A DNA stretch of 61,820 nucleotides, from contig JAZQXR010000024.1 of NCBI GenBank assembly GCA_045632975.1, forward strand, positions 1 to 61,820, read 5' to 3'. Position numbers and translations under genes: made by a program. The notes beneath the pieces were generated by a model. The model was not told the DNA's origin and did not search any database. It was given only the letters and a program-made list of their open reading frames with translations. This DNA comes from Rikenellaceae bacterium. Its GTDB lineage: Bacteria > Bacteroidota > Bacteroidia > Bacteroidales > Rikenellaceae. Numbering within the stretch: position 1 is the stretch's first letter; each line of letters opens with the position of its first letter. Shown piece after piece: positions 1 through 61,820 of the stretch.

Positions 1-111
1 TTCAGCGGCACAATGCAACGACCGAACAATCGCCACCAACACCCTTGCCCCATTGAATATAAGCACCTTGCACGGCCTTCTAAATTTACTCCTTCTCATT
101 TGTTTGCTGTT

Positions 112-131
112 TAATAGTTAGACTATTATTA
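112..131. repeat. Palindromic motif AATAGT-N-ACTATT, copy 1 of 3 (taatagttagactattatta)
   Basis: The dyad was read directly. It lies just upstream of a minus-strand ATG at 97-99 that opens an ORF running off the window. Confidence 0.5.
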
Positions 132-513
132 GAGTAGGAGTTTTTTCGGCTTTTGGTTGGCAGCTACTTGCTTGTCCTAATCAACTTCGCAAAGTTTGCA
201 CCTATTGCAATCTATTTATCATCAGCTATCATCGTTTATCACTGTTTATCAAATATTTGGGTCTTATTTGAGTCTCAACTTTGTAAGACTCTTATTATCA
301 ATACCTTTAACATTCTGCATCGGCAAGTAGAATTGCATACCAATAACAAACGATGATAAAACATTTTGCCAAAAGGTGCTCACTTTGAGTGCCATTTTGT
401 GTTTAGTGATTAAGTCGTTTGTAACCGTTTATCATCGTTACGCAATATTTCTTCGCCCTATTTCACCCTCAACCGAAATTTCGGAGCTGCAAGCCTTAAT
501 AAATTATTACTGC

Positions 514-581
514 ATAATAGTTGCAAATTAAACTATTATCACCCTATTTGTTCCGTGATAGTTGTAAATAGAACTATTATC
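514..581. repeat. Two further copies of the AATAGTT...AACTATT dyad (514-540 and 556-581), candidate operator or iteron sites
   Basis: ataatagttgcaaattaaactattatc and tgatagttgtaaatagaactattatc are each internally palindromic and lie in tandem ~42 bp apart, in a non-coding AT-rich stretch. Confidence 0.5.
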
Positions 582-1162
582 GGAAATGTTTAGAGCATTT
601 TGTAACCATTGGTCAAAACTCAACATTCGGGACACCCTAAATACTGAGTGGTGATCCAACTTTTCTAGGATATTCATACCGAAAAACAAAGAAAAAGGTC
701 ATTTAATTTCCCTGGAATCAATACACTATATATGTTTGCAGGGAAATTAAACGATGTTTTGTTTAGAAATGACATTTCGCAATCCGAGACAAATCGCTGC
801 AATTCGGATTTTTCTTTTATAAAAAAAGCATACGACCGATTAGACTATCCTCTTTGGGAAAAGTACAGTACAAACATTTGTAACACTCGACATATCAACA
901 CGGTACACAAATTAAAGTGAAACGATTTTGCAAACAAAACCGTTTGTCGCTTTTCTGAACAGAAATTCAGGTAAAAACCGAAGACAAAAGCATAATGAGA
1001 ATCATCAAAGTCAAAAGAAATAAACTAAATTTAAGTATAGTCTATCTACAAAATCGAATTTAACATAAACTTTAAATATAGTTTATAATGGGTCGCTTGT
1101 AACAACTTTCGCAAATAATATTTATCTTTGTTCAAGAATAGAAAACTCTAAAACCCAATAAT

Positions 1163-2149
1163 ATGGAACGCATTGTTAGTGGTAATGATATTTATTATTT
1201 GAAAGAATATCAGCTGGAAAAGGATTTTGAGCAAGATGTTGTTGCGAATTACCGACATATATTTGGAAGCAATACTGTCTATATAGATATCAAGAAGAAA
1301 ATCGGAGAGAGCATTGTTACGATTCCTGATGGTTACTTGCTAGATTTTACATTTACGAATAATCCTCGTTTGTATATCATTGAGAATGAATTGGGCATTC
1401 ACGATGCTTACAAACATATCGGTTCGCAACTACTCAAATTTGCAATATCATACAAACCGAGTGGTAGAAAAATCAAGCAATTTATCATTGATTATCTCGC
1501 TAAATCTCCAGAGCATTTGGCTCTCATCGAGTCGAAGATTACCGAGATGGGGTATCGCAACATAGATGCATTGTTGGAGTCGTTGATTTTTGAGAAGCCT
1601 GTTGCTGCTATTGTTATTATAGACAATAGTTCTGCTGAGTTGGAGAATGTGTTGAGCCAACTTACAATGAATACCGATATTATTGAGTTTAAGACCTTTG
1701 AGAATAAAGAGGGAAAAATTTTATATAAGTTTATCCCATTTAATAACGAAATTCAAGAGTTTGTTGCGACAAGCAATAGCACTAAAAGCGTATCTGTTGA
1801 GGATGTCGACACAATTGTGGTGCCCGCACAAGAGGAGGGCTTTCAATCTGCATTTATTGATAGCAATGCTTGGTGGCAGATTCGTATCTCGGTTTCGATG
1901 CTTGATAAGATTAAGCATATCGCAGCCTATCGAACTGCTCCGGTGTCAGCAATAACCCATATTGCGGAGGTTGATAGAATAGAGAAATATAAGGATACAA
2001 ACAAGTACATCCTCTATTTCAAGGAGCCGGCAAAAGAGATTTCGCATATTGAGTTGGATAAGGGCAAGAAGGGTATTGCGCCACAAGCCCCAAGATATAC
2101 CAACTACGCTAAACTGATGTCGGCAAAACATTTATCAGAAGTATTCTAA
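1163..2149 (+). CDS. Hypothetical protein with an N-terminal PD-(D/E)xK-like nuclease motif and a possible PUA/ASCH-like C-terminal module
   Basis: This is a clean 328-aa ORF in AT-rich DNA followed by a hairpin terminator. It has the pattern IPDGYLLDF...LYIIENELG (D...ExE) typical of restriction-endonuclease-fold cores. The C-terminal KHIAAYRTAPVSAITHIAEVDRIEKY resembles PUA/ASCH-type beta-barrels. Domain calls come from motif reading only. Confidence 0.6.
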   Translation: MERIVSGNDIYYLKEYQLEKDFEQDVVANYRHIFGSNTVYIDIKKKIGESIVTIPDGYLLDFTFTNNPRLYIIENELGIHDAYKHIGSQLLKFAISYKPSGRKIKQFIIDYLAKSPEHLALIESKITEMGYRNIDALLESLIFEKPVAAIVIIDNSSAELENVLSQLTMNTDIIEFKTFENKEGKILYKFIPFNNEIQEFVATSNSTKSVSVEDVDTIVVPAQEEGFQSAFIDSNAWWQIRISVSMLDKIKHIAAYRTAPVSAITHIAEVDRIEKYKDTNKYILYFKEPAKEISHIELDKGKKGIAPQAPRYTNYAKLMSAKHLSEVF

Positions 2150-2173
2150 TACAAATATCCATATATCATTGTG

Positions 2174-2200
2174 AGCAGAGGCAACACCTCTGCTTTTTTT
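2174..2200 (+). terminator. Intrinsic terminator
   Basis: Hairpin gcagagg-caaca-cctctgc is followed by a run of seven T. Confidence 0.7.
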
Positions 2201-2304
2201 GTGTCGTTGTCCAACCTTTTCGGTTGGATGTCACTATCCTTTTTATGAAGCGGCCTCAATTGCGCAGACAATACATTTATGTTTAACCAATAAAACCAAG
2301 ATCT

Positions 2305-2658
2305 ATGGAAGTATTAACAATCGAACACGGCGCTTTTCAGCAGTTGATTAGCAAAATTGATGCAATGGACGAGTTCATCCGCAAAGCCAAGTTAGAGCAA
2401 CAAAGTTCCCTCGACGACGATTGGGTTGATGGGCAAGCGGTATGCGAGTATCTCTGCATCTGCGACAAAACCCTGCAACGCCTACGCAGCGCCGGTAAAA
2501 TCACTTACAGTACCATCGGCAACAAGTACTACTATCAAATTGCGGAGATTAAGCGTTGCTTGCGTGCTCACACAATCAAGAGTAGCGAGGAGATGCTGCA
2601 AAACCTAATCGCCCACAAGCGTAATAGCAAAGCGAAGGCGAGTGCTAATATTCAGTAA
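2305..2658 (+). CDS. Helix-turn-helix DNA-binding protein, excisionase/MerR-like (HTH_17 type) as found on Bacteroidales integrative elements
   Basis: The segment DDWVDGQAVCEYLCICDKTLQRLRSAGKITYSTIGNKYYYQIAEIKRCL is the classic Xis-like HTH layout. Confidence 0.75.
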   Translation: MEVLTIEHGAFQQLISKIDAMDEFIRKAKLEQQSSLDDDWVDGQAVCEYLCICDKTLQRLRSAGKITYSTIGNKYYYQIAEIKRCLRAHTIKSSEEMLQNLIAHKRNSKAKASANIQ

Positions 2659-2660
2659 AC

Positions 2661-2705
2661 CGAAGAGAGGTGGCTACAAATAGAGGCCATCTCTCTTCGA
2701 TTTTG
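2661..2705 (+). terminator. Intrinsic terminator
   Basis: Hairpin cgaagagaggtggc...gccatctctcttcg is followed by attttg. Confidence 0.6.
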
Positions 2706-2981
2706 TCAATTTAAAACCGGCTTATTGGTTAAATTAGCATACTACATCGGGCGGTTTTGTTCATTGATTAAATTGCATTGCCGCTACAATTATCTGCAAT
2801 TTTACCACAATATGATGTAATATTTACAAGTCGAGTACAATTATAATTTGTATTGAAACTTGCAGCAAAGTGGATATATCCACAAATTAACACCCGTTAA
2901 TTTCAAAATAGATATAATATTTTCGGAGAAAAGTATGAATTTGCATCAAACTCGAAAGGCGTTTGCTGGATGGGCGTTTGG

Positions 2982-3141
2982 CGATGCTTGCGAGCTCGCA
3001 CTATAGAAGCTGCGAGGGGCTGCAACAAAATCCTAATCGCACACAAGCGTAACAGCAAGGCGAAGGTAATGGGAAATGTCCGGCAAGCCAGAGAGGGGGT
3101 TGCAGGCGGGGCTACCTCTCTGTGATTTTGTCAATTCAAAA
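2982..3141 (+). pseudogene. Degenerate, frame-disrupted copy of the 3' end and terminator of the HTH gene at 2305-2658
   Basis: Nucleotide similarity to 2553-2718 was read by eye. One frame gives ILIAHKRNSKAKV against NLIAHKRNSKAKA, there is a stop and frameshift upstream, and the same ...gattttgtcaatt(t/c)aaaa tail is present. Confidence 0.6.
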
Positions 3142-3479
3142 ATTATTCGTAATTTTGCTGTAAGGAATTGTAGTTCTGACGTTTGTACGGCAAATGTCGG
3201 GTTCGAGAACAACACTTCCCCAAAACCCAAGCGGCCATCAATTTGGGCGCATGGCACAAGGCAAAGGTAATTGCTTGATATACATAACAAAGAGAACATA
3301 GACAGCCTTTCGCGTCCCGCCATTGGGACAAAAGATTGAGCGGTCTGGTTTTCTGATTTTCGGACAGTAGGGTTAGAAGGCACGACCCCACTCGTCCGAT
3401 TGTGGATTAGCGAGTGTAGAAACCGTTTTCGTCCCACAAACCCCGGGGAGAAGAGAGAGATTGAATTAACTTTAAGATT

Positions 3480-4622
3480 ATGACTAACCTAAACAATATT
3501 CTTATTAAAGAAGTCACGACCAAGCGCGAGCTGAAGCAATTTGCACAGTTTGGAATAGACCTATACAAAGGCAATCCATACTACTGTCCGCCGATATTCT
3601 TTGATGAGGTAAATACATTTAAGCCCAATAGCAATCCGGCTCTCGAGGTTTGTGATTTTGTGCTGTATATGGCCTATCGCGACAACAAAATAGTAGGACG
3701 CATCGCAGGAATCATCAACCATCGTGCAAACGAAGCCTGGGGTGTGAAGAAATGTCGTTTTGGATGGTTCGATTTTGTCGATGATTACGATGTATTCAAA
3801 GCTTTGCTTGATGCGGTTGCCGAGTGGGGTAAGAGTAAGGGCATGCTATGCCTGAATGGTCCTGTGGGATTTACGGACTTCGACCACCAGGGTCTGCTGT
3901 TAGAGGGCTTCGAATATAATGCTCCTATGGCCAGCCTCTACAACCACCCCTACTACATAGCCCATTACGAGCGATACGGACTGCGCAAGGAGGCCGATTG
4001 GATTGAGTATCAAATAACACCTCCGGCCGAGGCCCCCGAGCGAATGAAACGCATTGTGGAGCTTGTCGAGCAACGAAGCAATCTACATACCGTTAAGGTG
4101 AAAAATTCCAGAGAGTTGAGAAAAAGATATGGATACAGCTACTTCGATGTGTTGGACGCTGCATACCAGAAGCTCTATAATTATCAACCGATGACACCTC
4201 GACAGAAGCAATACTACTGCAAGATGTATTTCCCGATACTCAACTTCGACTTTGTCACGATGGTCGCCAACGAGCAGGACGAGATTGTAGCAGTCGGATT
4301 GGGTATGCCGTCACTTTCGGAGGCCTTGCGCAAGTGTGGCGGTCACCTGTTCCCATTTGGCTGGTACCACCTCCTCAAGGCACTGAAGGCCAAGAAAATG
4401 ACCGACTTCGATTTGTTACTGATTGCGGTGCGCCCTGATTATCAGGACAAAGGCGTTGCGTCGTTGATATTCAACGAGATGACGCCACGCTTTGCGGAGT
4501 ACGGCGTTCAGCGAATAGAGACAACCGCAATTCTTGAGACCAACCATAAAAGCCTTGCCAACTTCGCGGACTACCAGCATATTCAACACAAGCGCCGCAG
4601 GGCCTTTATCAAGGAGCTATAA
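3480..4622 (+). CDS. GNAT family N-acetyltransferase (long Bacteroidetes type)
   Basis: This is a 380-aa ORF. The acetyl-CoA-binding motif-A-like segment is LLIAVRPDYQDKGVASLIFNEM. Confidence 0.75.
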   Translation: MTNLNNILIKEVTTKRELKQFAQFGIDLYKGNPYYCPPIFFDEVNTFKPNSNPALEVCDFVLYMAYRDNKIVGRIAGIINHRANEAWGVKKCRFGWFDFVDDYDVFKALLDAVAEWGKSKGMLCLNGPVGFTDFDHQGLLLEGFEYNAPMASLYNHPYYIAHYERYGLRKEADWIEYQITPPAEAPERMKRIVELVEQRSNLHTVKVKNSRELRKRYGYSYFDVLDAAYQKLYNYQPMTPRQKQYYCKMYFPILNFDFVTMVANEQDEIVAVGLGMPSLSEALRKCGGHLFPFGWYHLLKALKAKKMTDFDLLLIAVRPDYQDKGVASLIFNEMTPRFAEYGVQRIETTAILETNHKSLANFADYQHIQHKRRRAFIKEL

Positions 4623-4690
4623 GGGCAGGCGCGCTGCATTTGAGAGCAAATTTAATGGCGTAAGATAGCTACTAACAACAAATTGAGGGT

Positions 4691-5455
4691 ATGGAGTTCA
4701 AACAGAGTGTCAAGGAAGCTTTAGCTTATTATGTATATGCCTTGGTAGACCCAAGGGATAACAAAATTTTCTACATTGGGAAAGGTAAAGGGGATAGGGT
4801 TTTCCAGCATGCAGCGGCAGCCATTGCGGATAATAATACCCACAATTTGAAACTTGACACCATTCGAAGTATCAAATCAGAAGGCAAAGAGGTTGTTCAC
4901 TACATTATACGCCACAATCTTGAAGAACAAGAGGCGTTCCTTGTAGAGTCAACCCTGATAGATATGCTGACCTATTCGAAATTCAATCATAACAACCAGC
5001 TAACAAATCTCATTGCAGGCCACCATCAATGGGACGAAGGCATAAAGAGCATTGAAGAAATCAACGCTATATACGACTGCTCAAGGATTGAGCTAAAGGA
5101 TAGGGATAATATACTTTTGGTAAATCTCAATCGCAGTTACAACCAAGCCAAAGCCCAAGGGGTTTATAAGAGATATGACATTTATGAGTCGACACGGAAA
5201 TACTGGCTTATCAGCAGAGATAAGTCAGCATACATCAATTATGTGCTCGGCGTATATAAGGGCGTTGTAAGATGTGTCATCAGGGTAAAATCGCATGAAT
5301 TTGTACGCCAAGCAGAGGATGGCACTATCTTTTCAAAACCTCGTTGTTGCTTCGAAGGAGAGGTCTGCCCAGACTCACCTTACATGAATTCCGATGTTCG
5401 CGACTACCCATTCGGCAGTGGTGGAGCCATTAGGTATATAAGGGCATCGTTATAA
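4691..5455 (+). CDS. GIY-YIG nuclease family protein (COG3680-like, with an uncharacterised C-terminal domain)
   Basis: N-terminal YYVYALVDPRDNKIFYIGKGKGDRVFQH gives the GIY and YIG elements plus a conserved Arg. A downstream Glu is in EAFLVESTLID. The gene is AT-rich relative to its flanks. Confidence 0.75.
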   Translation: MEFKQSVKEALAYYVYALVDPRDNKIFYIGKGKGDRVFQHAAAAIADNNTHNLKLDTIRSIKSEGKEVVHYIIRHNLEEQEAFLVESTLIDMLTYSKFNHNNQLTNLIAGHHQWDEGIKSIEEINAIYDCSRIELKDRDNILLVNLNRSYNQAKAQGVYKRYDIYESTRKYWLISRDKSAYINYVLGVYKGVVRCVIRVKSHEFVRQAEDGTIFSKPRCCFEGEVCPDSPYMNSDVRDYPFGSGGAIRYIRASL

Positions 5456-5535
5456 ATACCGAGTAGGCACACCACTTGTTCGAGAATAAATCTGACGGTG
5501 CGATTACGATTATTGCAAGGGGTGTTGGGGGCTGA

Positions 5536-5823
5536 TTATTTGTTGTGACCCGGGCCTTCGGGGAACCAGCCCTTATCCACGCGTCGCTTTTGGTGGATAA
5601 CCTCCAAGATACTCCAAAACGACGAAAAAGCCATTACGCCCAGGATTGTGGATGCGATAAAATTCTCAACCGCAATCGACAACGCACAAAACACAAGACC
5701 CGCAACAAGGAACATCCACCAACACTTTATGCCGAGATAGAACTCGGCTTTGATAACCAAGGGGTGAAAAGCTCCGATCACCAGAAAGGTCGCAAGGCCT
5801 ACTATAATTCCTATAAAGTTCAT
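5536..5823 (-). CDS. DUF4491 family small membrane protein
   Basis: 95 aa with three hydrophobic helices. The sequence MNFIGIIVGLATFLVIGAFHPLVIKAEF... is typical of Bacteroidales DUF4491. Confidence 0.7.
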   Translation of the reverse strand: MNFIGIIVGLATFLVIGAFHPLVIKAEFYLGIKCWWMFLVAGLVFCALSIAVENFIASTILGVMAFSSFWSILEVIHQKRRVDKGWFPEGPGHNK

Positions 5824-5843
5824 AAATTCACAACTATTTTTTG

Positions 5844-5851
5844 CAAAGATA
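5844..5851 (-). promoter_or_regulatory. Bacteroidetes -7 promoter box TAtcTTTG for the DUF4491 gene
   Basis: The reverse complement of caaagata is TATCTTTG. It lies ~21 nt upstream of the ATG. Confidence 0.5.
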
Positions 5852-5956
5852 GTGAAAGGCGAGTGAAGAAAAGCAAGTTTACTTGGACTTTTCTTCCGAG
5901 CCGCATCTTATCTTATGTAAAGATAGTGAAAGGCGAGTGAAGAAAAGCAAGTTTAC
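5845..5956. repeat. Perfect 38-bp direct repeat (5845-5882 and 5919-5956)
   Basis: aaagatagtgaaaggcgagtgaagaaaagcaagtttac occurs twice with a 74-bp period. I checked it base by base. Confidence 0.9.
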
Positions 5957-6009
5957 GCGGAATCACGGAAAGATTTTGCTTTGCAGGGTGGGGTTTCGAA
6001 AAAAAAGGC

Positions 6010-6017
6010 TAAATTTG
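6010..6017 (+). promoter_or_regulatory. -7 promoter box TAaaTTTG upstream of glpA
   Basis: Matches TAnnTTTG 48 nt upstream of the glpA ATG. Confidence 0.45.
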
Positions 6018-6064
6018 TGGTGGGATACAAAAACTCTTGAAATAAAACGTCCTAAAACAACTCT

Positions 6065-7687
6065 ATGGATGCAAAGAAGAATCATTACGACGTGATTGTC
6101 ATTGGCGGCGGCATCACGGGCGCTGGCACCGCGCGCGACTGCGCTATGAGGGGTTTGAAGACCCTCTTGGTGGAGCGCATGGATTTAACCAACGGCGCGA
6201 CGGGACGCAATCACGGACTGCTGCATAGTGGTGCGAGGTACGCCGTAACCGACCGCGAGTCGGCTGCCGAGTGCATCCGCGAGAATATGATTTTGCGCAA
6301 AATCGCACGCCACTGCGTCGAGGAGACGGATGGACTGTTCATCACTCTGCCCGAGGACGACTTGGGCTTCCAGAAGACATTTATCAAATCGTGCCGACGT
6401 GCGGGCATCCGAGCCGAGGCGATAGACCCTGCCGAGGCGCGACACTTGGAGCCCTCGGTCAATCCGTCGCTCATCGGTGCCGTTCGTGTGCCCGATGGCT
6501 CGGTCGATCCCTTCCGCCTCACCACAGCCAACGCGCTGGATGCGCGTCTGCATGGCGCCGAGATTAAGACCTATCACGAGGTCGTAGAGTTCATCAAGGA
6601 TGGACGCAGGATTGTGGGAGTCAAGCTCCGCAATCGACTCACGAAGGCCGAGAGCGAGGCCTATGCCGAAATCACCGTCAATGCGGGCGGAATCTGGGGT
6701 CATCGCATAGCCGAGATGGCGGGCGCAAGGGTCAATATGTTCCCCGCAAAAGGCGCACTGCTAATCTTCGGTCACCGCGTGAACAACATGGTGCTCAACC
6801 GCTGTCGCAAGCCCGCCGATGCAGACATTCTTGTTCCGGGCGACACCATCAGCCTGATTGGCACCACATCGAGCCGAGTCCCGTACGACGAGATTGACGA
6901 TTTGCAAGTTACGCCCGACGAGGTGAATCTGCTGCTGCGCGAGGGTGCGAAGTTAGCCCCGAGCCTGGCGCAGACACGCGTCCTGCGAGGCTATGCGGGA
7001 GTTCGCCCGCTGGTCGCTGCGGACAACGACGAGACGGGTCGCAGTATCAGTCGCGGAATAGTATGCTTGGACCACGAGACGCGCGACGACATTCCCGGAT
7101 TCATAACCATCACGGGCGGCAAGCTGATGACCTACCGACTTATGGCCGAGTGGGCGACCGACCTTGTGTGCAAGAAACTGAACATCCGCAAGCGCTGCCA
7201 AACGGCCGACATATGCCTACCCGGCTCGGACGAGATGGAGCGCGAACGCTCAAAGAGAAAAAGCCCCGAACCCACATACGGCATCGGCTCACGCGCGGCG
7301 CAAGGTCGCCACGGCTCGAGAAGTAGCCATATCGCCTCCGACAACCGCTACGACCGCTCGCTGGTGTGCGAGTGCGAGGCGGTATCTATTGGCGAGGTGG
7401 ACTACGCCATCAAGGAGCTGAACGTCAAAAACCTGCTCAACCTGCGTCGCCGTACACGAGTTGGTATGGGAACGTGTCAGGGCGAGCTGTGCGCTTGTCG
7501 TGCAGCGGGATTGCTCGGCAAGGCCGGTGGCTGTGCGCGTCGTGCACAGGAGGACTTGGCTTCGTTCCTCAACGAGCGATGGAGGGGCATGTACCCCGTG
7601 GCGTGGGGCGATACGCTGTGCGAGACGCAGTTCACGTCGTGGGTCTACGAGGGAGTTTGTGGTTTGGATAGTTTTGCGGAGGAGTAA
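6065..7687 (+). CDS. glpA: Anaerobic glycerol-3-phosphate dehydrogenase subunit A
   Basis: FAD fold YDVIVIGGGITGAGTARDCAMRG. The C-terminal BFD-like Cys cluster is CECEAVSIGEV...CQGELC. It is followed by glpB and glpC. Confidence 0.95.
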   Translation: MDAKKNHYDVIVIGGGITGAGTARDCAMRGLKTLLVERMDLTNGATGRNHGLLHSGARYAVTDRESAAECIRENMILRKIARHCVEETDGLFITLPEDDLGFQKTFIKSCRRAGIRAEAIDPAEARHLEPSVNPSLIGAVRVPDGSVDPFRLTTANALDARLHGAEIKTYHEVVEFIKDGRRIVGVKLRNRLTKAESEAYAEITVNAGGIWGHRIAEMAGARVNMFPAKGALLIFGHRVNNMVLNRCRKPADADILVPGDTISLIGTTSSRVPYDEIDDLQVTPDEVNLLLREGAKLAPSLAQTRVLRGYAGVRPLVAADNDETGRSISRGIVCLDHETRDDIPGFITITGGKLMTYRLMAEWATDLVCKKLNIRKRCQTADICLPGSDEMERERSKRKSPEPTYGIGSRAAQGRHGSRSSHIASDNRYDRSLVCECEAVSIGEVDYAIKELNVKNLLNLRRRTRVGMGTCQGELCACRAAGLLGKAGGCARRAQEDLASFLNERWRGMYPVAWGDTLCETQFTSWVYEGVCGLDSFAEE

Positions 7688-7690
7688 CGT

Positions 7691-8917
7691 ATGAAATTTG
7701 ACACCATCATAATAGGCGGCGGATTAAGCGGACTGACTGCCGGTATTGCCCTCTCGCGTGCGGGGCAGAACTGTCTGATTATATCAGCAGGCCAGAGCGC
7801 GCTTCACTTCTTCTCGGGCTCGTTTGAGCTGTATGGCTGCGAGGGCAACCCCCTTAACGCGATTGAGGGGCTCGACAAATCCCACCCCTACTCCAAACTC
7901 GGCGCGGAGCGCATCGGCCATTTGGCAGAGCAAGTACCTCCGTTCTTTGCCGATATGGGTATCAAGCTGGAGGGCTGTGCCACACAGAACCACTACCGCG
8001 TAACACCTCTCGGCGTACTCAAACCCGCATGGCTCACCTTGAGCGAGTACCTGCGCGTGGAGAGCCCCGAACAGATGCCATGGAGCCGTGTTGCGATATG
8101 CGATGTGGAGGGATTCCTCGATTTTCAGCCAGACTTCCTGGCTTCGGGCCTTGCCTCAAGGGGCGTGGAGAGTACAATCACCCCCATATCACTACCCGAG
8201 CTGGAGCGTCTGCGCAACAACCCCACCGAGATGCGTGCCACCAACATAGCCAAAGTGCTCGTGGGCGACACACTACGAGCCCTTGCCCAGAAGATTAACG
8301 AGGCGTGTGGAGAGTGTGAGGCGGTACTCATACCTACTGTCGTAGGGCTGTTGGACAAATCGGCCACCGAGGAGCTGACCCGCCTTATCACAAAACCCAT
8401 ACACTTTGTTGCTACGCTCCCCCCGTCCGTGCCGGGCATACGTACACAGATTACCATGCGCCAACACTTCCGCGAGCTGGGCGGAGTCTACATGCTGGGC
8501 GATACGGTGCTGGGCGGCGAGATTGTAGATGGCCATTTGCGCAGTATTCGCACCGCAAACCACGGCGACGTAGAGTTCGAGGCCGACAACTTTGTACTCG
8601 CCACGGGCAGCTTTTTCAGCCACGGAATTGTGGCCTCTCCCGAGCGAATCTATGAGCCCATCTTTGGGCTCGACGTGGATGCTGCGGGCGAGCGCTCGGA
8701 GTGGTACGAGCGCAATCTGTTCCGCGCCCAACCCTACATGACGTTTGGCGTGGCTACCGACCAAAACTTCAGAGTAAGCAAAGAGGGCACAACCCTCGAC
8801 AACGTATATGCCGTGGGCGCTGCATTGAGCGGCTGCAACCCCATCAAGGAGGGTTGTGGCGCGGGTGTATCCATTCTCACCTCGCTCCATGTTGCGCACC
8901 AAATCATCAAACACTAA
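7691..8917 (+). CDS. glpB: Anaerobic glycerol-3-phosphate dehydrogenase subunit B
   Basis: MKFDTIIIGGGLSGLTAG...GQSALHFFSGSFEL parallels E. coli GlpB. Confidence 0.9.
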   Translation: MKFDTIIIGGGLSGLTAGIALSRAGQNCLIISAGQSALHFFSGSFELYGCEGNPLNAIEGLDKSHPYSKLGAERIGHLAEQVPPFFADMGIKLEGCATQNHYRVTPLGVLKPAWLTLSEYLRVESPEQMPWSRVAICDVEGFLDFQPDFLASGLASRGVESTITPISLPELERLRNNPTEMRATNIAKVLVGDTLRALAQKINEACGECEAVLIPTVVGLLDKSATEELTRLITKPIHFVATLPPSVPGIRTQITMRQHFRELGGVYMLGDTVLGGEIVDGHLRSIRTANHGDVEFEADNFVLATGSFFSHGIVASPERIYEPIFGLDVDAAGERSEWYERNLFRAQPYMTFGVATDQNFRVSKEGTTLDNVYAVGAALSGCNPIKEGCGAGVSILTSLHVAHQIIKH

Positions 8918-8929
8918 CCGCCGAGGAGT

Positions 8930-10171
8930 ATGAAAAAGACCAACTACGACCAGAGTTTTGAGCAGTGCGTCAAGTGTACCATCTGCACCGTCTACTGCCC
9001 CGTGGCGGCGGTCAATCCCGACTACCCCGGCCCCAAGCAGGCGGGACCCGACTGCGAGCGTTATAGGCTCAAGAATCCCCGCTTTTATAGCGACACGTTG
9101 GACTACTGCCTGAACTGCAAACGATGTGAGGTGGCCTGCCCGTCGAACGTCAAAATCGGCGACATCATCCTCGCGGCACGACTCAAATATAGCTCCAAGC
9201 GCCCAAAACTGCGCGACAGAATATTGGCGAATACCGACTTCATGGGCAACATGGCGACAACCCTCGCCCCTATTGTAAACGCTTCGCTCAAGCAGGATGT
9301 CACCAAGCGCATCATGGATGCAACCCTCGCCATCGACCTCCGCCGAACAATGCCCGCATATAGTGGCGAGCGTTTTGAGAGCTGGTTCAGGCGTGAGGCC
9401 AAAGCCACACAGGAGCGCTTCTCAAACAAAGTTAGCTACTTCCACGGCTGTTATGTCAACTACAACCACCCCAAGCAGGGCAAAGACCTTGTCAAAATAC
9501 TCAATGCCGTGGGCTATGGCGTAAGCCTTCTGGAGCGCGAGAAGTGTTGTGGTGTAGCGCTGATTTCCAACAGAATGGAGCGTCAGGCGCGTCGTCAGGC
9601 CGAGATAAACATGGCCTCCATCCGCACTGCGGTCGGCGCGGGTCATAAGGTACTTACCACAAGCTCGACCTGCACCTTCACCATGCGCGACGAGTACCCC
9701 CATATCCTCGGTATCGACAACGCCGATGTGCGCGAACATATAATACTTGCCACCAAGTTCCTCTTTGAGCTGGTGGATTCGGGACGCGTGCAGTTGGCAT
9801 TCCGCGAGGACTACCGCAAACTAATCGCCTACCACACCCCCTGCCACATGGAGAAGCTCGGTTGGGCAATATACTCAACCTCGCTGCTACGAATGATTCC
9901 CGGCGTGAGCTTCACCATGCTCGACTCGCAGTGCTGTGGCATTGCCGGCACCTACGGATTCAAGCGCGAGAACTACGAATACTCACAACGCATAGGCGAG
10001 CCTCTGTTCAACCAGATACGCCAATTGGCACCCGACATAGTCGCAACCGACTGCGAGACCTGCAAATGGCAAATCGAGATGAGCGCAGGCGTCGTGGTCG
10101 AGAGCCCAATCTCAATCCTTGCCGATGCGCTCGATGTGGAGAGAACCAAACAGCTGAATAATATCGAATAA
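8930..10171 (+). CDS. glpC: Anaerobic glycerol-3-phosphate dehydrogenase subunit C (Fe-S, CCG domains)
   Basis: CVKCTICTVYCP and CLNCKRCEVACP ferredoxin motifs are present. TDCETCKWQIEMS matches E. coli GlpC closely. Confidence 0.95.
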   Translation: MKKTNYDQSFEQCVKCTICTVYCPVAAVNPDYPGPKQAGPDCERYRLKNPRFYSDTLDYCLNCKRCEVACPSNVKIGDIILAARLKYSSKRPKLRDRILANTDFMGNMATTLAPIVNASLKQDVTKRIMDATLAIDLRRTMPAYSGERFESWFRREAKATQERFSNKVSYFHGCYVNYNHPKQGKDLVKILNAVGYGVSLLEREKCCGVALISNRMERQARRQAEINMASIRTAVGAGHKVLTTSSTCTFTMRDEYPHILGIDNADVREHIILATKFLFELVDSGRVQLAFREDYRKLIAYHTPCHMEKLGWAIYSTSLLRMIPGVSFTMLDSQCCGIAGTYGFKRENYEYSQRIGEPLFNQIRQLAPDIVATDCETCKWQIEMSAGVVVESPISILADALDVERTKQLNNIE

Positions 10172-10192
10172 AACAATAAAAAACGCTAACCA

Positions 10193-11662
10193 ATGAAAAC
10201 CACCAAATCGTTTAAGTATTGGCAGTGGCGTACCATCATCGCTACGATGATTGGCTATGCGCTGTTCTACTTTGTTCGCAAGAACTTCTCGTTCGCCATT
10301 CCTGGATTGAGCGCCGAGTATGGTATCACCAAGACCAGCTTTGGTATCATCATGACACTCACAACCATCGTCTATGGCGTATCGCGCTTTCTGAACGGAG
10401 TTATCGCCGACCGACTCAATGCCCGCTACCACATGGCTATCGGCCTGCTGCTGTGCGCTGTGGCTAACTTCGCATTCGGCTTTGGCGCCGATATCAGCAC
10501 CCTGATTACAGGCGAGACGGGTGGCCCCCAATTCACCAATACGCTGATACTCTTCTTCGGCATAGTATTGATTCTGAACAACTTACTACAAGGCAGCGGA
10601 TTTCCTCCGTGTGCGCGTCTGCTGACCCACTGGATTCCGCCCCAAGAGCTTGCAACCAAAATGTCGATTTGGAACACCTCGCACTCGATTGGCGCAAGTC
10701 TGGTAGCTATGCTTTGCGGCTACATCATGGGTACGCTGGGAATGAACTTGAGCGCTAACCCCGAGGTTGTTGCCTCCATTGCCGAGCACCTCCACATCAA
10801 CATGGAGGACACCGCACGCATGCAGAGCGTGCTGGAATCGGCTTCACACGTGGGCGCATGGCGCTGGTGCTTCTGGATTCCCGGCGCGCTGGCATTTGTG
10901 GGCGCAATAAGCCTGTTTATGATGCTGCGCGACACCCCCTCGTCGGTAGGACTGCCCGAGATTCACACCATCAACAAGACGGGCAAGGAGAATAGCGCCG
11001 AGTACAAAGAGTTCATCCGTAATAAGGTGTTCCGCAACAAGTGGATTTGGATTCTGGGCATAGCCAACTTCTTTGTCTATGTAGTTCGCTTTGCAGTGCT
11101 GGATTGGGGACCCACATTCCTCAAGGAGGCTCGCGGAATGTCGCTCACCAATGCCGGTTGGACGGTTGCCGTGTTCGAGATTTTCGGTATCATCGGCATG
11201 CTGGCAAGCGGCTGGCTCACCGATAAGCTGCTCGGCGGCAAGGCTCACCGCACATGCGTATTCTGTATGATTGGTGTGGCTGTGTTTATGACCATCTTCC
11301 TGTTGTTGCCCATCGGCACACCCATGTGGCTGATGGTAATCGTACTCGCCATGGCCGGATTCTTCATCTATGGCCCGCAAGCACTCATCGGCATCGCGGC
11401 TGCCAACCAAGCAACCAACCGCGCAGCAGCCACTGCTAACGGCCTTACCGGTCTGTTCGGCTACGCCAGCGGTATCGTGTCGGGTCTGGGCGTGGGCTAC
11501 ATGGTAGACCTCATCAACCAAACCAATCCCGAGAAGAGTTGGGACTATGTCTTTATGGGTATGATTGGCATCGCAGTTATCGGCACGCTTGTGTTCATGA
11601 CCATGTGGGGCGCAAAGGCCGACGGATATGACGACGAACAAGTTGAACCCGAAACAAAATAG
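10193..11662 (+). CDS. glpT: Glycerol-3-phosphate transporter (MFS organophosphate:Pi antiporter)
   Basis: 12-TM MFS protein. The N-terminus WRTIIATMIGYALFYFVRKNFSFA is like GlpT/UhpC, and the gene sits in a glp operon. Confidence 0.85.
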   Translation: MKTTKSFKYWQWRTIIATMIGYALFYFVRKNFSFAIPGLSAEYGITKTSFGIIMTLTTIVYGVSRFLNGVIADRLNARYHMAIGLLLCAVANFAFGFGADISTLITGETGGPQFTNTLILFFGIVLILNNLLQGSGFPPCARLLTHWIPPQELATKMSIWNTSHSIGASLVAMLCGYIMGTLGMNLSANPEVVASIAEHLHINMEDTARMQSVLESASHVGAWRWCFWIPGALAFVGAISLFMMLRDTPSSVGLPEIHTINKTGKENSAEYKEFIRNKVFRNKWIWILGIANFFVYVVRFAVLDWGPTFLKEARGMSLTNAGWTVAVFEIFGIIGMLASGWLTDKLLGGKAHRTCVFCMIGVAVFMTIFLLLPIGTPMWLMVIVLAMAGFFIYGPQALIGIAAANQATNRAAATANGLTGLFGYASGIVSGLGVGYMVDLINQTNPEKSWDYVFMGMIGIAVIGTLVFMTMWGAKADGYDDEQVEPETK

Positions 11663-11667
11663 ACACC

Positions 11668-12498
11668 ATGGACACAACCATCAAAAATAAGCTGGCCGGT
11701 ATCAAACACGTAGCGCTCGATATGGATGGCACTATCTATATGGGCGACTCGCTCTTCCCCTATACCATCCCCTTCCTCGAGAGGCTGAAAAGCATGGGCA
11801 TCTCGTACTCGTTCCTAACCAACAACCCCTCGAAGTCGCTCGACGACTACCTGCAAAAGTTGGCCAAAATGGGCATCCACGCCACCCCCGAGGAGATGTA
11901 TACCACTACCGTAGCCACCATCGACTATATCAAGTCGCACTACCCCGAGGCTCGTCGCCTGTTCCTGCTTGGCACACCGAGCATGATTTCGCAGTTCGAG
12001 CAAGCGGGCTTTATCTCCACGGCCGACGACGCCGACGATGTGCCCGACCTGATTGTGGCGGCATTCGACCTTACGCTGGTCTACTCGCGCTTGTGCCGCG
12101 CCGCATGGTGGATTTCGCAAGGCATACCCTACATCGCAACCAACCCCGACAAAGTATGCCCGACCAACCTGCCAACGGTGCTTGTGGATTGTGGCTCTAT
12201 CTGTAAATGCCTGGAGCATGCAACGGGACGCAAACCCGACATCACCCTCGGCAAACCCGACCCCAACATGCTGCTCGGTATTCTTCAGCAAAAACAGCTG
12301 CGCCCCGACCAAATTGCAATGGTAGGTGACCGCATCTATACCGATATTGCTATGGCACAAAACGCCGGAGCCGTGGGCGTGCTTGTGCTCTCGGGCGAGA
12401 CCACCCTCGAGGTGGCCAACGCCGCGCCTAACCCGCCCGATGTCATCGCCGCCAACATCGGCGAACTCGGCGAAATGCTCGAAGCCGCCCAATCGTAG
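11668..12498 (+). CDS. HAD-IIA family hydrolase (NagD-like sugar-phosphate phosphatase)
   Basis: HVALDMDGTIY (DxD nucleophile motif), LTNNPS and a late GDRIYTDI motif. Confidence 0.8.
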   Translation: MDTTIKNKLAGIKHVALDMDGTIYMGDSLFPYTIPFLERLKSMGISYSFLTNNPSKSLDDYLQKLAKMGIHATPEEMYTTTVATIDYIKSHYPEARRLFLLGTPSMISQFEQAGFISTADDADDVPDLIVAAFDLTLVYSRLCRAAWWISQGIPYIATNPDKVCPTNLPTVLVDCGSICKCLEHATGRKPDITLGKPDPNMLLGILQQKQLRPDQIAMVGDRIYTDIAMAQNAGAVGVLVLSGETTLEVANAAPNPPDVIAANIGELGEMLEAAQS

Positions 12499-12521
12499 CT
12501 TCAATACCGCCTATAAGGGCC

Positions 12522-12561
12522 AAAGAGAGCGTGCCCAAAATTCATTGGGCACGCTCTCTTT
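12522..12561. terminator. Bidirectional intrinsic terminator, member of the AGAGCGTGYCC hairpin family
   Basis: aaagagagcgtgccca-aaattcat-tgggcacgctctcttt lies between the convergent glp operon and the CHAT operon. Confidence 0.8.
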
Positions 12562-12704
12562 GGTACAAAGTCGCAAATAATAGTTATTTGAAGCCTCTCG
12601 CAAGCCAGAATATAATAACAGTTTACAGGCCGGACGGGCAAAACGGCATTATCAGGATACCATCCTACATCATCCACCTCAACACTACGTGCCGCCACCA
12701 ACGA

Positions 12705-14930
12705 CTATTCGACACCGTCCAACAAAATAAAAGAGGCCCAATAGTACGGATTGTCCCATCCGTTTTCTTTGTATGAGCGCAATGTCTGTTTGGCACGCTC
12801 CAAGGCATCGTGCTTGGTCATGCCCTCCACAATCCAATTTCTGTAAAAATCTATCATCAGCCTACATGTTGCATTGTCATCAACCTTCCACAGTGACATG
12901 AGAATACTATTGGCGCTGGCCATTTTAAAGCCTCTTTGCAGGCCAAAGACTCCGTCACCTTCCACATCTCCACGACCTGTTTCACACGCGCTCAACACTA
13001 TCAAATCCATACCTCGAAAATCCAAAGCAGATATCTCCAATGCGGTCAAGAAACCATCATCAACACCCCGCGGCAGCTCGTCACCAAACCACTTATTATC
13101 GGCTCCTGACAATAATAAACCACATCTATTCAAAGGGTGGTCACTAAAGCGTAATCTACCGAAGGTAGCATCATCATTACCCCAGAAATAGCCATGGGTT
13201 GCAATATGCGCAAGTCGAACACCTCTGCCACTCAACGCCTTGAATGAGGCTTCAGTTCCTCTTACGCCAATATACGCCGTAGTATGGAGCTTTGTTGAGT
13301 CTATTTGTCTCAATGTCATTACGATGCTATCTGCTTCAACTCGAGTACCCTCAAGATAGTCAAAACCCGCATCTGCAGCACGAACCAGATGTAATAAAGA
13401 TTTAGACGGAGAAGGTATTGATCGTTTTCGTTGGTTCCGTTTGCTATGTGCATCTGCAACCACATCATGATAATGCATATCATAACGTAGTCCGCCATAT
13501 ATGGCCGCCTGATTGCCACTGTTAGCCTTCCGTTCAACGGCCAACTCCCGAGTGGAGGAGAGCCGATATATAGGGAATATATCCGAGATAGCGTAGTACG
13601 AGCCATCATCGTTAGGGGGAAGATACGGGAAGTGCTCTATCGCGGAAATCAGAAGTTCGCCGTCAGCCGCAAAATAGACTCGCCCCTCTTTGGTTCTGGG
13701 CATGTTATCTACAATATCATCAACCCAAATAGCTTTACTTAAATTCCACAAATCTCGAGCCCTACTCTCATCGTACGACTCCAATGATACATTTTTGAGC
13801 GCATCCTCAAGCAAGAGCCTTTTGCGACCAACCTCCACCACATTACTCAGCCTTACTAATCGTGGTGAACGCCATCCTTTTTTGAGCAATATCGCGCCGT
13901 ATTCTCCATCGTGATTTCTATAAAACTCTATTGCCAGGTCATCCGCGCTCAACTTGGACGCAACATCTTGCCACTCGATATAGAGCTGTGGCAGCTGGAA
14001 CTCCTGCCCGGACTCTTTAAGTACTCGCAAAATCTCATAATCCAGAGAGTCAATAACCGATTGGGACGCTTGCATTTCAACACCTAATTGCCGTGTCCTC
14101 ATAACATCAATAGCACGTTGATTGCCACTCATATTGACATGTTCCTCAAAACTGCGAGTCGTATTGAGCAACAGACCTTTAGACAACAGCACCGCATTGT
14201 ATGCTGCCGAAGCGATCGGGCCTTTGGAGGCACGTTCGCTTGACTTATACGCTACGCTCAATGTCCTATGAATATACTGCGCCGCCGTCGACCAATATAC
14301 GGTTCGTTTTGATTCACAGGTCGAGCAGAACTCTGTTTTTATACGATTCACATATGCGTCATACCCCAAATTGTGATAATAGTTGGATTTGCCTTGAGAT
14401 AGTCGTCCTGCATAAATTCGAGATAGATCCAGCAGTGATATCAGGCATATTTCGCTACCGTCCCCAAAATACTGCTGTTTGAGCCGCAATGAGTTACGAG
14501 CATATCTTGTAGCCCCAAATGTACGTTCTGAAATATCTTCCAGTCGGGACATCAGGTCAAGATAGAATATTTGGGATAGTGTATCTCTACCGTCAAAGCC
14601 ACCCTGTCCATGACACTCAAACAGAGAGTTACTTTTATGAATTAGATTTAACCCCTGCTCGTTGTCGCCTTTCTCAACACATATATTCGCACACCACAAA
14701 AGGCACTCTGCATATTGCGCACTATTGGCAGTGTATTGAGCCTCATACGCCTCCAGCAACTTATTAAGAAGCGAATCCGCCCTGTTACTCTTGTCTGATT
14801 TAATCTCCGCCACCAACAGCTCTATCTTGTTCAAGCCCAAGCTGTCGCTGTCATGCACCACATTTGCAGCACAAGTCAAAGGCCAAGTAAACAGTAGCAC
14901 TAATGTGATAAGTATCGTTTTTGTTGACAT
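12705..14930 (-). CDS. Exported TPR-repeat / CHAT-domain (caspase-like) protease
   Basis: Signal peptide MSTKTILITLVLLFTWPLTCAAN. The CHAT catalytic dyad context is RLAHIATHGYF (His) and LIVLSACETGRG (Cys), with the CHAT tail SLWKVDD...YYWASFILLDG. Confidence 0.9.
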   Translation of the reverse strand: MSTKTILITLVLLFTWPLTCAANVVHDSDSLGLNKIELLVAEIKSDKSNRADSLLNKLLEAYEAQYTANSAQYAECLLWCANICVEKGDNEQGLNLIHKSNSLFECHGQGGFDGRDTLSQIFYLDLMSRLEDISERTFGATRYARNSLRLKQQYFGDGSEICLISLLDLSRIYAGRLSQGKSNYYHNLGYDAYVNRIKTEFCSTCESKRTVYWSTAAQYIHRTLSVAYKSSERASKGPIASAAYNAVLLSKGLLLNTTRSFEEHVNMSGNQRAIDVMRTRQLGVEMQASQSVIDSLDYEILRVLKESGQEFQLPQLYIEWQDVASKLSADDLAIEFYRNHDGEYGAILLKKGWRSPRLVRLSNVVEVGRKRLLLEDALKNVSLESYDESRARDLWNLSKAIWVDDIVDNMPRTKEGRVYFAADGELLISAIEHFPYLPPNDDGSYYAISDIFPIYRLSSTRELAVERKANSGNQAAIYGGLRYDMHYHDVVADAHSKRNQRKRSIPSPSKSLLHLVRAADAGFDYLEGTRVEADSIVMTLRQIDSTKLHTTAYIGVRGTEASFKALSGRGVRLAHIATHGYFWGNDDATFGRLRFSDHPLNRCGLLLSGADNKWFGDELPRGVDDGFLTALEISALDFRGMDLIVLSACETGRGDVEGDGVFGLQRGFKMASANSILMSLWKVDDNATCRLMIDFYRNWIVEGMTKHDALERAKQTLRSYKENGWDNPYYWASFILLDGVE

Positions 14931-14934
14931 GTTA

Positions 14935-15468
14935 TCAGAATTTAAATCTCAATGCGACGCCCATCGCATCGTATGGATTATCATTAGGATATGTGTATCG
15001 AGCCACTCCAACATCAATTTTATCACTTATCGGAGCGATGTATGCCACCTGCGCTTCCAACGCATGCGCTTTATTGTACAATTTACCAGCCCATATACCA
15101 AATGGGATTGCAATACCAGCGGCCACAACACTCACACATGGGATATATGCCCATAATGACCAGTCATTATTTACCGCCAAACAACTTCCGACAGCGACCA
15201 CGCCTAATGTTGCAACACTACCCGCAATTAATACATTCCGCCTCTGCATCCGCAAATGCTTAATTTTGTTTTTTATATCATAATTGTAAGCGTGAGCTAA
15301 AAAAGAGGCCTCTTTGTAGTAGTCCGTCATCAAATCAAATGGTTCTACACGAACCGAAGTGACGGTATCCACGACGCTCTCGTGGTCACCTAATAGACAG
15401 GTGCCATCTTGAGCTTTTATGGTACATGATATTAAAAATAATATTATTGTCATTAATCCTTTTTTCAT
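14935..15468 (-). CDS. Exported hypothetical protein with a central hydrophobic hairpin
   Basis: N-terminal signal MKKGLMTIILFLISCTIKAQ. There are two hydrophobic segments, and the C-terminus ...VALRFKF ends in Phe as OMP beta-signals do. It lies 4 nt from the next gene. Confidence 0.65.
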   Translation of the reverse strand: MKKGLMTIILFLISCTIKAQDGTCLLGDHESVVDTVTSVRVEPFDLMTDYYKEASFLAHAYNYDIKNKIKHLRMQRRNVLIAGSVATLGVVAVGSCLAVNNDWSLWAYIPCVSVVAAGIAIPFGIWAGKLYNKAHALEAQVAYIAPISDKIDVGVARYTYPNDNPYDAMGVALRFKF

Positions 15469-15480
15469 GAGATCCGGGAG

Positions 15481-16182
15481 TTAGTCATTGAACATAGATG
15501 GCGCATGGAGAGGCTCTCCCGAGGTGAAAATACGACAGCTTAATCTCATCTCAAAATACAGAGCCTCTATATGTGTTTTTGTAATATTATAGTACGAAAT
15601 CTTTTGAGGACTTAAAGGCGGTACTATATATGATCCTAACCGAGCCTCAAACTTCAGCCTTGTAAAACGAAAGTGAAGAGCGGCATACCAACATAAGCTC
15701 ATAGGATTAAAACTGTCGGGATATATTCCATTGAAGGAGAAGTTATCCCTGTTTTTAATTTTACTGCCAAGGTAAACGTCCGACTTAATACCCGCTCCGA
15801 AATACATAGACTCAACCTTGACATCTGCCGACAGCCAATGGCTATCCACTCCAGCCGCTCCAAATAGACCTTTGTTATAGTCATAAAATTGGTATTTATA
15901 ACCTAAACTTCCATTGTATTGAAGGAAACCACCCGCTCTGTACAATTCAACACCTGCACCCAGGTCCATGTATTTACCATATAAATATTTTTTATCGAAC
16001 ACAGTATTGTTGGCAGTCCACATATTGCCATGCTCCACCCTGCTCCCTGCGGCGTATACAAATACATTGGTCAATATTGGCTTTATCTGCGTTTCCGTCA
16101 TAGGCCTAACAACCTCTTGCGCATGCAGTCTACCCACAAGCGACAACAGGAAACACAGCAGCAGTAGAGCTCTGCCTTTCAT
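15481..16182 (-). CDS. Exported hypothetical protein, beta-barrel-like
   Basis: The probable start is MKGRALLLLCFLLSLVGRLHAQ; the ORF track's longer start is at 16224. The sequence has alternating aromatic and Gly-rich beta-strand character. Confidence 0.6.
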   Translation of the reverse strand: MKGRALLLLCFLLSLVGRLHAQEVVRPMTETQIKPILTNVFVYAAGSRVEHGNMWTANNTVFDKKYLYGKYMDLGAGVELYRAGGFLQYNGSLGYKYQFYDYNKGLFGAAGVDSHWLSADVKVESMYFGAGIKSDVYLGSKIKNRDNFSFNGIYPDSFNPMSLCWYAALHFRFTRLKFEARLGSYIVPPLSPQKISYYNITKTHIEALYFEMRLSCRIFTSGEPLHAPSMFND

Positions 16183-16186
16183 GTGT

Positions 16187-16888
16187 TTATTCCTTGTAAT
16201 AAACGTATTTGATAGCTCGCACATAATACTTGTTTTTCTTAATCCATCTGTCTTTGGGGCCGTATTTCTCGTTTTGTGTTGTGGTCACAACCGCTCTATT
16301 TTCCGGATCGTAATCACTCTCCACTCCGTTGATATTGGCATAACCCTCTATATCCTCTACGCAAGTCCAATATAGTTGTTCTTTGCTTAATGGAGTACCT
16401 CCCACCCCACGCAGAGCGGCATTTAGCGCATCAACACACCCCCCTCTTATGCCAAATATCAAATCCAGCTCGTTTTTAGTAGGGAGTCTCCAACTGCCTG
16501 CCCGAGGAAACTCTTCTGCTCCATTCTTCTTGTTGCACCAATTCTGTGCAGGGTATCGCTCAATACCTAACGACATCATTGCCTGATGCATCGCCACCCC
16601 GAATTCGGGTCGACGAACTTGTGTATTGTTTAACTTATTCTTATAAACTCGTTCTCCTATCAGCCCCCAGGACTGAAGTGATTCGTCAATCGAAACGGCT
16701 ATAATATATTCAGAGGCGTTAGAACTCTTCATCACATATGCAATAATGCCCTCGTTGCCGTACTCGTCAATATAGTAATCATACAGATTGTACTCTTCCG
16801 TCGAGTCATCTGTGTACACCCCTTCGGATTCAAATGAGCAGGACACAAGCCCGACTAAAGTTACTATGTATAGTAAAAATCTTTTCAT
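16187..16888 (-). CDS. DUF1566 (Lcl C-terminal-like) domain lipoprotein
   Basis: The probable start is MKRFLLYIVTLVGLVSCSFE (lipobox Cys). The hallmark AGSWRLPTKNELDLIF is the DUF1566 W-x-LP-x-x-x-EL motif. Confidence 0.7.
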   Translation of the reverse strand: MKRFLLYIVTLVGLVSCSFESEGVYTDDSTEEYNLYDYYIDEYGNEGIIAYVMKSSNASEYIIAVSIDESLQSWGLIGERVYKNKLNNTQVRRPEFGVAMHQAMMSLGIERYPAQNWCNKKNGAEEFPRAGSWRLPTKNELDLIFGIRGGCVDALNAALRGVGGTPLSKEQLYWTCVEDIEGYANINGVESDYDPENRAVVTTTQNEKYGPKDRWIKKNKYYVRAIKYVYYKE

Positions 16889-16895
16889 AGGTCGT

Positions 16896-17759
16896 CTAAT
16901 AAAATTTAGATTCGGTCTGCTGTAACGTAGAGCAATCAAACGTCATTACAAACGGGCGATGATTGTGATTCTCTATATTGATTTTGTTTTCTTGCTCTAT
17001 ATCGAGCATTTTCGTCTTGAAATACACATCGAACGCGTCATCGGCGACACAGAATGTAATTGGCATAACTATCGTCTGTTCAGTAGGATTCAGGTACGAG
17101 AATTCATATCCCACAGAGCCATAGTATAGTCGTTCTAATGTGGTCGAGACAAACGACACCGAATAAGAGACATGCCCACTGAATAGAGTTGCCGTGTTGG
17201 CATTCCTGAACACACAATAACCATTGTATGTGAGAGGCGTAAACTCTATCATGTGAGTCTGATTCGCTGGTGTTAATTGCGCAATGGCCTGTCCCAATAT
17301 ATTGTGTACATAGTTATCACTACGTTGGTCGGAGTAGAAGTAGGCCTCATTCAGCGATCTTACTTTCATCTGGAACCATGTCTCGTAATAATCAACATCC
17401 GAATTGTACCTTACGACGTCTGCTACAAATAGAAATTTATAGCCAAGATTTTTGTCCAAATGCTTAAATCTAATCCTTTTATAATCACGAAATGGAGCGA
17501 ACAAGGACTCTTTACTCAATAGGCTGTCTTGCTGATTATAACAGTATGCCGTTATACGTACGCGACAATCAACGGGGAGTTTGTCGACACGCATCATCTC
17601 AAACGAATTTCCATCGTACTGCAAGATACTCGAAAAGAGTTCGTCTGTATTAAACTCAAAGTCGATATGACGCAGATTAGTGTCGTTCAACTCATCAAAG
17701 TCCCTTTCACAAGCGACAAGCGCACATAGGCATATAGATATGAATATTAGTCTTTTCAT
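16896..17759 (-). CDS. Hypothetical lipoprotein
   Basis: Lipoprotein signal MKRLIFISICLCALVACERD. I recognise no domain. Confidence 0.65.
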   Translation of the reverse strand: MKRLIFISICLCALVACERDFDELNDTNLRHIDFEFNTDELFSSILQYDGNSFEMMRVDKLPVDCRVRITAYCYNQQDSLLSKESLFAPFRDYKRIRFKHLDKNLGYKFLFVADVVRYNSDVDYYETWFQMKVRSLNEAYFYSDQRSDNYVHNILGQAIAQLTPANQTHMIEFTPLTYNGYCVFRNANTATLFSGHVSYSVSFVSTTLERLYYGSVGYEFSYLNPTEQTIVMPITFCVADDAFDVYFKTKMLDIEQENKINIENHNHRPFVMTFDCSTLQQTESKFY

Positions 17760-17773
17760 TTCGGCAGGCTCTT

Positions 17774-18421
17774 TTAATATGATATAAGATACGATAGCGA
17801 TATGCCGACACTATATCTCTCGTGGGTTTGGGCATACACCTGATCATAATCGAATTTTGGCGATTCGAATACATATTTTTGATTTACCATTGGCGCCATA
17901 TTGTAATTCAAATAGAGCCCCACATCCCATCTATTTAATCTTACGCCAGCAACTCCCGAGGCGGTTGCATGACTTTTACCGATATTGTTATCTGCAAGCA
18001 CTTGACCGGGAGCCTCCTTATACGAAGCTCTTACGTCAAAATGGTAGGCCATTTCTGCGCCCAAATAGACGCAGCCCGTTCGCCAACGTACGACGTTAAT
18101 ATGCCCCGACACAAATGTACCGACATATTGACCTGCCACGACCGCATTTCTATGCATGCTGATTGGATTGGTAAAGGTATATTTACACCCCACATCTACA
18201 TTAAACAGATTCCTATGTGAACCTATCCCGTAAAACAACTTTGGCCCTATATGCAAATTGTTATACGCTCTACCATCAAGGCCTACTCCCACATGTTGCA
18301 TATACACCCTACTCAAGCGCTGCCTTCGGAGCCTCACAATCTCTTTGGGTGTTTGTGCAAATATGGGTTGTGCCAATAGCACGACAAAGACAAATACAAT
18401 ATATCTGACAATTCGGTTCAT
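17774..18421 (-). CDS. Exported hypothetical protein, small outer-membrane beta-barrel-like
   Basis: Signal peptide ...LLAQPIFAQ. It is Gly/aromatic-rich and the C-terminal strand ...SLSYLISY ends in an aromatic residue. Confidence 0.6.
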   Translation of the reverse strand: MNRIVRYIVFVFVVLLAQPIFAQTPKEIVRLRRQRLSRVYMQHVGVGLDGRAYNNLHIGPKLFYGIGSHRNLFNVDVGCKYTFTNPISMHRNAVVAGQYVGTFVSGHINVVRWRTGCVYLGAEMAYHFDVRASYKEAPGQVLADNNIGKSHATASGVAGVRLNRWDVGLYLNYNMAPMVNQKYVFESPKFDYDQVYAQTHERYSVGISLSYLISY

Positions 18422-18426
18422 TATCT

Positions 18427-19716
18427 CTACAATTCAATCTTTTCCATTGTAAATGGGAATGTCATTGTTGCATACCAAGCATTCCTTTCTTGTCCATCAA
18501 TATACAAGGAGATTGCGGTTTTATAGGGCTGGCCGGTATCCTGATTAGTTTTGACAAAGCCCGGGAATTCATAATATCCGCCCGGCATTAAATTAGCTTC
18601 AGCCCTAACATTATTAACATTACGGCGAGATCCTTCCTCATCCACATATGTCCCCCTCAACGACAATATTCCCTCTAGGGTCACGCCATCCGAAAACGTC
18701 TTCTTATAATTGTCGAAAATAAGCTGTTCAGAGATTGAGATGCTACCATCTTTTCGATCAAATGACACCAATATCGGGACAACCGGCTGTGTAAGATTAC
18801 CCCATCCAACCATAATCAAAGAGTGATTACGGACATCCTCCTTGAAAGACACAAGATACGTTTTATAAGAGGCATCGGTCAGAAGCCATAAGTCCAACAA
18901 GTTCGCATAAGCCTCATCCAAAGGATACTCATCAACATGAAACACCTCGCTCATAGCATAATGTCCTGTCGGCTTGCCGAACTCATCCAAACCGATAGCA
19001 CACGACATATAATCGCCAGGAGTTAAGACGCGATAAAAATTAGTGCTTCCAGTTCGAATCTCATTATCTTCAAACCAAGGTTCCGCACTATTCTGGTTTT
19101 GCAGTTTGTTAAGAGTGGCCATTGCCGCAGAATCAATAAATGGCTCTATTCGCTCATATCTTCGAATTACATCCACAGGGGTGGTCGCCAAAACATAGCG
19201 CTCTTTGACTTGCCCTGCTACATACACCGTAACCAATGAGCGGTCGTTGTAGTTATGTTCAACATACCCTTTGTACACAACGGACCAGTTTGGGTTAATG
19301 CTCGCCACCATGTCGCTATCGAGAGTCGTAAACTCCGTGATGGCAGGTCTACCATAACGCTCTCCTATACCATTCATACCGAAAGCGATATAGGTATATG
19401 TTGTATTCGGCACCAAACCACTCACCCGGATAAGTTGCTTCCGCTGATAATGCACCTTTTGTTGCAAAGATGTTTTGTCTATATGCGACAGAAACTTTTT
19501 TATCTCATAGTTGATGTCACTCACTTCTCCCTTAACCACAAATCCATAGTAGGCATCATCATTTGTGGCATTGTGAGTGACTATCATAGTTGCATTGTAA
19601 GAGTTCACCTCGGAGACGGCAACATTAAAGACAATGTTTTCAACACACTCCTCTTTTGAGCAACCCACAACAAGAGTTGCCAGCATGAGAAATAATGCAA
19701 CAATATTCGTTCTCAT
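18427..19716 (-). CDS. Hypothetical lipoprotein with an FN3-like N-terminal module
   Basis: Lipobox ...LATLVVGCSKE. The segment VSGLVPNTTYTYIAFGMNGIGERYG...EFTT looks like an FN3 C-terminal strand pattern. Confidence 0.65.
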   Translation of the reverse strand: MRTNIVALFLMLATLVVGCSKEECVENIVFNVAVSEVNSYNATMIVTHNATNDDAYYGFVVKGEVSDINYEIKKFLSHIDKTSLQQKVHYQRKQLIRVSGLVPNTTYTYIAFGMNGIGERYGRPAITEFTTLDSDMVASINPNWSVVYKGYVEHNYNDRSLVTVYVAGQVKERYVLATTPVDVIRRYERIEPFIDSAAMATLNKLQNQNSAEPWFEDNEIRTGSTNFYRVLTPGDYMSCAIGLDEFGKPTGHYAMSEVFHVDEYPLDEAYANLLDLWLLTDASYKTYLVSFKEDVRNHSLIMVGWGNLTQPVVPILVSFDRKDGSISISEQLIFDNYKKTFSDGVTLEGILSLRGTYVDEEGSRRNVNNVRAEANLMPGGYYEFPGFVKTNQDTGQPYKTAISLYIDGQERNAWYATMTFPFTMEKIEL

Positions 19717-19727
19717 ATTGAACCCTG

Positions 19728-20393
19728 TTAGTTACTAATTATAACAAAACTGCAATCCTTGGGGGCACAATTAATGACCTCCAGCTCGACTATATTACGT
19801 CTATTCTCCGGCACATCGAACGAGATTTGTCGATGTGGCAATCCCGTCTTAACACTCTTGGTATCATCGTATCTCACATCCAAACCATCTCGGTTGGTTA
19901 CACGTATTTTCATCGTAACCAATCCACCCGCCTCCGCAACAACAGCCAGCTCTTGATGACCTTTTGATGAGAAGGTGTATTTAGTACTCATGCCCGCTTT
20001 CACAAAACATGTTTTAGTCAGAATTGAACCATCAGCTGTTTGCCCTCGTTTTGCATCGCGTCTCTTGAGCTCTATCTCATCCGCACAATCATAGGCATCA
20101 TTCCCATCCTTCAACAACTCATCAATAAAATCCGAAGAGAAAACCAAGTGTCCATTAAGTGAGCCTTGAATACTGTCCATGCAGTTTATGCCGGGGAAAT
20201 AAGCTATTTTAGACTCCCGTAGTTGTGCTGCCAGCCGTTCAATCTCATCTCGATTATTGTTGGAGGCAGCATCTCTCAAAGATATGCAAACATCAACGAC
20301 AGATTGAATACTGGCGTTTTTTACAATACTATTCTGCGCATAACTCAAAAGAGTCAGAATCACAAATATGGCAGCAAGGAGAATCCTTTTCAT
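19728..20393 (-). CDS. Secreted hypothetical protein
   Basis: Signal peptide MKRILLAAIFVILTLLSYAQ. The C-terminal half is beta-sandwich-like. I recognise no family. Confidence 0.6.
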   Translation of the reverse strand: MKRILLAAIFVILTLLSYAQNSIVKNASIQSVVDVCISLRDAASNNNRDEIERLAAQLRESKIAYFPGINCMDSIQGSLNGHLVFSSDFIDELLKDGNDAYDCADEIELKRRDAKRGQTADGSILTKTCFVKAGMSTKYTFSSKGHQELAVVAEAGGLVTMKIRVTNRDGLDVRYDDTKSVKTGLPHRQISFDVPENRRNIVELEVINCAPKDCSFVIISN

Positions 20394-20404
20394 AGCAAGA
20401 TAGA

Positions 20405-21739
20405 TTAGTTCAGGTGTCCAACTCGTATAATAACCCTAAAGCCCACGGTGCTATCTTTATCATTAACACCGAAGGGGGCTTGGGAGTTGGCTGTTATTTC
20501 GGTTATTGGCGAATTGAAATTTCCACCACATATAATGTATTGAGTGTGGTCCTCCCCGTATGTCGAATTGCAAAGCTCACTAACATTGCCGCTCATGTCG
20601 TACAAATCGAGCATATTGGAACTCTTCCCTTGGCGGCCATCACTCGGATGCACGACTCCACCCGAATTCGCACCATACCAGGCAACTTCATTGGCATCAT
20701 CATCGCCCACATATAGCGTTGTTTCGTTATATTCTCCACCTCTTGCTGCATACATCCACTCCTCGACCGATGGCAGTGCTATATCCAAGTTTGTCATGTC
20801 GTTCAACTTGCCAAGGAACAAATAGATCTCGCCATACGACAATCCGGTCATTGGCAGATTGCCATCCTCGGCCTTGTACGGGATATTTTGTAATCCATAC
20901 CACAACTCCTTTGAGAATTCAAACTGGCTCATCCATAGTTCGCCTTTTCGCACCTCGCTCATATTATGGAGTAATTTATCCAAAGAGTTGAGTTGCAACT
21001 CGGTAACTTCGGGATCAAGATACAGAAGCAACGAGCTATATTTATTGTGCATGTCAGCTCTCATTGCTGCTACATCTGTCAACCCACGCTGGCGCTCTGC
21101 ATCATTACTTGCGAAACGAGGCCAAAACAACGCCACCCCAAGCAGAGTCAGAACCAATACTGCAACTAATATGACGTTAGTACGTTTTGTGACAACTTTA
21201 TTGTTATGCGTCACCCGTAATTCCGCATCTTCTGTTTGGTCAATATGTGATGTCTGGGTCGCCTCCCCCAACATCGGGACTATCCTATTTTTGACCATTA
21301 AATCTATGTCAACTCCCAATGTTTGTCCAAATCGGATCTCCGAATGTTGATACTCCCTAACAACACGTTGAATCTCTTCGGGGATGTTGGGTTTTCCCGG
21401 CTCACTCGACAGCCCTTCAAACATGCCATCCGGATTGACGGGGATGATTTTTTTGCCATATTGCACCGCGAGCATTATCTCTTGGCGCATCCAATCACCT
21501 TCATTAACACAACGAAGCAAGGCACCCTTGGATAGTATCAGCATAAATACCGAAATCTCCTCAATAGCCCGCTTAATATTTTCCCCAAAAACGCCGTCTG
21601 TCAATTCGTCATAATCAAGGAACACCTTATACCCCCTCTGCTGCAACATCAGTTGCAGAATTCTTGCGTATTGAGCGCCTCCGTCACGCCTATAACTTAT
21701 AAATACATCGTACTTCATAGTTGGGGAATTGGAATCCAT
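20405..21739 (-). CDS. TIR domain - single transmembrane helix - FGE-sulfatase (SUMF1/GldJ-like) domain protein
   Basis: The TIR region is YDVFISYRRDGG...FLDYDEL...GDWMRQEIMLAV (conserved Glu at residue 87). The TM helix is NVILVAVLVLTLLGVALFW. The FGE-sulfatase region is LPSVEEWMYAARGG...LYDMSGNVSELC...GGNF...VGFRV. Confidence 0.9.
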   Translation of the reverse strand: MDSNSPTMKYDVFISYRRDGGAQYARILQLMLQQRGYKVFLDYDELTDGVFGENIKRAIEEISVFMLILSKGALLRCVNEGDWMRQEIMLAVQYGKKIIPVNPDGMFEGLSSEPGKPNIPEEIQRVVREYQHSEIRFGQTLGVDIDLMVKNRIVPMLGEATQTSHIDQTEDAELRVTHNNKVVTKRTNVILVAVLVLTLLGVALFWPRFASNDAERQRGLTDVAAMRADMHNKYSSLLLYLDPEVTELQLNSLDKLLHNMSEVRKGELWMSQFEFSKELWYGLQNIPYKAEDGNLPMTGLSYGEIYLFLGKLNDMTNLDIALPSVEEWMYAARGGEYNETTLYVGDDDANEVAWYGANSGGVVHPSDGRQGKSSNMLDLYDMSGNVSELCNSTYGEDHTQYIICGGNFNSPITEITANSQAPFGVNDKDSTVGFRVIIRVGHLN

Positions 21740-21778
21740 ACAGAGCTTTGACTATCTGTAGATTGGTTGTTATATGTG

Positions 21779-21786
21779 CAAATATA
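21779..21786 (-). promoter_or_regulatory. -7 promoter box TAtaTTTG for the TIR...CHAT operon
   Basis: The reverse complement of caaatata is TATATTTG. It lies ~40 nt upstream of the TIR gene ATG. Confidence 0.45.
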
Positions 21787-21938
21787 TAAATTTTACAAGA
21801 GTATACAAAACTTTACTACCAACTTAATAAAGCACATGTTGAGCAATGTGAAGTGACCCCAAAAGTTTTTTGTCTAAACTCTTGGGGCCACTTCAACTTC
21901 GGGGCACTCCTTTAGTGTTTATGCCGCGTATTCTACTC

Positions 21939-24605
21939 CTAATTGAATACCATCTTCACCTTCATGCGGATAGTCAGGGGCAGGGGGCCGGTGTACTTCG
22001 AGTTGGAGGTCTGGAACTGAACGCCACGACCACCGCTGAACACCTCGGCCGAGTCGGTGCTCTCCATATAGTAGCTACCACCATAGAAGCCCACATTGGC
22101 CGGAACATCAACCTCCTCGCCATTCGAGAGAGCCTTGACATCCTCAACCGTGATACTCACGCTGGTCACACCCGTAACATAGGTGTCATTGACAACATAG
22201 AAGCCTTGTCCCTTCTTGGTAAAGGTTACATCCACATATCCAGGCATACCCTCGGTATCAGCCACCGTTGCGCCTGCCACCTTCTCGGTGTTGTAGGTGA
22301 AGTTATCGGCAGTAATATAGGCGACTGTTGTTGCGGGAGGTGTAACATCTCCACTATCGCCACTATCGCCACTACCGCCATCATCCTTTGCCTCCACCTC
22401 GCGGATAGCGGTGTCGAGGCGATATGTTGCGATGGGCAGATATTTGCCGCTTCTGAAATCCACGCCAATCAGGTCTACATGGTCCTTGTAAACTTGCAGA
22501 ATTGCGCCCTCCGAGCCCGAGGCATTATCACTGCGCGAGGTTCCGTTGGAGGTGATGGGTATACCACACGAGGGAACGTGCACACACCATCCCGATTGGG
22601 GTTCTCCGCCAGAAAGTTTGCGGTAGAGGTTTGCTCGGTCTTGGTACTTTTGGAGTTGCCACTCCCAGTGCGAGTGACCACTGAACCACATCGAGTTGAT
22701 GTAGCGGTCACACATATTGCGCAGACGTGCAAGTTGCAATCCCGACAGCCAGTTGCCCGAGGGGTAGATATTGTTCAGGTTGCCGGCGCGGTCGGGGAAG
22801 AACAGGTGGGTAAAGACAAAGCAGCGCTCATTGCGATACTCCTCGAGTTTGCTCTCAAGCCATGCGATATTTTCGGCGGTGTAGGCGTTACTGAAGTTCC
22901 AAATCGACATACCGAAGAAGAGGAAGTGATCGACCTTGCCATCCTCGCGCTCCACGCTCTGCTCGAACACGAGCGGTTGGTCGGTATATTTGGTCCAACG
23001 CGAGATATCGATGCCGCTGTAGGTACAGTCGTGGTTACCTGTGGTTGTGTATACGGGAATCTCCGAGAGCGATGCAATCTCCTGATAGCGTTTCAGCTGT
23101 GCATCGGTACCATCTTGCGTAATATCGCCGCAAATGCAGGTCATAGTTGCACCCGCCTCGCCAAAGAAGTTCAGCGCACGCTCGAAATCCTCCTCGGCAT
23201 TCACACCCGAGCGACCGATATGCACGTCGGACAGCACACCGAAGCTATACATCGGGGTCTCGGTGTAGTCGGGTTTGAACTCCGCCAACTGAATGGTACC
23301 CCAATGCTCGCCCACCGAGTTGTAGATACCGATGGTTTTGGCCTCGCGCGGAGCTACGTTCACCATGATAAACTCCTCGTAGCTGGCAATATCCTTGATA
23401 TTCATCTTGCAGATGGGGGCGTAATCCTCCAGAGGTTGACCGTCCGCGCCCTCGTACATGAGGGTATAGACACCTCTCGTGTTAGTGCTGATAGAGATGT
23501 TGTTATCGGCCAGAATTTCGCCACTCGCCTTGCCGTCCTCGCGAATAATGATATTTACGGTGTACGATTTGCCACTAACCCAGTTGCACACCTCCGAGCC
23601 GTTAATCTTGGCCAGCTCTTCGCCATTGAGTTGGAGCGCCAAAGCCTCCTCGCCATCTCTTTTGACATTTACTTTCAGCGTCTTGTCTGCGAGAGCATCG
23701 TCATCAGCCAGAGGCAGCGCCATTGCGTATGCGGTGTACGATGCGCCAGCTTCGAGCGTTGTGCCGTCGCCTGCAAGTGTCAGAATCTTGCTATAACTCT
23801 CTTCGCCAAACGAAACCTCGGCCGAGCCATCTGCCCACGAGAATGCGACCTCGGCAGTAGTTGCAGCAATGGGCTCGCCATCGGCACTAATCGAAATCTC
23901 TTGCAGCGACGAAGCCTCGTCCTTGGCGTTGGTCACCACAAAGCGGAATGTAGCCGGAATATGATTGAAATCCAGTGTAGTACGACCCTCTTTGTAGGTG
24001 GTCGATGCGTACATATACATGTAGTCGCCGAGCACACTCGGGTCTTGCGATACGGTCTGAACAAATGTCGACGGCATCTCCACTGTGCAGAGGTGTTGTG
24101 CTTCGGCCTCATCCTCAACAATCATTGCATCTCCCGCAACGGCATAGCAGTAGGCGGCACTCTTAAGCGCCTCGGTCGAGTAGTAGTTTACGGTTTGGAA
24201 ATCGGCGTGATGGGCGTCACCCTCGTGCGGCATCACCGCAAGGCCGCTATATGTAGCCTCCTCGACAAACTCATCCTCCTCGGGGGTGGTGAGACCCACA
24301 ATCGGCTGTGTGCCATCCGTAACGACAAACGACAACGCGCTTGTATTGTACGAATCCATCTCGACGTCATCCCACACAAGTGTCATGTCGCCGCTACCCG
24401 CGGTATCGTCCCACGCAGCGCGCGTAAGCTCCACATCACTGCTTGCGGCATTGTAGCCACAACCGCTGAAAAGATTAAGACGCACGTACTGCTCCACGGG
24501 CGGTGTATCGCCGCTCTCTTTATCGGAACTCGGTTCGCCTTTGGTGCACGCGGTTGCCATCATCGCCAGCCCCAGCACCCAAAATATACTCTTTCTAATG
24601 TTCAT
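21939..24605 (-). CDS. Surface lipoprotein with a calcineurin-like metallophosphoesterase domain
   Basis: Lipobox ...LAMMATACTKGE. Metallophosphatase motifs are GVLSDVHIG, CGDITQDG, TGNHD and SGHSHWEW. The opposite-strand 913-aa ORF has none. Confidence 0.85.
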   Translation of the reverse strand: MNIRKSIFWVLGLAMMATACTKGEPSSDKESGDTPPVEQYVRLNLFSGCGYNAASSDVELTRAAWDDTAGSGDMTLVWDDVEMDSYNTSALSFVVTDGTQPIVGLTTPEEDEFVEEATYSGLAVMPHEGDAHHADFQTVNYYSTEALKSAAYCYAVAGDAMIVEDEAEAQHLCTVEMPSTFVQTVSQDPSVLGDYMYMYASTTYKEGRTTLDFNHIPATFRFVVTNAKDEASSLQEISISADGEPIAATTAEVAFSWADGSAEVSFGEESYSKILTLAGDGTTLEAGASYTAYAMALPLADDDALADKTLKVNVKRDGEEALALQLNGEELAKINGSEVCNWVSGKSYTVNIIIREDGKASGEILADNNISISTNTRGVYTLMYEGADGQPLEDYAPICKMNIKDIASYEEFIMVNVAPREAKTIGIYNSVGEHWGTIQLAEFKPDYTETPMYSFGVLSDVHIGRSGVNAEEDFERALNFFGEAGATMTCICGDITQDGTDAQLKRYQEIASLSEIPVYTTTGNHDCTYSGIDISRWTKYTDQPLVFEQSVEREDGKVDHFLFFGMSIWNFSNAYTAENIAWLESKLEEYRNERCFVFTHLFFPDRAGNLNNIYPSGNWLSGLQLARLRNMCDRYINSMWFSGHSHWEWQLQKYQDRANLYRKLSGGEPQSGWCVHVPSCGIPITSNGTSRSDNASGSEGAILQVYKDHVDLIGVDFRSGKYLPIATYRLDTAIREVEAKDDGGSGDSGDSGDVTPPATTVAYITADNFTYNTEKVAGATVADTEGMPGYVDVTFTKKGQGFYVVNDTYVTGVTSVSITVEDVKALSNGEEVDVPANVGFYGGSYYMESTDSAEVFSGGRGVQFQTSNSKYTGPLPLTIRMKVKMVFN

Positions 24606-24938
24606 GGTTAGTTTTTTTTAAGATTAAGTTATGCGAATTTAGCGACAATTCCGCAAATTTCAAAATCCCAAGACCCATCTGTTTGACAGGGAGGACGGCC
24701 TGACGGTGATGTTGATACCCGGTCTGGGCGTGTCGTACGAGATTTTCGTGCCGCTTATCGGAGTGCTTGAGGAGCGCATTTTCGGCACAATACAATAATA
24801 AAATATCCCCTTGCTCGAATATAATATTTGGGCCGAGGAGTAGCACAAACGGGAAGTTTTATTATCTTTGAGGATGTATTGCGACTGCGAATGCCGCACA
24901 ACACCACAAAAAACACCAACCACAAAAACACCAACCCT

Positions 24939-25643
24939 ATGAGAAAACCGCTCATCACACTACTGCTCGTGCTTGTAGCGTCGGCCACTTCGGTGCTCCA
25001 TGCTCAAAACATCCAACTGCACTACGACTTCGGTCGCAAAGCCGCAACATCGACCGTCGAGATGTTCCGTCCGGATGGTGGCGGAAGCACATTCTTCTTT
25101 GTGGATATGGACTACTCGCCCAAGATTAGCGGCGCATATTGGGAGATTGCGCGCGAGCTGTGCTTCTGGAAGGAGAGCAAGGTGAGTTGGCTGTCGGCAC
25201 ACGTCGAGTACAACGGAGGACTGAACACCTCTGCGCTGTCGTTCAACAACTGCATTCTGGGCGGTGTGACCTACTCGGGACACTCGCAGGATTGGAGCAA
25301 AACGTGGTCGGTGACCGCCTCGTACAAGGCCATTCCCGGCACAATTGGGTTGAATGGCAAGCCCCAAGCCCACAACTTCCAAATCACCGGCGTATGGAAT
25401 CTCGACTTTTTTGACCATTGGCTTTCGTTCAACGGTTTTGCCGACTTTTGGCGCGAGGCGAGAGTGTGGCAGGGCACCGAGTATATCTTCCTTGCCGAGC
25501 CCCAGCTGTGGGTCAACCTCAACAAAATCAGGGGCTGGGAGAAGGTTCGTTTGAGCCTCGGCACAGAGGTCGAGCTGTCGAACAACTTCGTGCGTAAGGG
25601 ATTCTGCGTAATGCCCACCATCGCCGCAAAATGGAATTTTTAA
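24939..25643 (+). CDS. DUF5020 / Tsx-like outer-membrane channel protein
   Basis: The start is taken at MRKPLITLLLVLVASATSVLHAQ. The mature N-terminus is NIQLHYDFGRK and the C-terminus is ...AAKWNF. It lies directly upstream of a purine permease. Confidence 0.7.
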   Translation: MRKPLITLLLVLVASATSVLHAQNIQLHYDFGRKAATSTVEMFRPDGGGSTFFFVDMDYSPKISGAYWEIARELCFWKESKVSWLSAHVEYNGGLNTSALSFNNCILGGVTYSGHSQDWSKTWSVTASYKAIPGTIGLNGKPQAHNFQITGVWNLDFFDHWLSFNGFADFWREARVWQGTEYIFLAEPQLWVNLNKIRGWEKVRLSLGTEVELSNNFVRKGFCVMPTIAAKWNF

Positions 25644-25667
25644 CTACCTATAACACAACTCAAGCGT

Positions 25668-26960
25668 ATGCTGAACAAACTATTCGGATTTGACCCCACC
25701 AAATCAACAGTCAAACAAGAGATTATCGCAGGAATCACAACATTCCTCACAATGTCATACATTCTGGCCGTGAACCCATCGATGTTCGGTCAGCTCGACG
25801 GCATGCCCGGTGGCGCTGTATTCACATCTACGGCTCTGGCAGCCATTATCGGATGCCTTGCCATGGCATTCTGGGGCAAACTGCCATTCGGTCTTGCGCC
25901 CGGCATGGGACTCAATGCGTTCTTTGTGTATAGCGTATGTATGGGTATGGGCTACTCGTGGCAATTTGCGCTCACCGCTGTGCTTATCGAGGGTTTTATA
26001 TTCATCCTGCTCACCCTGACCAATGTGCGCGAGGCTATTGTCAATGCCATTCCGATTTCACTGCGTAATGCCATCGTCTCGGGTATCGGACTGTTCATCG
26101 CCTTTATCGGTTTGAGCAACGCGGGCGTGGTTGTACGCAACGAGGCTACAATCGTGGCTCTCGGCAACATCACCTCGGGCTCGGGTCTATTGGCGCTCAT
26201 CGGTCTTGTGATTACCGGCTTTATGTATCTCCGCAATGTGCCGGGCGCCATCCTGCTGGGTATTCTGGTGACTATGGTGATTGGCATCTTCATGGGCGTA
26301 ACCGAGTTCAAAGGCGTACTTTCGAGCCCCGAGAGCATTGCCCCCATCTTCTGCCAATTTGAGTTAGAGCACATCTTCACGCTCGACATGCTGGTGGTTG
26401 TATTCACATTCCTATTCATCGACATGTTCGACACCGTAGGTACACTCGTGGGCGTCTGTACCCGAGCCAACATGGTGGACGAGAAGGGCAACATCAAACG
26501 CATCAGACAGGCATTCATGGCCGACGCTATCGCCACCACCGCGGGTGCCATGCTCGGAACCTCGACCACCACAACCTATGTCGAGAGCGCCGCGGGCGTA
26601 GCTCAAGGAGGTCGCTCGGGACTTACCGCATTTGCCGTTGCGGCATGTTTTGCCATCGCGCTCTTCTTCTCGCCTCTGTTCCTGTCAATTCCCGCCGCTG
26701 CAACCGCACCTGCACTTATCATCGTAGGTCTGCTGATGCTCGAATCCATCACCAAAGTTCCGTTCAGCGACTTCTCGGAGGCATTCCCCGCATTCGTATG
26801 CGTCGTAATGATGCCCCTCACATACTCCATTTCGAATGGTATTATGCTCGGCATGATTACATATGTGGCCCTCAACGCTCTGTGCGGCAATTTCAAGAAG
26901 ATTTCGCCCGCGATGTACATTCTCGCGGTGCTGTTCATCCTTAAGTTTATCTTTATCTAA
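25668..26960 (+). CDS. NCS2 family nucleobase permease (AzgA-type adenine/guanine/hypoxanthine)
   Basis: KQEIIAGITTFLTMSYILAVNPSMF is the characteristic N-terminus, and the protein has about 13 TM segments. Confidence 0.85.
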   Translation: MLNKLFGFDPTKSTVKQEIIAGITTFLTMSYILAVNPSMFGQLDGMPGGAVFTSTALAAIIGCLAMAFWGKLPFGLAPGMGLNAFFVYSVCMGMGYSWQFALTAVLIEGFIFILLTLTNVREAIVNAIPISLRNAIVSGIGLFIAFIGLSNAGVVVRNEATIVALGNITSGSGLLALIGLVITGFMYLRNVPGAILLGILVTMVIGIFMGVTEFKGVLSSPESIAPIFCQFELEHIFTLDMLVVVFTFLFIDMFDTVGTLVGVCTRANMVDEKGNIKRIRQAFMADAIATTAGAMLGTSTTTTYVESAAGVAQGGRSGLTAFAVAACFAIALFFSPLFLSIPAAATAPALIIVGLLMLESITKVPFSDFSEAFPAFVCVVMMPLTYSISNGIMLGMITYVALNALCGNFKKISPAMYILAVLFILKFIFI

Positions 26961-27161
26961 CCAGAGATAAAGGTCCTCAACGAGCGTGTTGTTCGTTTAC
27001 AAAAAGTTTCATAACTTTGTATTGCCAGACAGTTGTCCGACAACATAACATAGAAAGTGTTTTTGCGCTATTCGCAAGGAATCACAAAATCATCTCCACA
27101 CTTTCTCGACTTTGAACTAATCCGCCGCACGGGGAGGTGTTACGGCAAAAACTTATTGTGT

Positions 27162-29186
27162 ATGAAAAAGCTACTTTTTTGTCTGCTGACATTAGGTATG
27201 ATTATCTCTTTTGGCGGCTGCGAGGGTCTTGAGGGGCTCGAAGGCCTCATCCCGCCCGGAACCGAACTACCGGGCGACGACACGGACGATGAGGGCGACA
27301 AAGGTGACGAGGGCGACATTGTGGAGGATGACAACAACAAGATATTCTACACCACCGCCGACAGCAAAACCCTATCCGCCATCAACACTGACCCATCGGT
27401 CTTTGGCGCGTCCATTATTTCGAACACCTACAACTACAATGACGGACAGGGCGTTCTGACCTTCGACAAGAGCGTCACCTCCATTGGCGAGCGCGCTTTC
27501 AACGAATGTACCGAGCTGACAAGCATCACTCTGCCCGAGAGTATTACGGAGATTGGCAGCAATGCATTCAAAGCGTGCACCGCACTGACAAGCATCACTC
27601 TACCCGAGAGCGTCACCGCTATTGGAGAATATGCATTCAATGGTTGCACCTCGCTGACGGACATCACCCTACCCGAGAGCGTTACGACAATGGGAACGCA
27701 CATTTTCTATGGTTGCACAGCGCTTACAAGCGTCACCCTGCCCAGCAACATTAAGAGCATTGGGGATAGCTTCTTCTATGGCTGCGCGGCGCTGACAAGC
27801 ATCACCCTGCCTGAAGGCGTTACGGAGATCTGCAAGTTTGCATTCCGATATTGCGCCGCGCTGAAGAGCATCACAATTCCCGAGAGTATCACGACTATTG
27901 GCATTCGCGCATTCTCCCGTTGCACTTCGTTGGAGAGCATCACCATACCCGAAGGCGTTACGGAATTTGGCACATACGTATTCGAAGAGTGCACCTCGCT
28001 GAAAAGCGTCTCTTTGCCCCAAAACTTCACAACTATTCCATCCGGCTTACTATCCCGTTGCAGCTCACTAACAAGCATTACCATACCCGAGAGTGTCACT
28101 ATGATTGATGATGTTGCATTTGAAAGTTGCACCTCGCTGACTGACATCAAAATTCCCGAGAGTGTCACAACATGCGGGCCGTACATATTCCGTAATTGCA
28201 CCTCGCTTCCCGTCATCGACAACATCCGATATGCCGATACATACTTGGTTGGTGTAACCGACAACACCCTGTCCACTTACACCATCAAGGAGGGGACCCG
28301 TTTTATTGGCGAAGAGGCCTTCGCAGATTGCTCCGCGCTGACAGACATCTCCATCCCCGAGAGCGTAATTTCGATTGGAAATCATGCGTTCGACGGTTGC
28401 AGCTCACTTCCTATCTTTGATAATATCATGTACGCAGGCACCAATCTGATAAAGGTGATAGATAAAACACAAACCTCATACACCATCAAAGAGGGAACAC
28501 AGTTTATTGCAGAGAACGCATTCAGCAATTGCAAATATATGACAAGCATCACACTGCCTGATGGTATCACCGCTATTAGGGAAAGTACCTTTTTGAGTTG
28601 TGACGCTCTGGCAAGTATCACCCTGCCCGAGAGCGTTACAACGATTGAAAAATTTGCATTCTCCAATTGCCCATCACTGACAACCATCACCCTGCCCGAG
28701 AGCGTTACAACAATGGAAGAATCCGCATTCAAAGCTTGCACCTCGTTGGAGAGCATCATCCTACCCCCCAATATAACTACACTCGAGAGGAGTACATTCT
28801 ATTCGTGTACTTCGCTAACAAGCGTCACCATTCCCGAGGGCGTTACGACAATTGGGTCATCCGCATTCTGGGGCTGCAGCTCGCTGGCAAGCATCACCCT
28901 ACCCGAAAGCGTTACAACTATTGAGGGTGGCGCATTCTATGACTGCAGCTCACTGAAAACCATCACCTTTCCCGCGAATGTTACGAATATTGACAATTGC
29001 ATCCGCCGTTGCACTTCGCTTGAGGGCATCTACGTCAAGGCGACCACTCCGCCATATACGATCAGCATCTTCCAAAATGATGACTCGATTGTAAATATTT
29101 ACGTACCCGCCGAATCGTTAGAGGCTTACAAAACAGCCAAGGGCTGGTATCATTATGCAGATGTGATTTTCGGCTACGACTTCTAA
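27162..29186 (+). CDS. BspA-like leucine-rich-repeat (LRR_5) surface lipoprotein
   Basis: Lipobox ...ISFGGCEG. There are more than 20 repeats of the type LTSITLPESVT-IG--AF--C-. The start is taken at the internal ATG 27162. Confidence 0.85.
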   Translation: MKKLLFCLLTLGMIISFGGCEGLEGLEGLIPPGTELPGDDTDDEGDKGDEGDIVEDDNNKIFYTTADSKTLSAINTDPSVFGASIISNTYNYNDGQGVLTFDKSVTSIGERAFNECTELTSITLPESITEIGSNAFKACTALTSITLPESVTAIGEYAFNGCTSLTDITLPESVTTMGTHIFYGCTALTSVTLPSNIKSIGDSFFYGCAALTSITLPEGVTEICKFAFRYCAALKSITIPESITTIGIRAFSRCTSLESITIPEGVTEFGTYVFEECTSLKSVSLPQNFTTIPSGLLSRCSSLTSITIPESVTMIDDVAFESCTSLTDIKIPESVTTCGPYIFRNCTSLPVIDNIRYADTYLVGVTDNTLSTYTIKEGTRFIGEEAFADCSALTDISIPESVISIGNHAFDGCSSLPIFDNIMYAGTNLIKVIDKTQTSYTIKEGTQFIAENAFSNCKYMTSITLPDGITAIRESTFLSCDALASITLPESVTTIEKFAFSNCPSLTTITLPESVTTMEESAFKACTSLESIILPPNITTLERSTFYSCTSLTSVTIPEGVTTIGSSAFWGCSSLASITLPESVTTIEGGAFYDCSSLKTITFPANVTNIDNCIRRCTSLEGIYVKATTPPYTISIFQNDDSIVNIYVPAESLEAYKTAKGWYHYADVIFGYDF

Positions 29187-29206
29187 TAGCGACATTACAG
29201 CACAAT

Positions 29207-29240
29207 AAGAGCGTGTCCAACAGCCTTGGACACGCTCTTT
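29207..29240. terminator. Intrinsic terminator, AGAGCGTGTCC hairpin family
   Basis: aagagcgtgtccaa-cagcc-ttggacacgctcttt. Confidence 0.75.
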
Positions 29241-29261
29241 GTTATATTCACACAAAGTCGG

Positions 29262-30140
29262 CTACTCTCTACGGCGGAAAGCGCGGGCGAGGGGCGTTGT
29301 GGCAAACTCGGGGGCGAGCTCTCGGGCCGATAGCAGGCGCTCTACCTCGGGCTTTAGAGGGTCGATGATTGGCACGAACGCGGGATTGTCGGCCAGCGGT
29401 TTGCCGTGATTGTGCGGACAGCGCGTTTGGCACTCGTCACAACCACACACCCAGCCGTGGGTATCGGCCGAGCCACCCACCTCGAGCGTCACAGCCGAGA
29501 TACAGCGTCGGGTGTCGATGGTGCGGTTGGGGTTGATTGCGCTCACAGGGCAGAGCCTCTCGCACAGATGACACTCGCCACAGGGCGACCAATCAAGCGG
29601 CGCATCGTAGTGGTCGATTTCGTCCGCAAGGACAAGTTCACCAAGCAGCACAAACGAGCCATACTGCGGCGTGAGCAGCAGCGAGTTACGCCCCACAGCG
29701 CCGAGCCCCGCACGCACGGCAAGCGCCTTCTCCATCAGGGGCGCGGTATCTACAAAACAGCGACCTGCCAGCGTAGGGTAAATAGCCCGAAGACGTTCGG
29801 CCATCTGTTGCAACATCCTCTTGATGGTGGTGTGATAATCGACACACAACGCATAGGAGGCCACTCGCGCGCCACCGAAGCCCTCGGGATAGCCCGCCGA
29901 GAGGGGGTTGCGATAGTTCACCGCACAGACAACCACGCTCTGCGCACCCTCGAACAGTCCTCGCGGGTCACATCGGCGGTCGATGTTGCGGTGCATGTAG
30001 TGAAGTTGTTCGGCATTTCCACCATCGAGCCAACCACGCAAAAAAACCGCATCGCGGCCCATAGGTTCACAACGCGTTGTGCCACAAAGATTAAACCCCA
30101 CGGCACGAGCGGCTTCGAGTATGTGTTCGTACTGCAACAT
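29262..30140 (-). CDS. queG: Epoxyqueuosine reductase
   Basis: The protein starts MLQYEHILEAAR... and carries CGECHLCERLCP plus CGCDECQTRCP Fe-S motifs. The ORF-track extension to 31583 is antisense read-through of the neighbouring gene. Confidence 0.85.
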   Translation of the reverse strand: MLQYEHILEAARAVGFNLCGTTRCEPMGRDAVFLRGWLDGGNAEQLHYMHRNIDRRCDPRGLFEGAQSVVVCAVNYRNPLSAGYPEGFGGARVASYALCVDYHTTIKRMLQQMAERLRAIYPTLAGRCFVDTAPLMEKALAVRAGLGAVGRNSLLLTPQYGSFVLLGELVLADEIDHYDAPLDWSPCGECHLCERLCPVSAINPNRTIDTRRCISAVTLEVGGSADTHGWVCGCDECQTRCPHNHGKPLADNPAFVPIIDPLKPEVERLLSARELAPEFATTPLARAFRRRE

Positions 30141-30215
30141 GTAATAAAATATCCACAAAAGTAGTGCAAAAAAGAGAAATAGTAGTACATTTGCAGTATT
30201 ATTGAGAAATATTGA

Positions 30216-31886
30216 TTGAGGAGTAAGAACAAAACCAGCTTTATTATGGCATTCAACACACTTAAGGAGGTTTACGACCACAGCGTCACCAAGTTTGCGG
30301 ACAAGGTCGTAAGCACCATGCATGAAAGAGAGACACTGACCTACACCGAATTTAAGAAACGCGCCGAAGAGCTTCAGAAAACCCTGCTCGAGGCGGGTCT
30401 TTCGGCCGGCGACAAGGTAGCACTTTTGAGCAGCAGCATGCCCAACTGGTCGGTATGCTATTTTGCAGTGACTACCATAGGTATGATTGTAGTTCCGATT
30501 CTTCCCGGCTTCTCGGGCGAGGAGTTCGGCATGATTATCACCCACAGCGAGGCCAAAGCGCTGTTGGTATCCGACCGCCTGTACTCGAAAGTACCCAAGG
30601 ATGTAGTCAATAAACTGAACATCGTAGTTCGCACCAAGAACCTCGGTGTAATCTACCGTGGTGGCGACTTCGCCCCCGGCACCCCCGCCGAGCCCAAGGC
30701 CGACGACATCGCAGCCATCATCTACACCTCGGGCACAACTTCGAGCCCCAAGGGTGTAATGCTGTCGCACAGCGCACTTGCATACCAAATCGAGGGTGCA
30801 AGCGACCTCTTCCCCATCAACGAGAACGACCGCTTCCTGTCGATTCTGCCCATGTCGCACGTATATGAGTGCTCCATCGGCATGCTCTTCCCGTTTGCCT
30901 TTGGCGCATCGGTTACGTACATGGACCGCCCGCCCACGGCATCGGCACTGCTGCCCGTGATGCGCGATGTGAAACCCACCATCATGCTCAGCGTACCTTT
31001 GGTTATTGACAAGATTTACCGCAGTCAGGTGCTCGCCAAGTTCACCAAGGGCGCCGTTATGAGCTGGCTCTACGGCAAGGCCCCCATCCGCCGTGCACTG
31101 CACAAGATTGCAGGCAAGAAGCTGATGAAGGTGTTCGGCGGTGAGCTTCGCTTCTTCGGTATCGGTGGTGCTAAACTCGACGGCAAGACCGAGGAGTTCC
31201 TCTACGAGGCAGAGTTCCCCTACGCCATCGGCTATGGTCTGACCGAGACCGCACCCCTGCTGGCGGGTAAAGTTCCGTACAAACACCCCGTAGGCTCGAC
31301 CGGTATCGAGATGAAGGGCGTGAAACTGCGCGTTGCCGACCCCAACGAGAATGGCGAGGGCGAGTTGCAAGCGCTCACTCCGTCGGTTATGAAGGGCTAC
31401 TTCAAGAACCCCGAGGCTACGGCCGAGGCCTTCACCGAGGACGGCTGGTTCCGCACCAAAGACTCGGCCATCATGGACGAGAATGGCGTGGTGTTCATCA
31501 AAGGCCGTATGAACAGCATGCTTATCGGCCCGAGTGGCGAGAACATCTACCCCGAGGATATCGAGAGCGTACTGAACAGCCACACCTACGTCAGCGAGTC
31601 AATCGTGACCGAGGAGGATGGTAAACTGATTGCTCTGGTGCGCTTCGACTACGACGCTCTGAAACAGAAATACGATGACCTTCGTTGCTACATCGAGAAC
31701 AAGAGCGAGCAGGCAAGCCGCAGCTTCAACGAGGCCGCCGAGGAGGTTAAACGCTTTGTGAACGAGCGCGTTGCAAGCTTCTCGAAGATTGCCAAAGTCG
31801 AGGAGCAAGCCGAGGACTTCGAGAAAACCCCCTCGATGAAAATCAAACGCTTCATGTACGACCGTTCCAAGAAGAACAAGAAATAA
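30216..31886 (+). CDS. AMP-binding enzyme, long-chain-fatty-acid--CoA ligase-like
   Basis: AMP-binding signature IIYTSGTTSSPKGVMLSH, with GYGLTE and the late KIKR motif. An alternative start is MAFNTLKE at 30246. Confidence 0.85.
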   Translation: MRSKNKTSFIMAFNTLKEVYDHSVTKFADKVVSTMHERETLTYTEFKKRAEELQKTLLEAGLSAGDKVALLSSSMPNWSVCYFAVTTIGMIVVPILPGFSGEEFGMIITHSEAKALLVSDRLYSKVPKDVVNKLNIVVRTKNLGVIYRGGDFAPGTPAEPKADDIAAIIYTSGTTSSPKGVMLSHSALAYQIEGASDLFPINENDRFLSILPMSHVYECSIGMLFPFAFGASVTYMDRPPTASALLPVMRDVKPTIMLSVPLVIDKIYRSQVLAKFTKGAVMSWLYGKAPIRRALHKIAGKKLMKVFGGELRFFGIGGAKLDGKTEEFLYEAEFPYAIGYGLTETAPLLAGKVPYKHPVGSTGIEMKGVKLRVADPNENGEGELQALTPSVMKGYFKNPEATAEAFTEDGWFRTKDSAIMDENGVVFIKGRMNSMLIGPSGENIYPEDIESVLNSHTYVSESIVTEEDGKLIALVRFDYDALKQKYDDLRCYIENKSEQASRSFNEAAEEVKRFVNERVASFSKIAKVEEQAEDFEKTPSMKIKRFMYDRSKKNKK

Positions 31887-31919
31887 CGTCCGATACACAC
31901 CGTATCATCCGCAAAGAAG

Positions 31920-31957
31920 AGCCCGCCCCCGAACTTTCGTGGGGTGGGCTTTTTTTG
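31920..31957 (+). terminator. Intrinsic terminator
   Basis: agcccgcccc-...-ggggtgggct is followed by a run of seven T. Confidence 0.8.
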
Positions 31958-31988
31958 CTCCCCTATCTCCTAAAGTCGCATAATAATA

Positions 31989-32037
31989 GGGATTCCGAGG
32001 GCAAGCATAACGCAAAAATCACCTTTTTATACGGCTT
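31989..32037. repeat. Partial copy (3' half-module) of the intergenic repeat family seen at 46743 and 51470
   Basis: gggattccgagggcaagcataacgcaaaaatcacctttttatacggctt aligns with gaggattttgagagcgagcgtaacgcagaaatcaccttgttagacggttt at 46903-46950. Confidence 0.6.
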
Positions 32038-32098
32038 ATTTTGGATTTTACGAATCATTTGTTTAACTTTGTGAAACAAAAGTTTAATTTTATTCAAC

Positions 32099-32374
32099 AT
32101 GAGCACCATCAAAAACATTCCTACGACCTGCCCCTCATGTGGCGGAGCAATGAGCATCAAGAGCATGCACTGCGCGGTGTGCGACACCACCGTCATGGGC
32201 GACTACCCTCTGCCAGCCATACTTCGCCTCACGCCCGAGGAGAGACAGTTTGTGCTCGCCTTTGTGCTGTGTAGCGGCTCGCTCAAACAGATGGCCGCCG
32301 ACATGGGCTTGAGCTACCCCACGGTGCGCAACTACCTGGACGATATTATCTCTAAACTCAAAAAAGCCGAATAA
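32099..32374 (+). CDS. DUF2089 domain protein (zinc ribbon plus HTH)
   Basis: CPSCGG...CAVCD zinc ribbon, and the C-terminal LKQMAADMGLSYPTVRNYLDDII HTH. Confidence 0.75.
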   Translation: MSTIKNIPTTCPSCGGAMSIKSMHCAVCDTTVMGDYPLPAILRLTPEERQFVLAFVLCSGSLKQMAADMGLSYPTVRNYLDDIISKLKKAE

Positions 32375-32376
32375 CC

Positions 32377-32970
32377 ATGAACACGAACGCAATACTCAAC
32401 CCCTTCCGCTATATCGCCGGAGCCAAATCACTCATCATAGGCCTTGTCGTTATGGCCGCCACATCGCTGCTGCTCTACACCTCGGGCTGGGTGCAGGATA
32501 GCTACTGCCACTTTGCCATCGCCGCCAAACCGCTGTGGGAGGTGGCCGCAATGCAACTGCTGTGGTGGGTCATCCCCTCGGTGTTGCTCTATGTGTGTGG
32601 CCTGGTGCTCTCGCCCTCGCGCATCCGCATCGTAGATGTGTTCGGCACGCAAGCCTTCTGCCAAATCCTTGTACTGCTGATGGCTGCGCCGCTATTTATC
32701 CCCTCCGCGAGCGAGGCTATGAGGAGGATGATAGAGGCACTGCTGTCGGGCAATCCATTCCTGCCCGAAGATACGACGCTCGTTATATGCGCCAGCATTT
32801 TTTCGGTCGTGATTCTTATATTGTACTTTGCATGGAGCTACCGCGCTTTTGCCACAAGTTGCAACATAAGCGGAGCGAAAGCCATAATCACCTTTTCGAT
32901 TATTCAAGCCGCCACAATGACCGCAAGTTCCATATTCTCGTGGCACACTCAACAATTGGCTCTATCATAA
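32377..32970 (+). CDS. Hypothetical integral membrane protein
   Basis: 197 aa with 4-5 hydrophobic helices. It starts 3 nt after the DUF2089 gene, so the two are likely co-translated. Confidence 0.6.
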   Translation: MNTNAILNPFRYIAGAKSLIIGLVVMAATSLLLYTSGWVQDSYCHFAIAAKPLWEVAAMQLLWWVIPSVLLYVCGLVLSPSRIRIVDVFGTQAFCQILVLLMAAPLFIPSASEAMRRMIEALLSGNPFLPEDTTLVICASIFSVVILILYFAWSYRAFATSCNISGAKAIITFSIIQAATMTASSIFSWHTQQLALS

Positions 32971-32991
32971 GCCAACCATAAAACTAAACCT

Positions 32992-33513
32992 ATGAAGCGG
33001 ATTTTTAGGATATGTTTGTTATTGCTGCAAGTGGTGGCACTATGTGGTTGTGAAATTATAGAGCTGTTTGATGATACGAAGCATGTGGATATTACGTACC
33101 GAATCATAGCAGATAGTAATAATACTGCGGTGTATGAAGTTGTAGCGTCAGGAAATGGAACACTTTTTCGGGGCGTTTTCTGTGGTCCGGTATCTGCCGA
33201 CCTCCTCGTTGTGGATGGATTGCACGATGATGACAAAGCTTATAGGAGAGCAGAAACGCCATGGCACTACGCCAGAGATGTTATTTTCGGCGAGGGAGCA
33301 AAATTTGACATCTACGAACGGGGTGGCAAGCCTTTCCAGAAGTTGATATACACATTTACACAAGATGATATTGGCCCTAACTCCGTGTTCTTATACGAGA
33401 ATTGGACTCTCGAGATTGATGATAGGAACTGGGGTGGCCCTTTAATCCATACCAAAAACATACGCTACATTTACACCTACAAGTTTACTCCTCCCGAGGC
33501 AGCCGAGGAGTAG
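32992..33513 (+). CDS. Hypothetical lipoprotein
   Basis: Lipobox LLLLQVVALCGCEI. I recognise no domain. Confidence 0.55.
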   Translation: MKRIFRICLLLLQVVALCGCEIIELFDDTKHVDITYRIIADSNNTAVYEVVASGNGTLFRGVFCGPVSADLLVVDGLHDDDKAYRRAETPWHYARDVIFGEGAKFDIYERGGKPFQKLIYTFTQDDIGPNSVFLYENWTLEIDDRNWGGPLIHTKNIRYIYTYKFTPPEAAEE

Positions 33514-33533
33514 CGAGTGCGAAATATTTTAGG

Positions 33534-33570
33534 CGCGAGCCCGACCGAGAGAGGTTGGGCTCGCGTGGTT
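33534..33570 (+). terminator. Intrinsic terminator
   Basis: cgcgagccc-...-gggctcgcg followed by tggttt. Confidence 0.6.
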
Positions 33571-33571
33571 T

Positions 33572-33604
33572 AAATTCACAATTCACAGGTCACAATTCAC
33601 AATT
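33572..33604. repeat. AATTCAC heptamer run (aaattcacaattcacaggtcacaattcacaatt)
   Basis: The same heptamer run follows terminators at 46743 and 51472. Confidence 0.7.
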
Positions 33605-33806
33605 GGGGATAGGGGAATTAGGGAAGTTAGGGAGATATCCTTAAATCCCCTATATTCCTTACACTCTCCGCTCTCTCTACACGCCCCACCCTATCTCTCG
33701 CGACTCACCGCCCCTGAAACCCAACGAGCAACGCGAATTTTATCGACGAAACGTGCGTATTTATCGACAAAAGGGCGATTTATTTGGTTTTTCGGCAAAA
33801 AAGGCA

Positions 33807-33814
33807 TACATTTG
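33807..33814 (+). promoter_or_regulatory. -7 promoter box TAcaTTTG for the pilus locus
   Basis: Matches TAnnTTTG just upstream of the probable TTG start at 33828. Confidence 0.45.
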
Positions 33815-33827
33815 CCATGTTTTTTAC

Positions 33828-34412
33828 TTGGACAACCACGCCTTGAACAACACGCACAACATACGTCGATGGATTCTCGGCGCAGCGGCACTACTCTGTT
33901 TTGCCCTTGCGCCGAGCAAGGCCGTCGCACAGTTCTCGAGCGTATCGACCAACCTTGTCGGGTGGGCCACGGGCAACATCAACGCCGCAGTTGACCTCAA
34001 ACTCGACACACGAATCTCGTTCAATATTCCCCTATCATTCTCGCCCGTGATGGGCAAAAACATCGGCTGGCAGAACATAACCTTTCAGCCCGGAGCCCGT
34101 TTTTGGATGACCGAGCTGTACCGCGGCTCGTTCGTGGGTGTCTATGGCTCGACAGCCTACTACCGCCTCCGTAACCACGGGTGGAATCGCCGTGGTTGGG
34201 CTGCGGGCGCAGGCGTGTCGTACGGCTACTCACACCTGCTCTCCAAGCGTTGGAACCTCGAGGTCGAGGTGGGCGTAAACGTCATGTACACCGACTTTGA
34301 CAAGACGCGCAACCGCGAGTTCGGCGTATTCGAGGACGAGTATTGGTGGGACATCCGACGGGTGATGATTCTGCCCGGCAAACTCAAAGTTTCATTCGGC
34401 TATCTATTCTAA
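33828..34412 (+). CDS. DUF3575 domain outer-membrane protein (type V pilus locus accessory)
   Basis: Signal ...AALLCFALAPSKAVAQ, then SVSTNLVGWATGNINAAVDLKLD... typical of DUF3575. The start is uncertain: TTG 33828 is proposed, while the ORF track's GTG at 33753 lies upstream of the promoter box. Confidence 0.7.
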   Translation: MDNHALNNTHNIRRWILGAAALLCFALAPSKAVAQFSSVSTNLVGWATGNINAAVDLKLDTRISFNIPLSFSPVMGKNIGWQNITFQPGARFWMTELYRGSFVGVYGSTAYYRLRNHGWNRRGWAAGAGVSYGYSHLLSKRWNLEVEVGVNVMYTDFDKTRNREFGVFEDEYWWDIRRVMILPGKLKVSFGYLF

Positions 34413-34417
34413 TCGGC

Positions 34418-35272
34418 ATGCGTAGAGTTATGAACATACTTGCACCGATGGTGGTGGCCGTGGTTCTGCTCTCGGGCTGTACGCTGCGAGAGTGGACGGG
34501 CGAGCACGTTATTCGCAAGGCCGAGCTATGGCTGGACTACACCGAGGCCGAGACGAGCGACGTGCGACTGCTGATGTTCGACCGCCGCGGAGAGCTCTAC
34601 CGCGACTCGCTGATGGCGGGCGTGGCAGGCAGCGAGGCCCTCGTAACATATATCCACAACGGAGCCTATCGCGCCGTATCGCTTGCCACCGAGGCCGAGT
34701 GCGCCGTATCGACGCTCGACGGTACTCGCCTTTGCGCCTCGCGCCGTGAGGATGGCTTCTACCGTCCGATGGGCGATGTGCGTAGTCATGAGCTCGGATT
34801 CGGAATCACCAAAGGCGATGTTCTGCGCCACACACCCGAGTTGGAGCGCAAGACGATAGGCATGTCGCTCACCGTGCGCGGCGTGCAGTGGATTGACTCC
34901 CCCGAGGGGCTCCACTTTGAGTTCGACTACCCCACCATGTGCAACCTGCAAGGCGAACCTGTGGGTGCCGCGGGCACCTATCGCCCCGAGGTCGAGCTGT
35001 CGGTCGAGAATACCCGCACCGAGTGGAACACCATGCGAGGCTCGTGGCGCACCATCTATCGCACCTCGGTGCCCGACTTTGTGATTCGCCTTGTGACAGC
35101 CTCGGGCGAGGTACTTTACACCAAGAATATCCGCGAACAGCTGTCGGAGATGACCGACATCGACGTCGATATAGATATTGATATTTTGATTGAGTTTTCG
35201 CGCACTCACATCACCTGCACCATCGCCGATTGGGTCGATGTCGAGGAGCGTCTGACGGTTGATATTGAGTAA
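34418..35272 (+). CDS. Putative FimB/Mfa2-like fimbrial anchor lipoprotein
   Basis: Lipobox VVLLSGCTLRE. The size (~285 aa) and the position between DUF3575 and the fimbrillin genes fit. The family call rests mainly on context. Confidence 0.5.
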   Translation: MRRVMNILAPMVVAVVLLSGCTLREWTGEHVIRKAELWLDYTEAETSDVRLLMFDRRGELYRDSLMAGVAGSEALVTYIHNGAYRAVSLATEAECAVSTLDGTRLCASRREDGFYRPMGDVRSHELGFGITKGDVLRHTPELERKTIGMSLTVRGVQWIDSPEGLHFEFDYPTMCNLQGEPVGAAGTYRPEVELSVENTRTEWNTMRGSWRTIYRTSVPDFVIRLVTASGEVLYTKNIREQLSEMTDIDVDIDIDILIEFSRTHITCTIADWVDVEERLTVDIE

Positions 35273-36180
35273 TGAGAGGAGCAAGACACATAGCCATGCT
35301 GATAATGCTGGCGATTGTAGCCGTTTCGTGTGTCAATGACACGGAACAGCCCGCAACACGCGCCGGCTCGCTGTTCTCATTCCGCTCGGTAGAGGCCGCA
35401 GGCGTCGGCTCCGGCATGAAGTATCACGGCACAATCGCCACATGGAACAATGGCGCGGGCTCGTGGTACTACGCCCCGAACAGCCCCTATCGCACGGAGT
35501 GGAGTTGCGAGTTTGTGGGTGGCTCGGGCGTCGTATCGGCCGAACGCAATCGCCACTACTACCCCGAGGGAGTGTACGACTTCTATCTGCTCGGCGTGAA
35601 CAACTCGAATATCGACATAACACCCGACGCCAACGGCAAAGTCGCAGTCGTGGGTGGCGCAGAGGGTGGCAACGACTACATCTGGGCCAACGTATCGGCC
35701 GAGGTGGATGGAGTGAAAGACATTGAGGTTAATCCCACATTCAGCCACCTGTTCGGTCAGGTGAGCTTCGAGCTGAAGGTGCGCGGAATCGGCGATGTGC
35801 CGAGCGATATGGTTTCGTTCGGTGGTATCAGCGCCCTCGGCTACTGCACTCGCGGCGTGGCGGACATGACCACGGGACAAATCGAGGCGGGCTCGGATGT
35901 GCTCTCTGCCGTAACACTCGGCGAGCGCTACATGGTCGTCCCCGGCGTGGGTGGCAACTTGTGTACCATCACCGTCACACTCGACGACAAGACCTACCCC
36001 GTAGCGCTGACAGGCAACCTTGCAATCACCGCTGGCAAGTGTCGCACGATACGTTTCATATACGACGGCTTCAGCGTCAGCCAAGTGGAAATACCCCAAT
36101 GGAGCATCGGCGAGGATATCTCAATCGACCGCACCGAGGGCGATGGCTACGACATTCCGCAGTGGCAACCCGAAGAATAG
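35272..36180 (+). CDS. Fimbrillin family (Mfa-like) lipoprotein
   Basis: Lipobox AIVAVSCVND. It has the GGNDYIWANV...FSHLFGQVSFEL pattern of fimbrillin-like proteins. Confidence 0.7.
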   Translation: MRGARHIAMLIMLAIVAVSCVNDTEQPATRAGSLFSFRSVEAAGVGSGMKYHGTIATWNNGAGSWYYAPNSPYRTEWSCEFVGGSGVVSAERNRHYYPEGVYDFYLLGVNNSNIDITPDANGKVAVVGGAEGGNDYIWANVSAEVDGVKDIEVNPTFSHLFGQVSFELKVRGIGDVPSDMVSFGGISALGYCTRGVADMTTGQIEAGSDVLSAVTLGERYMVVPGVGGNLCTITVTLDDKTYPVALTGNLAITAGKCRTIRFIYDGFSVSQVEIPQWSIGEDISIDRTEGDGYDIPQWQPEE

Positions 36181-36224
36181 CACAATAACAATCAATAAAT
36201 AAACTTATAAACAATCCTGAAAAC

Positions 36225-37127
36225 ATGAAAAAGATTTTTGTAGCAATGGCAGCAACCGCACTCGTATTGGGTGGTTGTACCAATGGTGAGGATGTAAATC
36301 CCTCGAACAACGAAATGGCAACCGTACGCTTCGCAGCAGCAGGCAACGCAGGCATCGAGCTTATGACTCGTGCTGGTGAGACTCAAGCATACACCGGCGT
36401 TATCGGTATCAACTACGATGGCACAGCATGGGAGGTTGCTCCTTCGACCGACGTTCTGGCATTCACCGGCAACCTGTCGTCGACTTCGAACTCACTCACC
36501 GTAACCGGCTCGGCCGTAACCGATGGCGCAGTTCAAATCAAATCGACCGGTACCAACGAGGCTAAATTCTGCTCGTTCGGTGTAGCCGAGGGCACAGTAG
36601 CAATCAACGGCACCACCGCAACTCTCGCCGCTAATGGCAATGGCTCGGAGCTTACCAACGACTACATCTACGCTTCGGCCGCTCAACCCGTAAACGGCAA
36701 CGCAACCGTAGCTTTCGCTTACACTCACGTTATGTCGAAACTCCGCGTAGAGGTTTACGAGAAATCGTACGACAACGCTAAACTCAACGACGGCGTAACC
36801 ATCGACGGCTTCGACGGCCTCGGTATCGTTCGCAACGGTAAGCTCAACCTGCTCGACGGCACCATTACCCCCGATGCAACCGTTCTGCCCGCATCTATCG
36901 CAATCAACACCGAGTACTTCGTTCTGCCCCAAACCGCAGGTACCGACAAATCGTTCACCGTTACCTACCAAGGCAAAGAGTACACCGTTGCTCTCGGCAA
37001 TGCAGGTCTGACCTTCGCTGCTAACAAATGCCGCGTTATCCGTCTGCTCGTAACCGGTTCGGGTATCACCTTCACCGCAACCCTCGAGGATTGGACCGAG
37101 GAGAACAGCGACTTCAACCTCCAATAA
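36225..37127 (+). CDS. Fimbrillin family (Mfa-like) lipoprotein, probable major subunit
   Basis: Lipobox ALVLGGCTNG. It has NDYIYASA...FAYTHVMSKLRVEV and is a paralogue of its neighbours. Confidence 0.7.
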   Translation: MKKIFVAMAATALVLGGCTNGEDVNPSNNEMATVRFAAAGNAGIELMTRAGETQAYTGVIGINYDGTAWEVAPSTDVLAFTGNLSSTSNSLTVTGSAVTDGAVQIKSTGTNEAKFCSFGVAEGTVAINGTTATLAANGNGSELTNDYIYASAAQPVNGNATVAFAYTHVMSKLRVEVYEKSYDNAKLNDGVTIDGFDGLGIVRNGKLNLLDGTITPDATVLPASIAINTEYFVLPQTAGTDKSFTVTYQGKEYTVALGNAGLTFAANKCRVIRLLVTGSGITFTATLEDWTEENSDFNLQ

Positions 37128-37138
37128 TCTACCTCTCG

Positions 37139-38035
37139 ATGAGAAAACTCGCATATATATTGACTGCAATCGTGGCGTTGGCCGCTGTGGGGTGTCGTAA
37201 GGGCGCCCCGCAGGAGCCCGCACGCGAACGTGCCGAGGTGCAGTTCGCCGCATCGCCCGACCTGACAGTCACATATACCCGTGCCGACCAATCCATGTTC
37301 AACGGCATGGTTGGCGCAATCAACGCCGTGGACGGATGGGAGTTCTCGCCCGAGGCGGTATCGTTCAAGGAGCTTGCGGCCAACGCCACCGAGCCCCAAA
37401 CGATGAACACCGCACCCGAGAAAATCACCGTTCCCGTGGGCGACTACACCTTTGTGAGTGCCGCCATCAGCGGAGCAGGAAGACTCGCCATCGAGGGCGA
37501 CAACATCGCAATCGAGGGTGGAAAACAGACCGCCAACAACGATGTTGTTTGGGCTTCGACCACTGCCCATGTCGTTAATCGCGAGGGCGCACCATTTGGT
37601 GTTGAGCTGGCCTACGACCACGTCTTTGCGGGCGTTGTGTTCGAGGTCGCACTCGGCGATGCAACCACAGGCGCCACCTCGGCCGAGGAGGTTGCACGCG
37701 AAGCCGTGCTCTCGGGAGTCGAGAATCTGGGACTCTCGAAGAGTGGTATGCTCAACATCCGCACCGGCCTGGCTACCGCCAACGGCAACACGCTGGGCGA
37801 GGACGAGAGTATAGCGTGGAACACCCCCTATATGGTTATTCCCACCAGCTCGGAGCCTGCGCAACTCGTTGTGAACTATCGCGGTGCAGAGTACAAAGGT
37901 ACGCTGCCCGCCAAAACCTTTACCGCGGGTGCCCGCCTCAAGATTGGCATCCGTCTGAACACCGCATCGCTCGGCTTCACCGCCACCATCAAGGAGTGGA
38001 CCGAGGTTGTGGATGATGACCTTATACTCGAATAA
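37139..38035 (+). CDS. Fimbrillin family (Mfa-like) lipoprotein
   Basis: The start is taken at MRKLAYILTAIVALAAVGCRKG. It has NNDVVWAST...AYDHVFAGVVFEV. Confidence 0.7.
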   Translation: MRKLAYILTAIVALAAVGCRKGAPQEPARERAEVQFAASPDLTVTYTRADQSMFNGMVGAINAVDGWEFSPEAVSFKELAANATEPQTMNTAPEKITVPVGDYTFVSAAISGAGRLAIEGDNIAIEGGKQTANNDVVWASTTAHVVNREGAPFGVELAYDHVFAGVVFEVALGDATTGATSAEEVAREAVLSGVENLGLSKSGMLNIRTGLATANGNTLGEDESIAWNTPYMVIPTSSEPAQLVVNYRGAEYKGTLPAKTFTAGARLKIGIRLNTASLGFTATIKEWTEVVDDDLILE

Positions 38036-38041
38036 TAAGAA

Positions 38042-39976
38042 GTGAGACGTTTCGACCCATACAAGTGGCTTCTCGGCGGTATTGTTGTGCTGCTCGCCTG
38101 CTCGTGCGGAATATCGTACAAGGCGACACGCACCAACAACATCAACCCCGCGTTGCCCCAAAAGAAGGCACCACGCATCGCGCGATTCGCACAGGACACC
38201 TCCTTTGCGGACAACTTCACCGTGTGGGAGAAGGACGACTCAACAACACTCTACATGCTCGACCGCGTGGTCGACGAAGAGACCGGCGAGGAGATGGCCC
38301 CCGTCAATATGGAGGCTATCACCGTCGTCGCAAGCAGCAAGACGGTCGTGGAGCGTCTGGGCGAGATTACCATCGACTTCAACGTGAGCATCCCGCGCTC
38401 GATGCAGGACACACGATGGTGCCTGAACTTCATCCCCGTGGCCGAGGACAACTTCGGCATACAGCAGAGGCTCGAACCCGTGATTATCAAGGGTGAGCTG
38501 TTCAGCGATGTGGAGCGCCGCCACGTTTGGCAGATGGATACCTACCTGAACAAGATTCTGGGCGAGGAGGGCGAGTCCACCACCAACACCATTCTGCTTG
38601 CCAAATACTACGAAGCGCTCAACGCACAGCCCACCGAGGCCAAACGCCGCAAGGTGCGCAAAACCTTTGAGGAGACCATCCGTTTCCCGCTCAAGACCGA
38701 GGTTCGTCTGGACTCGGTCATCCGACACAAGTCGGACATCACCTACTACTACCGTCAGACCGTCAAACCCACCTCGGGTATGCGCCGACTGCATCTGCAC
38801 TTCGACAGCACCATCGAGGCGGTCAACGGTATGACCTATCAGCTTCCCCCGTCGGACACGCTGACCTACTACATTTCGTCGATGATTTCGCTGGTCGACA
38901 CCACCATGGTCTACCGCAAGCAGATTATCTCGAAATATCTGGTCGTCAACGACCGTAACCAACTCGGTTGCCGTGTGAATGTAGTCTTCCCGCAGGCCAA
39001 ATCGACCATCATCGACACCCTGCGCGACAACCGCCAACAAATTGCGAATATCCGCACACTGATGGACTCGCTGGTCAACCACAACGAGTTCATAGTGGAC
39101 AGCATAGTACTCACCGCGGCATCGTCGCCCGAGGGCTCGTACAAGCTCAATACGGCGCTCGCCGAGAAGCGCGCAAATGCGCTCAAAGAGTACATCATTC
39201 AGAACTTCCAACGCTCGCCCGAGGACAATATCATCTTCGAGGCTGTGGGCCTTCCCGACTCGCTTGCGGGTGCGGGCGCTGCGGCCGCCGTAGCCACCGT
39301 CGATACCACCGAGGAGGAGCCCATCGACCTGCGCAAGGTGCTCGTAGTAAGGTGGATAGGCGAGGATTGGGACGAGTTTGAGTATCAGCTAAACGAGGAC
39401 TCGGTGATGCGTGCCGACCCCGCCAAAGATAAGATTATTGCACTTGCCCGCTCCATCAAGAATCCCGATGCACGCGAGGCACAAATCCGCGCCAAATACC
39501 CCGCGCAGTATAAGTATATCCTCAAGAATATCTACCCCAATATGAGGGCCGTGAACTTCAAGTACGACCTTCGCCGCCGAGGTATGGTTCAGGATACACT
39601 GATTACCGATGTGCCCGATACCACCTACCTGCGTGGCGTGGAGCTGCTCAAACAGCGCGAGTACCAAAAGGCGCTCGAAATCCTTGTCGACTACGAGACG
39701 CCCAACACCGCGCTTGTGGATATGTCGCTCGGCTATAACCATAACGCCTACGACATCCTGCGCAAGTGCCGTAACCGCTCGGCAAGCACCGAGTATATGT
39801 TTGCAATATGCTGCTCGCGCCTGGGCAAACTGCGCGAGGGCGTGGCAAGCTATAATAGAGCCGTGGCCCTGGACGAGAAACTGATGTTCCGTGCCGGCCT
39901 CGACCCCGAGATACAAGACCTGCTCTCCGAGGCCCAAGCCCGCGGAATGGAGGTAACGCTACCCGAGTATTGGTAG
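38042..39976 (+). CDS. Large pilus-locus lipoprotein with an OmpA-C-like motif and a TPR-like C-terminus
   Basis: GTG start and lipobox VVLLACSCG. The motif AASSPEGSYKLNTALAEKRANALKEYI resembles the OmpA-like peptidoglycan-binding signature. The C-terminal helical repeats are YQKALEIL...REGVASYNRAVALD. Confidence 0.6.
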   Translation: MRRFDPYKWLLGGIVVLLACSCGISYKATRTNNINPALPQKKAPRIARFAQDTSFADNFTVWEKDDSTTLYMLDRVVDEETGEEMAPVNMEAITVVASSKTVVERLGEITIDFNVSIPRSMQDTRWCLNFIPVAEDNFGIQQRLEPVIIKGELFSDVERRHVWQMDTYLNKILGEEGESTTNTILLAKYYEALNAQPTEAKRRKVRKTFEETIRFPLKTEVRLDSVIRHKSDITYYYRQTVKPTSGMRRLHLHFDSTIEAVNGMTYQLPPSDTLTYYISSMISLVDTTMVYRKQIISKYLVVNDRNQLGCRVNVVFPQAKSTIIDTLRDNRQQIANIRTLMDSLVNHNEFIVDSIVLTAASSPEGSYKLNTALAEKRANALKEYIIQNFQRSPEDNIIFEAVGLPDSLAGAGAAAAVATVDTTEEEPIDLRKVLVVRWIGEDWDEFEYQLNEDSVMRADPAKDKIIALARSIKNPDAREAQIRAKYPAQYKYILKNIYPNMRAVNFKYDLRRRGMVQDTLITDVPDTTYLRGVELLKQREYQKALEILVDYETPNTALVDMSLGYNHNAYDILRKCRNRSASTEYMFAICCSRLGKLREGVASYNRAVALDEKLMFRAGLDPEIQDLLSEAQARGMEVTLPEYW

Positions 39977-39980
39977 ATAC

Positions 39981-40103
39981 AAAATAGGAACTGCCCCGAA
40001 AGCCAATAGCCCCCCCGCTACAAGCTCCGGGACAAACAAAAGAGATTGCCCGAAAGCTAATAGCCCCCCGCTATACGGCCCGGGACAAACAAAAGAAATA
40101 GGA
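39981..40103. repeat. Two tandem ~55-bp repeats
   Basis: ctgccccgaaagccaatagcccccccgctacaagctccgggacaaacaaaaga aligns with ttgcccgaaagctaatagccccccgctatacggcccgggacaaacaaaaga. Confidence 0.8.
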
Positions 40104-40154
40104 ACATTTAAAACTTCTTCATAATCAGGAAACAACAAGTCTATTTGTTGACAT

Positions 40155-40192
40155 TCGACGGCAATCCGTGAGGACTGCCGTCGAGTGTTTTA
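40155..40192 (+). terminator. Intrinsic terminator
   Basis: tcgacggca-...-tgccgtcga followed by gtgtttt. Confidence 0.6.
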
Positions 40193-40267
40193 AAACGCAC
40201 CCGAGAAATTGTAAACAAAAATGAGATTACAACCGCCTTTTTGTTGGCTAAATCCGTTATTATTTGG

Positions 40268-40275
40268 TAACTTTG
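40268..40275 (+). promoter_or_regulatory. -7 promoter box TAacTTTG upstream of the PAP2 gene
   Basis: Matches TAnnTTTG 10 nt before the ATG at 40285, which implies a very short leader. Confidence 0.4.
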
Positions 40276-40284
40276 CAAGGTATT

Positions 40285-41130
40285 ATGAACTTGACTAAAA
40301 ATATCATACAAGCTACACTGCTGTGTATCAGTCTTTTCGCGTGCGTTGCGCGCGCGAATGCAGGTACGTGCGCACGTAAAGACGACTCGCTCAAACTCCA
40401 ACGAACCATCAACCACTCGCACTGGTCGTCGCGCTATGTGGAGTATAACGACCGAGGCAGTAAGTTCCGCGTGGCACAACTCGTGGCCCCCGTGGCACTG
40501 ATTGGCGCCGGCTCGGTCATCATGGCCACCCCCGCGCTGCACAAAGCTATCGACGCCCCCGTGCATAACTACATATCGGGCCGAGACCTCAAGGAACCCG
40601 CGGGCGACTACCTCCAATACCTGCCTATGCTGGGCGCCTATGGCCTCAACCTGGCGGGCTATCGCGGCAAACATAGCTACCTGGACGCAACGGTGATTCT
40701 GGCAACCTCGTATGCCACTATGGGTATCTTGGTCAATGGTATCAAATACTCGGTCCGCCGCCCCCGACCCGATAATGGCCGCCGTAACTCATTCACCTCG
40801 GGCCATACGGCAACAGCATTCATGGGCGCGGAGTTCCTGCGTAGGGAGTATTGCGAACGCTCGCCGTGGGTCGGCGTTGCGGGCTATGTCGTAGCTACGG
40901 GCGTGGGCGTGAGCCGCATCATCAACGACCGCCATTGGGTGAGCGACGTGATTGCAGGCGCAGGTGTGGGTATATTGAGCGTGCAGGTGGCATATTGGCT
41001 CTTTCCGCCGCTCCAACGCCTCATCTATGGCGTCCGCAAAGATGGCACACCGCGCAAGGATGTTGCGATGTCGGCCTCGCCGTGGTGGAATGGCGAGCAG
41101 GCAGGCGCCTCGTTGAGCCTCTGTTTTTAA
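40285..41130 (+). CDS. PAP2 family (phosphatidic acid / undecaprenyl-PP type) phosphatase
   Basis: The three PAP2 motifs are KYSVRRPRP, SFTSGHT and SRIINDRHWVSDV. A signal-like N-terminus begins at the ATG at 40285. Confidence 0.85.
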   Translation: MNLTKNIIQATLLCISLFACVARANAGTCARKDDSLKLQRTINHSHWSSRYVEYNDRGSKFRVAQLVAPVALIGAGSVIMATPALHKAIDAPVHNYISGRDLKEPAGDYLQYLPMLGAYGLNLAGYRGKHSYLDATVILATSYATMGILVNGIKYSVRRPRPDNGRRNSFTSGHTATAFMGAEFLRREYCERSPWVGVAGYVVATGVGVSRIINDRHWVSDVIAGAGVGILSVQVAYWLFPPLQRLIYGVRKDGTPRKDVAMSASPWWNGEQAGASLSLCF

Positions 41131-41166
41131 GGGATAAAAGATAAACAAAATAAAACAATCAAAGAT

Positions 41167-42021
41167 ATGAAACCGGAATACAAGAGTTTTGTAGAGGAGC
41201 TCATCGAGCTCGCAATTCGTGAGGATATTGGCGACGGCGACCACACTTCGCTGGCAAGCGTGCCCGAGAGCACGCGCGGACGTATGCGTCTGCTGGTCAA
41301 ACAACCCGCAATCCTTGCCGGCGTGGAGATTGCCGAGATGGTGTTCCGCCGCTTGGACTCGGAGGTCACATTCGAGAAGGTGCTGGAGGATGGCGCACAT
41401 GTCGTGCCGGGTGATGTTGCCTTCTACGTAGAGGGCAAGGAGCGCACCATGCTGCAAGCCGAGCGTATCGTGCTCAACATCATGCAACGCATGACGGGCG
41501 TGGCTACCCAAACCGCCAAATATGTGGAGTGTATCGCAGGCACAGGCTGCCGCGTGCTCGACACCCGCAAAACCACCCCCGGTATGCGCGTGCTCGATAA
41601 GATGGCCGTTAAGATTGGCGGCGGCGAGAACCACCGTATCGGCCTGTTCGATATGATTCTGCTCAAAGACAACCATATCGACTTCTGCGGCGGCGTTGCT
41701 AAAGCCATCCGCCAAGTACACGCCTACCTCGAGCAAAAGGGCAAAAAACTCCCCATCGAGGTCGAGGTTCGCACCATGGAGGATATCGACGAGGCTCTGG
41801 GTGTGGGCGGCATCGACCGCATCATGCTCGACAACTTCTCGGTGGAGCAAACCCGCGAGGCTGTGCGCAAGATTGACGGCCGCGTGGAGATTGAGTCGTC
41901 GGGCGGCATCACCTTCGACACCATCCGCGACTATGCCGAGTGTGGCGTAGACTTCATCTCGGTTGGTGCGCTGACCCACCAAATCAAGAGTGTGGATTTG
42001 AGCCTTAAAGCGTGCGAGTAA
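41167..42021 (+). CDS. nadC: Nicotinate-nucleotide pyrophosphorylase (carboxylating)
   Basis: LDTRKTTPGMRVLDKMAVKIGGGENHRIGLFDMILLKDNHI is the QPRTase core. Confidence 0.93.
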   Translation: MKPEYKSFVEELIELAIREDIGDGDHTSLASVPESTRGRMRLLVKQPAILAGVEIAEMVFRRLDSEVTFEKVLEDGAHVVPGDVAFYVEGKERTMLQAERIVLNIMQRMTGVATQTAKYVECIAGTGCRVLDTRKTTPGMRVLDKMAVKIGGGENHRIGLFDMILLKDNHIDFCGGVAKAIRQVHAYLEQKGKKLPIEVEVRTMEDIDEALGVGGIDRIMLDNFSVEQTREAVRKIDGRVEIESSGGITFDTIRDYAECGVDFISVGALTHQIKSVDLSLKACE

Positions 42022-44144
42022 TGAGAAGATTCACCCTTATGCTGGCGGCCGTGCTGATGGTCGCAACCGATATGTTCGGCAAATTCACCTATGACGACAT
42101 CGCTCGCGGCAAGTTCTCGCAACGCAGCATCTATGGCGTGCGCTCGATGGCCGATGGCGAACACTACACCTCCTCGAAGGGTGGCAAGATTATCAAGTAT
42201 GCCTATGTCGACGGCTCGGAGGTAGACACCCTCTATCATGGTGGCGTTGCGTTCTCGTCGTACAAACTCATCGAGGGCGAGAGCAAAATCCTGCTGGAGA
42301 GCGACGCCCGCTATATCTACCGCCACAGCCATACGGCTCGCTACTGGTTGGTGGATGTGGCCTCGGGCGAGTGTACGGAGCTGATAGCCGATGTTGCCGG
42401 CAAACGCGACCTCACCATTTGTGGCGGACGCGTGGCCTTTGCCTCGGAGAACAACCTCTACGTCTACACACTCGACGGACAGAAACTCTTTGGCACCACC
42501 GACGGCAAGTTCAATCACATCATCAACGGCACCACCGATTGGGTGTACGAGGAGGAGTTTGGCTTCACCCAAGCCTATGCCCTCTCGCCCGACGGCAAAC
42601 GCCTCGCATGGCTGCGCTTCGACGAGAGCCACGTTAGGGAGTACCACATGAATCGCTTCGATGGTGAGCTCTACCCCACTGTCTACTCGTTCAAATACCC
42701 CAAGGCGGGCGAACGTAACTCCATCGTCGAGCTCTATGTGGCCGACCTCGCTTCGGGCGCTGTTACCAAGATGGATACCGGCACCGAGACCGACCAATAT
42801 ATTGCACGTCTGGGCTGGACCCCCTCGGGCGAGTGCTACTTCTTCCGCCTGAACCGCCTGCAAAACCACTTCGAGGTGATGTTGGCAGACAAGAGCGCAA
42901 GCCGCGCCATCTATACCGAGAGTTCGCCCCGCTATGTGGACCGCGTGGACGACGGCACCGTTCGTTGGCTGCCCGATGGCGACCGCTTCATCGTACAGAA
43001 CGAGACCGCTGCGGGTTACTCACACCTCTACCTGTATAGCATCAGCAAGGGCTTCCTGAACGCCATTACCGCAGGTGAGTGGGAGGTTACCGCCGTGAAC
43101 GCCATAACCAAAGACCGCGTCTACTTCACCTCGACCGAGGGCGAGTGGGGTGCACTGGCTCGTGGCTTCCACAGCGTAAAACTCAATGGCAAAGGGGGTA
43201 AGACCATCCTTGCACCTACCGGCATGTACTCGATTGCCGCAGGCGAAGGCATGAAATACTTCTTGAGCTACTACTCCGACGCCAAAACCCCCAATGTAGT
43301 CACACTGCACAAGGGCTCGGGCGAGGTTATCCGCATATTGGAGGATAACGCCAAACTGCGCAATATGATTGTCGATGAGAAGATACCCACCAAGGAGTTC
43401 TTCAAAGTTCCCCTCGCCGACAAAATCGGCTACGACCTGAACGGCTACTTCAAGAAGCCCGCCGACTTTGACCCCACCAAACGTTACCCCGTGCTGATGA
43501 CCCAATACAGCGGCCCCGGCTCTCAACAAGTGAGCAACTCGTGGAGCATAGGTTGGGAGGACGCACTTGTTCAAGAGGGCTACATCGTGGTGTGTGTCGA
43601 TGGACGTGGCACAGGCTACCGTGGCGAGGCGTTCAAGAAGTGCACCTACCGCAACCTCGGCAAATATGAGGTCGAAGACCAAATCGCCGCTGCCAAATGG
43701 CTCACCACCCAACCGTGGGTTGATGCCGAGCGTATCGGTATCTATGGTTGGAGTTTCGGCGGCTTTATGGCGCTGAACTGCATCCTCAAGGGCGCCGATG
43801 TGTTCAAGATGGCGATTGCCGTAGCCCCCGTGACCTCGTGGCGCTACTACGACACCATCTACACCGAGGTGTACAACGGACTGCCCCAAGACAACGCCGA
43901 GGGTTATGACGACCCCTCGCCCATCAGCCATGCCGACAAACTGCGTGGCAAACTGCTTATCATCCACGGCTCGGCCGACGACAACGTCCACCCGCAGAAC
44001 GCTATCGAGATGGTGCGTGCACTTGCGGCCGCAGGCAAGCAGTTCGATATGATGTACTACCCCGACGCCAACCACAGCATGGCTCCGGCGCACGGCCAGC
44101 ACATCCGCTACAAGATGGTTAATTACACCCTCGAAAACCTTTAG
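42021..44144 (+). CDS. S9 family dipeptidyl-peptidase IV
   Basis: DWVYEEEF propeller motif, GWSFGGFM nucleophile elbow, and a late GSADDNVH. The ATG overlaps the nadC stop (TAATG). Confidence 0.88.
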   Translation: MRRFTLMLAAVLMVATDMFGKFTYDDIARGKFSQRSIYGVRSMADGEHYTSSKGGKIIKYAYVDGSEVDTLYHGGVAFSSYKLIEGESKILLESDARYIYRHSHTARYWLVDVASGECTELIADVAGKRDLTICGGRVAFASENNLYVYTLDGQKLFGTTDGKFNHIINGTTDWVYEEEFGFTQAYALSPDGKRLAWLRFDESHVREYHMNRFDGELYPTVYSFKYPKAGERNSIVELYVADLASGAVTKMDTGTETDQYIARLGWTPSGECYFFRLNRLQNHFEVMLADKSASRAIYTESSPRYVDRVDDGTVRWLPDGDRFIVQNETAAGYSHLYLYSISKGFLNAITAGEWEVTAVNAITKDRVYFTSTEGEWGALARGFHSVKLNGKGGKTILAPTGMYSIAAGEGMKYFLSYYSDAKTPNVVTLHKGSGEVIRILEDNAKLRNMIVDEKIPTKEFFKVPLADKIGYDLNGYFKKPADFDPTKRYPVLMTQYSGPGSQQVSNSWSIGWEDALVQEGYIVVCVDGRGTGYRGEAFKKCTYRNLGKYEVEDQIAAAKWLTTQPWVDAERIGIYGWSFGGFMALNCILKGADVFKMAIAVAPVTSWRYYDTIYTEVYNGLPQDNAEGYDDPSPISHADKLRGKLLIIHGSADDNVHPQNAIEMVRALAAAGKQFDMMYYPDANHSMAPAHGQHIRYKMVNYTLENL

Positions 44145-44197
44145 ACCAACAACAGATATACTAACTCGGGGATACTCACTTTTTAGCAACAAGACAG

Positions 44198-46705
44198 ATG
44201 TTCAAAAAAGTTTTGATTCTTTCGGCCCTGCTGGGTACACTCTTCGTAGCACAGGCTTCGACGCTCAACGCATCGAACCCCACCACAACCCAGAGCGAGC
44301 AGGCTAAACACAGCGCAACCGGCCGCGTTCTCGACAAGAGTGGCGCACCCATCGCCTATGCCAACGTAAGCGTTCGCAAAGCCTCGGGCGAGGTGGTTGC
44401 AAAAATCAGCACCATCAGTGACGACAAAGGCGTATTCACACTCGGCAAACTGCCCGCAGGTGACTACGTAGCCGTTGTGGCATTCTTGGGATTCCAAACC
44501 GCCGAAAAACCCTTCAAGGCGGGTAACCATGTGGCCAACTTGGGCGACATCACCCTTCAGGAGGATGCACAAGCCATCGACCATGTGGAGGTTACGGGCG
44601 TTCGCTCGCAGATGCAGTTCGATATCGACAAACGTGTGTTCAACGTCGACCAGAATATCGCCTCAACGGGCGGCTCGGCAAGCGACATCCTGAACAACAT
44701 CCCCTCGGTGGAGGTGGATGGCGACGGCGAGGTGAGCCTTCGTGGTAACTCGTCGGTGACGGTTTGGATTAACGGCAAGGAGTCGGGTATCACCGCCGAC
44801 AACCGCGCCCAAATCCTCGAGCAGATGCCCGCCGAGAGTATCGAGAAGATTGAGGTTATCACCAACCCCTCGGCCAAGTTCAGCCCCGAGGGCACTTCGG
44901 GTATCATCAATATCGTGCTCAAGGAGAACCGCTCAACGGGCTACTATGGTGGCGCACAAGCGTCGATTGACTCCAAGCTCGGTGCTAACGTAGGTGCCAA
45001 CATCAACGTCACCAGCAGCGTAGTAGATTTCTATGTAAACCTCGGCTACCGCCGCCATGTTCGCACCAGCAGTTCGGAGACACTCCGCAAAAACCTCGAC
45101 GCGGATGGCAACGAGCTCTCGTGGCTCAAGACCATCGGCGAGGGCGGTGGCGCCGGCAACAACGGCTTTGCACGCATGGGCGCTACGTTCCACATCACCA
45201 AGAAGGATGACCTCGGATTTGCGGGCTTCGGTATGCTAGGTAAACGAGCCAACAACGAGACCGTAACCTACGAGGGCAACATCCCCGGCTCGTACACCTC
45301 GGCCACACGTATCACCGATGGCGGACACAAGATGCGTGGCGGACACCTCGAGCTCAACTATCGCCACAAGTTCGGCACCGACCACACCCTCGACGCTATC
45401 GCAGCCTACGACGTGTGGAACATGAACAACTACAACGACTTCAGTCAAAGTTCGACCTACCCGACCTACACCACCAACTCCTACCAACGTCAGGGCGGCA
45501 AGATGAACAACGGCGGATGGACACTCCAACTCGACTATCTGAACAAGATTAGCGACAACCATCGTATCGAGGCGGGTTACAAGGGTACGCTCAACAGCGA
45601 GACGAGCCCCTCAACCTTCTCGGCAGGCGAGAGCGAAGAGACCCTCGCTCCGCTCTACGCGCTGTATAACGACTTCTTCTACAATCAGGACATCCACGCC
45701 CTCTACTTCAACTATGCGGGCAAGATTCGCCGCTTCGGCTACCAAGTGGGTGTTCGTGGCGAGCACACCTCGATGAAAACCCGCTCGCTGGGCTATGAGC
45801 CCACCCCCGAAGAGCAGAAGTGGTACACCGATGGCTACTTCAAGCTGTTCCCGAGCGTATTCCTGTCGTACTCGCTGCCGGGCGACAACGAGCTGCAAGT
45901 AAACTACACCCGCCGTATCGAGCGCCCGCGTGGCCATCAGCTCAACTCGTTCCGCAACATGAGCGACTCGACCAGCATCTCGTATGGTAACCCCTACCTC
46001 GACCCCCAAAATGCCAACGCTCTGGAGCTGAACTATATCAAGAGCTGGGAGAACCACATGATTTCGGTTTCGGCCTACTATCGCTCGACCGACGACGTTA
46101 TCCAACGCATCAACTATATGGATAAGGGTGTGATGATGAACACCTTTGCCAACGTAACCCGCCGCGAGGCCGCGGGTGTGGAGTTCGTGGCCAAAGACAA
46201 ACTCTGGGAGTGCCTCGATCTGACCACCACCATCAACCTCTACTACTCGAGCATGTCGGGCTTCGAGTACCTGCCCTATGCGGGTGCAACCCCCGTTGTG
46301 GGCAAGGGCAACAGCTCTTTTGCATGGGATGCACGCCTTGTGGCAAACCTGACCCTGCCCAAAGGCTTCTCGCTGCAAGCTACCGGAGGATATAACTCGC
46401 GCCGCGTGTCGGCCCAAGGCTACTCGCTGGGCAACTACTTTGTTGATGCCGGCGTGCGCAAGTCGTTCGGCAAGTGGTCGGTTGCGCTCAACTGCCGCGA
46501 CATCTTCAACTCGCGAGGACGCCGCAATATCACCGAGGGCGTAGGCTTCTACCAAAACTCGGAGCGCCTGTGGGGTGGCCGCCGCGTGCGACTTACCGCC
46601 TCGTACTCGTTCGGTAATATGAAACCACTCCGACCCAAGAATAACCCCAACGCCCAACAACAACCCTCAATGGGCGACGAAATGGGCGGCTACGGCGAAG
46701 AGTAA
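44198..46705 (+). CDS. TonB-dependent receptor-like outer-membrane protein with a CarboxypepD_reg N-domain
   Basis: Signal peptide. GRVLDKSGAPIAYANVSV is carboxypeptidase-regulatory-like. A plug region and long beta-barrel follow. Confidence 0.8.
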   Translation: MFKKVLILSALLGTLFVAQASTLNASNPTTTQSEQAKHSATGRVLDKSGAPIAYANVSVRKASGEVVAKISTISDDKGVFTLGKLPAGDYVAVVAFLGFQTAEKPFKAGNHVANLGDITLQEDAQAIDHVEVTGVRSQMQFDIDKRVFNVDQNIASTGGSASDILNNIPSVEVDGDGEVSLRGNSSVTVWINGKESGITADNRAQILEQMPAESIEKIEVITNPSAKFSPEGTSGIINIVLKENRSTGYYGGAQASIDSKLGANVGANINVTSSVVDFYVNLGYRRHVRTSSSETLRKNLDADGNELSWLKTIGEGGGAGNNGFARMGATFHITKKDDLGFAGFGMLGKRANNETVTYEGNIPGSYTSATRITDGGHKMRGGHLELNYRHKFGTDHTLDAIAAYDVWNMNNYNDFSQSSTYPTYTTNSYQRQGGKMNNGGWTLQLDYLNKISDNHRIEAGYKGTLNSETSPSTFSAGESEETLAPLYALYNDFFYNQDIHALYFNYAGKIRRFGYQVGVRGEHTSMKTRSLGYEPTPEEQKWYTDGYFKLFPSVFLSYSLPGDNELQVNYTRRIERPRGHQLNSFRNMSDSTSISYGNPYLDPQNANALELNYIKSWENHMISVSAYYRSTDDVIQRINYMDKGVMMNTFANVTRREAAGVEFVAKDKLWECLDLTTTINLYYSSMSGFEYLPYAGATPVVGKGNSSFAWDARLVANLTLPKGFSLQATGGYNSRRVSAQGYSLGNYFVDAGVRKSFGKWSVALNCRDIFNSRGRRNITEGVGFYQNSERLWGGRRVRLTASYSFGNMKPLRPKNNPNAQQQPSMGDEMGGYGEE

Positions 46706-46743
46706 AAAGAGAGCGTATCCTGTTTGGATACGCTCTCTTTTTA
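46705..46743. terminator. Intrinsic terminator, AGAGCGT-TCC hairpin family (compensated variant)
   Basis: aaaagagagcgtatcc-tgtt-tggatacgctctcttttt. Confidence 0.8.
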
Positions 46744-46951
46744 ATTCACAATTCACAATTAAATTGTGTGAATGCTTAAGGACATCGAGGCCAACGACAG
46801 ATGACAAAAGAGCCTTACCTCCTAATTAGTTAGAAACTGTATAACAAGAGGGATTTCAAGGCTTGCGAAGCTCGAAAAACCGGAGCATACTTGGCGTATG
46901 TGAGGATTTTGAGAGCGAGCGTAACGCAGAAATCACCTTGTTAGACGGTTT
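46743..46951. repeat. ~210-nt structured intergenic repeat element, copy A
   Basis: It aligns along its length with 51470-51680. It has the AATTCAC heptamers, a cgaggccaa-g-cagatg block, a ~19-nt long-range inverted repeat (46833-46851 with 46934-46952), and the tip hairpin catac/gtatg. Confidence 0.75.
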
Positions 46952-47326
46952 CTAAAGGATGTGGGAGGCCAACACCCGCTGTATCTCCTTCAAATTGGTT
47001 CCGCGACGAAACTCCTTGACAAGGGGAGTAGTGTTGCCCTTAACCCATATTTTCATCTCGCAATCGTCGTCGAAGGTGCCCGCAGTCTCGATGCAAAACT
47101 GCACAATCGAGCCATAAGGGATGGAGTGATACTCACGCTTGCTGCCTGTGAGCCCCTGCACGTTGAGCAATATCAGTCGGCGCGTAGTGAAAACCCACTT
47201 GTCACGAATAACCTTGAAGGCGGTTTCGATTTGCTCCCCGGGAGCGAGTATATCGGCGAACTCGGCTTGCAGCTCGTCGATGTTCATTTTGGAGGCGTTG
47301 CCCAATATCGAACTTAAGATTGACAT
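46952..47326 (-). CDS. Bacterial PH-domain protein (YokE/bPH-like)
   Basis: The 124-aa sequence ...AFKVIRDKWVFTTRRLILLNVQGLTGSKREYHSIPYGSI... is typical of the bacterial PH fold family. Confidence 0.75.
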   Translation of the reverse strand: MSILSSILGNASKMNIDELQAEFADILAPGEQIETAFKVIRDKWVFTTRRLILLNVQGLTGSKREYHSIPYGSIVQFCIETAGTFDDDCEMKIWVKGNTTPLVKEFRRGTNLKEIQRVLASHIL

Positions 47327-47358
47327 GGCGGTAAAGTTTTAGGTATTTTCTTCTCTTA

Positions 47359-47366
47359 CAAAGTTA
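47359..47366 (-). promoter_or_regulatory. -7 promoter box TAacTTTG for the PH-domain gene
   Basis: The reverse complement of caaagtta is TAACTTTG. It lies ~33 nt upstream of the ATG. Confidence 0.45.
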
Positions 47367-47456
47367 GGAAAAAACAGGCAAACGGCAACAAAGTTCTTGA
47401 TAAATTCCAATAAATTAGCTAACTTGCGATGTGATAAACCCTAAAACCACAATACC

Positions 47457-48410
47457 ATGAAACGTCTTGCACAACTATTGGTTATGATGACAGCCGCGTG
47501 GTTCTGCTTCGGCTGTGAACCTATCACACCGCCCGACACGCCGCCCGAGGACACTCCACCTGCTGTAACGCCACCCGCGGACACCCCGCCCGAAGACACG
47601 CCACCCGCTGACACTCCACCTGTAGATACCCCGCCCGCTGACACTCCGCCCGAAGATACGCCCCCTGCGGATACCGAGGGTAAGGATGTTCAGAGCGTAG
47701 GCGCACTCACCCCCACGGTAAACACCCCCGCCGACCAATTCTTTGTAACGTGGACAGGCGTCGAGAACGCTGCGGGCTACAAGTGCTGGTACGTCATAGA
47801 GGGTGACGACTACGAAACCCCCGCCGAGTATGTTGATGGCGGCGATGGCACCTTCACCGCAAGCTCAAGCACCGCCATGGGCGCAGCTACATATACTTTC
47901 TATGTTCTCCCCATCCCCGCCGAGGGCCATGCGCTGATTAGCGACACCCCCACATCGGTCGAGATTGTGCTGCCCAAATATCAGAAGACGGGTTTCTCGT
48001 ATCGTTTTATGTCGGATAGCGTGGACGAGGGCGTTGAGTACGAGACCGCGTGCTACGACCTGAAAGTTAAGTACAAGAATATCCAATTCCTCAAATCGGA
48101 CAAGACCAAGCCGATTGCAGATAATTGGTATATCTACACCACCTCGCCCGTGGAGGAGATCCACCACCTCGAGATGTGGTACAGCCTCAACTACGACATC
48201 GATACGGAGCCCATCCGCATCTACTCGAGCACTACCCCGGGCGAGCGACAAGCCAAACTCGCTCCCGAGGGTAAAATCATGAGTGGCAAGTGGAAGGTTT
48301 ACTACACCGTGCCCGAGGGCCACAAATATATCTATGTCGAAGGCCTTGACAAATCGTGCTACCTGCTCTGGACATCGTTCTATATCTGCCACGAGCCCAA
48401 CGAGGAGTAA
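47457..48410 (+). CDS. Hypothetical lipoprotein with a Pro-rich pentapeptide linker
   Basis: Lipobox AAWFCFGCEP, followed by the PPxDT repeats and then a globular C-terminal region of unknown family. Confidence 0.65.
   Translation: MKRLAQLLVMMTAAWFCFGCEPITPPDTPPEDTPPAVTPPADTPPEDTPPADTPPVDTPPADTPPEDTPPADTEGKDVQSVGALTPTVNTPADQFFVTWTGVENAAGYKCWYVIEGDDYETPAEYVDGGDGTFTASSSTAMGAATYTFYVLPIPAEGHALISDTPTSVEIVLPKYQKTGFSYRFMSDSVDEGVEYETACYDLKVKYKNIQFLKSDKTKPIADNWYIYTTSPVEEIHHLEMWYSLNYDIDTEPIRIYSSTTPGERQAKLAPEGKIMSGKWKVYYTVPEGHKYIYVEGLDKSCYLLWTSFYICHEPNEE
47529..47675 (+). repeat. In-frame 15-nt tandem repeat encoding (PPxDT) about 10 times
   Basis: PPDTPPEDTPPAVTPPADTPPEDTPPADTPPVDTPPADTPPEDTPPADT. 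Confidence 0.9.
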
Positions 48411-48437
48411 CCGACACAGAGCTCACCAATTTAGCAA

Positions 48438-48480
48438 AGTCCCCAAATGTTTGTCCGACATTTGGGGACTTTGTCTATTT
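48438..48480 (+). terminator. Intrinsic terminator
   Basis: agtccccaaatgt-ttgtccg-acatttggggact followed by ttgtctatttt. Confidence 0.8.
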
Positions 48481-48484
48481 TGTA

Positions 48485-48492
48485 TATCTTTG
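48485..48492 (+). promoter_or_regulatory. -7 promoter box TAtcTTTG driving the TPP riboswitch transcript
   Basis: Matches TAnnTTTG immediately upstream of the THI-box. Confidence 0.5.
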
Positions 48493-48496
48493 CCCC

Positions 48497-48585
48497 CGAT
48501 AAAGGGGTGCTGCCCACACGCGGGCGGCTGAGATTATACCCATTGAACCTGATGCGGGTAATGCCGTCGAAGGGAATATCATATA
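48497..48585 (+). promoter_or_regulatory. TPP (THI-box) riboswitch
   Basis: aaaGGGGTGCtgccc...cgGCTGAGAttatACCCatTGAACCTGATgcGGGTAATGCCgtCGaAGGGAAt contains the conserved GGGGUGC, CUGAGA, ACCC, GAACCUGAU, UAAUGCC and AGGGAA elements. Confidence 0.9.
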
Positions 48586-48621
48586 CTCTTATTGTACACC
48601 CCCTAAACGTATTTTAAAACT

Positions 48622-50850
48622 ATGAATGCAAGAAGACTGACTCTTGCGTCTGCGTTACTACTGTTTTGGGGTAGCGCAGCACGCGCCGCGCAAGCGGACT
48701 CACTGCGGACGGTATCGCTCGACGAGATTACCGTCAACTCTACCGCCACTGCTACTACGCCTGTGGCTTACACCCACCTCTCGGGCGAGGATCTCACCTC
48801 GCACTACTTCGTACAGGACATGCCCTATCTGTTGTCGGGAACTCCCTCGGTCGTTGCGACCTCGGACGCGGGAGCAGGCACGGGCTATACCTATATAAGA
48901 ATACGCGGAACGGACGCCACACGCATCAACGTAACCACCAACGGCGTGCCGATGAACGACCCCGAATCTCACTCGCTCTACTGGGTGAACACCCCCGACT
49001 TGGCCTCGATGATGGGCTCGGTACAGGTTCAGCGCGGTGCGGGCACATCGACCAATGGCGCAGGCGCGTTTGGCGGAAGTATCAACATGACAACCTCGGG
49101 CGCGGGCATTGAGCCTATGGGCGAGGTTACGGCGGTCTATGGCTCATTCAACACCCACCGCGAGAGCATTGCGCTCGGCACGGGTCTTATCGGTGGTGGC
49201 AAATGGGCACTATCGGGTCGTGTGACCAATGTTGGTTCGGATGGCTATATCGACCGCGCGTCGAGTGCCATGCAGAGCTACTTTGCACAAGTGGCCTACT
49301 ATGGTCGTTCGACCTCGGTCAAGGCGCTCTCGTTCGGAGGCAAGCAGCGCACCTACATGGCGTGGAACGGCCTTACCGCCGAGCAGATGGCCACCGACCG
49401 CACCTACAACTCGTGTGGTGAGATTTGGAACGAGGATGGTTCATTGAGCTTTTACCCCGACCAGACCGACAACTATCGCCAGCTGAACAACCAAATCATA
49501 ATCGAGCAACTCCTGGGCAATCGCTGGAAGCTCAACCTGACGGGTCACTACACCCGCGGCGATGGCTACTACGAGGAGTATAAGGGTAGCCGCACCCTCT
49601 CGGAGTATGGCCTTGTGCCCTACACCACTGCCGACGGCTCGACCGTCAAGAAGAGCGACCTTGTTCGCCGCAAAGCCATGTGGAACAACTTTGGCGGCGT
49701 GGTGGCCTCGGCTTCGTACTCTGGCGAGAGGCTCCAAGCTGCGGTTGGTGGCGCGTGGAACCTCTATGCAGGCGACCACTTCGGGCGTGTGCTGTGGGTC
49801 AAAAACTACATCGGCGAGCTCACCACCGACCACGAATACTATCGTAACAGCTCATCGAAACACGACGCCAATATCTTTGCAAAGGCCGATTGGGAGGTTG
49901 CCCGTGGTGTGAACATCTATGCCGATGTGCAGTACCGCGTGGTGCGCCACCGTATCTCGGGTCGCAACGACAACTACAATTGGACGGTGGGCGAGATGCA
50001 GGCACTCAATGTAGACCGCACCTACCATTTCGTCAACCCCAAGCTGGGCGTCTACTATACCATCAACCCCTCGCATCAACTCTACTTGAGCGGTGCCATT
50101 GTGAGCAAGGAGCCTACACGCAACTGCTTTACGGATGCGCGTCCGGGCGAGAATCCCAAGCCCGAGAACATGCTCGACATCGAGCTGGGCTACAAGATGG
50201 ACTACGGTGTGGTACGTGGCGAGGCCAACCTCTACATGATGGGCTATCGCAACCAACTCGTGCAGACGGGCGAGGTGAACGACATCGGCGAGATGATGAT
50301 TACCAACGTGGCTCGCAGCTATCGTGCGGGCGTGGAGCTGGCGGTGGACTATGAGCCTCTGCGTTGGTTTGGTATTCGTGCCTACACCACTTTGAGCCGC
50401 AACCGCGTGCTCGACTACACAGAGTATTTGAGCAACTACGACGCCGATTGGAACGACCTCTACACCCAAAGCACCAACACCATCGCCTCGGCACCGATTG
50501 CTTTCTCGCCGAGCGTGATTGCGGGTACTATGTTCAAGTTTGCCTATCGTGGTTTTGGCGCAACTCTTGCCACCCAATACGTGAGCAAGCAGTATCTGTC
50601 CAACAGCGGTAGCGAGGGGCTCGTTCTGCCCCGCTATTGCACCACCAACCTTGCGCTCTCGTACACCCTCCCCTTGCGCTCACTGCGTGCCGTGGAGTTT
50701 GGTGTGGCGGTAAACAACCTGTTCAATTCGCTGTACGCCAGCAACGGCTATGGCGCAAGCATGATGGTCGGCACCGAGCGAGTGGAGAGCGCATACTACT
50801 TCCCCCAAGCGGGTATCAACGCCGCGGGAAGCATCTCGTTTAAGTTCTAA
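48622..50850 (+). CDS. TonB-dependent receptor, predicted thiamine/TPP-regulated outer-membrane transporter
   Basis: Signal peptide, plug domain (ITVNS...GTDATRINVTTNGVPMNDPES), a 22-strand-size barrel and a terminal ...SISFKF. It is preceded by the TPP riboswitch. Confidence 0.85.
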   Translation: MNARRLTLASALLLFWGSAARAAQADSLRTVSLDEITVNSTATATTPVAYTHLSGEDLTSHYFVQDMPYLLSGTPSVVATSDAGAGTGYTYIRIRGTDATRINVTTNGVPMNDPESHSLYWVNTPDLASMMGSVQVQRGAGTSTNGAGAFGGSINMTTSGAGIEPMGEVTAVYGSFNTHRESIALGTGLIGGGKWALSGRVTNVGSDGYIDRASSAMQSYFAQVAYYGRSTSVKALSFGGKQRTYMAWNGLTAEQMATDRTYNSCGEIWNEDGSLSFYPDQTDNYRQLNNQIIIEQLLGNRWKLNLTGHYTRGDGYYEEYKGSRTLSEYGLVPYTTADGSTVKKSDLVRRKAMWNNFGGVVASASYSGERLQAAVGGAWNLYAGDHFGRVLWVKNYIGELTTDHEYYRNSSSKHDANIFAKADWEVARGVNIYADVQYRVVRHRISGRNDNYNWTVGEMQALNVDRTYHFVNPKLGVYYTINPSHQLYLSGAIVSKEPTRNCFTDARPGENPKPENMLDIELGYKMDYGVVRGEANLYMMGYRNQLVQTGEVNDIGEMMITNVARSYRAGVELAVDYEPLRWFGIRAYTTLSRNRVLDYTEYLSNYDADWNDLYTQSTNTIASAPIAFSPSVIAGTMFKFAYRGFGATLATQYVSKQYLSNSGSEGLVLPRYCTTNLALSYTLPLRSLRAVEFGVAVNNLFNSLYASNGYGASMMVGTERVESAYYFPQAGINAAGSISFKF

Positions 50851-50868
50851 CTAACAAAAGTAACATCT

Positions 50869-51435
50869 ATGGATACACTGAAACTGACTTTGCAAATCGT
50901 GGGGGTGGTGCTCGGACTGCTCTACCTCTGGCTCGAGTACCGAGCCAACGTATGGCTATGGGTGGTGGGTATTGTGATGCCCATGGTCAACGGCATTTTG
51001 TACTACACCTCGGGACTCTACGCCGATATGAGCATGAACGTATACTACGTTCTTGCGGGTATATACGGATGGGTCGTGTGGAACAACCGCAAGCCCGAGC
51101 GTCAGGTATCCATAGGGCACACTCCGCATGGATTGTGGCTGCCCCTGGCGCTGCTGTGTGGCGCGGTGTGGGTGTTCATCTGGTGGGTATTGGTGCGCTT
51201 TACGGACAGTACAGTTCCGGTGCTCGACGCCTTTACCACCGCTTTGAGCATTATCGCCATGTGGATGCTCTCGCGCAAGTATGTCGAACAGTGGCTCGTG
51301 TGGCTTGTGGTCGACGCTGTGACCGTGGGTCTGTATATCTACAAGGGAATCCCACTCACGGCAGGACTCTACACCCTGTATACCGTGCTCGCTTGGGCGG
51401 GCTACCGCCGCTGGCTACGACAAATAGAAGCATAA
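50869..51435 (+). CDS. pnuT: PnuC-family transporter, predicted thiamine transporter PnuT
   Basis: The PnuC-like N-terminus is LYLWLEYRANVWLWVVGIV...GIYGWVVW, with 7 TM segments. The gene is in a TPP-riboswitch operon. Confidence 0.75.
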   Translation: MDTLKLTLQIVGVVLGLLYLWLEYRANVWLWVVGIVMPMVNGILYYTSGLYADMSMNVYYVLAGIYGWVVWNNRKPERQVSIGHTPHGLWLPLALLCGAVWVFIWWVLVRFTDSTVPVLDAFTTALSIIAMWMLSRKYVEQWLVWLVVDAVTVGLYIYKGIPLTAGLYTLYTVLAWAGYRRWLRQIEA

Positions 51436-51436
51436 G

Positions 51437-51470
51437 AGAAGAGCGTGTCCCCCGCGGGACACGCTCTTTT
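51437..51470. terminator. Intrinsic terminator, AGAGCGTGTCC hairpin family
   Basis: agaagagcgtgtccc-ccgc-gggacacgctcttttt. Confidence 0.8.
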
Positions 51471-51680
51471 TAATTCACAATGCACAATTCACAATTAAAT
51501 TGTGGGAGTGCTTAAAAGTTTCGAGGCCAAGGCAGATGCCGGCTCTTATTTTGTCAGAAGCTGTATAACAAGAGCTATTTTGAAGCTGCTCGCAGACCGA
51601 GAAACCGCAGTTTACTGATGGTAAATGAGGATTTCGAGGTCAAGGCAGATGCCAAAAGAGCCTTGTTATACAGCTTCTCT
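51470..51680. repeat. ~210-nt structured intergenic repeat element, copy B
   Basis: It has the AATTCAC heptamers, a perfect 17-bp inverted repeat agaagctgtataacaag (51556-51572) with cttgttatacagcttct (51662-51678), and the tip hairpin tttac/gtaaa. Confidence 0.8.
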
Positions 51681-52923
<1,243 letters not shown>

Positions 52924-52938
52924 ACACCAACCAAAAAA

Positions 52939-55029
52939 ATGAGAACTATTAAAAACTTTTTAGTCATGGCACTTTCGGTATTTGCATTGGGCTCGTGCGG
53001 CTCGGCCGACACAGGCGCAGTATGTGACGCCGACATCGTGCCCACGCTTACTGATGCAGAGCGCGAGGCGGCTCTGTTCACCCCCGAGGTTATGTGGAAG
53101 ATGGGCCGCATCGGAGCACACTCGCTCTCGCCCGATGGCACAACCCTTCTGTACACCATCACCTACTACAGCATCGAGGAGAACAAAGGCACCTCGGCCG
53201 TATTCACCCAACCCGCCGAGGGAGGTCCTCGAGTTCGCCTTACCGAGAACGCACTGAACGCCTCGTCGCCCACTTGGAGCGCCGATGGCAGCACTATCTA
53301 CTACATCACCGATGGCCAACTGTGGAAGATGGCAGCCGACGGTAGCGCCAAAACACAAATGAGCAACATCGAGGGTGGCATCGAGTGCTATGGCATTTCG
53401 CCCGCAGGCGACCACATGTACTACACCGCCAAAGTTCACGTCAAGGATATTCGCTCGGAGCGTCTCCACCCCGACATGGACAAGTCGATGGCCAAAATCT
53501 ATGACGACCTGATGGTACGCCACTGGAACTATTGGGACGAGGGCGACTACTCGCACATCTTTGTTGCTGCAATCGAGGATGGCAAGGTTGGCTCGGCACG
53601 CGACATCATGGAGGGCGAGCCTTGGGATGCACCTATGGCCCCCTACTTCGATGGCGACGAGATAGCATGGAGCAACTCGGGCACCAAACTCGCCTACACC
53701 TGCAAGAAGCTGGCCGGTACCGAGTACGCACTGTCGACCGACTCGGACATCTTCATCTACGACATCGAGAGTGGCACCACCATCAACATGCTCGAGGGCA
53801 AAGGCATGGTTGGTTACGACAAGTACCCCGTATGGTCGCCCGACGACAGCTGCATCGCCTTCACCAGCATGCGCCGCGCGGGTAACGAGTCGGACAAATC
53901 GCGTCTGATGGTTTGCCGTCTGGCCGATGGCTCGATTAGCGACCTTACCGCGTCGTTCGACTACAACGCCGAGAATCTGGTGTGGAACGGCACCGAGGAG
54001 ATTCTCTTCGTCTGCCCCATCGAGGCAACACTCCAAATCTGCCGCGTGGATATGGCCGGCAACGTGAGCGTAATCACCAGCGGCGACCACGACTTGGGCG
54101 GCCTGCGTCTGGCTTCGGGCAAGGCTGTTGTAACTCGCCAAACACTCCAACAAGCAAGCGAACTCTACTCGCTCTCGCTCACCGATGGCGCACTTGCCCC
54201 CATCACCGACATCAACGCCGCCATCTACGAGGGCGTAACTATGGGTGCTGTCGAGAAACATTGGGTTAAAACCACCGACGGCAAGAAGATGCTGGTATGG
54301 GTGGTACTCCCCCCGAACTTCGACCCCGCCAAGAAATACCCCACTCTGCTCTACTGCGAGGGTGGCCCCCAAAGTGTTGTGAGCCAAGGCTGGAGCTATC
54401 GTTGGAATTTCCAGCTGATGGCCGCCGAGGGTTACATTGTGGTTGCTCCCAACCGCCGCGGCCTTCCTTCGTTCGGCCAAGAGTGGCTCGACCAAATCTC
54501 GGGCGACTACTCGGGACAGAACATCCGCGACCTGCTTGCCGCTATCGACTACGTTGCAGCTAAACCGTGGGCTGACGAGGAGCACATGGGTTGTGTCGGC
54601 GCAAGCTATGGCGGCTACTCGACCTTCTTCCTTGCAGGCCACCACGAGAACCGCTTCAAAGCGCTGATTGCCCACTGCGGTATCTTCAACTTCGAGAGCA
54701 TGTACGGTCACACCGAGGAGCTGTTCTTTGTGAACAACGACTACGGCGGCTCGTACTGGAGCAACAACCCCGTAGCAAAACGCTCGTACGCCAACTCGCC
54801 CCACAAATTTGTCAGCAAATGGAACACTCCCATCCTGATTATCACCGGCGAGAAGGACTACCGCGTACCCTACGGCCAAAGCCTCGAAGCCTTCACCGCA
54901 GCCCGTCTGATGGGCGTTCCGGCACGTCTGGTGTCGTTCGAGAACGAGGCGCACCAAGTATTCAAACCGCAGAACAACATGGTTTGGAACCGCGAGTTCT
55001 TCGGCTGGCTCAACAAGTACCTCAAATAG
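52939..55029 (+). CDS. S9 family (prolyl oligopeptidase / acylaminoacyl-peptidase-like) serine peptidase lipoprotein
   Basis: Lipobox VFALGSCGSAD, a PD40/beta-propeller N-terminal half, the nucleophile GASYGGYS and a late GEKDYRVP...EAHQV. Confidence 0.85.
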   Translation: MRTIKNFLVMALSVFALGSCGSADTGAVCDADIVPTLTDAEREAALFTPEVMWKMGRIGAHSLSPDGTTLLYTITYYSIEENKGTSAVFTQPAEGGPRVRLTENALNASSPTWSADGSTIYYITDGQLWKMAADGSAKTQMSNIEGGIECYGISPAGDHMYYTAKVHVKDIRSERLHPDMDKSMAKIYDDLMVRHWNYWDEGDYSHIFVAAIEDGKVGSARDIMEGEPWDAPMAPYFDGDEIAWSNSGTKLAYTCKKLAGTEYALSTDSDIFIYDIESGTTINMLEGKGMVGYDKYPVWSPDDSCIAFTSMRRAGNESDKSRLMVCRLADGSISDLTASFDYNAENLVWNGTEEILFVCPIEATLQICRVDMAGNVSVITSGDHDLGGLRLASGKAVVTRQTLQQASELYSLSLTDGALAPITDINAAIYEGVTMGAVEKHWVKTTDGKKMLVWVVLPPNFDPAKKYPTLLYCEGGPQSVVSQGWSYRWNFQLMAAEGYIVVAPNRRGLPSFGQEWLDQISGDYSGQNIRDLLAAIDYVAAKPWADEEHMGCVGASYGGYSTFFLAGHHENRFKALIAHCGIFNFESMYGHTEELFFVNNDYGGSYWSNNPVAKRSYANSPHKFVSKWNTPILIITGEKDYRVPYGQSLEAFTAARLMGVPARLVSFENEAHQVFKPQNNMVWNREFFGWLNKYLK

Positions 55030-55053
55030 CCCCGAGCCACAAACATCCCATAG

Positions 55054-55097
55054 CGAGGGTGTCCAATCATCAAGATTGCGACACCCTCGTTGTTTTA
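55054..55097 (+). terminator. Intrinsic terminator
   Basis: cgagggtgtc-...-gacaccctcg followed by ttgtttta. Confidence 0.7.
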
Positions 55098-55112
55098 TAG
55101 TTATAAAATAAC

Positions 55113-55120
55113 TATATTTG
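55113..55120 (+). promoter_or_regulatory. -7 promoter box TAtaTTTG upstream of mntP
   Basis: Matches TAnnTTTG 22 nt upstream of the ATG. Confidence 0.45.
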
Positions 55121-55141
55121 CGGCCGAAATTCGAATAAGAA

Positions 55142-55708
55142 ATGACAACTATCGAGATACTCATCATAGCCGTAGGCCTTGCGATGGACGCCTTTGCGGT
55201 GTCGGTCTGCAAGGGGCTCTCTGTACGCCACATAAAAGCGACACACTCCGCGAAGGTAGGCGTATGGTTTGGCGGATTCCAAGCCCTCATGCCTCTGGTC
55301 GGCTACGGTTTGGGTATCAGCTTTGCCAGCATGGTCGAGGCTGTGGACCATTGGATTGCATTTGTGCTGCTCGGCATAATAGGCATAAACATGGTACGCG
55401 AAGCTCTGTCCAAAGACGACGAGTGCAGCATCGACAGCGACTTCTCGGTAAAGGCAATGCTCCCTCTGGCCGTTGCAACAAGCATCGACGCCCTGGCCGT
55501 GGGCGTATCAATGGCATTCCTCGGGGTGAGCATGGGGCGACTTGTGACCTACATAGGTGTCGTCACCTGCATACTGTCGATAGTGGGCCTTCGCTTGGGC
55601 AACATGTTTGGCTGCCGCTTCAAGTCCAAAGCGGAGTTGGCAGGTGGTATAATTCTCATCGGCATGGGTGTCAAAATCCTTGTCGAACACACCATCGGAC
55701 AGGCGTAA
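55142..55708 (+). CDS. mntP: Manganese efflux pump MntP
   Basis: IAVGLAMDAFAVS and a second SIDALAVG half-repeat (DUF204 duplication), with 6 TM segments. Confidence 0.88.
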   Translation: MTTIEILIIAVGLAMDAFAVSVCKGLSVRHIKATHSAKVGVWFGGFQALMPLVGYGLGISFASMVEAVDHWIAFVLLGIIGINMVREALSKDDECSIDSDFSVKAMLPLAVATSIDALAVGVSMAFLGVSMGRLVTYIGVVTCILSIVGLRLGNMFGCRFKSKAELAGGIILIGMGVKILVEHTIGQA

Positions 55709-55804
55709 CTCATTGAAACAGGCTTTCGAGATAACCTCCGCCTATACGCCCAATAGCCCTGTATCATTTTTTCTTATAGAGTTTTTGTTTTTGATAAATG
55801 TGCG

Positions 55805-55812
55805 TATATTTG
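55805..55812 (+). promoter_or_regulatory. -7 promoter box TAtaTTTG for the rplM-rpsI(-rpsB-tsf) cluster
   Basis: Matches TAnnTTTG ~115 nt upstream of the rplM start. Confidence 0.5.
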
Positions 55813-55925
55813 CAGTCCGAAAAAGCCCGGATTGGGCACATTTGGGTGGCGAACCGAGCTTTGTCGGTGAGCCTCAAACAGCAGAAAATTATCATAATCA
55901 AGTATAACTAAAAAACTAATTTACA

Positions 55926-56381
55926 GTGGAATCGAAAAGCTACAAAACGATCTACGCTAACGCATCGACCGTGAACAAAGAGTGGGTTCTCATCGACGCT
56001 AATGGCGAGGTTCTGGGTCGTCTGGCATCGCAAGTTGCCAAGATCCTGCGCGGTAAAAACAAACCGAGCTTCACTCCTAACGTTGATTGCGGCGACAACG
56101 TAATCATCATCAACGCCGACAAAGTTCGTCTGACCGGTAACAAACTCACCGCAAAGACCTACGTTCGTCACACCGGCTACCCCGGCGGTCAACGCTTCAC
56201 TACTCCCGCCGAGTACTTCGCTAAATCGCCTACCACCGTTGTTACCAAAGCGGTAAAAGGTATGCTCCCCAAAACCCGTCTGGGTGAGGCCCTCCTGAAA
56301 AACCTCAAAGTTTACGCAGGCGCAGAGCATCCCCACGAGGCACAAACCCCCAAGGTTGTTAAATTAAACGAGATTAAGTAA
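55926..56381 (+). CDS. rplM: 50S ribosomal protein L13
   Basis: GTG start. KEWVLIDANGEVLGRLASQVAKILRGKNKPSFTPNVDCGDNVIIINADKV is canonical L13. Confidence 0.97.
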   Translation: MESKSYKTIYANASTVNKEWVLIDANGEVLGRLASQVAKILRGKNKPSFTPNVDCGDNVIIINADKVRLTGNKLTAKTYVRHTGYPGGQRFTTPAEYFAKSPTTVVTKAVKGMLPKTRLGEALLKNLKVYAGAEHPHEAQTPKVVKLNEIK

Positions 56382-56383
56382 CA

Positions 56384-56773
56384 ATGGAGCAAGTAGTAAA
56401 TACCGTAGGCCGCAGAAAGGCCGCCGTTGCACGTGTTTTCGTTAAACCCGGTAACGGAACTATCACCATCAACAACAAACCCCTGGAGACCTACTTCCCC
56501 TTGGAGATTTTCCAATACGTTGTAAAACAACCCCTGTTGGTTATCAACGGTGTGGAGAGCTATGACGTTACCATCAACCTCGTAGGTGGCGGTATCAAAG
56601 GTCAAGCAGAGGCTGCTCGTATGGGTATCGCTCGCGCACTTTGCGAGATCGACGCCGAGCTCCGCTCTGTACTCAAAAAGAATGGTTTCCTGACTCGTGA
56701 CTCGCGTGAGGTTGAGCGTAAGAAAGCTGGTCAACCCGGTGCACGTGCCAAATTCCAATTCAGCAAACGTTAG
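56384..56773 (+). CDS. rpsI: 30S ribosomal protein S9
   Basis: GRRKAAVARVFVKPG...GGGIKGQAEA...RKKAGQPGARAKFQFSKR. Confidence 0.97.
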   Translation: MEQVVNTVGRRKAAVARVFVKPGNGTITINNKPLETYFPLEIFQYVVKQPLLVINGVESYDVTINLVGGGIKGQAEAARMGIARALCEIDAELRSVLKKNGFLTRDSREVERKKAGQPGARAKFQFSKR

Positions 56774-56984
56774 TCCATTTCGGCCCGAAGGTTCCAGAAC
56801 CGCGGGATCACTCCGAAGAACATACTCCTTGCAGTGCCCGAGCCCATGTGTTCGGGCCTGCCTACGGAGGGAGTGCTACCACGCAGTTGCCTGACGGCGA
56901 TAAAACAGGCCGGACTACACCACGTACTACCGGCTTGTTGAAGACGAGAATTTTAAGTATAAAATTAAAAACAAAACCAACACA

Positions 56985-57797
56985 ATGGCAAGAACCAATT
57001 TCGAGCAACTCCTCGAGGCAGGAGTGCACTTCGGTCACCTCAAACGCAAATGGAACCCCAAGATGGCTCCCTACATCTTCATGGAGAAGAACGGTATCCA
57101 CATCTTGGACCTGCACAAGACCGTAACCAAAGTAGACGAGGCTGCTGCAGCTCTCAAACAAATCGCTAAAAGCGGTCGCAAAGTTCTCTTCGTAGCTACC
57201 AAGAAACAAGCTAAAGAGATCGTAGCAGAGAAAATCTCGGCTATCAACATGCCTTACGTAACCGAGCGTTGGGCAGGTGGTATGCTCACCAACTTCCCCA
57301 CCATCCGCAAAGCCGTTAAGAAAATGGCTACCATCGACAAAATGACTGCTGACGGTACCTACGACAACTTCGGCAAACGCGAGAAACTCCAAATCGCTCG
57401 TCAACGTGCAAAACTCGAGAAGAACCTCGGTTCGATTGCAGACCTTACTCGTCTGCCCGCAGCTCTGTTCGTTATCGACGTACAAAAAGAGGCTAACGCT
57501 GTTCACGAGGCAAACCGCCTGAACATCCCCGTATTCGCAATGGTTGATACCTGCTGCGACCCCACCAACATCGACTACGTTATCCCCGCAAACGATGACG
57601 CTGCAAAATCGATCTCGGTTATCCTCGACGCTATGTGCGAGGCTATCAACGAGGGTCTTGAGGAGCGCCGTCTCGAGAAAGAGAAAGAGGATAAAGAGAA
57701 CGCAGCCGAGGAGAAAGGTGCTAAACCCCGCACCAAAAAAGTAACCAAAGTAGCAGAGGTTGAGGCCGAGGTTGCTACCGAGGAGGTTGCTGAATAA
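56985..57797 (+). CDS. rpsB: 30S ribosomal protein S2
   Basis: LLEAGVHFGHLKRKWNPKM...ERWAGGMLTNF...LFVIDV. Confidence 0.97.
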   Translation: MARTNFEQLLEAGVHFGHLKRKWNPKMAPYIFMEKNGIHILDLHKTVTKVDEAAAALKQIAKSGRKVLFVATKKQAKEIVAEKISAINMPYVTERWAGGMLTNFPTIRKAVKKMATIDKMTADGTYDNFGKREKLQIARQRAKLEKNLGSIADLTRLPAALFVIDVQKEANAVHEANRLNIPVFAMVDTCCDPTNIDYVIPANDDAAKSISVILDAMCEAINEGLEERRLEKEKEDKENAAEEKGAKPRTKKVTKVAEVEAEVATEEVAE

Positions 57798-57833
57798 TTT
57801 TAGTTACAAACACAATTCTAAAAACAGAATACA

Positions 57834-58652
57834 ATGGAAATTACTGTTGCTGACATCGCCAAACTGCGCAAAATGACCGGCGCTGGTATGATGGATTGCA
57901 AAAAAGCACTCCAAGAGGCCGAGGGCGATTTCGAGAAAGCTAAAGATATCATCCGTGAGAAAGGTAAACTCGTAGCAAGCAAACGTGCTGACCGCACCGC
58001 TACCGAGGGTGTTGTTCTCACCAAAATCGTTGGTACCAAAGCTTACATGGTATGTCTGGCTTGCGAGACCGACTTCGTTGCTAAAAACTCGGAGTTCTCG
58101 GCTACCGCAAACACCATCCTTGAGGCTGCTATCGCTGCTGACGCTGCTGACATGGAGGCTCTGCTCGCTTGCAAAGCTGGTGATGTTACCGTTGGTGACC
58201 TGGTTACCGAGAAGAGCGGTCAAACCGGTGAGAAAGTTGAGCTGCCCTTCTACGGCCGTATCGAGGCTCCCTACTGCGCAGCTTACGTTCACACCAACGC
58301 TAAACTTGGTACTATCGTAGGTTTCAACAAAGAGATCAGCGAGGATGTTGCTAAAGACGTAGCTATGCAAGCTACCGCTATGGCACCCGTATCGATCAGC
58401 GCTGCTGACTGCCCCGCAGAGGTTATCGAGAAAGAGCGCGAGATTGGTCGCGAGCAAGCTCGTCTCGATGGCAAACCCGAGGCTATGCTCGATAAGATTG
58501 CAGAGGGTAAAGTTAACAAGTTCCTCAAAGAGAACACTCTCTTGAGCCAAGCTCTCGTTAAGAACCCCAAACTGTCGGTTGAGCAATTCATCCAAGAGGC
58601 AGACAAAGAGGCTACCGTAGTGGCTTACAAACGCTTCAGCCTGAACGACTAG
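57834..58652 (+). CDS. tsf: Translation elongation factor Ts
   Basis: The UBA-like N-terminus is IAKLRKMTGAGMMDCKKALQEAEGDFEKA. The gene follows rpsB. Confidence 0.96.
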   Translation: MEITVADIAKLRKMTGAGMMDCKKALQEAEGDFEKAKDIIREKGKLVASKRADRTATEGVVLTKIVGTKAYMVCLACETDFVAKNSEFSATANTILEAAIAADAADMEALLACKAGDVTVGDLVTEKSGQTGEKVELPFYGRIEAPYCAAYVHTNAKLGTIVGFNKEISEDVAKDVAMQATAMAPVSISAADCPAEVIEKEREIGREQARLDGKPEAMLDKIAEGKVNKFLKENTLLSQALVKNPKLSVEQFIQEADKEATVVAYKRFSLND

Positions 58653-58672
58653 GAATACTCGTTCTCCAAATA

Positions 58673-58707
58673 GTAAAGCCGACCCATTGGGTCGGCTTTA
58701 CTATTTT
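58673..58707 (+). terminator. Intrinsic terminator
   Basis: gtaaagccgaccc-att-gggtcggctttac followed by tatttta. Confidence 0.8.
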
Positions 58708-58714
58708 AAATATT

Positions 58715-58762
58715 GGATTCAAGGGCAAGGCAGATGCCAAAAGAGCCTTGTTATACGATTTC
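58715..58762. repeat. Partial copy (3' half-module) of the intergenic repeat family
   Basis: ggattcaagggcaaggcagatgccaaaagagccttgttatacgatttc aligns with 51629-51678. Confidence 0.7.
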
Positions 58763-59299
58763 TTATTCTATATATATTACTTTGTCCGTATCATCCACCG
58801 GCGAATGTGGCTTCATCGGCGCCTCGGGATAACCCAACGCCACCACACACAACGGACGCCATGTGGCAGGAATGTCAATAAAGGTGCGTAACCACTCCTC
58901 GGCAGTGCCTTGAGAGGGGTCGTCGGCAATGCGAGGACGGTCCTTGACCTGCACCCAACAACTGCCCAAACCATGCTCCTCGGCAGCAAGCTGAAGAATG
59001 GTAGTCGAGATGGTCGCGTTAATATCCCACAGGTCAGAGGCCTCGGTATCACCCAACACAATGATACCCACGGGCGTATCTTGCAGGAAACGCGCTCCGT
59101 GGTCGCGCATCTGCGCCATCTTCTGCATCAACTCGGGACGCGACACGACAATATAACGTGTCGAACGGGTACTCTTGGACGAGGGGGCTGTGAAAGCCTC
59201 GGCCAGCAGCGTATCGATAACCACGCGCGAGGGAGGCTCGGCATTGAACTTACGTTGGCTGCGACGATTGCGTAGAATGTCTGAAAGTTTCATATCCAA
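58763..59299 (-). CDS. Nitroreductase family protein
   Basis: ILRNRRSQRKF...APSSKSTRSTRYIVV is the nitroreductase FMN-binding N-terminus. Confidence 0.85.
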   Translation of the reverse strand: MDMKLSDILRNRRSQRKFNAEPPSRVVIDTLLAEAFTAPSSKSTRSTRYIVVSRPELMQKMAQMRDHGARFLQDTPVGIIVLGDTEASDLWDINATISTTILQLAAEEHGLGSCWVQVKDRPRIADDPSQGTAEEWLRTFIDIPATWRPLCVVALGYPEAPMKPHSPVDDTDKVIYIE

Positions 59300-59468
59300 A
59301 AAAGTCTTAAATTAAACGTATCACTCTCCCCATCGGAGTGCAAAGACCACGCCACTTATGGAGAGTTCATAGTATCGTTTCGGGACAGTTTCGGAGAGTT
59401 TCGCCCCAAAAAATGACTAAACGATAGACAAATATAGATATTTTTAACGAAAAAAGTTATCTTTGTAG

Positions 59469-60347
59469 ATGGTAAACAACGATAACACTCCGCTTATGGC
59501 ACAACAAAAACGACACACCGTAGCCTTGATATACGATTTTGACGGCACACTCTCGCCCGGCAACATGCAGGAGTATGCCTTCATCCCCACCGTGGGCAGT
59601 AGCAACAAAGAGTTCTGGGAGGCCAGCGACGGCATCGCCGTAGCCAATGACGCCGACCCCATCCTCTCGTACATGGCCAAGATGATTCACGAAGCACGCA
59701 GCAAGGGCATATCGCTCAAACGCGAAGCTTTCCAAGAGTCGGGACGCCATATCAAACTGTTCAACGGCGTGAAAGAGTGGTTCGCACGCATGAACGCCTA
59801 TGGCGAGAGCCTCGGGCTGAACGTGGTTCACTATATCAACTCGAGCGGTATCAAAGAGATTATCGAGGGCACCCCCATCGCCGACGAGTTCCGCAAAATC
59901 TACGCCTGCTCGTTCCTCTACGATGTGGACGGCGTGGCTTACTGGCCTGGAGTAGCTATCAACTACACCAACAAAACACAGTTCATCTTCAAAATCAACA
60001 AGGGCGTCGAGTCGGTCTACGACACCAAAGCTGTAAACCGTTTCATCCCCGAGGTCGAACGTGCCGTGCCGTTCACCCACATGATTTATTTCGGCGACGG
60101 AACCACCGACATTCCCTGCATGCGTCTGGTCAAAGCATCGGGTGGACACTCGATAGCCGTCTACGACCCCGCCGTATCGAACTCGCGCGAGGCCAGCAGC
60201 ACCCTGATTCGTGAGAACCGCGTCAACTATATCTGTCCGGCAGACTATTCCGAGGGCACCTACCTCGACACCGTTGTCAAAGCCATCATGGACAAGATTG
60301 CCGCCGATGACCGCCTGCTCGAACTCGTAAACCCCGAATACAAATAG
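59469..60347 (+). CDS. HAD-superfamily hydrolase
   Basis: ALIYDFDGTLS (DxDGT) and YFGDGTTDIPCM motifs. A TAtcTTTG box at 59458-59465 suggests the true start may be the in-frame ATG at 59496. Confidence 0.8.
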   Translation: MVNNDNTPLMAQQKRHTVALIYDFDGTLSPGNMQEYAFIPTVGSSNKEFWEASDGIAVANDADPILSYMAKMIHEARSKGISLKREAFQESGRHIKLFNGVKEWFARMNAYGESLGLNVVHYINSSGIKEIIEGTPIADEFRKIYACSFLYDVDGVAYWPGVAINYTNKTQFIFKINKGVESVYDTKAVNRFIPEVERAVPFTHMIYFGDGTTDIPCMRLVKASGGHSIAVYDPAVSNSREASSTLIRENRVNYICPADYSEGTYLDTVVKAIMDKIAADDRLLELVNPEYK

Positions 60348-60351
60348 CCTC

Positions 60352-60930
60352 ATGAAACTGATATTCGCAACCAACAACCGCCATAAACTCACCGAAGTTG
60401 GCCAAATTCTCGGCACACAACTCACACTCACCACACTCGGCGAGTGCGGCATAACCGAGGAGATTCCCGAGACAAGCCCCACCATCGAGGGCAACGCACT
60501 TCAGAAGGCGCGTTATGTCTGGGAGCGCACACATCAATCATGTTTTGCCGACGACACAGGACTCGAAGTCGAGGCTCTGGATGGTGCTCCCGGCGTTCAC
60601 TCGGCACGCTATGCCACTGATGGCCACGACTTTGATGCGAATGTAACGCTCCTGCTCCACAACTTGGAGGGCGAGGAGAACCGAGCAGCACGTTTCCGCA
60701 CCGTGGTTGCGCTCATCATCGACGGCAAGGAGTATCTGTTCGAAGGTATTGTGAACGGACATATCACCCACGAGCGCCATGGAGAGGGTGGCTTCGGCTA
60801 CGACCCCGTGTTCGTGCCCGAAGGCGAGAAGCTGACCTTTGCCGAGATGTCGCCCGAAGCCAAGAACGCCATCAGCCACCGCGGCCGCGCCATGACCCGC
60901 CTCGCCACCTGGCTCTCCGAAAATCTTTAG
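60352..60930 (+). CDS. rdgB: Non-canonical purine NTP pyrophosphatase (RdgB/HAM1)
   Basis: MKLIFATNNRHKLTEV...FGYDPVF...SHRGRA. Confidence 0.9.
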   Translation: MKLIFATNNRHKLTEVGQILGTQLTLTTLGECGITEEIPETSPTIEGNALQKARYVWERTHQSCFADDTGLEVEALDGAPGVHSARYATDGHDFDANVTLLLHNLEGEENRAARFRTVVALIIDGKEYLFEGIVNGHITHERHGEGGFGYDPVFVPEGEKLTFAEMSPEAKNAISHRGRAMTRLATWLSENL

Positions 60931-61077
60931 TCAGTCTCATCGAAGATGTTCTTTTGAACGCTCAAAAGAACCAAAAACCGCGCGCAAACCGGCAGTAGAG
61001 AAACTACGTTTCTCATTGCTAGGTTATGTAGTGGCAGTATTTGATTGGGCGCGCATAAAGGCGCAGCAAAAAAAGCA

Positions 61078-61134
61078 AAAGGGAATAGCTGTCTGCAAAC
61101 AAGCTTGCGCAGCCATTCCCTTTCACTTTTTTTT
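61078..61134 (+). terminator. Strong intrinsic terminator ~150 nt downstream of rdgB
   Basis: aaagggaatagctg-...-cagccattcccttt is followed, after 'cac', by a run of eight T. Confidence 0.65.
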
Positions 61135-61246
61135 ACGCCACTAACGTGGCCTATTCCCCCAATCAAACACACCACTTCTCCAATAAAGTCAGTCACACAC
61201 CTCTTCTTTGCAATTCTACACCTAAATTGTGAGTTCTCCCTCTCCT

Positions 61247-61752
61247 CGCGCTCCCGCTGAACGCTCGGGACAGCAACCATCTCACCGTGGAGCGCAACTC
61301 CCAATTGTATATTTTCCCACTCATATATGTAAGGTGCGCATCTCATCCTTACGCTCCCGCAAAGCACTCGGGACAGCAAACACACCACCGTGGAGCGTAA
61401 CGCCCAAACATAACGGCACCCCACCACGCGCTCCCGCAAAGCACTCGGGACAGCAAACACCCCACCGTGGAGCGTAACGCCCAAACATAACGGCCCACCC
61501 CGCGCTCCCGCAAAGCAATCTTATAGAGGCGCACACTCCCCTCCTCCGCGCTCCGCAAAACGTTCGGGACAGCAAACACACCACCGTGGAACGTAACGCC
61601 CAAACATAACGGCACCCCACCACGCGCTCCCGCAGGACGCTTGGGACAGCAACCAACCCACCATGGAGCGCAACGCCCAAACATAACAGCGCCCCACCCC
61701 ACGCTCCCGCAGAACGCTCGGGACTACGACCACCCCACCGTGGAGCGTAACA
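61247..61752. repeat. GC-rich tandem array of about 7 units of ~78 bp (not a CRISPR)
   Basis: The unit is cgcgctcccgcaaagcactcgggacagcaaacacaccaccgtggagcgtaacgcccaaacataacggcaccccacca. The whole unit is conserved, so there are no unique spacers. Each unit has the dyad cgctcc...ggagcg. Two units are interrupted or truncated. Confidence 0.85.
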
Positions 61753-61820
61753 CTATAATATATAGGTATAGATAATCCGTGTCCGCCGGATTTTTCGGGA
61801 AATAGCGAGGGGTGCGGCAT

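Follow-up and report, generated by a model that had tools for sequence, protein, structure and literature searches.

A Bacteroidales operon encoding a TIR-FGS membrane protein and an exported CHAT protease that looks like an undescribed immune system

Analysis of a 61,820-nucleotide stretch of Bacteroidales DNA, referred to here as the window, identified an operon whose first gene (P1) encodes a membrane protein with TIR and FGS domains and whose last gene (P9) encodes an exported TPR-CHAT protease. The operon has the look of a bacterial immune system not yet described. We consider the chances about even that it is a Bacteroidales envelope-sensing conflict system of the immune type, with TIR NADase activity as its output. 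No published description of a P1-P2-CHAT operon was found in the literature. As anticipated in the preliminary description, the locus did not correspond to a named defence system in PADLOC, the only match being the generic TIR domain of P1.

All nine ORFs reported previously were present, tightly packed on the minus strand between positions 12705 and 21739. The recomputed intergenic gaps from P1 to P9 were 11, 11, 5, 14, 7, 4, 12 and 4 nt, as expected from the spacing of 4-14 nt given before. These values assume ATG starts at 16888 for P6 and 16182 for P7, both of which yield canonical signal peptides. An alternative P7 start at 16224 is possible and results in overlap with P6. At 0.434, the GC content of the operon, which had been called AT-rich, falls below that of the left (0.566) and right (0.53) flanks. 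The operon is an AT-rich insert with island character amid housekeeping genes. The Bacteroidetes -7 promoter consensus is TAnnTTTG, and a box of this type (TATATTTG, positions 21779-21786, minus strand) is situated about 40 nt 5′ of the P1 start codon. This upstream box had been described as single; however, it is not unique because three additional TAnnTTTG matches are found on the minus strand within the operon (14516, 18112 and 20277). The upstream boundary is a hairpin at 21849-21895 (minus strand; 20-nt arms, 90% complementary) that terminates the upstream metallophosphatase lipoprotein gene. At the other end, an inverted repeat at 12520-12563 with 19-nt perfect arms and a 6-nt loop lies about 141 nt past the P9 stop codon, where the P9 and HAD-hydrolase genes converge, and is probably the bidirectional terminator that had been proposed there. 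Hairpins are confined to these two ends of the operon.

P1 (444 aa; 20405-21739, minus strand) was characterized by Pfam, PDB sequence searches, topology prediction and conservation. Its architecture agrees with the one first described and comprises a SARM1-like TIR domain at residues ~9-125 (TIR_2, 1.8e-10), one TM helix at 189-207, a helical linker, and an extracytoplasmic FGE-sulfatase/C-type-lectin-like (FGS) domain at ~289-437 (FGE-sulfatase, 1e-12). Among all solved structures, the SARM1 and TIR-1 NADases are nearest to the TIR domain (profile E 1e-25), which is 43% identical to the human SARM1 TIR over 98 aligned residues. E87 aligns with the catalytic Glu of DWVHKE and is invariant in 29 P1 homologues. 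Judging from sequence, NAD+ cleavage would be the expected chemistry of this domain. The TIR domain is assigned to the cytoplasm since the net charge flanking the TM helix is +3.3 on the N-terminal side and −0.7 on the C-terminal side (29 sequences), and the linker and FGS domain are predicted to be periplasmic. The FGS domain matches the DGR variable protein TvpA (2y3c, E 2e-11) and has a distant likeness to PorK/GldK.

P2 (221 aa; 19728-20393, minus strand) belongs to a small unnamed family and contains a Sec-type signal peptide, an N-terminal helical domain, a disordered linker, and a C-terminal β-sandwich that resembles the pre-peptidase C-terminal, propeptide-associated and collagen-binding domains of secreted proteases. 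Among 42 homologues, with identities down to 27%, R116 is conserved in 92% and G117 in 88%; in the structure model these residues fall within the sole low-confidence linker. The P2 domain also occurs in fusions. A single chain carries TIR, FGE and P2 in two proteins (P0424 and P0427), while six others combine an nSTAND1 NTPase, a TM segment, a coiled coil and the P2 domain.

P9 (741 aa; 12705-14930, minus strand) had been described as a signal-peptide-bearing TPR-CHAT protease. The signal peptide, which is Sec-type, and the CHAT caspase-like protease domain (~330-741; Pfam, 1.5e-43) were both found. Pfam gave no match in the TPR region, where the structure model instead supports TPR-like helical repeats at ~50-306. 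A disordered basic loop spans residues 502-520. The His-Cys dyad (H579 and C649) is intact as reported, and both residues, together with G580, are invariant in 32 sequences. In structural comparisons, the predicted fold (pLDDT 85) was closest to Csx29 (7zoq_A, 1.4e-11), the periplasmic TPR-CHAT of the anti-sigma factor DdvA (8rot_A, 7e-10) and separase, with further matches to 8eex_B (craspase) and 8tl0_C. By analogy with other clan CD peptidases, Arg specificity with cleavage at Arg-Gly is a candidate activity of this protease.

The seven proteins encoded between P1 and P9 all carry the export signals attributed to them (Sec-type in P2, P4 and P7, lipoboxes in P3, P5 and P6, and a signal peptide in P8), and topology prediction placed eight of the nine products outside the cytoplasm, in keeping with the mostly extracytoplasmic character claimed for the operon. 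The genes from P3 to P8 are all on the minus strand. P3 (429 aa; 18427-19716) and P5 (287 aa; 16896-17759) are lipoproteins of unknown family with the lipoboxes VVGC, followed by SKEE, and LVAC, followed by ERDFDE, respectively. An FN3-like assignment for P3 was unsupported, as its fn3 match was not significant (E 0.08). P6 (233 aa from the ATG; 16187-16888) contains a lipobox and a divergent Lcl_C/DUF1566-like domain. The DUF1566 match on which its earlier assignment depends was recovered, but only below the gathering score; the same match was seen in seven of eight family members. P6 also matched the FimD tip-adhesin weakly. Three small barrel-like proteins had been proposed, of which P4 and P7 remain as putative outer-membrane β-barrels. 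P4 (215 aa; 17774-18421) has a Sec-type signal peptide, ends in an aromatic residue and lacks a hydrophobic helix; P7 (233-247 aa, start at 16182 or 16224; 15481-16224) also has a Sec-type signal peptide. Their profiles match one another weakly, and neither had a match in the PDB. P8 (177 aa; 14935-15468), which has a YNYE motif and a C-terminal Phe, was rejected as a barrel, as its signal peptide is followed by a two-helix membrane hairpin (helices 79-97 and 109-127). P7 co-travels with P8 and P9, and the CHAT protein of one locus (L059) has a P8-like segment fused onto its N terminus.

Gene order was compared for 39 full-length P1 homologues from 38 Bacteroidales species loci, the hosts being gut and rumen Bacteroidales. 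The immediate next gene encodes a P2 homologue in 37 of the 39 cases, and in 31 a CHAT gene follows downstream on the same strand (34 if either side within 10 kb is counted). Thus, the synteny between TIR-FGE and CHAT genes expected from the preliminary description extends across Bacteroidales, whereas the nine genes do not constitute the conserved unit. This unit is P1, P2 and CHAT, and P3-P8 are accessory; the P3-P8 block is restricted to one sub-lineage and is missing from most P1-P2-CHAT loci. The nine-gene order was found again in at least seven other contigs (among them L004, L042, L058, L065, L069 and L080) at 24-63% protein identity and with differing flanks; for recurrences of the full nine-gene order in other genomic contexts, identities of 45-58% were obtained. 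The modules have been shuffled, since P9 of L058 is 59% identical to that of the window and its P1 only 24%. Many loci contain two or three CHAT paralogues, and the periplasmic parts vary among loci (TPR lengths of 700-1500 aa, accessory lipoproteins). Viral contigs yielded no relatives, which is neutral for the reading we favor. Counting against it, some loci contain the accessory block and CHAT with no TIR gene within 7 kb. In one of these (L063), an exported C14 caspase followed by a P2-like lipoprotein takes its place. It follows that the protease module does not depend on a TIR output to work.

An RyR-domain gene lies near 16 of the 39 P1 homologues; RyR-domain proteins bind or cleave 2′/3′ cADPR (PMC13232231). 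In addition, a SIR2-TIR gene adjoins an nSTAND1-TM-P2 gene (L083), and a ThsB-type TIR gene adjoins one of the nine-gene loci (L004). Such neighbours are typical of NAD-centred defence. Conversely, the RyR gene of many relatives is absent from the window, and no known defence genes flank the operon within it, both of which count against our reading. The locus had been interpreted as a conflict or signalling system. Its conflict character is strengthened by the SARM1-like TIR, the fusions of P2 to TIR-FGE and nSTAND1, and the SIR2-TIR and RyR neighbours, while the nine-gene unit, the P8 barrel and the FN3 call were lost.

The domain identities, topology signals, catalytic residues, gene linkage and domain fusions described above are observed. 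We infer a trigger, a protease substrate, a direction of signalling and an outcome for the operon as follows. P1 would be a single-pass inner-membrane receptor with a periplasmic lectin-like FGS domain and a cytoplasmic SARM1-type, NAD+-cleaving TIR, and P2 would be its small periplasmic partner with an exposed Arg-Gly linker. The TPR-CHAT protein P9 would be kept inactive until a protein derived from an invader or from damage appears in the envelope; in the nine-gene variant, the putative barrels P4 and P7, the lipoproteins P3, P5 and P6, and the hairpin protein P8 would assist it. Activated CHAT would then cleave a periplasmic substrate; the P2 linker with its conserved R116-G117 and the P1 juxtamembrane linker are the leading candidates. 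The resulting change in binding by the FGS ectodomain would allow the cytoplasmic TIR domains to associate and to hydrolyse or cyclise NAD+, leading to a growth stop or an ADPR-type signal. A model put forward for DdvA has its periplasmic TPR-CHAT detect a phage signal, cut a juxtamembrane linker and turn on a defence island (PMC11506125). The preliminary description had proposed signalling inward through TIR and outward or laterally through CHAT proteolysis; by analogy, the DdvA precedent suggests that CHAT senses or initiates the response and is not a second effector.

The same architecture could be directed against competitor toxins delivered to the periplasm, such as T6SS effectors or bacteriocins, rather than against phages, with the FGS domain serving as an effector-binding trap. 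We regard this as unlikely, although it ranks first among the alternatives. FGE-like periplasmic proteins are reportedly a T6SS immunity protein family (Lopez et al. 2021, as cited in PMC9612521), everything but the TIR is located where such effectors act, and the hosts live in dense gut and rumen communities. However, no T6SS or immunity-island genes are near the operon within the window, and the RyR, SIR2-TIR and STAND neighbours are so far known from anti-phage systems.

Second in rank, and rather improbable, is signalling from the inside out. The cytoplasmic TIR would sense infection as ThsB does in Thoeris, the signal would exit via the TM helix, the FGS domain and P2, and released periplasmic CHAT would kill by digesting envelope proteins. 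SARM1-type TIRs, however, are executing enzymes rather than sensors, and the parts that vary among loci, as expected of sensors, are periplasmic. The P2 domain occupies the C-terminal sensor position of STAND proteins, and the DdvA precedent runs from outside to inside. These points are set against the effector role of CHAT in SAVED-CHAT and craspase systems, which P9 matches in fold (8tl0_C, 7zoq_A), the CHAT paralogues at many loci, and the TIR-less L063, where proteolysis may be the output.

We also doubt a non-immune role, the third-ranked alternative, in which an exported protease, P2 as its partner or inhibitor, and surface lipoproteins function in protein processing, nutrient acquisition, surface remodelling or host interaction, with P1 as a regulatory envelope-stress receptor. 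The protease-like β-sandwich of P2, the lipoprotein after the C14 caspase in L063 and the PorK/GldK likeness are consistent with such a role, and the weak P6 matches to FimD tip-adhesin and Lcl_C suggest adhesion. A housekeeping or nutritional function would not account for a TIR domain that resembles SARM1 and has an invariant catalytic Glu, for the fusion of P2 to STAND NTPases, or for RyR and SIR2-TIR genes nearby. Nor would it account for modules that are shuffled and patchily distributed, or for the foreign base composition. That the nine genes are chance neighbours or several independent units, as the internal promoter boxes and the loci without P3-P8 might suggest, is highly improbable given the short gaps, the terminal hairpins, the recurrence of the order in divergent contigs with differing flanks, and the fusions that tie P1 to P2 and P8 to P9.

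Several known systems share parts with the operon. FGS sensors fused to TIR, caspase, kinase or STAND modules occur in the conflict systems of Kaur, Burroughs, Iyer and Aravind (PMC7159879, PMC8195603), and FGS domains are DGR targets (PMC10907252). P1 follows their 'syntax' of an N-terminal effector and a C-terminal FGS domain. Those systems are mostly cytoplasmic, dependent on MoxR-vWA or STAND proteins, often DGR-diversified, and centred on cyanobacteria and other multicellular bacteria, whereas the P1 operon is found in gut and rumen Bacteroidales, P1 contains a TM helix and is obligately paired with P2, the operon contains no NTPase gene, and no DGR template repeat was found within the window. 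The TIR domain, with its catalytic Glu retained, resembles those of SARM1/TIR-1 and the Thoeris and CBASS effectors. SARM1 is controlled by cytosolic ARM and SAM domains and Thoeris requires ThsA; in contrast, the P1 TIR is tethered to the membrane beneath a periplasmic FGS domain, and Pfam and PADLOC searches found no ThsA, SLOG, SAVED or CD-NTase genes at the operon. In type III-E craspase (Cas7-11 with Csx29, the best structural match of P9), a TPR-CHAT is likewise inactive until its partner signals. Craspase is cytoplasmic and RNA-guided and cleaves Csx30; P9 instead has a signal peptide, and no cas genes or CRISPR array were found at the operon.

In insect Toll/Spaetzle signalling, a protease outside the cell works with a small secreted protein, whose cleavage linker is exposed, and with a single-pass receptor whose TIR domain is cytoplasmic. 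Its resemblance to P9, P2 and P1 would be a functional analogy only, with P2 cleavage predicted; there is no ectodomain or ligand homology, and the P1 TIR is a SARM1-type enzyme rather than an adaptor scaffold. DdvA also has a periplasmic TPR-CHAT of the separase/craspase type with a His-Cys dyad, coupled through the inner membrane to a cytoplasmic phage-defence response, a likeness that we propose for the operon. DdvA unites the CHAT domain, TM helix and a cytoplasmic zinc anti-sigma domain in a single chain, and its output is an ECF sigma factor set free. The operon contains no sigma or anti-sigma gene; instead, its CHAT is a separate exported protein, and the TM protein P1 bears a lectin-like ectodomain and a TIR NADase.

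The nine minus-strand open reading frames proposed in the preliminary description were all present, at 20405-21739 (P1), 19728-20393 (P2), 18427-19716 (P3), 17774-18421 (P4), 16896-17759 (P5), 16187-16888 (P6), 15481-16182 or 15481-16224, depending on which of two starts is used (P7), 14935-15468 (P8) and 12705-14930 (P9). The proposed intergenic gaps of 4-14 nt also held, using the ATG starts that give canonical signal peptides. A TATATTTG promoter box is found at 21779-21786, a hairpin at 21849-21895 marks the end of the upstream gene, and the stretch separating P9 from the convergent HAD gene contains a perfect inverted repeat of 19 nt (12520-12563). A single box had been described upstream of the operon; it is not unique, as three more TAnnTTTG matches occur on the same strand within the operon. 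The operon is likely read as one transcript. A sigma-70 promoter and terminator scan missed the 19-nt hairpin and is uninformative for Bacteroidetes. An invertible promoter was rejected, as the inverted repeats near the promoter consist only of the upstream terminator hairpin and weak pairs.

The GC content of the operon block is 43.4%, and that of its flanks 56.6% and 53%. Both flanks carry housekeeping genes: a glycerol-3-phosphate dehydrogenase set, an MFS transporter and a HAD hydrolase on one side, and a metallophosphatase lipoprotein on the other. The flanking HAD protein had no exact match on record in an exact-match look-up. The gene upstream of the operon (21939-24605) encodes an 888-aa lipoprotein that contains both a fimbrillin-like (Mfa_like_1) region and a calcineurin-like metallophosphatase domain, which is an unusual pairing. 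A second AT-rich stretch (35-47% GC) occupies positions 1-6000 and is possibly another acquired island; its products include a 328-aa protein with no Pfam match (1163-2149), a GNAT-domain protein (3480-4622) and a LEM-3-like GIY-YIG nuclease-domain protein (4691-5455). Elsewhere, 69-bp tandem repeats of about 2-2.5 copies (76-79% matches) in a lower-GC stretch (27516-27686 and 28862-28993) may encode a repeat protein, and the plus strand carries a TPP riboswitch at 48493-48592 that scored 66.5 bits against Rfam RF00059, exceeding the gathering score. Two adjoining arrays of 77-bp tandem repeats (2.2 and 2.7 copies, 82-94% matches) are located at the end of the window (61352-61751), with a TATGTTTG box on the minus strand of every repeat unit.

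P1 matched the Pfam families TIR_2 (1.8e-10) and FGE-sulfatase (1e-12), the latter only over positions 85-254 of the 255-position profile, and contains one hydrophobic helix (residues 189-207). Among 29 homologues, the net charge of the 15 residues flanking this helix was +3.3 before it and -0.7 after it, indicating a cytoplasmic TIR domain and an extracytoplasmic FGE-type domain. The closest relatives of the TIR domain among all PDB sequences were the NAD+ hydrolases SARM1 and TIR-1 (E 1e-25 in the profile search and 7e-18 with the single sequence), and 42 of 98 aligned positions were identical to the TIR domain of human SARM1. Moreover, E87 of P1 aligns with the catalytic Glu of SARM1 (DWVHKE) and was invariant in the 29 homologues. 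By fold and catalytic Glu, the endodomain of P1 is a catalytically equipped SARM1-type TIR domain, and cleavage of NAD+ is predicted.

The PDB matches of the outer domain of P1, an FGE-sulfatase/C-type-lectin-like domain (FGS), were the non-enzymatic proteins TvpA, 5aoh and PorK, of which TvpA and PorK have the C-type-lectin fold; no FGE enzyme was among the P1 matches at E <= 0.001. P1 was rejected as a formylglycine-generating enzyme (SUMF1/EgtB/PvdO) on the basis of its partial profile cover and these non-enzymatic matches, and its score against NCBIfam PvdO was 12.8 bits, with a cut-off of 500. A T9SS ring lipoprotein of the PorK/GldK type was also rejected (TIGR03525, 33.8 bits versus a cut-off of 350); unlike these lipoproteins, P1 has no lipobox and begins with a TIR domain. 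Nor was P1 retained as a DGR-diversified FGS variable protein, as the template repeat is absent from the window; the final 496 nt of P1 occur only once in the 61.8 kb.

The protein encoded next, P2, had no match in Pfam, NCBIfam, PADLOC or PHROG. In its model (pLDDT 83), a low-confidence linker joins a helical N-domain to a PPC/CBM/GOLD-type beta-sandwich, and the fold search returned only generic beta-sandwich matches (PPC, CBM, GOLD; TM ~0.3), which point to no particular function. Among 42 homologues, some as little as 27% identical, R116 of the linker was conserved in 92% and G117 in 88%. The exact-match look-up placed a 99% match to P2 on an 845-bp contig, and a search of 1.84 billion representatives with the P2 profile identified only 173 proteins. 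Two of these (P0424 and P0427) combine TIR_2, FGE-sulfatase and P2 in one chain. In six other chains a TM helix and a coiled coil connect an nSTAND1 NTPase to a P2 domain at the C-terminus, the usual sensor position of STAND proteins. These fusions indicate that P2 is a periplasmic domain that was repeatedly wired to cytoplasmic conflict-system modules. P2 represents a new family of periplasmic domains, and STAND NTPases use this family as well.

P9 has a signal peptide, with no TM helix after it, and a CHAT caspase-like protease domain (1.5e-43). Its alignment-based model (pLDDT 85) contains helical repeats (residues 50-306) and an alpha/beta CHAT domain, and the best structural matches were the TPR-CHAT protein Csx29 of craspase, the periplasmic TPR-CHAT protein DdvA (8rot_A, E 7e-10) and separase. 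The CHAT His and Cys contexts had been called intact from the sequence, and H579, G580 and C649 were indeed invariant in 32 sequences. Residues 502-520 (13371-13427) form a disordered Lys/Arg-rich loop within the CHAT domain (pLDDT < 50) in which R517 is almost invariant. By analogy with the inter-subunit linker of caspases, this loop could be an autoprocessing or regulatory site.

The remaining proteins also carry export signals. In P3, P5 and P6 a lipobox precedes acidic residues, which in view of the Bacteroidetes lipoprotein export signal would fit surface exposure of these proteins; P6 is Lcl_C/DUF1566-like, with a divergent sequence. Hydrophobic helices are absent from P4 and P7, which both carry Sec signals, and the C-terminal residue of P4 homologues is mostly aromatic. 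These features are consistent with P4 and P7 being putative small outer-membrane barrels; a profile-profile comparison of the two (hhalign) gave a probability of 24%, too low to establish shared ancestry. Two of the original family assignments were not borne out. P8, described as barrel-like, instead combines a signal peptide and a YNYE motif with a two-helix membrane hairpin, and the FN3-like call for P3 was not significant: the P3, P4 and P5 profiles matched nothing among PDB sequences, or only FN3 proteins at non-significant levels.

Many relatives of P1 have the same architecture, all at <= 59% identity. A pattern scan of species-representative genomes recovered 52 loci, all but one with Bacteroidales-type titles (Prevotellaceae, Bacteroidaceae, Muribaculaceae, Rikenellaceae and others); the exception was a contig labelled Christensenella (L017). 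Linkage was counted for 39 full-length P1 homologues from 38 loci. The synteny expected between the TIR-FGE gene and its neighbours was confirmed, with a P2 homologue as the immediately next gene in 37 of the 39 cases and a downstream CHAT gene in the same orientation in 31 (34 when up to 10 kb on either side was considered). The window shows this arrangement in full: the TIR-TM-FGS gene is directly followed by one of the P2 family, and the gene for an exported CHAT protein lies downstream in the same orientation. The family was detected in at least 38 species-level genomes in this one pattern scan and comprises hundreds of 90% protein clusters. A scan of viral contigs with the P1 alignment found no relatives, and thus the system is not evidently phage-borne.

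The CHAT proteins of most related loci are 900-1500 aa long, with long TPR regions and signal peptides, and often two or three paralogues occur per locus. The full nine-gene order was also found in L004/L005, L042, L058, L065, L069 and L080, and the same order minus P3 in L020, L022 and L059, the last of which also lacks a free-standing P8 gene; the N-terminus of its CHAT protein carries a P8-like segment as a fusion (weak match, E 0.006). The flanks of the loci with the nine-gene order vary between loci. A metagenome scan seeded with P6 gave 21 loci, most of which retained the order (P3)-P4-P5-P6-P7-(P8)-P9. When L058 was compared with the window, P9 was 59% identical and P1 only 24%. In L020 (3084-7765), a 420-aa TIR-TM protein with a helical periplasmic domain in place of FGS is followed directly by P7, P8 and P9 homologues, and the P6-P7-P8-P9 module is repeated on this contig, the second copy running past the locus end. 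In L063 (5410-7085), a P3-P7 and CHAT block is preceded not by P1-P2 but by genes for an exported Peptidase_C14-like caspase (306 aa; recognised by eye from its HG and C motifs) and for a 232-aa P2-like lipoprotein. Modules are exchangeable between loci. From this exchange and the P1/P2/CHAT linkage, we conclude that the conserved system is P1, P2 and an exported CHAT protein. The nine genes were therefore not upheld as a single conserved unit; P3-P8 are an accessory block of a short (~740 aa) CHAT subfamily.

RyR-domain genes, none of which occurs in the window, accompany 16 of the 39 P1 homologues, either upstream as a ~214-aa form overlapping the P1 start (e.g. L011:9358-10005 and L014:9342-9986) or just after CHAT as a ~95-120-aa form (L007:15042-15332 and L083:7982-8344). 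Since RyR-domain proteins are reported to bind or cleave TIR-made 2'/3' cADPR (2026 preprint, PMC13232231), those near TIR-FGS genes may buffer or read the TIR product. The gene order in L083 is a P2 homologue, SIR2-TIR, nSTAND1-TM-P2, an exported TPR-CHAT, an RyR-domain protein and an FGE-sulfatase protein, and the larger arrays of relatives include trypsin-like, PrsW, C39-RyR, truncated kinase and CHASE2 genes. Long same-strand arrays in L058 (1-22190), L059 (1-6400) and L011 (1409-9326) also carry a second recurring module, composed of a ~480-510 aa protein, a trypsin-like protein, a truncated kinase-like protein, a ~210 aa protein, a CHAT protein of ~720-790 aa and a ~425-466 aa protein, along with PrsW-protease, C39-RyR and CHASE2 genes.

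P1 is a receptor with a lectin-like ectodomain and a SARM1-type TIR domain, P2 is its obligate periplasmic partner, with a conserved and exposed Arg-Gly linker, and the exported caspase-like protease linked to both keeps an intact dyad and has a variable TPR arm. We give roughly even chances to the interpretation that these proteins form an envelope-sensing conflict system with TIR output. A specific sequence from protease to pro-ligand to receptor, proposed by analogy, is considerably less likely. In this sequence TPR-CHAT would serve as sensor and initiator, helped here by the surface and outer-membrane accessory proteins, and would cut P2 at R116-G117 or else the P1 linker, within residues ~208-290. 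The changed ligand state of the FGS domain would then lead to TIR-TIR association and NAD+ cleavage, resulting in growth arrest or an ADPR-type signal.

The joint reading, in which these are widespread Bacteroidales Toll-like receptors activated by an extracytoplasmic protease that cuts P2, with the nine-gene variant sensing at the surface, is doubtful. The receptor would have a periplasmic lectin-type ectodomain, a single TM helix and a cytoplasmic SARM1-type TIR domain, and cleavage of the small secreted pro-ligand P2 at the conserved Arg-Gly by the extracytoplasmic caspase-like protease would be the receptor switch, a bacterial counterpart of protease/Spaetzle/Toll logic. Proteins of phages or competitors would be sensed while still in the envelope, ahead of cytoplasmic breach, and in the nine-gene variant dedicated lipoproteins and outer-membrane barrels would carry the sensor to the cell surface.

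The same machine might be directed at interbacterial toxins, which we regard as unlikely. Signalling could also run inside-out, with CHAT as the effector rather than the initiator, and this we consider quite unlikely. That the genes encode a non-immune exported-protease system is improbable, and chance adjacency of the nine genes, whose order recurs in other genomes, is scarcely credible.

To our knowledge, nearly all characterised bacterial immune systems sense infection in the cytoplasm, and DdvA is the sole partly studied case of invader detection in the periplasm or at the surface. If the envelope-sensing reading is correct, the P1-P2-CHAT family would add another example, much more abundant and more modular, in hosts that are dominant bacteria of gut and rumen microbiomes, and would couple an envelope protease directly to a SARM1-like NADase. 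The family would also be relevant to the question of a bacterial ancestry for SARM1-type TIR signalling, and to phage therapy or phage ecology in Bacteroidales, and it offers concrete, testable residues in E87, H579, C649 and R116-G117.

As anticipated in the preliminary description, the operon did not correspond to a named system: PADLOC, NCBIfam and PHROGs gave only generic TIR and FGE matches, in P1, and none in P2-P9. It is not Thoeris, because P2-P9 include no ThsA-like protein and the ThsB models scored far below threshold (P1 matched PADLOC ThsB weakly, E 7e-4, and NCBIfam ThcB4 at 34.5 bits, cut-off 220). It is not CBASS with SAVED-CHAT, because CD-NTase and SAVED matches are absent from all nine proteins. 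The type III-E craspase shares the TPR-CHAT fold of Csx29 with P9; however, there is no cas gene in or beside the operon, no CRISPR-like array in the window, and P9 is exported, so craspase was also rejected.

DdvA, an anti-sigma factor, is a periplasmic TPR-CHAT protein, and P9 resembles it in its signal peptide and in the helical repeats and CHAT domain of its model (8rot_A). For DdvA, the proposal is that its TPR-CHAT detects a protein of phage origin and cleaves a juxtamembrane linker, thereby switching on a CBASS/CRISPR island (PMC11506125). The operon is not of the DdvA type, because P9 has neither the N-terminal zinc anti-sigma domain nor the TM helix of the DdvA CHAT chain and no cognate ECF sigma gene is present; sigma and anti-sigma families had no match in the operon or its flanks. 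P1 has the syntax of an N-terminal effector and a C-terminal FGS domain described by Kaur, Burroughs, Iyer and Aravind for conflict systems (PMC7159879, PMC8195603), and the CLec targets of DGRs also resemble it (PMC10907252). However, those systems are mainly cytoplasmic, NTPase-dependent and DGR-linked, whereas the window has no template repeat. The full texts searched, which included few subscription journals, contained no description of a transmembrane TIR-FGS, P2 and exported CHAT arrangement. The operon is real and conserved, and constitutes a predicted and apparently undescribed variant of the TIR/caspase conflict systems; what sets it apart is its placement in the envelope, a receptor with Toll-like topology and the novel P2 family.

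What the first reader, a model, noticed from the sequence alone, without database searches (positions are those of the whole stretch)
20405..21739. TIR-TM-FGE-sulfatase architecture implies outside-in control of a TIR effector
Residues ~9-140 form a TIR domain (YDVFISYRRDG...DWMRQEIMLAV). The Glu at position 87 sits where catalytic Glu residues lie in NADase-competent TIRs. Residues ~186-206 are a single hydrophobic helix. Residues ~270-440 carry FGE-sulfatase hallmarks (EEWMYAARGG, LYDMSGNVSELC, VGFRV). With no N-terminal signal peptide, the simplest topology puts TIR in the cytoplasm and the FGE-like domain in the periplasm. In Bacteroidetes, periplasmic FGE-sulfatase-fold proteins such as GldJ, GldK and PorK are structural or binding proteins rather than enzymes. 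The domain could therefore be a ligand or partner sensor that drives TIR oligomerisation.
Basis: partly seen in the sequence, partly recalled or inferred. Interest (0 to 1): 0.7.

Follow-up and report, generated by a model that had tools for sequence, protein, structure and literature searches.

The report
Membrane-spanning TIR receptor with periplasmic lectin-fold sensor
A gut or rumen Bacteroidales bacterium encodes a single-pass membrane protein with a SARM1-like NAD-destroying TIR domain inside the cell and a non-enzymatic lectin-fold domain outside, always alongside a small exported protein and exported caspase-like proteases, which resembles an animal Toll-type receptor but is untested.

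Summary
ORF 20405..21739 (minus strand, 444 aa) has three parts:
- a TIR domain whose best solved relative is SARM1 (39% identity), with E87 aligned to catalytic E642 and invariant in 119/119 relatives;
- one TM helix (187-208);
- a C-terminal FGE-sulfatase/C-type-lectin-fold domain.

Topology is N-in/C-out. All 119 relatives have exactly one TM segment, more Lys/Arg on the TIR side, and no signal peptide.

The outer domain is not a formylglycine-generating enzyme. The catalytic Cys pair is absent (invariant Ser410 replaces the first Cys). Its closest structures are the binding or scaffold proteins TvpA, CarF and PorK.

- The gene heads a conserved operon: receptor, then a dedicated exported ~220-aa protein (g2), then 1-3 exported CHAT/TPR proteases. 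This order holds in every related locus examined.
- The same TM-plus-ectodomain module also occurs behind an nSTAND1 NTPase, next to a separate TIR gene.

FGE-fold sensors coupled to TIR, caspase or STAND modules are already predicted in the literature, but as intracellular systems. This is therefore a new variant: a transmembrane, envelope-facing version. NADase activity, the ligand and the direction of signalling are untested.

The parts
20405..21739 (-). g1: TIR-TM-lectin-fold (FGE-sulfatase-like) receptor gene, 444 aa
   Evidence: ORF. Pfam TIR_2 and FGE-sulfatase both above cutoff. The top 120 homologues listed all share the TIR_2 plus FGE-sulfatase content; 119 are 409-445 aa, one is 585 aa.
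21269..21712 (-). Cytoplasmic TIR domain (residues 10-157), SARM1-like
   Evidence: PDB phmmer: SARM1 TIR E 7e-18. Family profile: 2e-26. BLASTP: 39% identity over 119 aa. Foldseek TM about 0.8 on the SARM1 TIR.
21479..21481 (-). Codon of Glu87, the predicted catalytic glutamate
   Evidence: Aligns with SARM1 E642 in DWMRQEI against DWVHKEI. Invariant in 119/119. Codon verified.
21182..21268 (-). Disordered basic juxtamembrane linker (residues 158-186)
   Evidence: AF2 pLDDT below 50 for residues 162-186. K/R-rich N-terminal flank of the TM segment.
21116..21181 (-). Single transmembrane helix (residues 187-208)
   Evidence: Kyte-Doolittle peak 2.69. Exactly one TM segment in 119/119 relatives, all with positive-inside bias.
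21041..21115 (-). Periplasmic helical stalk continuous with the TM helix (residues 209-233)
   Evidence: AF2 models one helix spanning 187-233. It is the most variable region of the family, at 1.81 bits entropy.
20420..21022 (-). Periplasmic FGE-sulfatase / C-type-lectin-fold domain (residues 240-440), non-catalytic
   Evidence: pLDDT about 90. Foldseek: TvpA 3e-9, CarF, PorK, PvdO. No catalytic Cys pair. Conserved rather than hypervariable.
20510..20512 (-). Codon of invariant Ser410, at the position of the first catalytic Cys (C336) of human FGE
   Evidence: GGNFNS in the query against GGSYMC in human FGE, anchored on the GG motif. The human sequence was validated against PDB chains.
21779..21809 (-). 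Bacteroidetes-type promoter-like motifs: TTTG (21806..21809), 19 nt spacer, TATATTTG (21779..21786), 39 nt upstream of the ATG
   Evidence: Read directly from the sequence. The consensus TTTG / TAnnTTTG comes from established knowledge of Bacteroides promoters. Not tested functionally.
19728..20393 (-). g2: dedicated exported partner protein, 221 aa (signal peptide, helical subdomain, beta-sandwich); starts 11 bp after g1
   Evidence: 53-57% identical homologues lie immediately downstream of g1 in every related locus. The family has 567 members; the 120 listed are 215-226 aa and have no Pfam domain. AF2 pLDDT 85; the fold resembles CBM, GOLD and RetS-sensor modules.
20043..20048 (-). g2 invariant Arg116-Gly117 in the exposed loop between its two subdomains (candidate protease-processing or docking site)
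   Evidence: R116 and G117 are invariant in 60/60; RGQT is present in 112/120 homologues. Residues 116-118 are the only internal segment with pLDDT below 50. The cleavage role is inference only.
14935..19716 (-). g3-g8: six exported, lipoprotein or outer-membrane-like genes between g2 and CHAT; specific to this window
   Evidence: All have signal-peptide or lipobox N-termini. No homologues in the related loci. No Pfam, PADLOC or NCBIfam family except weak Lcl_C and FimD-tip hits for g6.
12705..14930 (-). g9: exported CHAT (caspase-like) protease, 741 aa; last gene of the operon
   Evidence: Pfam CHAT 1.5e-43. N-terminal signal peptide. His/Cys dyad motifs HIATHG (nt 13191..13208) and SACE (nt 12981..12992). 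CHAT paralogues follow g2 in all related loci.

Best explanation
g1 is a type II single-pass inner-membrane receptor. Its N-terminal SARM1-like TIR domain faces the cytoplasm. A basic linker, one TM helix and a helical stalk connect it to a periplasmic FGE-sulfatase/C-type-lectin-fold domain. That outer domain has lost the FGE catalytic cysteines and acts as a binding module.

g1 is the first gene of an acquired, low-GC operon. The conserved core of the operon is g1, a dedicated exported ~220-aa protein (g2), and one to three exported, fast-diverging CHAT/TPR caspase-like proteases.

Proposed mechanism:
1. An event in the periplasm is detected by, or relayed through, the variable CHAT/TPR proteins and g2.
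2. This changes what the lectin-fold ectodomain binds.
3. The receptors cluster through the stalk and TM helices.
4. The cytoplasmic TIR domains assemble into an active NADase.
5. NAD+ is depleted, giving growth arrest or death (an abortive, envelope-triggered response).

Shown here: domain identities, loss of the FGE active site, the conserved catalytic Glu, the topology signals, the exported status of the partners, conserved synteny, and swapping of the cytoplasmic module (TIR or nSTAND1).

Inferred: NADase activity, the outside-in direction, the role of CHAT and g2, and the biological trigger.
For: - TIR is close to SARM1, and E87 matches E642 and is invariant. The FISYRR box, W83, and the BB-loop residues G49 and F51 are also invariant.
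- There is a single TM segment with positive-inside bias in 119/119 members and no signal peptide.
- The FGE catalytic Cys pair is absent. Nearest structures are the non-enzymatic TvpA, CarF and PorK.
- All g2 and CHAT homologues examined start with signal peptides. The g1-g2-CHAT order is conserved in all distinct loci: L001/L011, L005-L010, L030, L032.
- No other operon product is cytoplasmic, so the TIR is the only cytoplasmic output.
- The same TM plus ectodomain module (46-47% identity) follows an nSTAND1 NTPase in P0267, next to a soluble TIR protein. There the FGE-fold sits in the C-terminal position that is the sensor position in STAND proteins.
- The literature predicts FGS domains as invader-binding sensors placed C-terminal to effector modules (PMC7159879; PMC8195603; PMC13581612).
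- CHAT proteins diverge much faster (29-39% identity, 1-3 copies, 700-1500 aa) than g1 (48-55%) and g2 (51-57%). That pattern is expected for the recognition component.
Against: - There is no experimental evidence for NAD+ cleavage.
- The BB-loop position matching SARM1 K597 is an invariant Glu.
- The ectodomain is well conserved (0.8-1.1 bits) and not hypervariable. This argues against direct recognition of fast-evolving invader proteins and favours a conserved ligand or partner.
- Flanking genes in the window and in related loci are mostly housekeeping or unrelated, so there is no defence-island signal.
- PADLOC and NCBIfam recognise no known defence system.
- The direction of signalling cannot be read from sequence.
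- AF2 pTM is 0.53, so the inter-domain geometry is unreliable.
- Signal peptides and topology were judged from hydropathy, charge and inspection, not from a dedicated predictor.
Confidence: 0.55

Rival explanations
1. Inside-out system. The cytoplasmic TIR domain is the sensor or switch, responding for example to NAD+/nucleotide state or to a phage protein. The signal passes outward through the TM helix to release or activate the periplasmic CHAT proteases, which are the real effectors and degrade envelope proteins.
For: Caspase-like and CHAT proteases are usually effectors in bacterial conflict systems (PMC7159879). The CHAT dyad motifs are intact. CHAT genes are always present.
Against: - TIR domains with the SARM1-type catalytic Glu are effectors or signal generators in all characterised cases.
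- In the nSTAND1 variant the FGE-fold occupies the C-terminal sensor position.
- Published architectural syntax always places effectors N-terminal to the FGS domain.
- The CHAT proteins, not the TIR, are the fast-diverging component.
Confidence: 0.15
2. Structural or housekeeping envelope complex. The lectin-fold domain is a PorK/GldK-like scaffold that anchors a periplasmic CHAT/TPR processing machine for surface or secreted proteins. The TIR serves only as an oligomerisation or adaptor domain, with no immune or suicide role.
For: The fold and sequence resemble PorK (profile E 1e-5; Foldseek; weak GldK model hit). The ectodomain is conserved, as expected for a fixed partner. The genomic context is not defence-like. 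The window operon carries extra lipoproteins and outer-membrane-like proteins.
Against: - The GldK/PorK equivalog score is 33.8 against a cutoff of 350, and there is no lipoprotein signal.
- An invariant catalytic Glu and a 39%-identical SARM1-like active-site region are hard to explain for a pure scaffold.
- The operon is a patchy, low-GC acquired island.
- The same ectodomain module also couples to a STAND NTPase next to a TIR gene, which is typical of conflict systems.
Confidence: 0.15
3. Thoeris-like signalling. The TIR makes a cyclic-ADPR-type messenger that activates the caspase-like CHAT protease, as in type IV Thoeris.
For: A TIR and a caspase-like protease co-occur in one operon. Type IV Thoeris works this way. 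There are weak ThsB and Thoeris-III model hits on the TIR.
Against: - The CHAT proteins carry signal peptides and would lie across the inner membrane from a cytoplasmic nucleotide signal.
- Thoeris model scores are far below cutoff (34.5 against 220).
- No PADLOC or NCBIfam hit for CHAT.
- Type IV Thoeris has no TM segment, ectodomain or g2.
Confidence: 0.05
4. The C-terminal domain is a genuine enzyme of the SUMF1/EgtB/PvdO family, as NCBI names relatives, and modifies a periplasmic substrate.
For: The Pfam FGE-sulfatase match is above cutoff. A source names a relative 'SUMF1/EgtB/PvdO family nonheme iron enzyme'.
Against: - The catalytic Cys pair is absent: Ser410 replaces the first Cys, and there is no Cys after GG405 in 113/119 members.
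- True FGEs score E 0.4-0.7 and align only up to the active-site segment.
- The best relatives are non-FGE proteins: TvpA, CarF, PorK, and pFGE/SUMF2 at 3e-4.
Confidence: 0.03

Closest known systems
SARM1 / TIR-1 TIR domain (animal NAD+ hydrolase)
   Same: It is the best solved relative of the TIR domain: 39% identity over 119 aa, with the same FISYRR box, the same W-x3-E catalytic motif (E87 = E642), and a fold TM of about 0.8. Both are expected to need oligomerisation for activity (from published SARM1 work).
   Different: SARM1 is a soluble ARM-SAM-TIR octamer regulated by NMN/NAD+. Here the TIR is N-terminal and tethered to the membrane, under an extracytoplasmic domain. The residue matching BB-loop K597 is Glu.
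FGS (FGE-sulfatase, C-type-lectin-fold) sensor domains of prokaryotic conflict systems (STAND-FGS, vWA-MoxR ternary systems; Kaur, Burroughs, Iyer and Aravind 2020/2021; Nature 2026 STAND survey)
   Same: The FGE-fold domain sits at the C-terminus, behind an effector or switch module (TIR, caspase, STAND), and is predicted to be a non-enzymatic binder. A sister protein here has nSTAND1 in place of the TIR.
   Different: The published systems are described as intracellular. They are often DGR-diversified and enriched in multicellular cyanobacteria and actinobacteria. This one has a TM helix that puts the domain in the periplasm, and no NTPase. No DGR template repeat was found in the window, the ectodomain is conserved, the partners are exported, and the hosts are gut and rumen Bacteroidales.
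DGR variable proteins TvpA (2Y3C) and Mtd; CarF (5AOH); PorK/GldK of the type IX secretion system
   Same: These are the closest structural and sequence relatives of the ectodomain. All are extracytoplasmic, non-FGE binding or scaffold proteins of the same fold.
   Different: None is fused to a TM helix and a TIR. No template repeat of the gene was found in the window and the C-terminal tail is not hypervariable. The PorK/GldK model score is far below cutoff.
Animal Toll-like and IL-1 receptors (ectodomain - single TM - cytoplasmic TIR)
   Same: The overall logic is the same: an extracytoplasmic binding domain, one TM helix and a cytoplasmic TIR. The co-encoded exported proteases and small exported protein recall the protease-Spaetzle-Toll cascade (analogy only).
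   Different: The orientation is inverted: type II, with the TIR N-terminal. The ectodomain is unrelated (lectin fold, not LRR or Ig). The TIR is of the enzymatic SARM1 type, not a scaffold TIR. No homology of the pathway components is implied. A survey of E. coli TIR defence systems noted that TLR-like membrane features seem absent from bacterial TIR systems (PMC11350192).
Type IV Thoeris (TIR plus caspase-like protease)
   Same: A TIR protein and a caspase-superfamily protease are co-encoded.
   Different: Type IV Thoeris is a cytoplasmic two-gene system linked by N7-cADPR. Here the protease is exported, the TIR is membrane-anchored with an ectodomain, and a third conserved exported protein is present.
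Caspase/orthocaspase-FGE-sulfatase fusions and kinase-annotated proteins with an FGE-sulfatase-like region
   Same: An FGE-fold domain is attached to a signalling or death-type domain. A cyanobacterial variant has a pair of TM helices between the metacaspase domain and the FGE-sulfatase domain (PMC3501461). The FGE-like region also matches cyanophage genes annotated as kinases.
   Different: The signalling domain differs (peptidase or kinase, not TIR). No conserved g2/CHAT operon has been described for them.

Membership tests
TIR domain, NADase-competent (SARM1-like) class | TIR fold and Pfam TIR_2 match above the gathering score | tested here: met
   PF13676: 41.8 bits against a cutoff of 28. 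Foldseek TM about 0.8 to the SARM1 TIR.
TIR domain, NADase-competent (SARM1-like) class | Catalytic glutamate in the alphaC region (SARM1 E642) | tested here: met
   E87 aligns with E642 and is invariant in 119/119. The position in 3D was not measured explicitly.
TIR domain, NADase-competent (SARM1-like) class | NAD+ hydrolase or cyclase activity dependent on oligomerisation | not testable with these tools
   Needs enzyme assays.
Formylglycine-generating enzyme (SUMF1/FGE proper) | FGE-sulfatase fold / Pfam PF03781 | tested here: met
   48.7 bits against a cutoff of 23.3, but only profile positions 85-254 are matched.
Formylglycine-generating enzyme (SUMF1/FGE proper) | Catalytic Cys pair (human C336/C341, motif GGSYMCHRSYC) | tested here: not met
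   The query has GGNFNSPITEI. Ser410 is invariant at the first Cys position, and 113/119 members have no Cys after the GG motif.
Formylglycine-generating enzyme (SUMF1/FGE proper) | Closest sequence relatives are true FGEs | tested here: not met
   True FGEs (6muj, 2q17, 5nxl, 6s07) score E 0.4-0.7. CarF scores 4e-15, TvpA 2e-11 and PorK 1e-5.
Formylglycine-generating enzyme (SUMF1/FGE proper) | Ca2+/Cu-binding residues | not tested
DGR (diversity-generating retroelement) variable protein | C-type-lectin/FGE fold similar to TvpA or Mtd | tested here: met
   TvpA 2y3c: Foldseek 3e-9, TM 0.53 on the target; profile E 2e-11.
DGR (diversity-generating retroelement) variable protein | Template repeat matching the 3' variable region, with a reverse transcriptase nearby | tested here: not met
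   No significant repeat of the gene anywhere in the 61.8-kb window (best E 0.22). The window was not scanned for a reverse transcriptase, and the rest of the genome is unseen.
DGR (diversity-generating retroelement) variable protein | Hypervariable C-terminal ligand-binding region among relatives | tested here: not met
   Tail 395-444 has entropy 1.12 bits and the core 0.81, both lower than the stalk at 1.81.
PorK/GldK (T9SS ring lipoprotein) | Match to the equivalog model TIGR03525 above cutoff, and a lipoprotein signal | tested here: not met
   33.8 bits against a cutoff of 350, and only residues 316-401 match. No N-terminal signal peptide or lipobox.
Thoeris (types I-IV and newer) | ThsB-type TIR plus a cytoplasmic effector that binds the TIR-made nucleotide | tested here: not met
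   ThsB and ThcB4 models score far below cutoff. All other operon products are exported. No PADLOC or NCBIfam hit for CHAT.
FGS-sensor conflict systems (Kaur et al.) | FGS domain C-terminal to an effector or switch domain (TIR, caspase, STAND) | tested here: met
   TIR is N-terminal and FGE-fold C-terminal. The nSTAND1 variant P0267 has the same order. The syntax is described in PMC7159879.
FGS-sensor conflict systems (Kaur et al.) | Regulatory NTPase (STAND, MoxR-vWA or GTPase) in the same protein or operon; intracellular location | tested here: not met
   No NTPase domain was found in g1 or in any of the other operon products of the window. The domain is predicted to be periplasmic.
Toll-like / IL-1 receptor architecture | Extracytoplasmic binding domain - single TM - cytoplasmic TIR | tested here: met
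   Predicted from hydropathy and charge bias in 119/119 members. The orientation is inverted relative to TLRs. This is an analogy, not homology of the ectodomain.

The most novel reading that the evidence does not exclude
This is a bacterial counterpart of the Toll pathway, working across the inner membrane.

1. The variable exported TPR-CHAT proteases act as periplasmic pattern sensors.
2. When triggered, they cleave the dedicated exported protein g2 at its invariant, exposed Arg116-Gly117 loop.
3. Processed g2, a Spaetzle-like pro-ligand, binds the lectin-fold ectodomain.
4. The receptor clusters, and its SARM1-type cytoplasmic TIR destroys NAD+.

If so, this would be an envelope-surveillance immune or suicide system. 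It could sense phage entry, contact-dependent attack or envelope damage before the cytoplasm is invaded. Its TIR domain is among the closest bacterial relatives of SARM1.
Probability: 0.15. Interest if true: 0.85.

Novelty: new variant of a known kind. Interest (0 to 1): 0.6.

Why it matters
The bacterial TIR immune systems covered by the literature read here are cytoplasmic, and FGE-fold sensor domains have been discussed as intracellular invader binders. A TIR NADase wired through one TM helix to a periplasmic binding domain, with dedicated exported proteases, would let a bacterium trigger NAD+ depletion from events in the envelope.

It would also be the first prokaryotic system found here with the receptor logic of Toll/IL-1 receptors, and it uses a TIR that is 39% identical to SARM1. 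The system is abundant: 567 g2 clusters were found, and the organism-labelled loci are rumen and gut Prevotellaceae and related Bacteroidales. That makes it relevant to phage-host and interbacterial dynamics in those microbiomes, and possibly to the bacterial ancestry of the SARM1 TIR.

All of this is testable with simple NADase, topology-fusion and protease assays.

Tried and rejected
- **DGR target.** Low-stringency blastn of the gene against the rest of the window found no template repeat (best E 0.22). The C-terminal tail is not hypervariable.
- **True FGE enzyme.** Rejected because the Cys pair is absent and the PDB profile ranking puts true FGEs last.
- **hhalign of the family profile against the human FGE catalytic segment.** It aligned only 13 terminal columns. 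I replaced it with an anchored pairwise alignment and direct Cys counting.
- **PorK/GldK membership.** Rejected: 33.8 bits against a cutoff of 350.
- **Known defence systems.** PADLOC and NCBIfam give only generic TIR hits for g1 and nothing for g2-g9.
- **Type IV Thoeris.** Rejected on topology.
- **Phage or plasmid origin.** Only domain-level FGE hits, never the full architecture.
- **The look-up of encoding contigs for the window's own protein.** Not on record.
- **Sigma-70 promoter and terminator scan.** Not above shuffled background, and not appropriate for Bacteroidetes.
- **tRNA scan for an integration site.** None found in the window.
- **g2 fold search.** Returned only generic beta-sandwich binding modules, with no specific function.
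- **Literature searches.** Six searches found no description of a TIR-TM-FGE/CHAT periplasmic system.
Full report
**1. Observation**

The window has a 444-aa ORF on the minus strand at 20405..21739. Pfam finds TIR_2 at residues 12-104 (E 1.8e-10) and FGE-sulfatase at residues 289-437 (E 1e-12). Both are above the curated cutoffs. There is one strongly hydrophobic segment, at 187-208.

**2. The TIR domain**

A phmmer search of the PDB puts the SARM1 TIR first (E about 7e-18). Query DWMRQEI aligns to SARM1 DWVHKEI, so E87 corresponds to the catalytic E642. A 67-sequence family profile raises this to 2e-26 for TIR-1/SARM1. BLASTP gives 39% identity over 119 residues. The AlphaFold2 model (mean pLDDT 78.7) superposes on SARM1 TIR crystal structures with TM about 0.8, normalised to the target.

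In 119 homologues of 409-445 aa, E87 is invariant. In the 67-sequence alignment Y16-R17-R18, W83, G49 and F51 are also invariant, and the rest of the FISYRR box is at least 90% conserved. One difference is that the residue matching SARM1 BB-loop K597 is an invariant Glu.

**3. Topology**

All 119 family members have exactly one TM segment. All 119 have more Lys/Arg in the 15 residues before it than after it (mean 4.9 against 2.0; net charge +3.1 against -1.2). None has signal-peptide-like hydrophobicity at the N-terminus. By the positive-inside rule the TIR is cytoplasmic and the C-terminal domain periplasmic. The model shows a disordered basic linker (162-186), then a single long helix (187-233) that forms the TM segment plus a periplasmic stalk, and then a confident (pLDDT about 90) globular domain.

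**4. The C-terminal domain is not an FGE**

I validated the human SUMF1 catalytic segment against deposited FGE chains. Anchoring on the shared GG motif, human GGSYMC(336)HRSYC(341) corresponds to query GGNFNS(410)PITEI. Ser410 is invariant, and 113 of 119 members have no cysteine at all after the GG motif.

Against the family profile, true FGEs score E 0.4-0.7 and align only up to the active-site segment. CarF (5aoh) scores 4e-15, the DGR variable protein TvpA scores 2e-11, PorK scores 1e-5, and the inactive paralogue pFGE/SUMF2 scores 3e-4. Foldseek agrees: TvpA 3e-9, then CarF, PorK, PvdO and ToxD. The GldK/PorK equivalog model scores 33.8 against a cutoff of 350.

The domain is therefore a binding-type member of the C-type-lectin/FGE fold. 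I looked for DGR features and did not find them. There is no template repeat in the window, and the region equivalent to a DGR variable region is conserved (1.12 bits against 1.81 bits in the stalk). C390 and C404 are both at least 99% conserved (C404 invariant, C390 in 118/119). They may form a periplasmic disulfide; this was not tested.

**5. Genomic context**

The gene is the first of a tightly packed minus-strand string running from 21739 down to 12705. It has a Bacteroidetes-type TTTG/TAnnTTTG promoter-like motif upstream, 11-bp intergenic gaps after the first two genes, and 42-44% GC between flanks of 50-59% GC. The flanks are housekeeping genes: a glpABC-like set, MFS and HAD on one side, and DUF5020 and a permease on the other. 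It therefore looks like an acquired island.

Every other product of the string has a signal-peptide or lipoprotein-type N-terminus, including the last gene, a 741-aa CHAT protease (Pfam 1.5e-43) with intact HIATHG and SACE dyad motifs.

In every related locus that could be examined, the receptor gene is followed immediately by a g2 homologue and then by one to three CHAT or TPR-CHAT proteins. These are Prevotellaceae and Bacteroidaceae MAGs from rumen and gut (L001/L011, L005-L010) plus metagenome contigs (L030, L032). The g2 homologues are about 215-225 aa and 51-57% identical. The CHAT proteins are 700-1500 aa and 29-39% identical. All of them have signal peptides. The window's g3-g8 are not conserved elsewhere.

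The g2 family has 567 clusters. The 120 listed are 215-226 aa with no Pfam domain, and their contig sizes mirror those of the receptor family. The g2 model (pLDDT 85) has a helical subdomain plus a beta-sandwich that resembles carbohydrate- and ligand-binding modules and the RetS periplasmic sensor domain. The only disordered internal loop of g2 carries an invariant R116-G117-Q-T motif.

**6. Modularity**

An exhaustive search with residues 209-444 finds a huge superfamily: 37,538 representative clusters at E up to 1e-3. Among the closest single-copy relatives is P0267. It has an nSTAND1 NTPase, a strongly basic stretch, one TM helix, and then the same stalk-plus-ectodomain at 46-47% identity. 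It is encoded directly after a soluble 460-aa TIR protein.

So the same extracytoplasmic module feeds different cytoplasmic oligomerising or effector modules, and it sits in the C-terminal position that is the sensor position in STAND proteins.

Other Bacteroidales TIR proteins fetched in passing are fused to different lectin-like C-terminal domains. One Alistipes protein has a TIR, a TM helix and a canonical FGE-sulfatase-like domain. Several others have a TIR, a coiled coil and a DUF1566-like domain, some of them without a TM helix.

**7. Mechanism**

The best-supported reading is an outside-in receptor. Periplasmic binding at the lectin-fold ectodomain, probably involving g2 and the fast-diverging CHAT/TPR proteins, clusters the receptor. 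This activates a SARM1-like TIR NADase, which is the only cytoplasmic output of the operon. This step is inferred.

The evidence against an anti-phage role is real. The ectodomain is conserved. The loci are not in recognisable defence islands. No curated defence model matches.

The rivals are inside-out signalling to periplasmic CHAT effectors, a PorK-like structural role, Thoeris-IV-like TIR-to-caspase signalling (topologically implausible here), and a true enzyme (rejected).

**8. Comparison with the literature**

FGE/FGS lectin-fold domains are already predicted as non-enzymatic invader sensors coupled to TIR, caspase and STAND modules. They are described as intracellular and are often DGR-diversified (PMC7159879; PMC8195603; PMC10907252; PMC13581612). 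Caspase-FGE fusions, one with a pair of TM helices between the domains, are known in cyanobacteria (PMC3501461). Type IV Thoeris couples a TIR to a cytoplasmic caspase-like protease. A survey of E. coli TIR systems remarks that TLR-like membrane features seem absent from bacterial TIR systems (PMC11350192). Six literature searches found no description of this TIR-TM-lectin-fold receptor with exported g2 and CHAT partners.

**9. Verdict**

The finding is a new variant of a known kind. The main additions are the conserved exported partners and the swappable cytoplasmic module.

Noticed in passing
window 21939..24605 (-); L032 16689..17501: The gene just upstream of the operon encodes an 888-aa lipoprotein-like protein with a fimbrillin-like (Mfa_like_1) region and a calcineurin-like phosphoesterase (Metallophos) domain. 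It has weak hits to cyclic-nucleotide phosphodiesterase models. An exported Metallophos protein also lies right after the CHAT gene in the related locus L032. The link is possible but unproven: the window gene has a different GC content and is separated from the operon by a hairpin and a promoter.
   Followed up: partly
window 16187..16939 (-) (g6); L019, L020, L024, L013, L015: Window g6 is a lipoprotein with a weak Lcl_C/DUF1566 match. It is homologous to the C-terminal domain of Alistipes and Bacteroidaceae TIR proteins with the layout TIR - coiled coil - DUF1566-like domain. Some of these have a TM-like segment and some do not. TIR fusions to lectin-like domains appear to be a broader theme in Bacteroidales.
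   Followed up: partly
L029 120..3699: A variant system on a JGI metagenome contig: a soluble 460-aa protein with a C-terminal TIR, followed 4 bp later by an nSTAND1 NTPase - TM - lectin-fold protein (P0267). Downstream is a truncated exported gene that is not a g2 homologue.
   Followed up: partly
window 21269..21712 (-): This bacterial TIR family is unusually close to animal SARM1/TIR-1 (39% identity; family profile E 2e-26). A 2020 TIR survey reported finding no bacterial SARM1 homologues (PMC7075850), while a 2026 preprint places SARM1 inside a bacterial clade (PMC13142454). The family may be informative about the bacterial origin of the SARM1 TIR.
   Followed up: partly
window 21870..24611 (+): A 913-aa ORF lies antisense to, and almost coextensive with, the 888-aa Metallophos lipoprotein gene. 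It is most likely a spurious shadow ORF in GC-rich coding sequence.
   Followed up: no
window 1..6000: A second low-GC stretch (35-45% GC) holds an unannotated 328-aa ORF, a GNAT acetyltransferase and a LEM-3-like GIY-YIG nuclease gene. It could be a remnant of another acquired element.
   Followed up: no
L009 10001..11293: In one Prevotellaceae MAG the receptor homologue has an intact ORF only for residues about 226-439, although tblastn matches residues 9-439. It may be a frameshifted or degenerate copy, and it still sits upstream of g2 and CHAT genes.
   Followed up: no
window 17774..18421 (-) (g4), 15481..16224 (-) (g7), 14935..15468 (-) (g8): g4 and g7 look like small outer-membrane beta-barrel proteins (signal peptide, alternating aromatic-rich strands). 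g8 has a signal peptide plus two hydrophobic helices. None matches any Pfam, PADLOC or NCBIfam family.
   Followed up: no
window 6065..12498 (+): An anaerobic glycerol-3-phosphate dehydrogenase-like gene set (DAO/FAD, FAD_binding_2 and CCG/4Fe-4S subunits), followed by an MFS transporter and a HAD phosphatase. These form the housekeeping left flank of the island.
   Followed up: no
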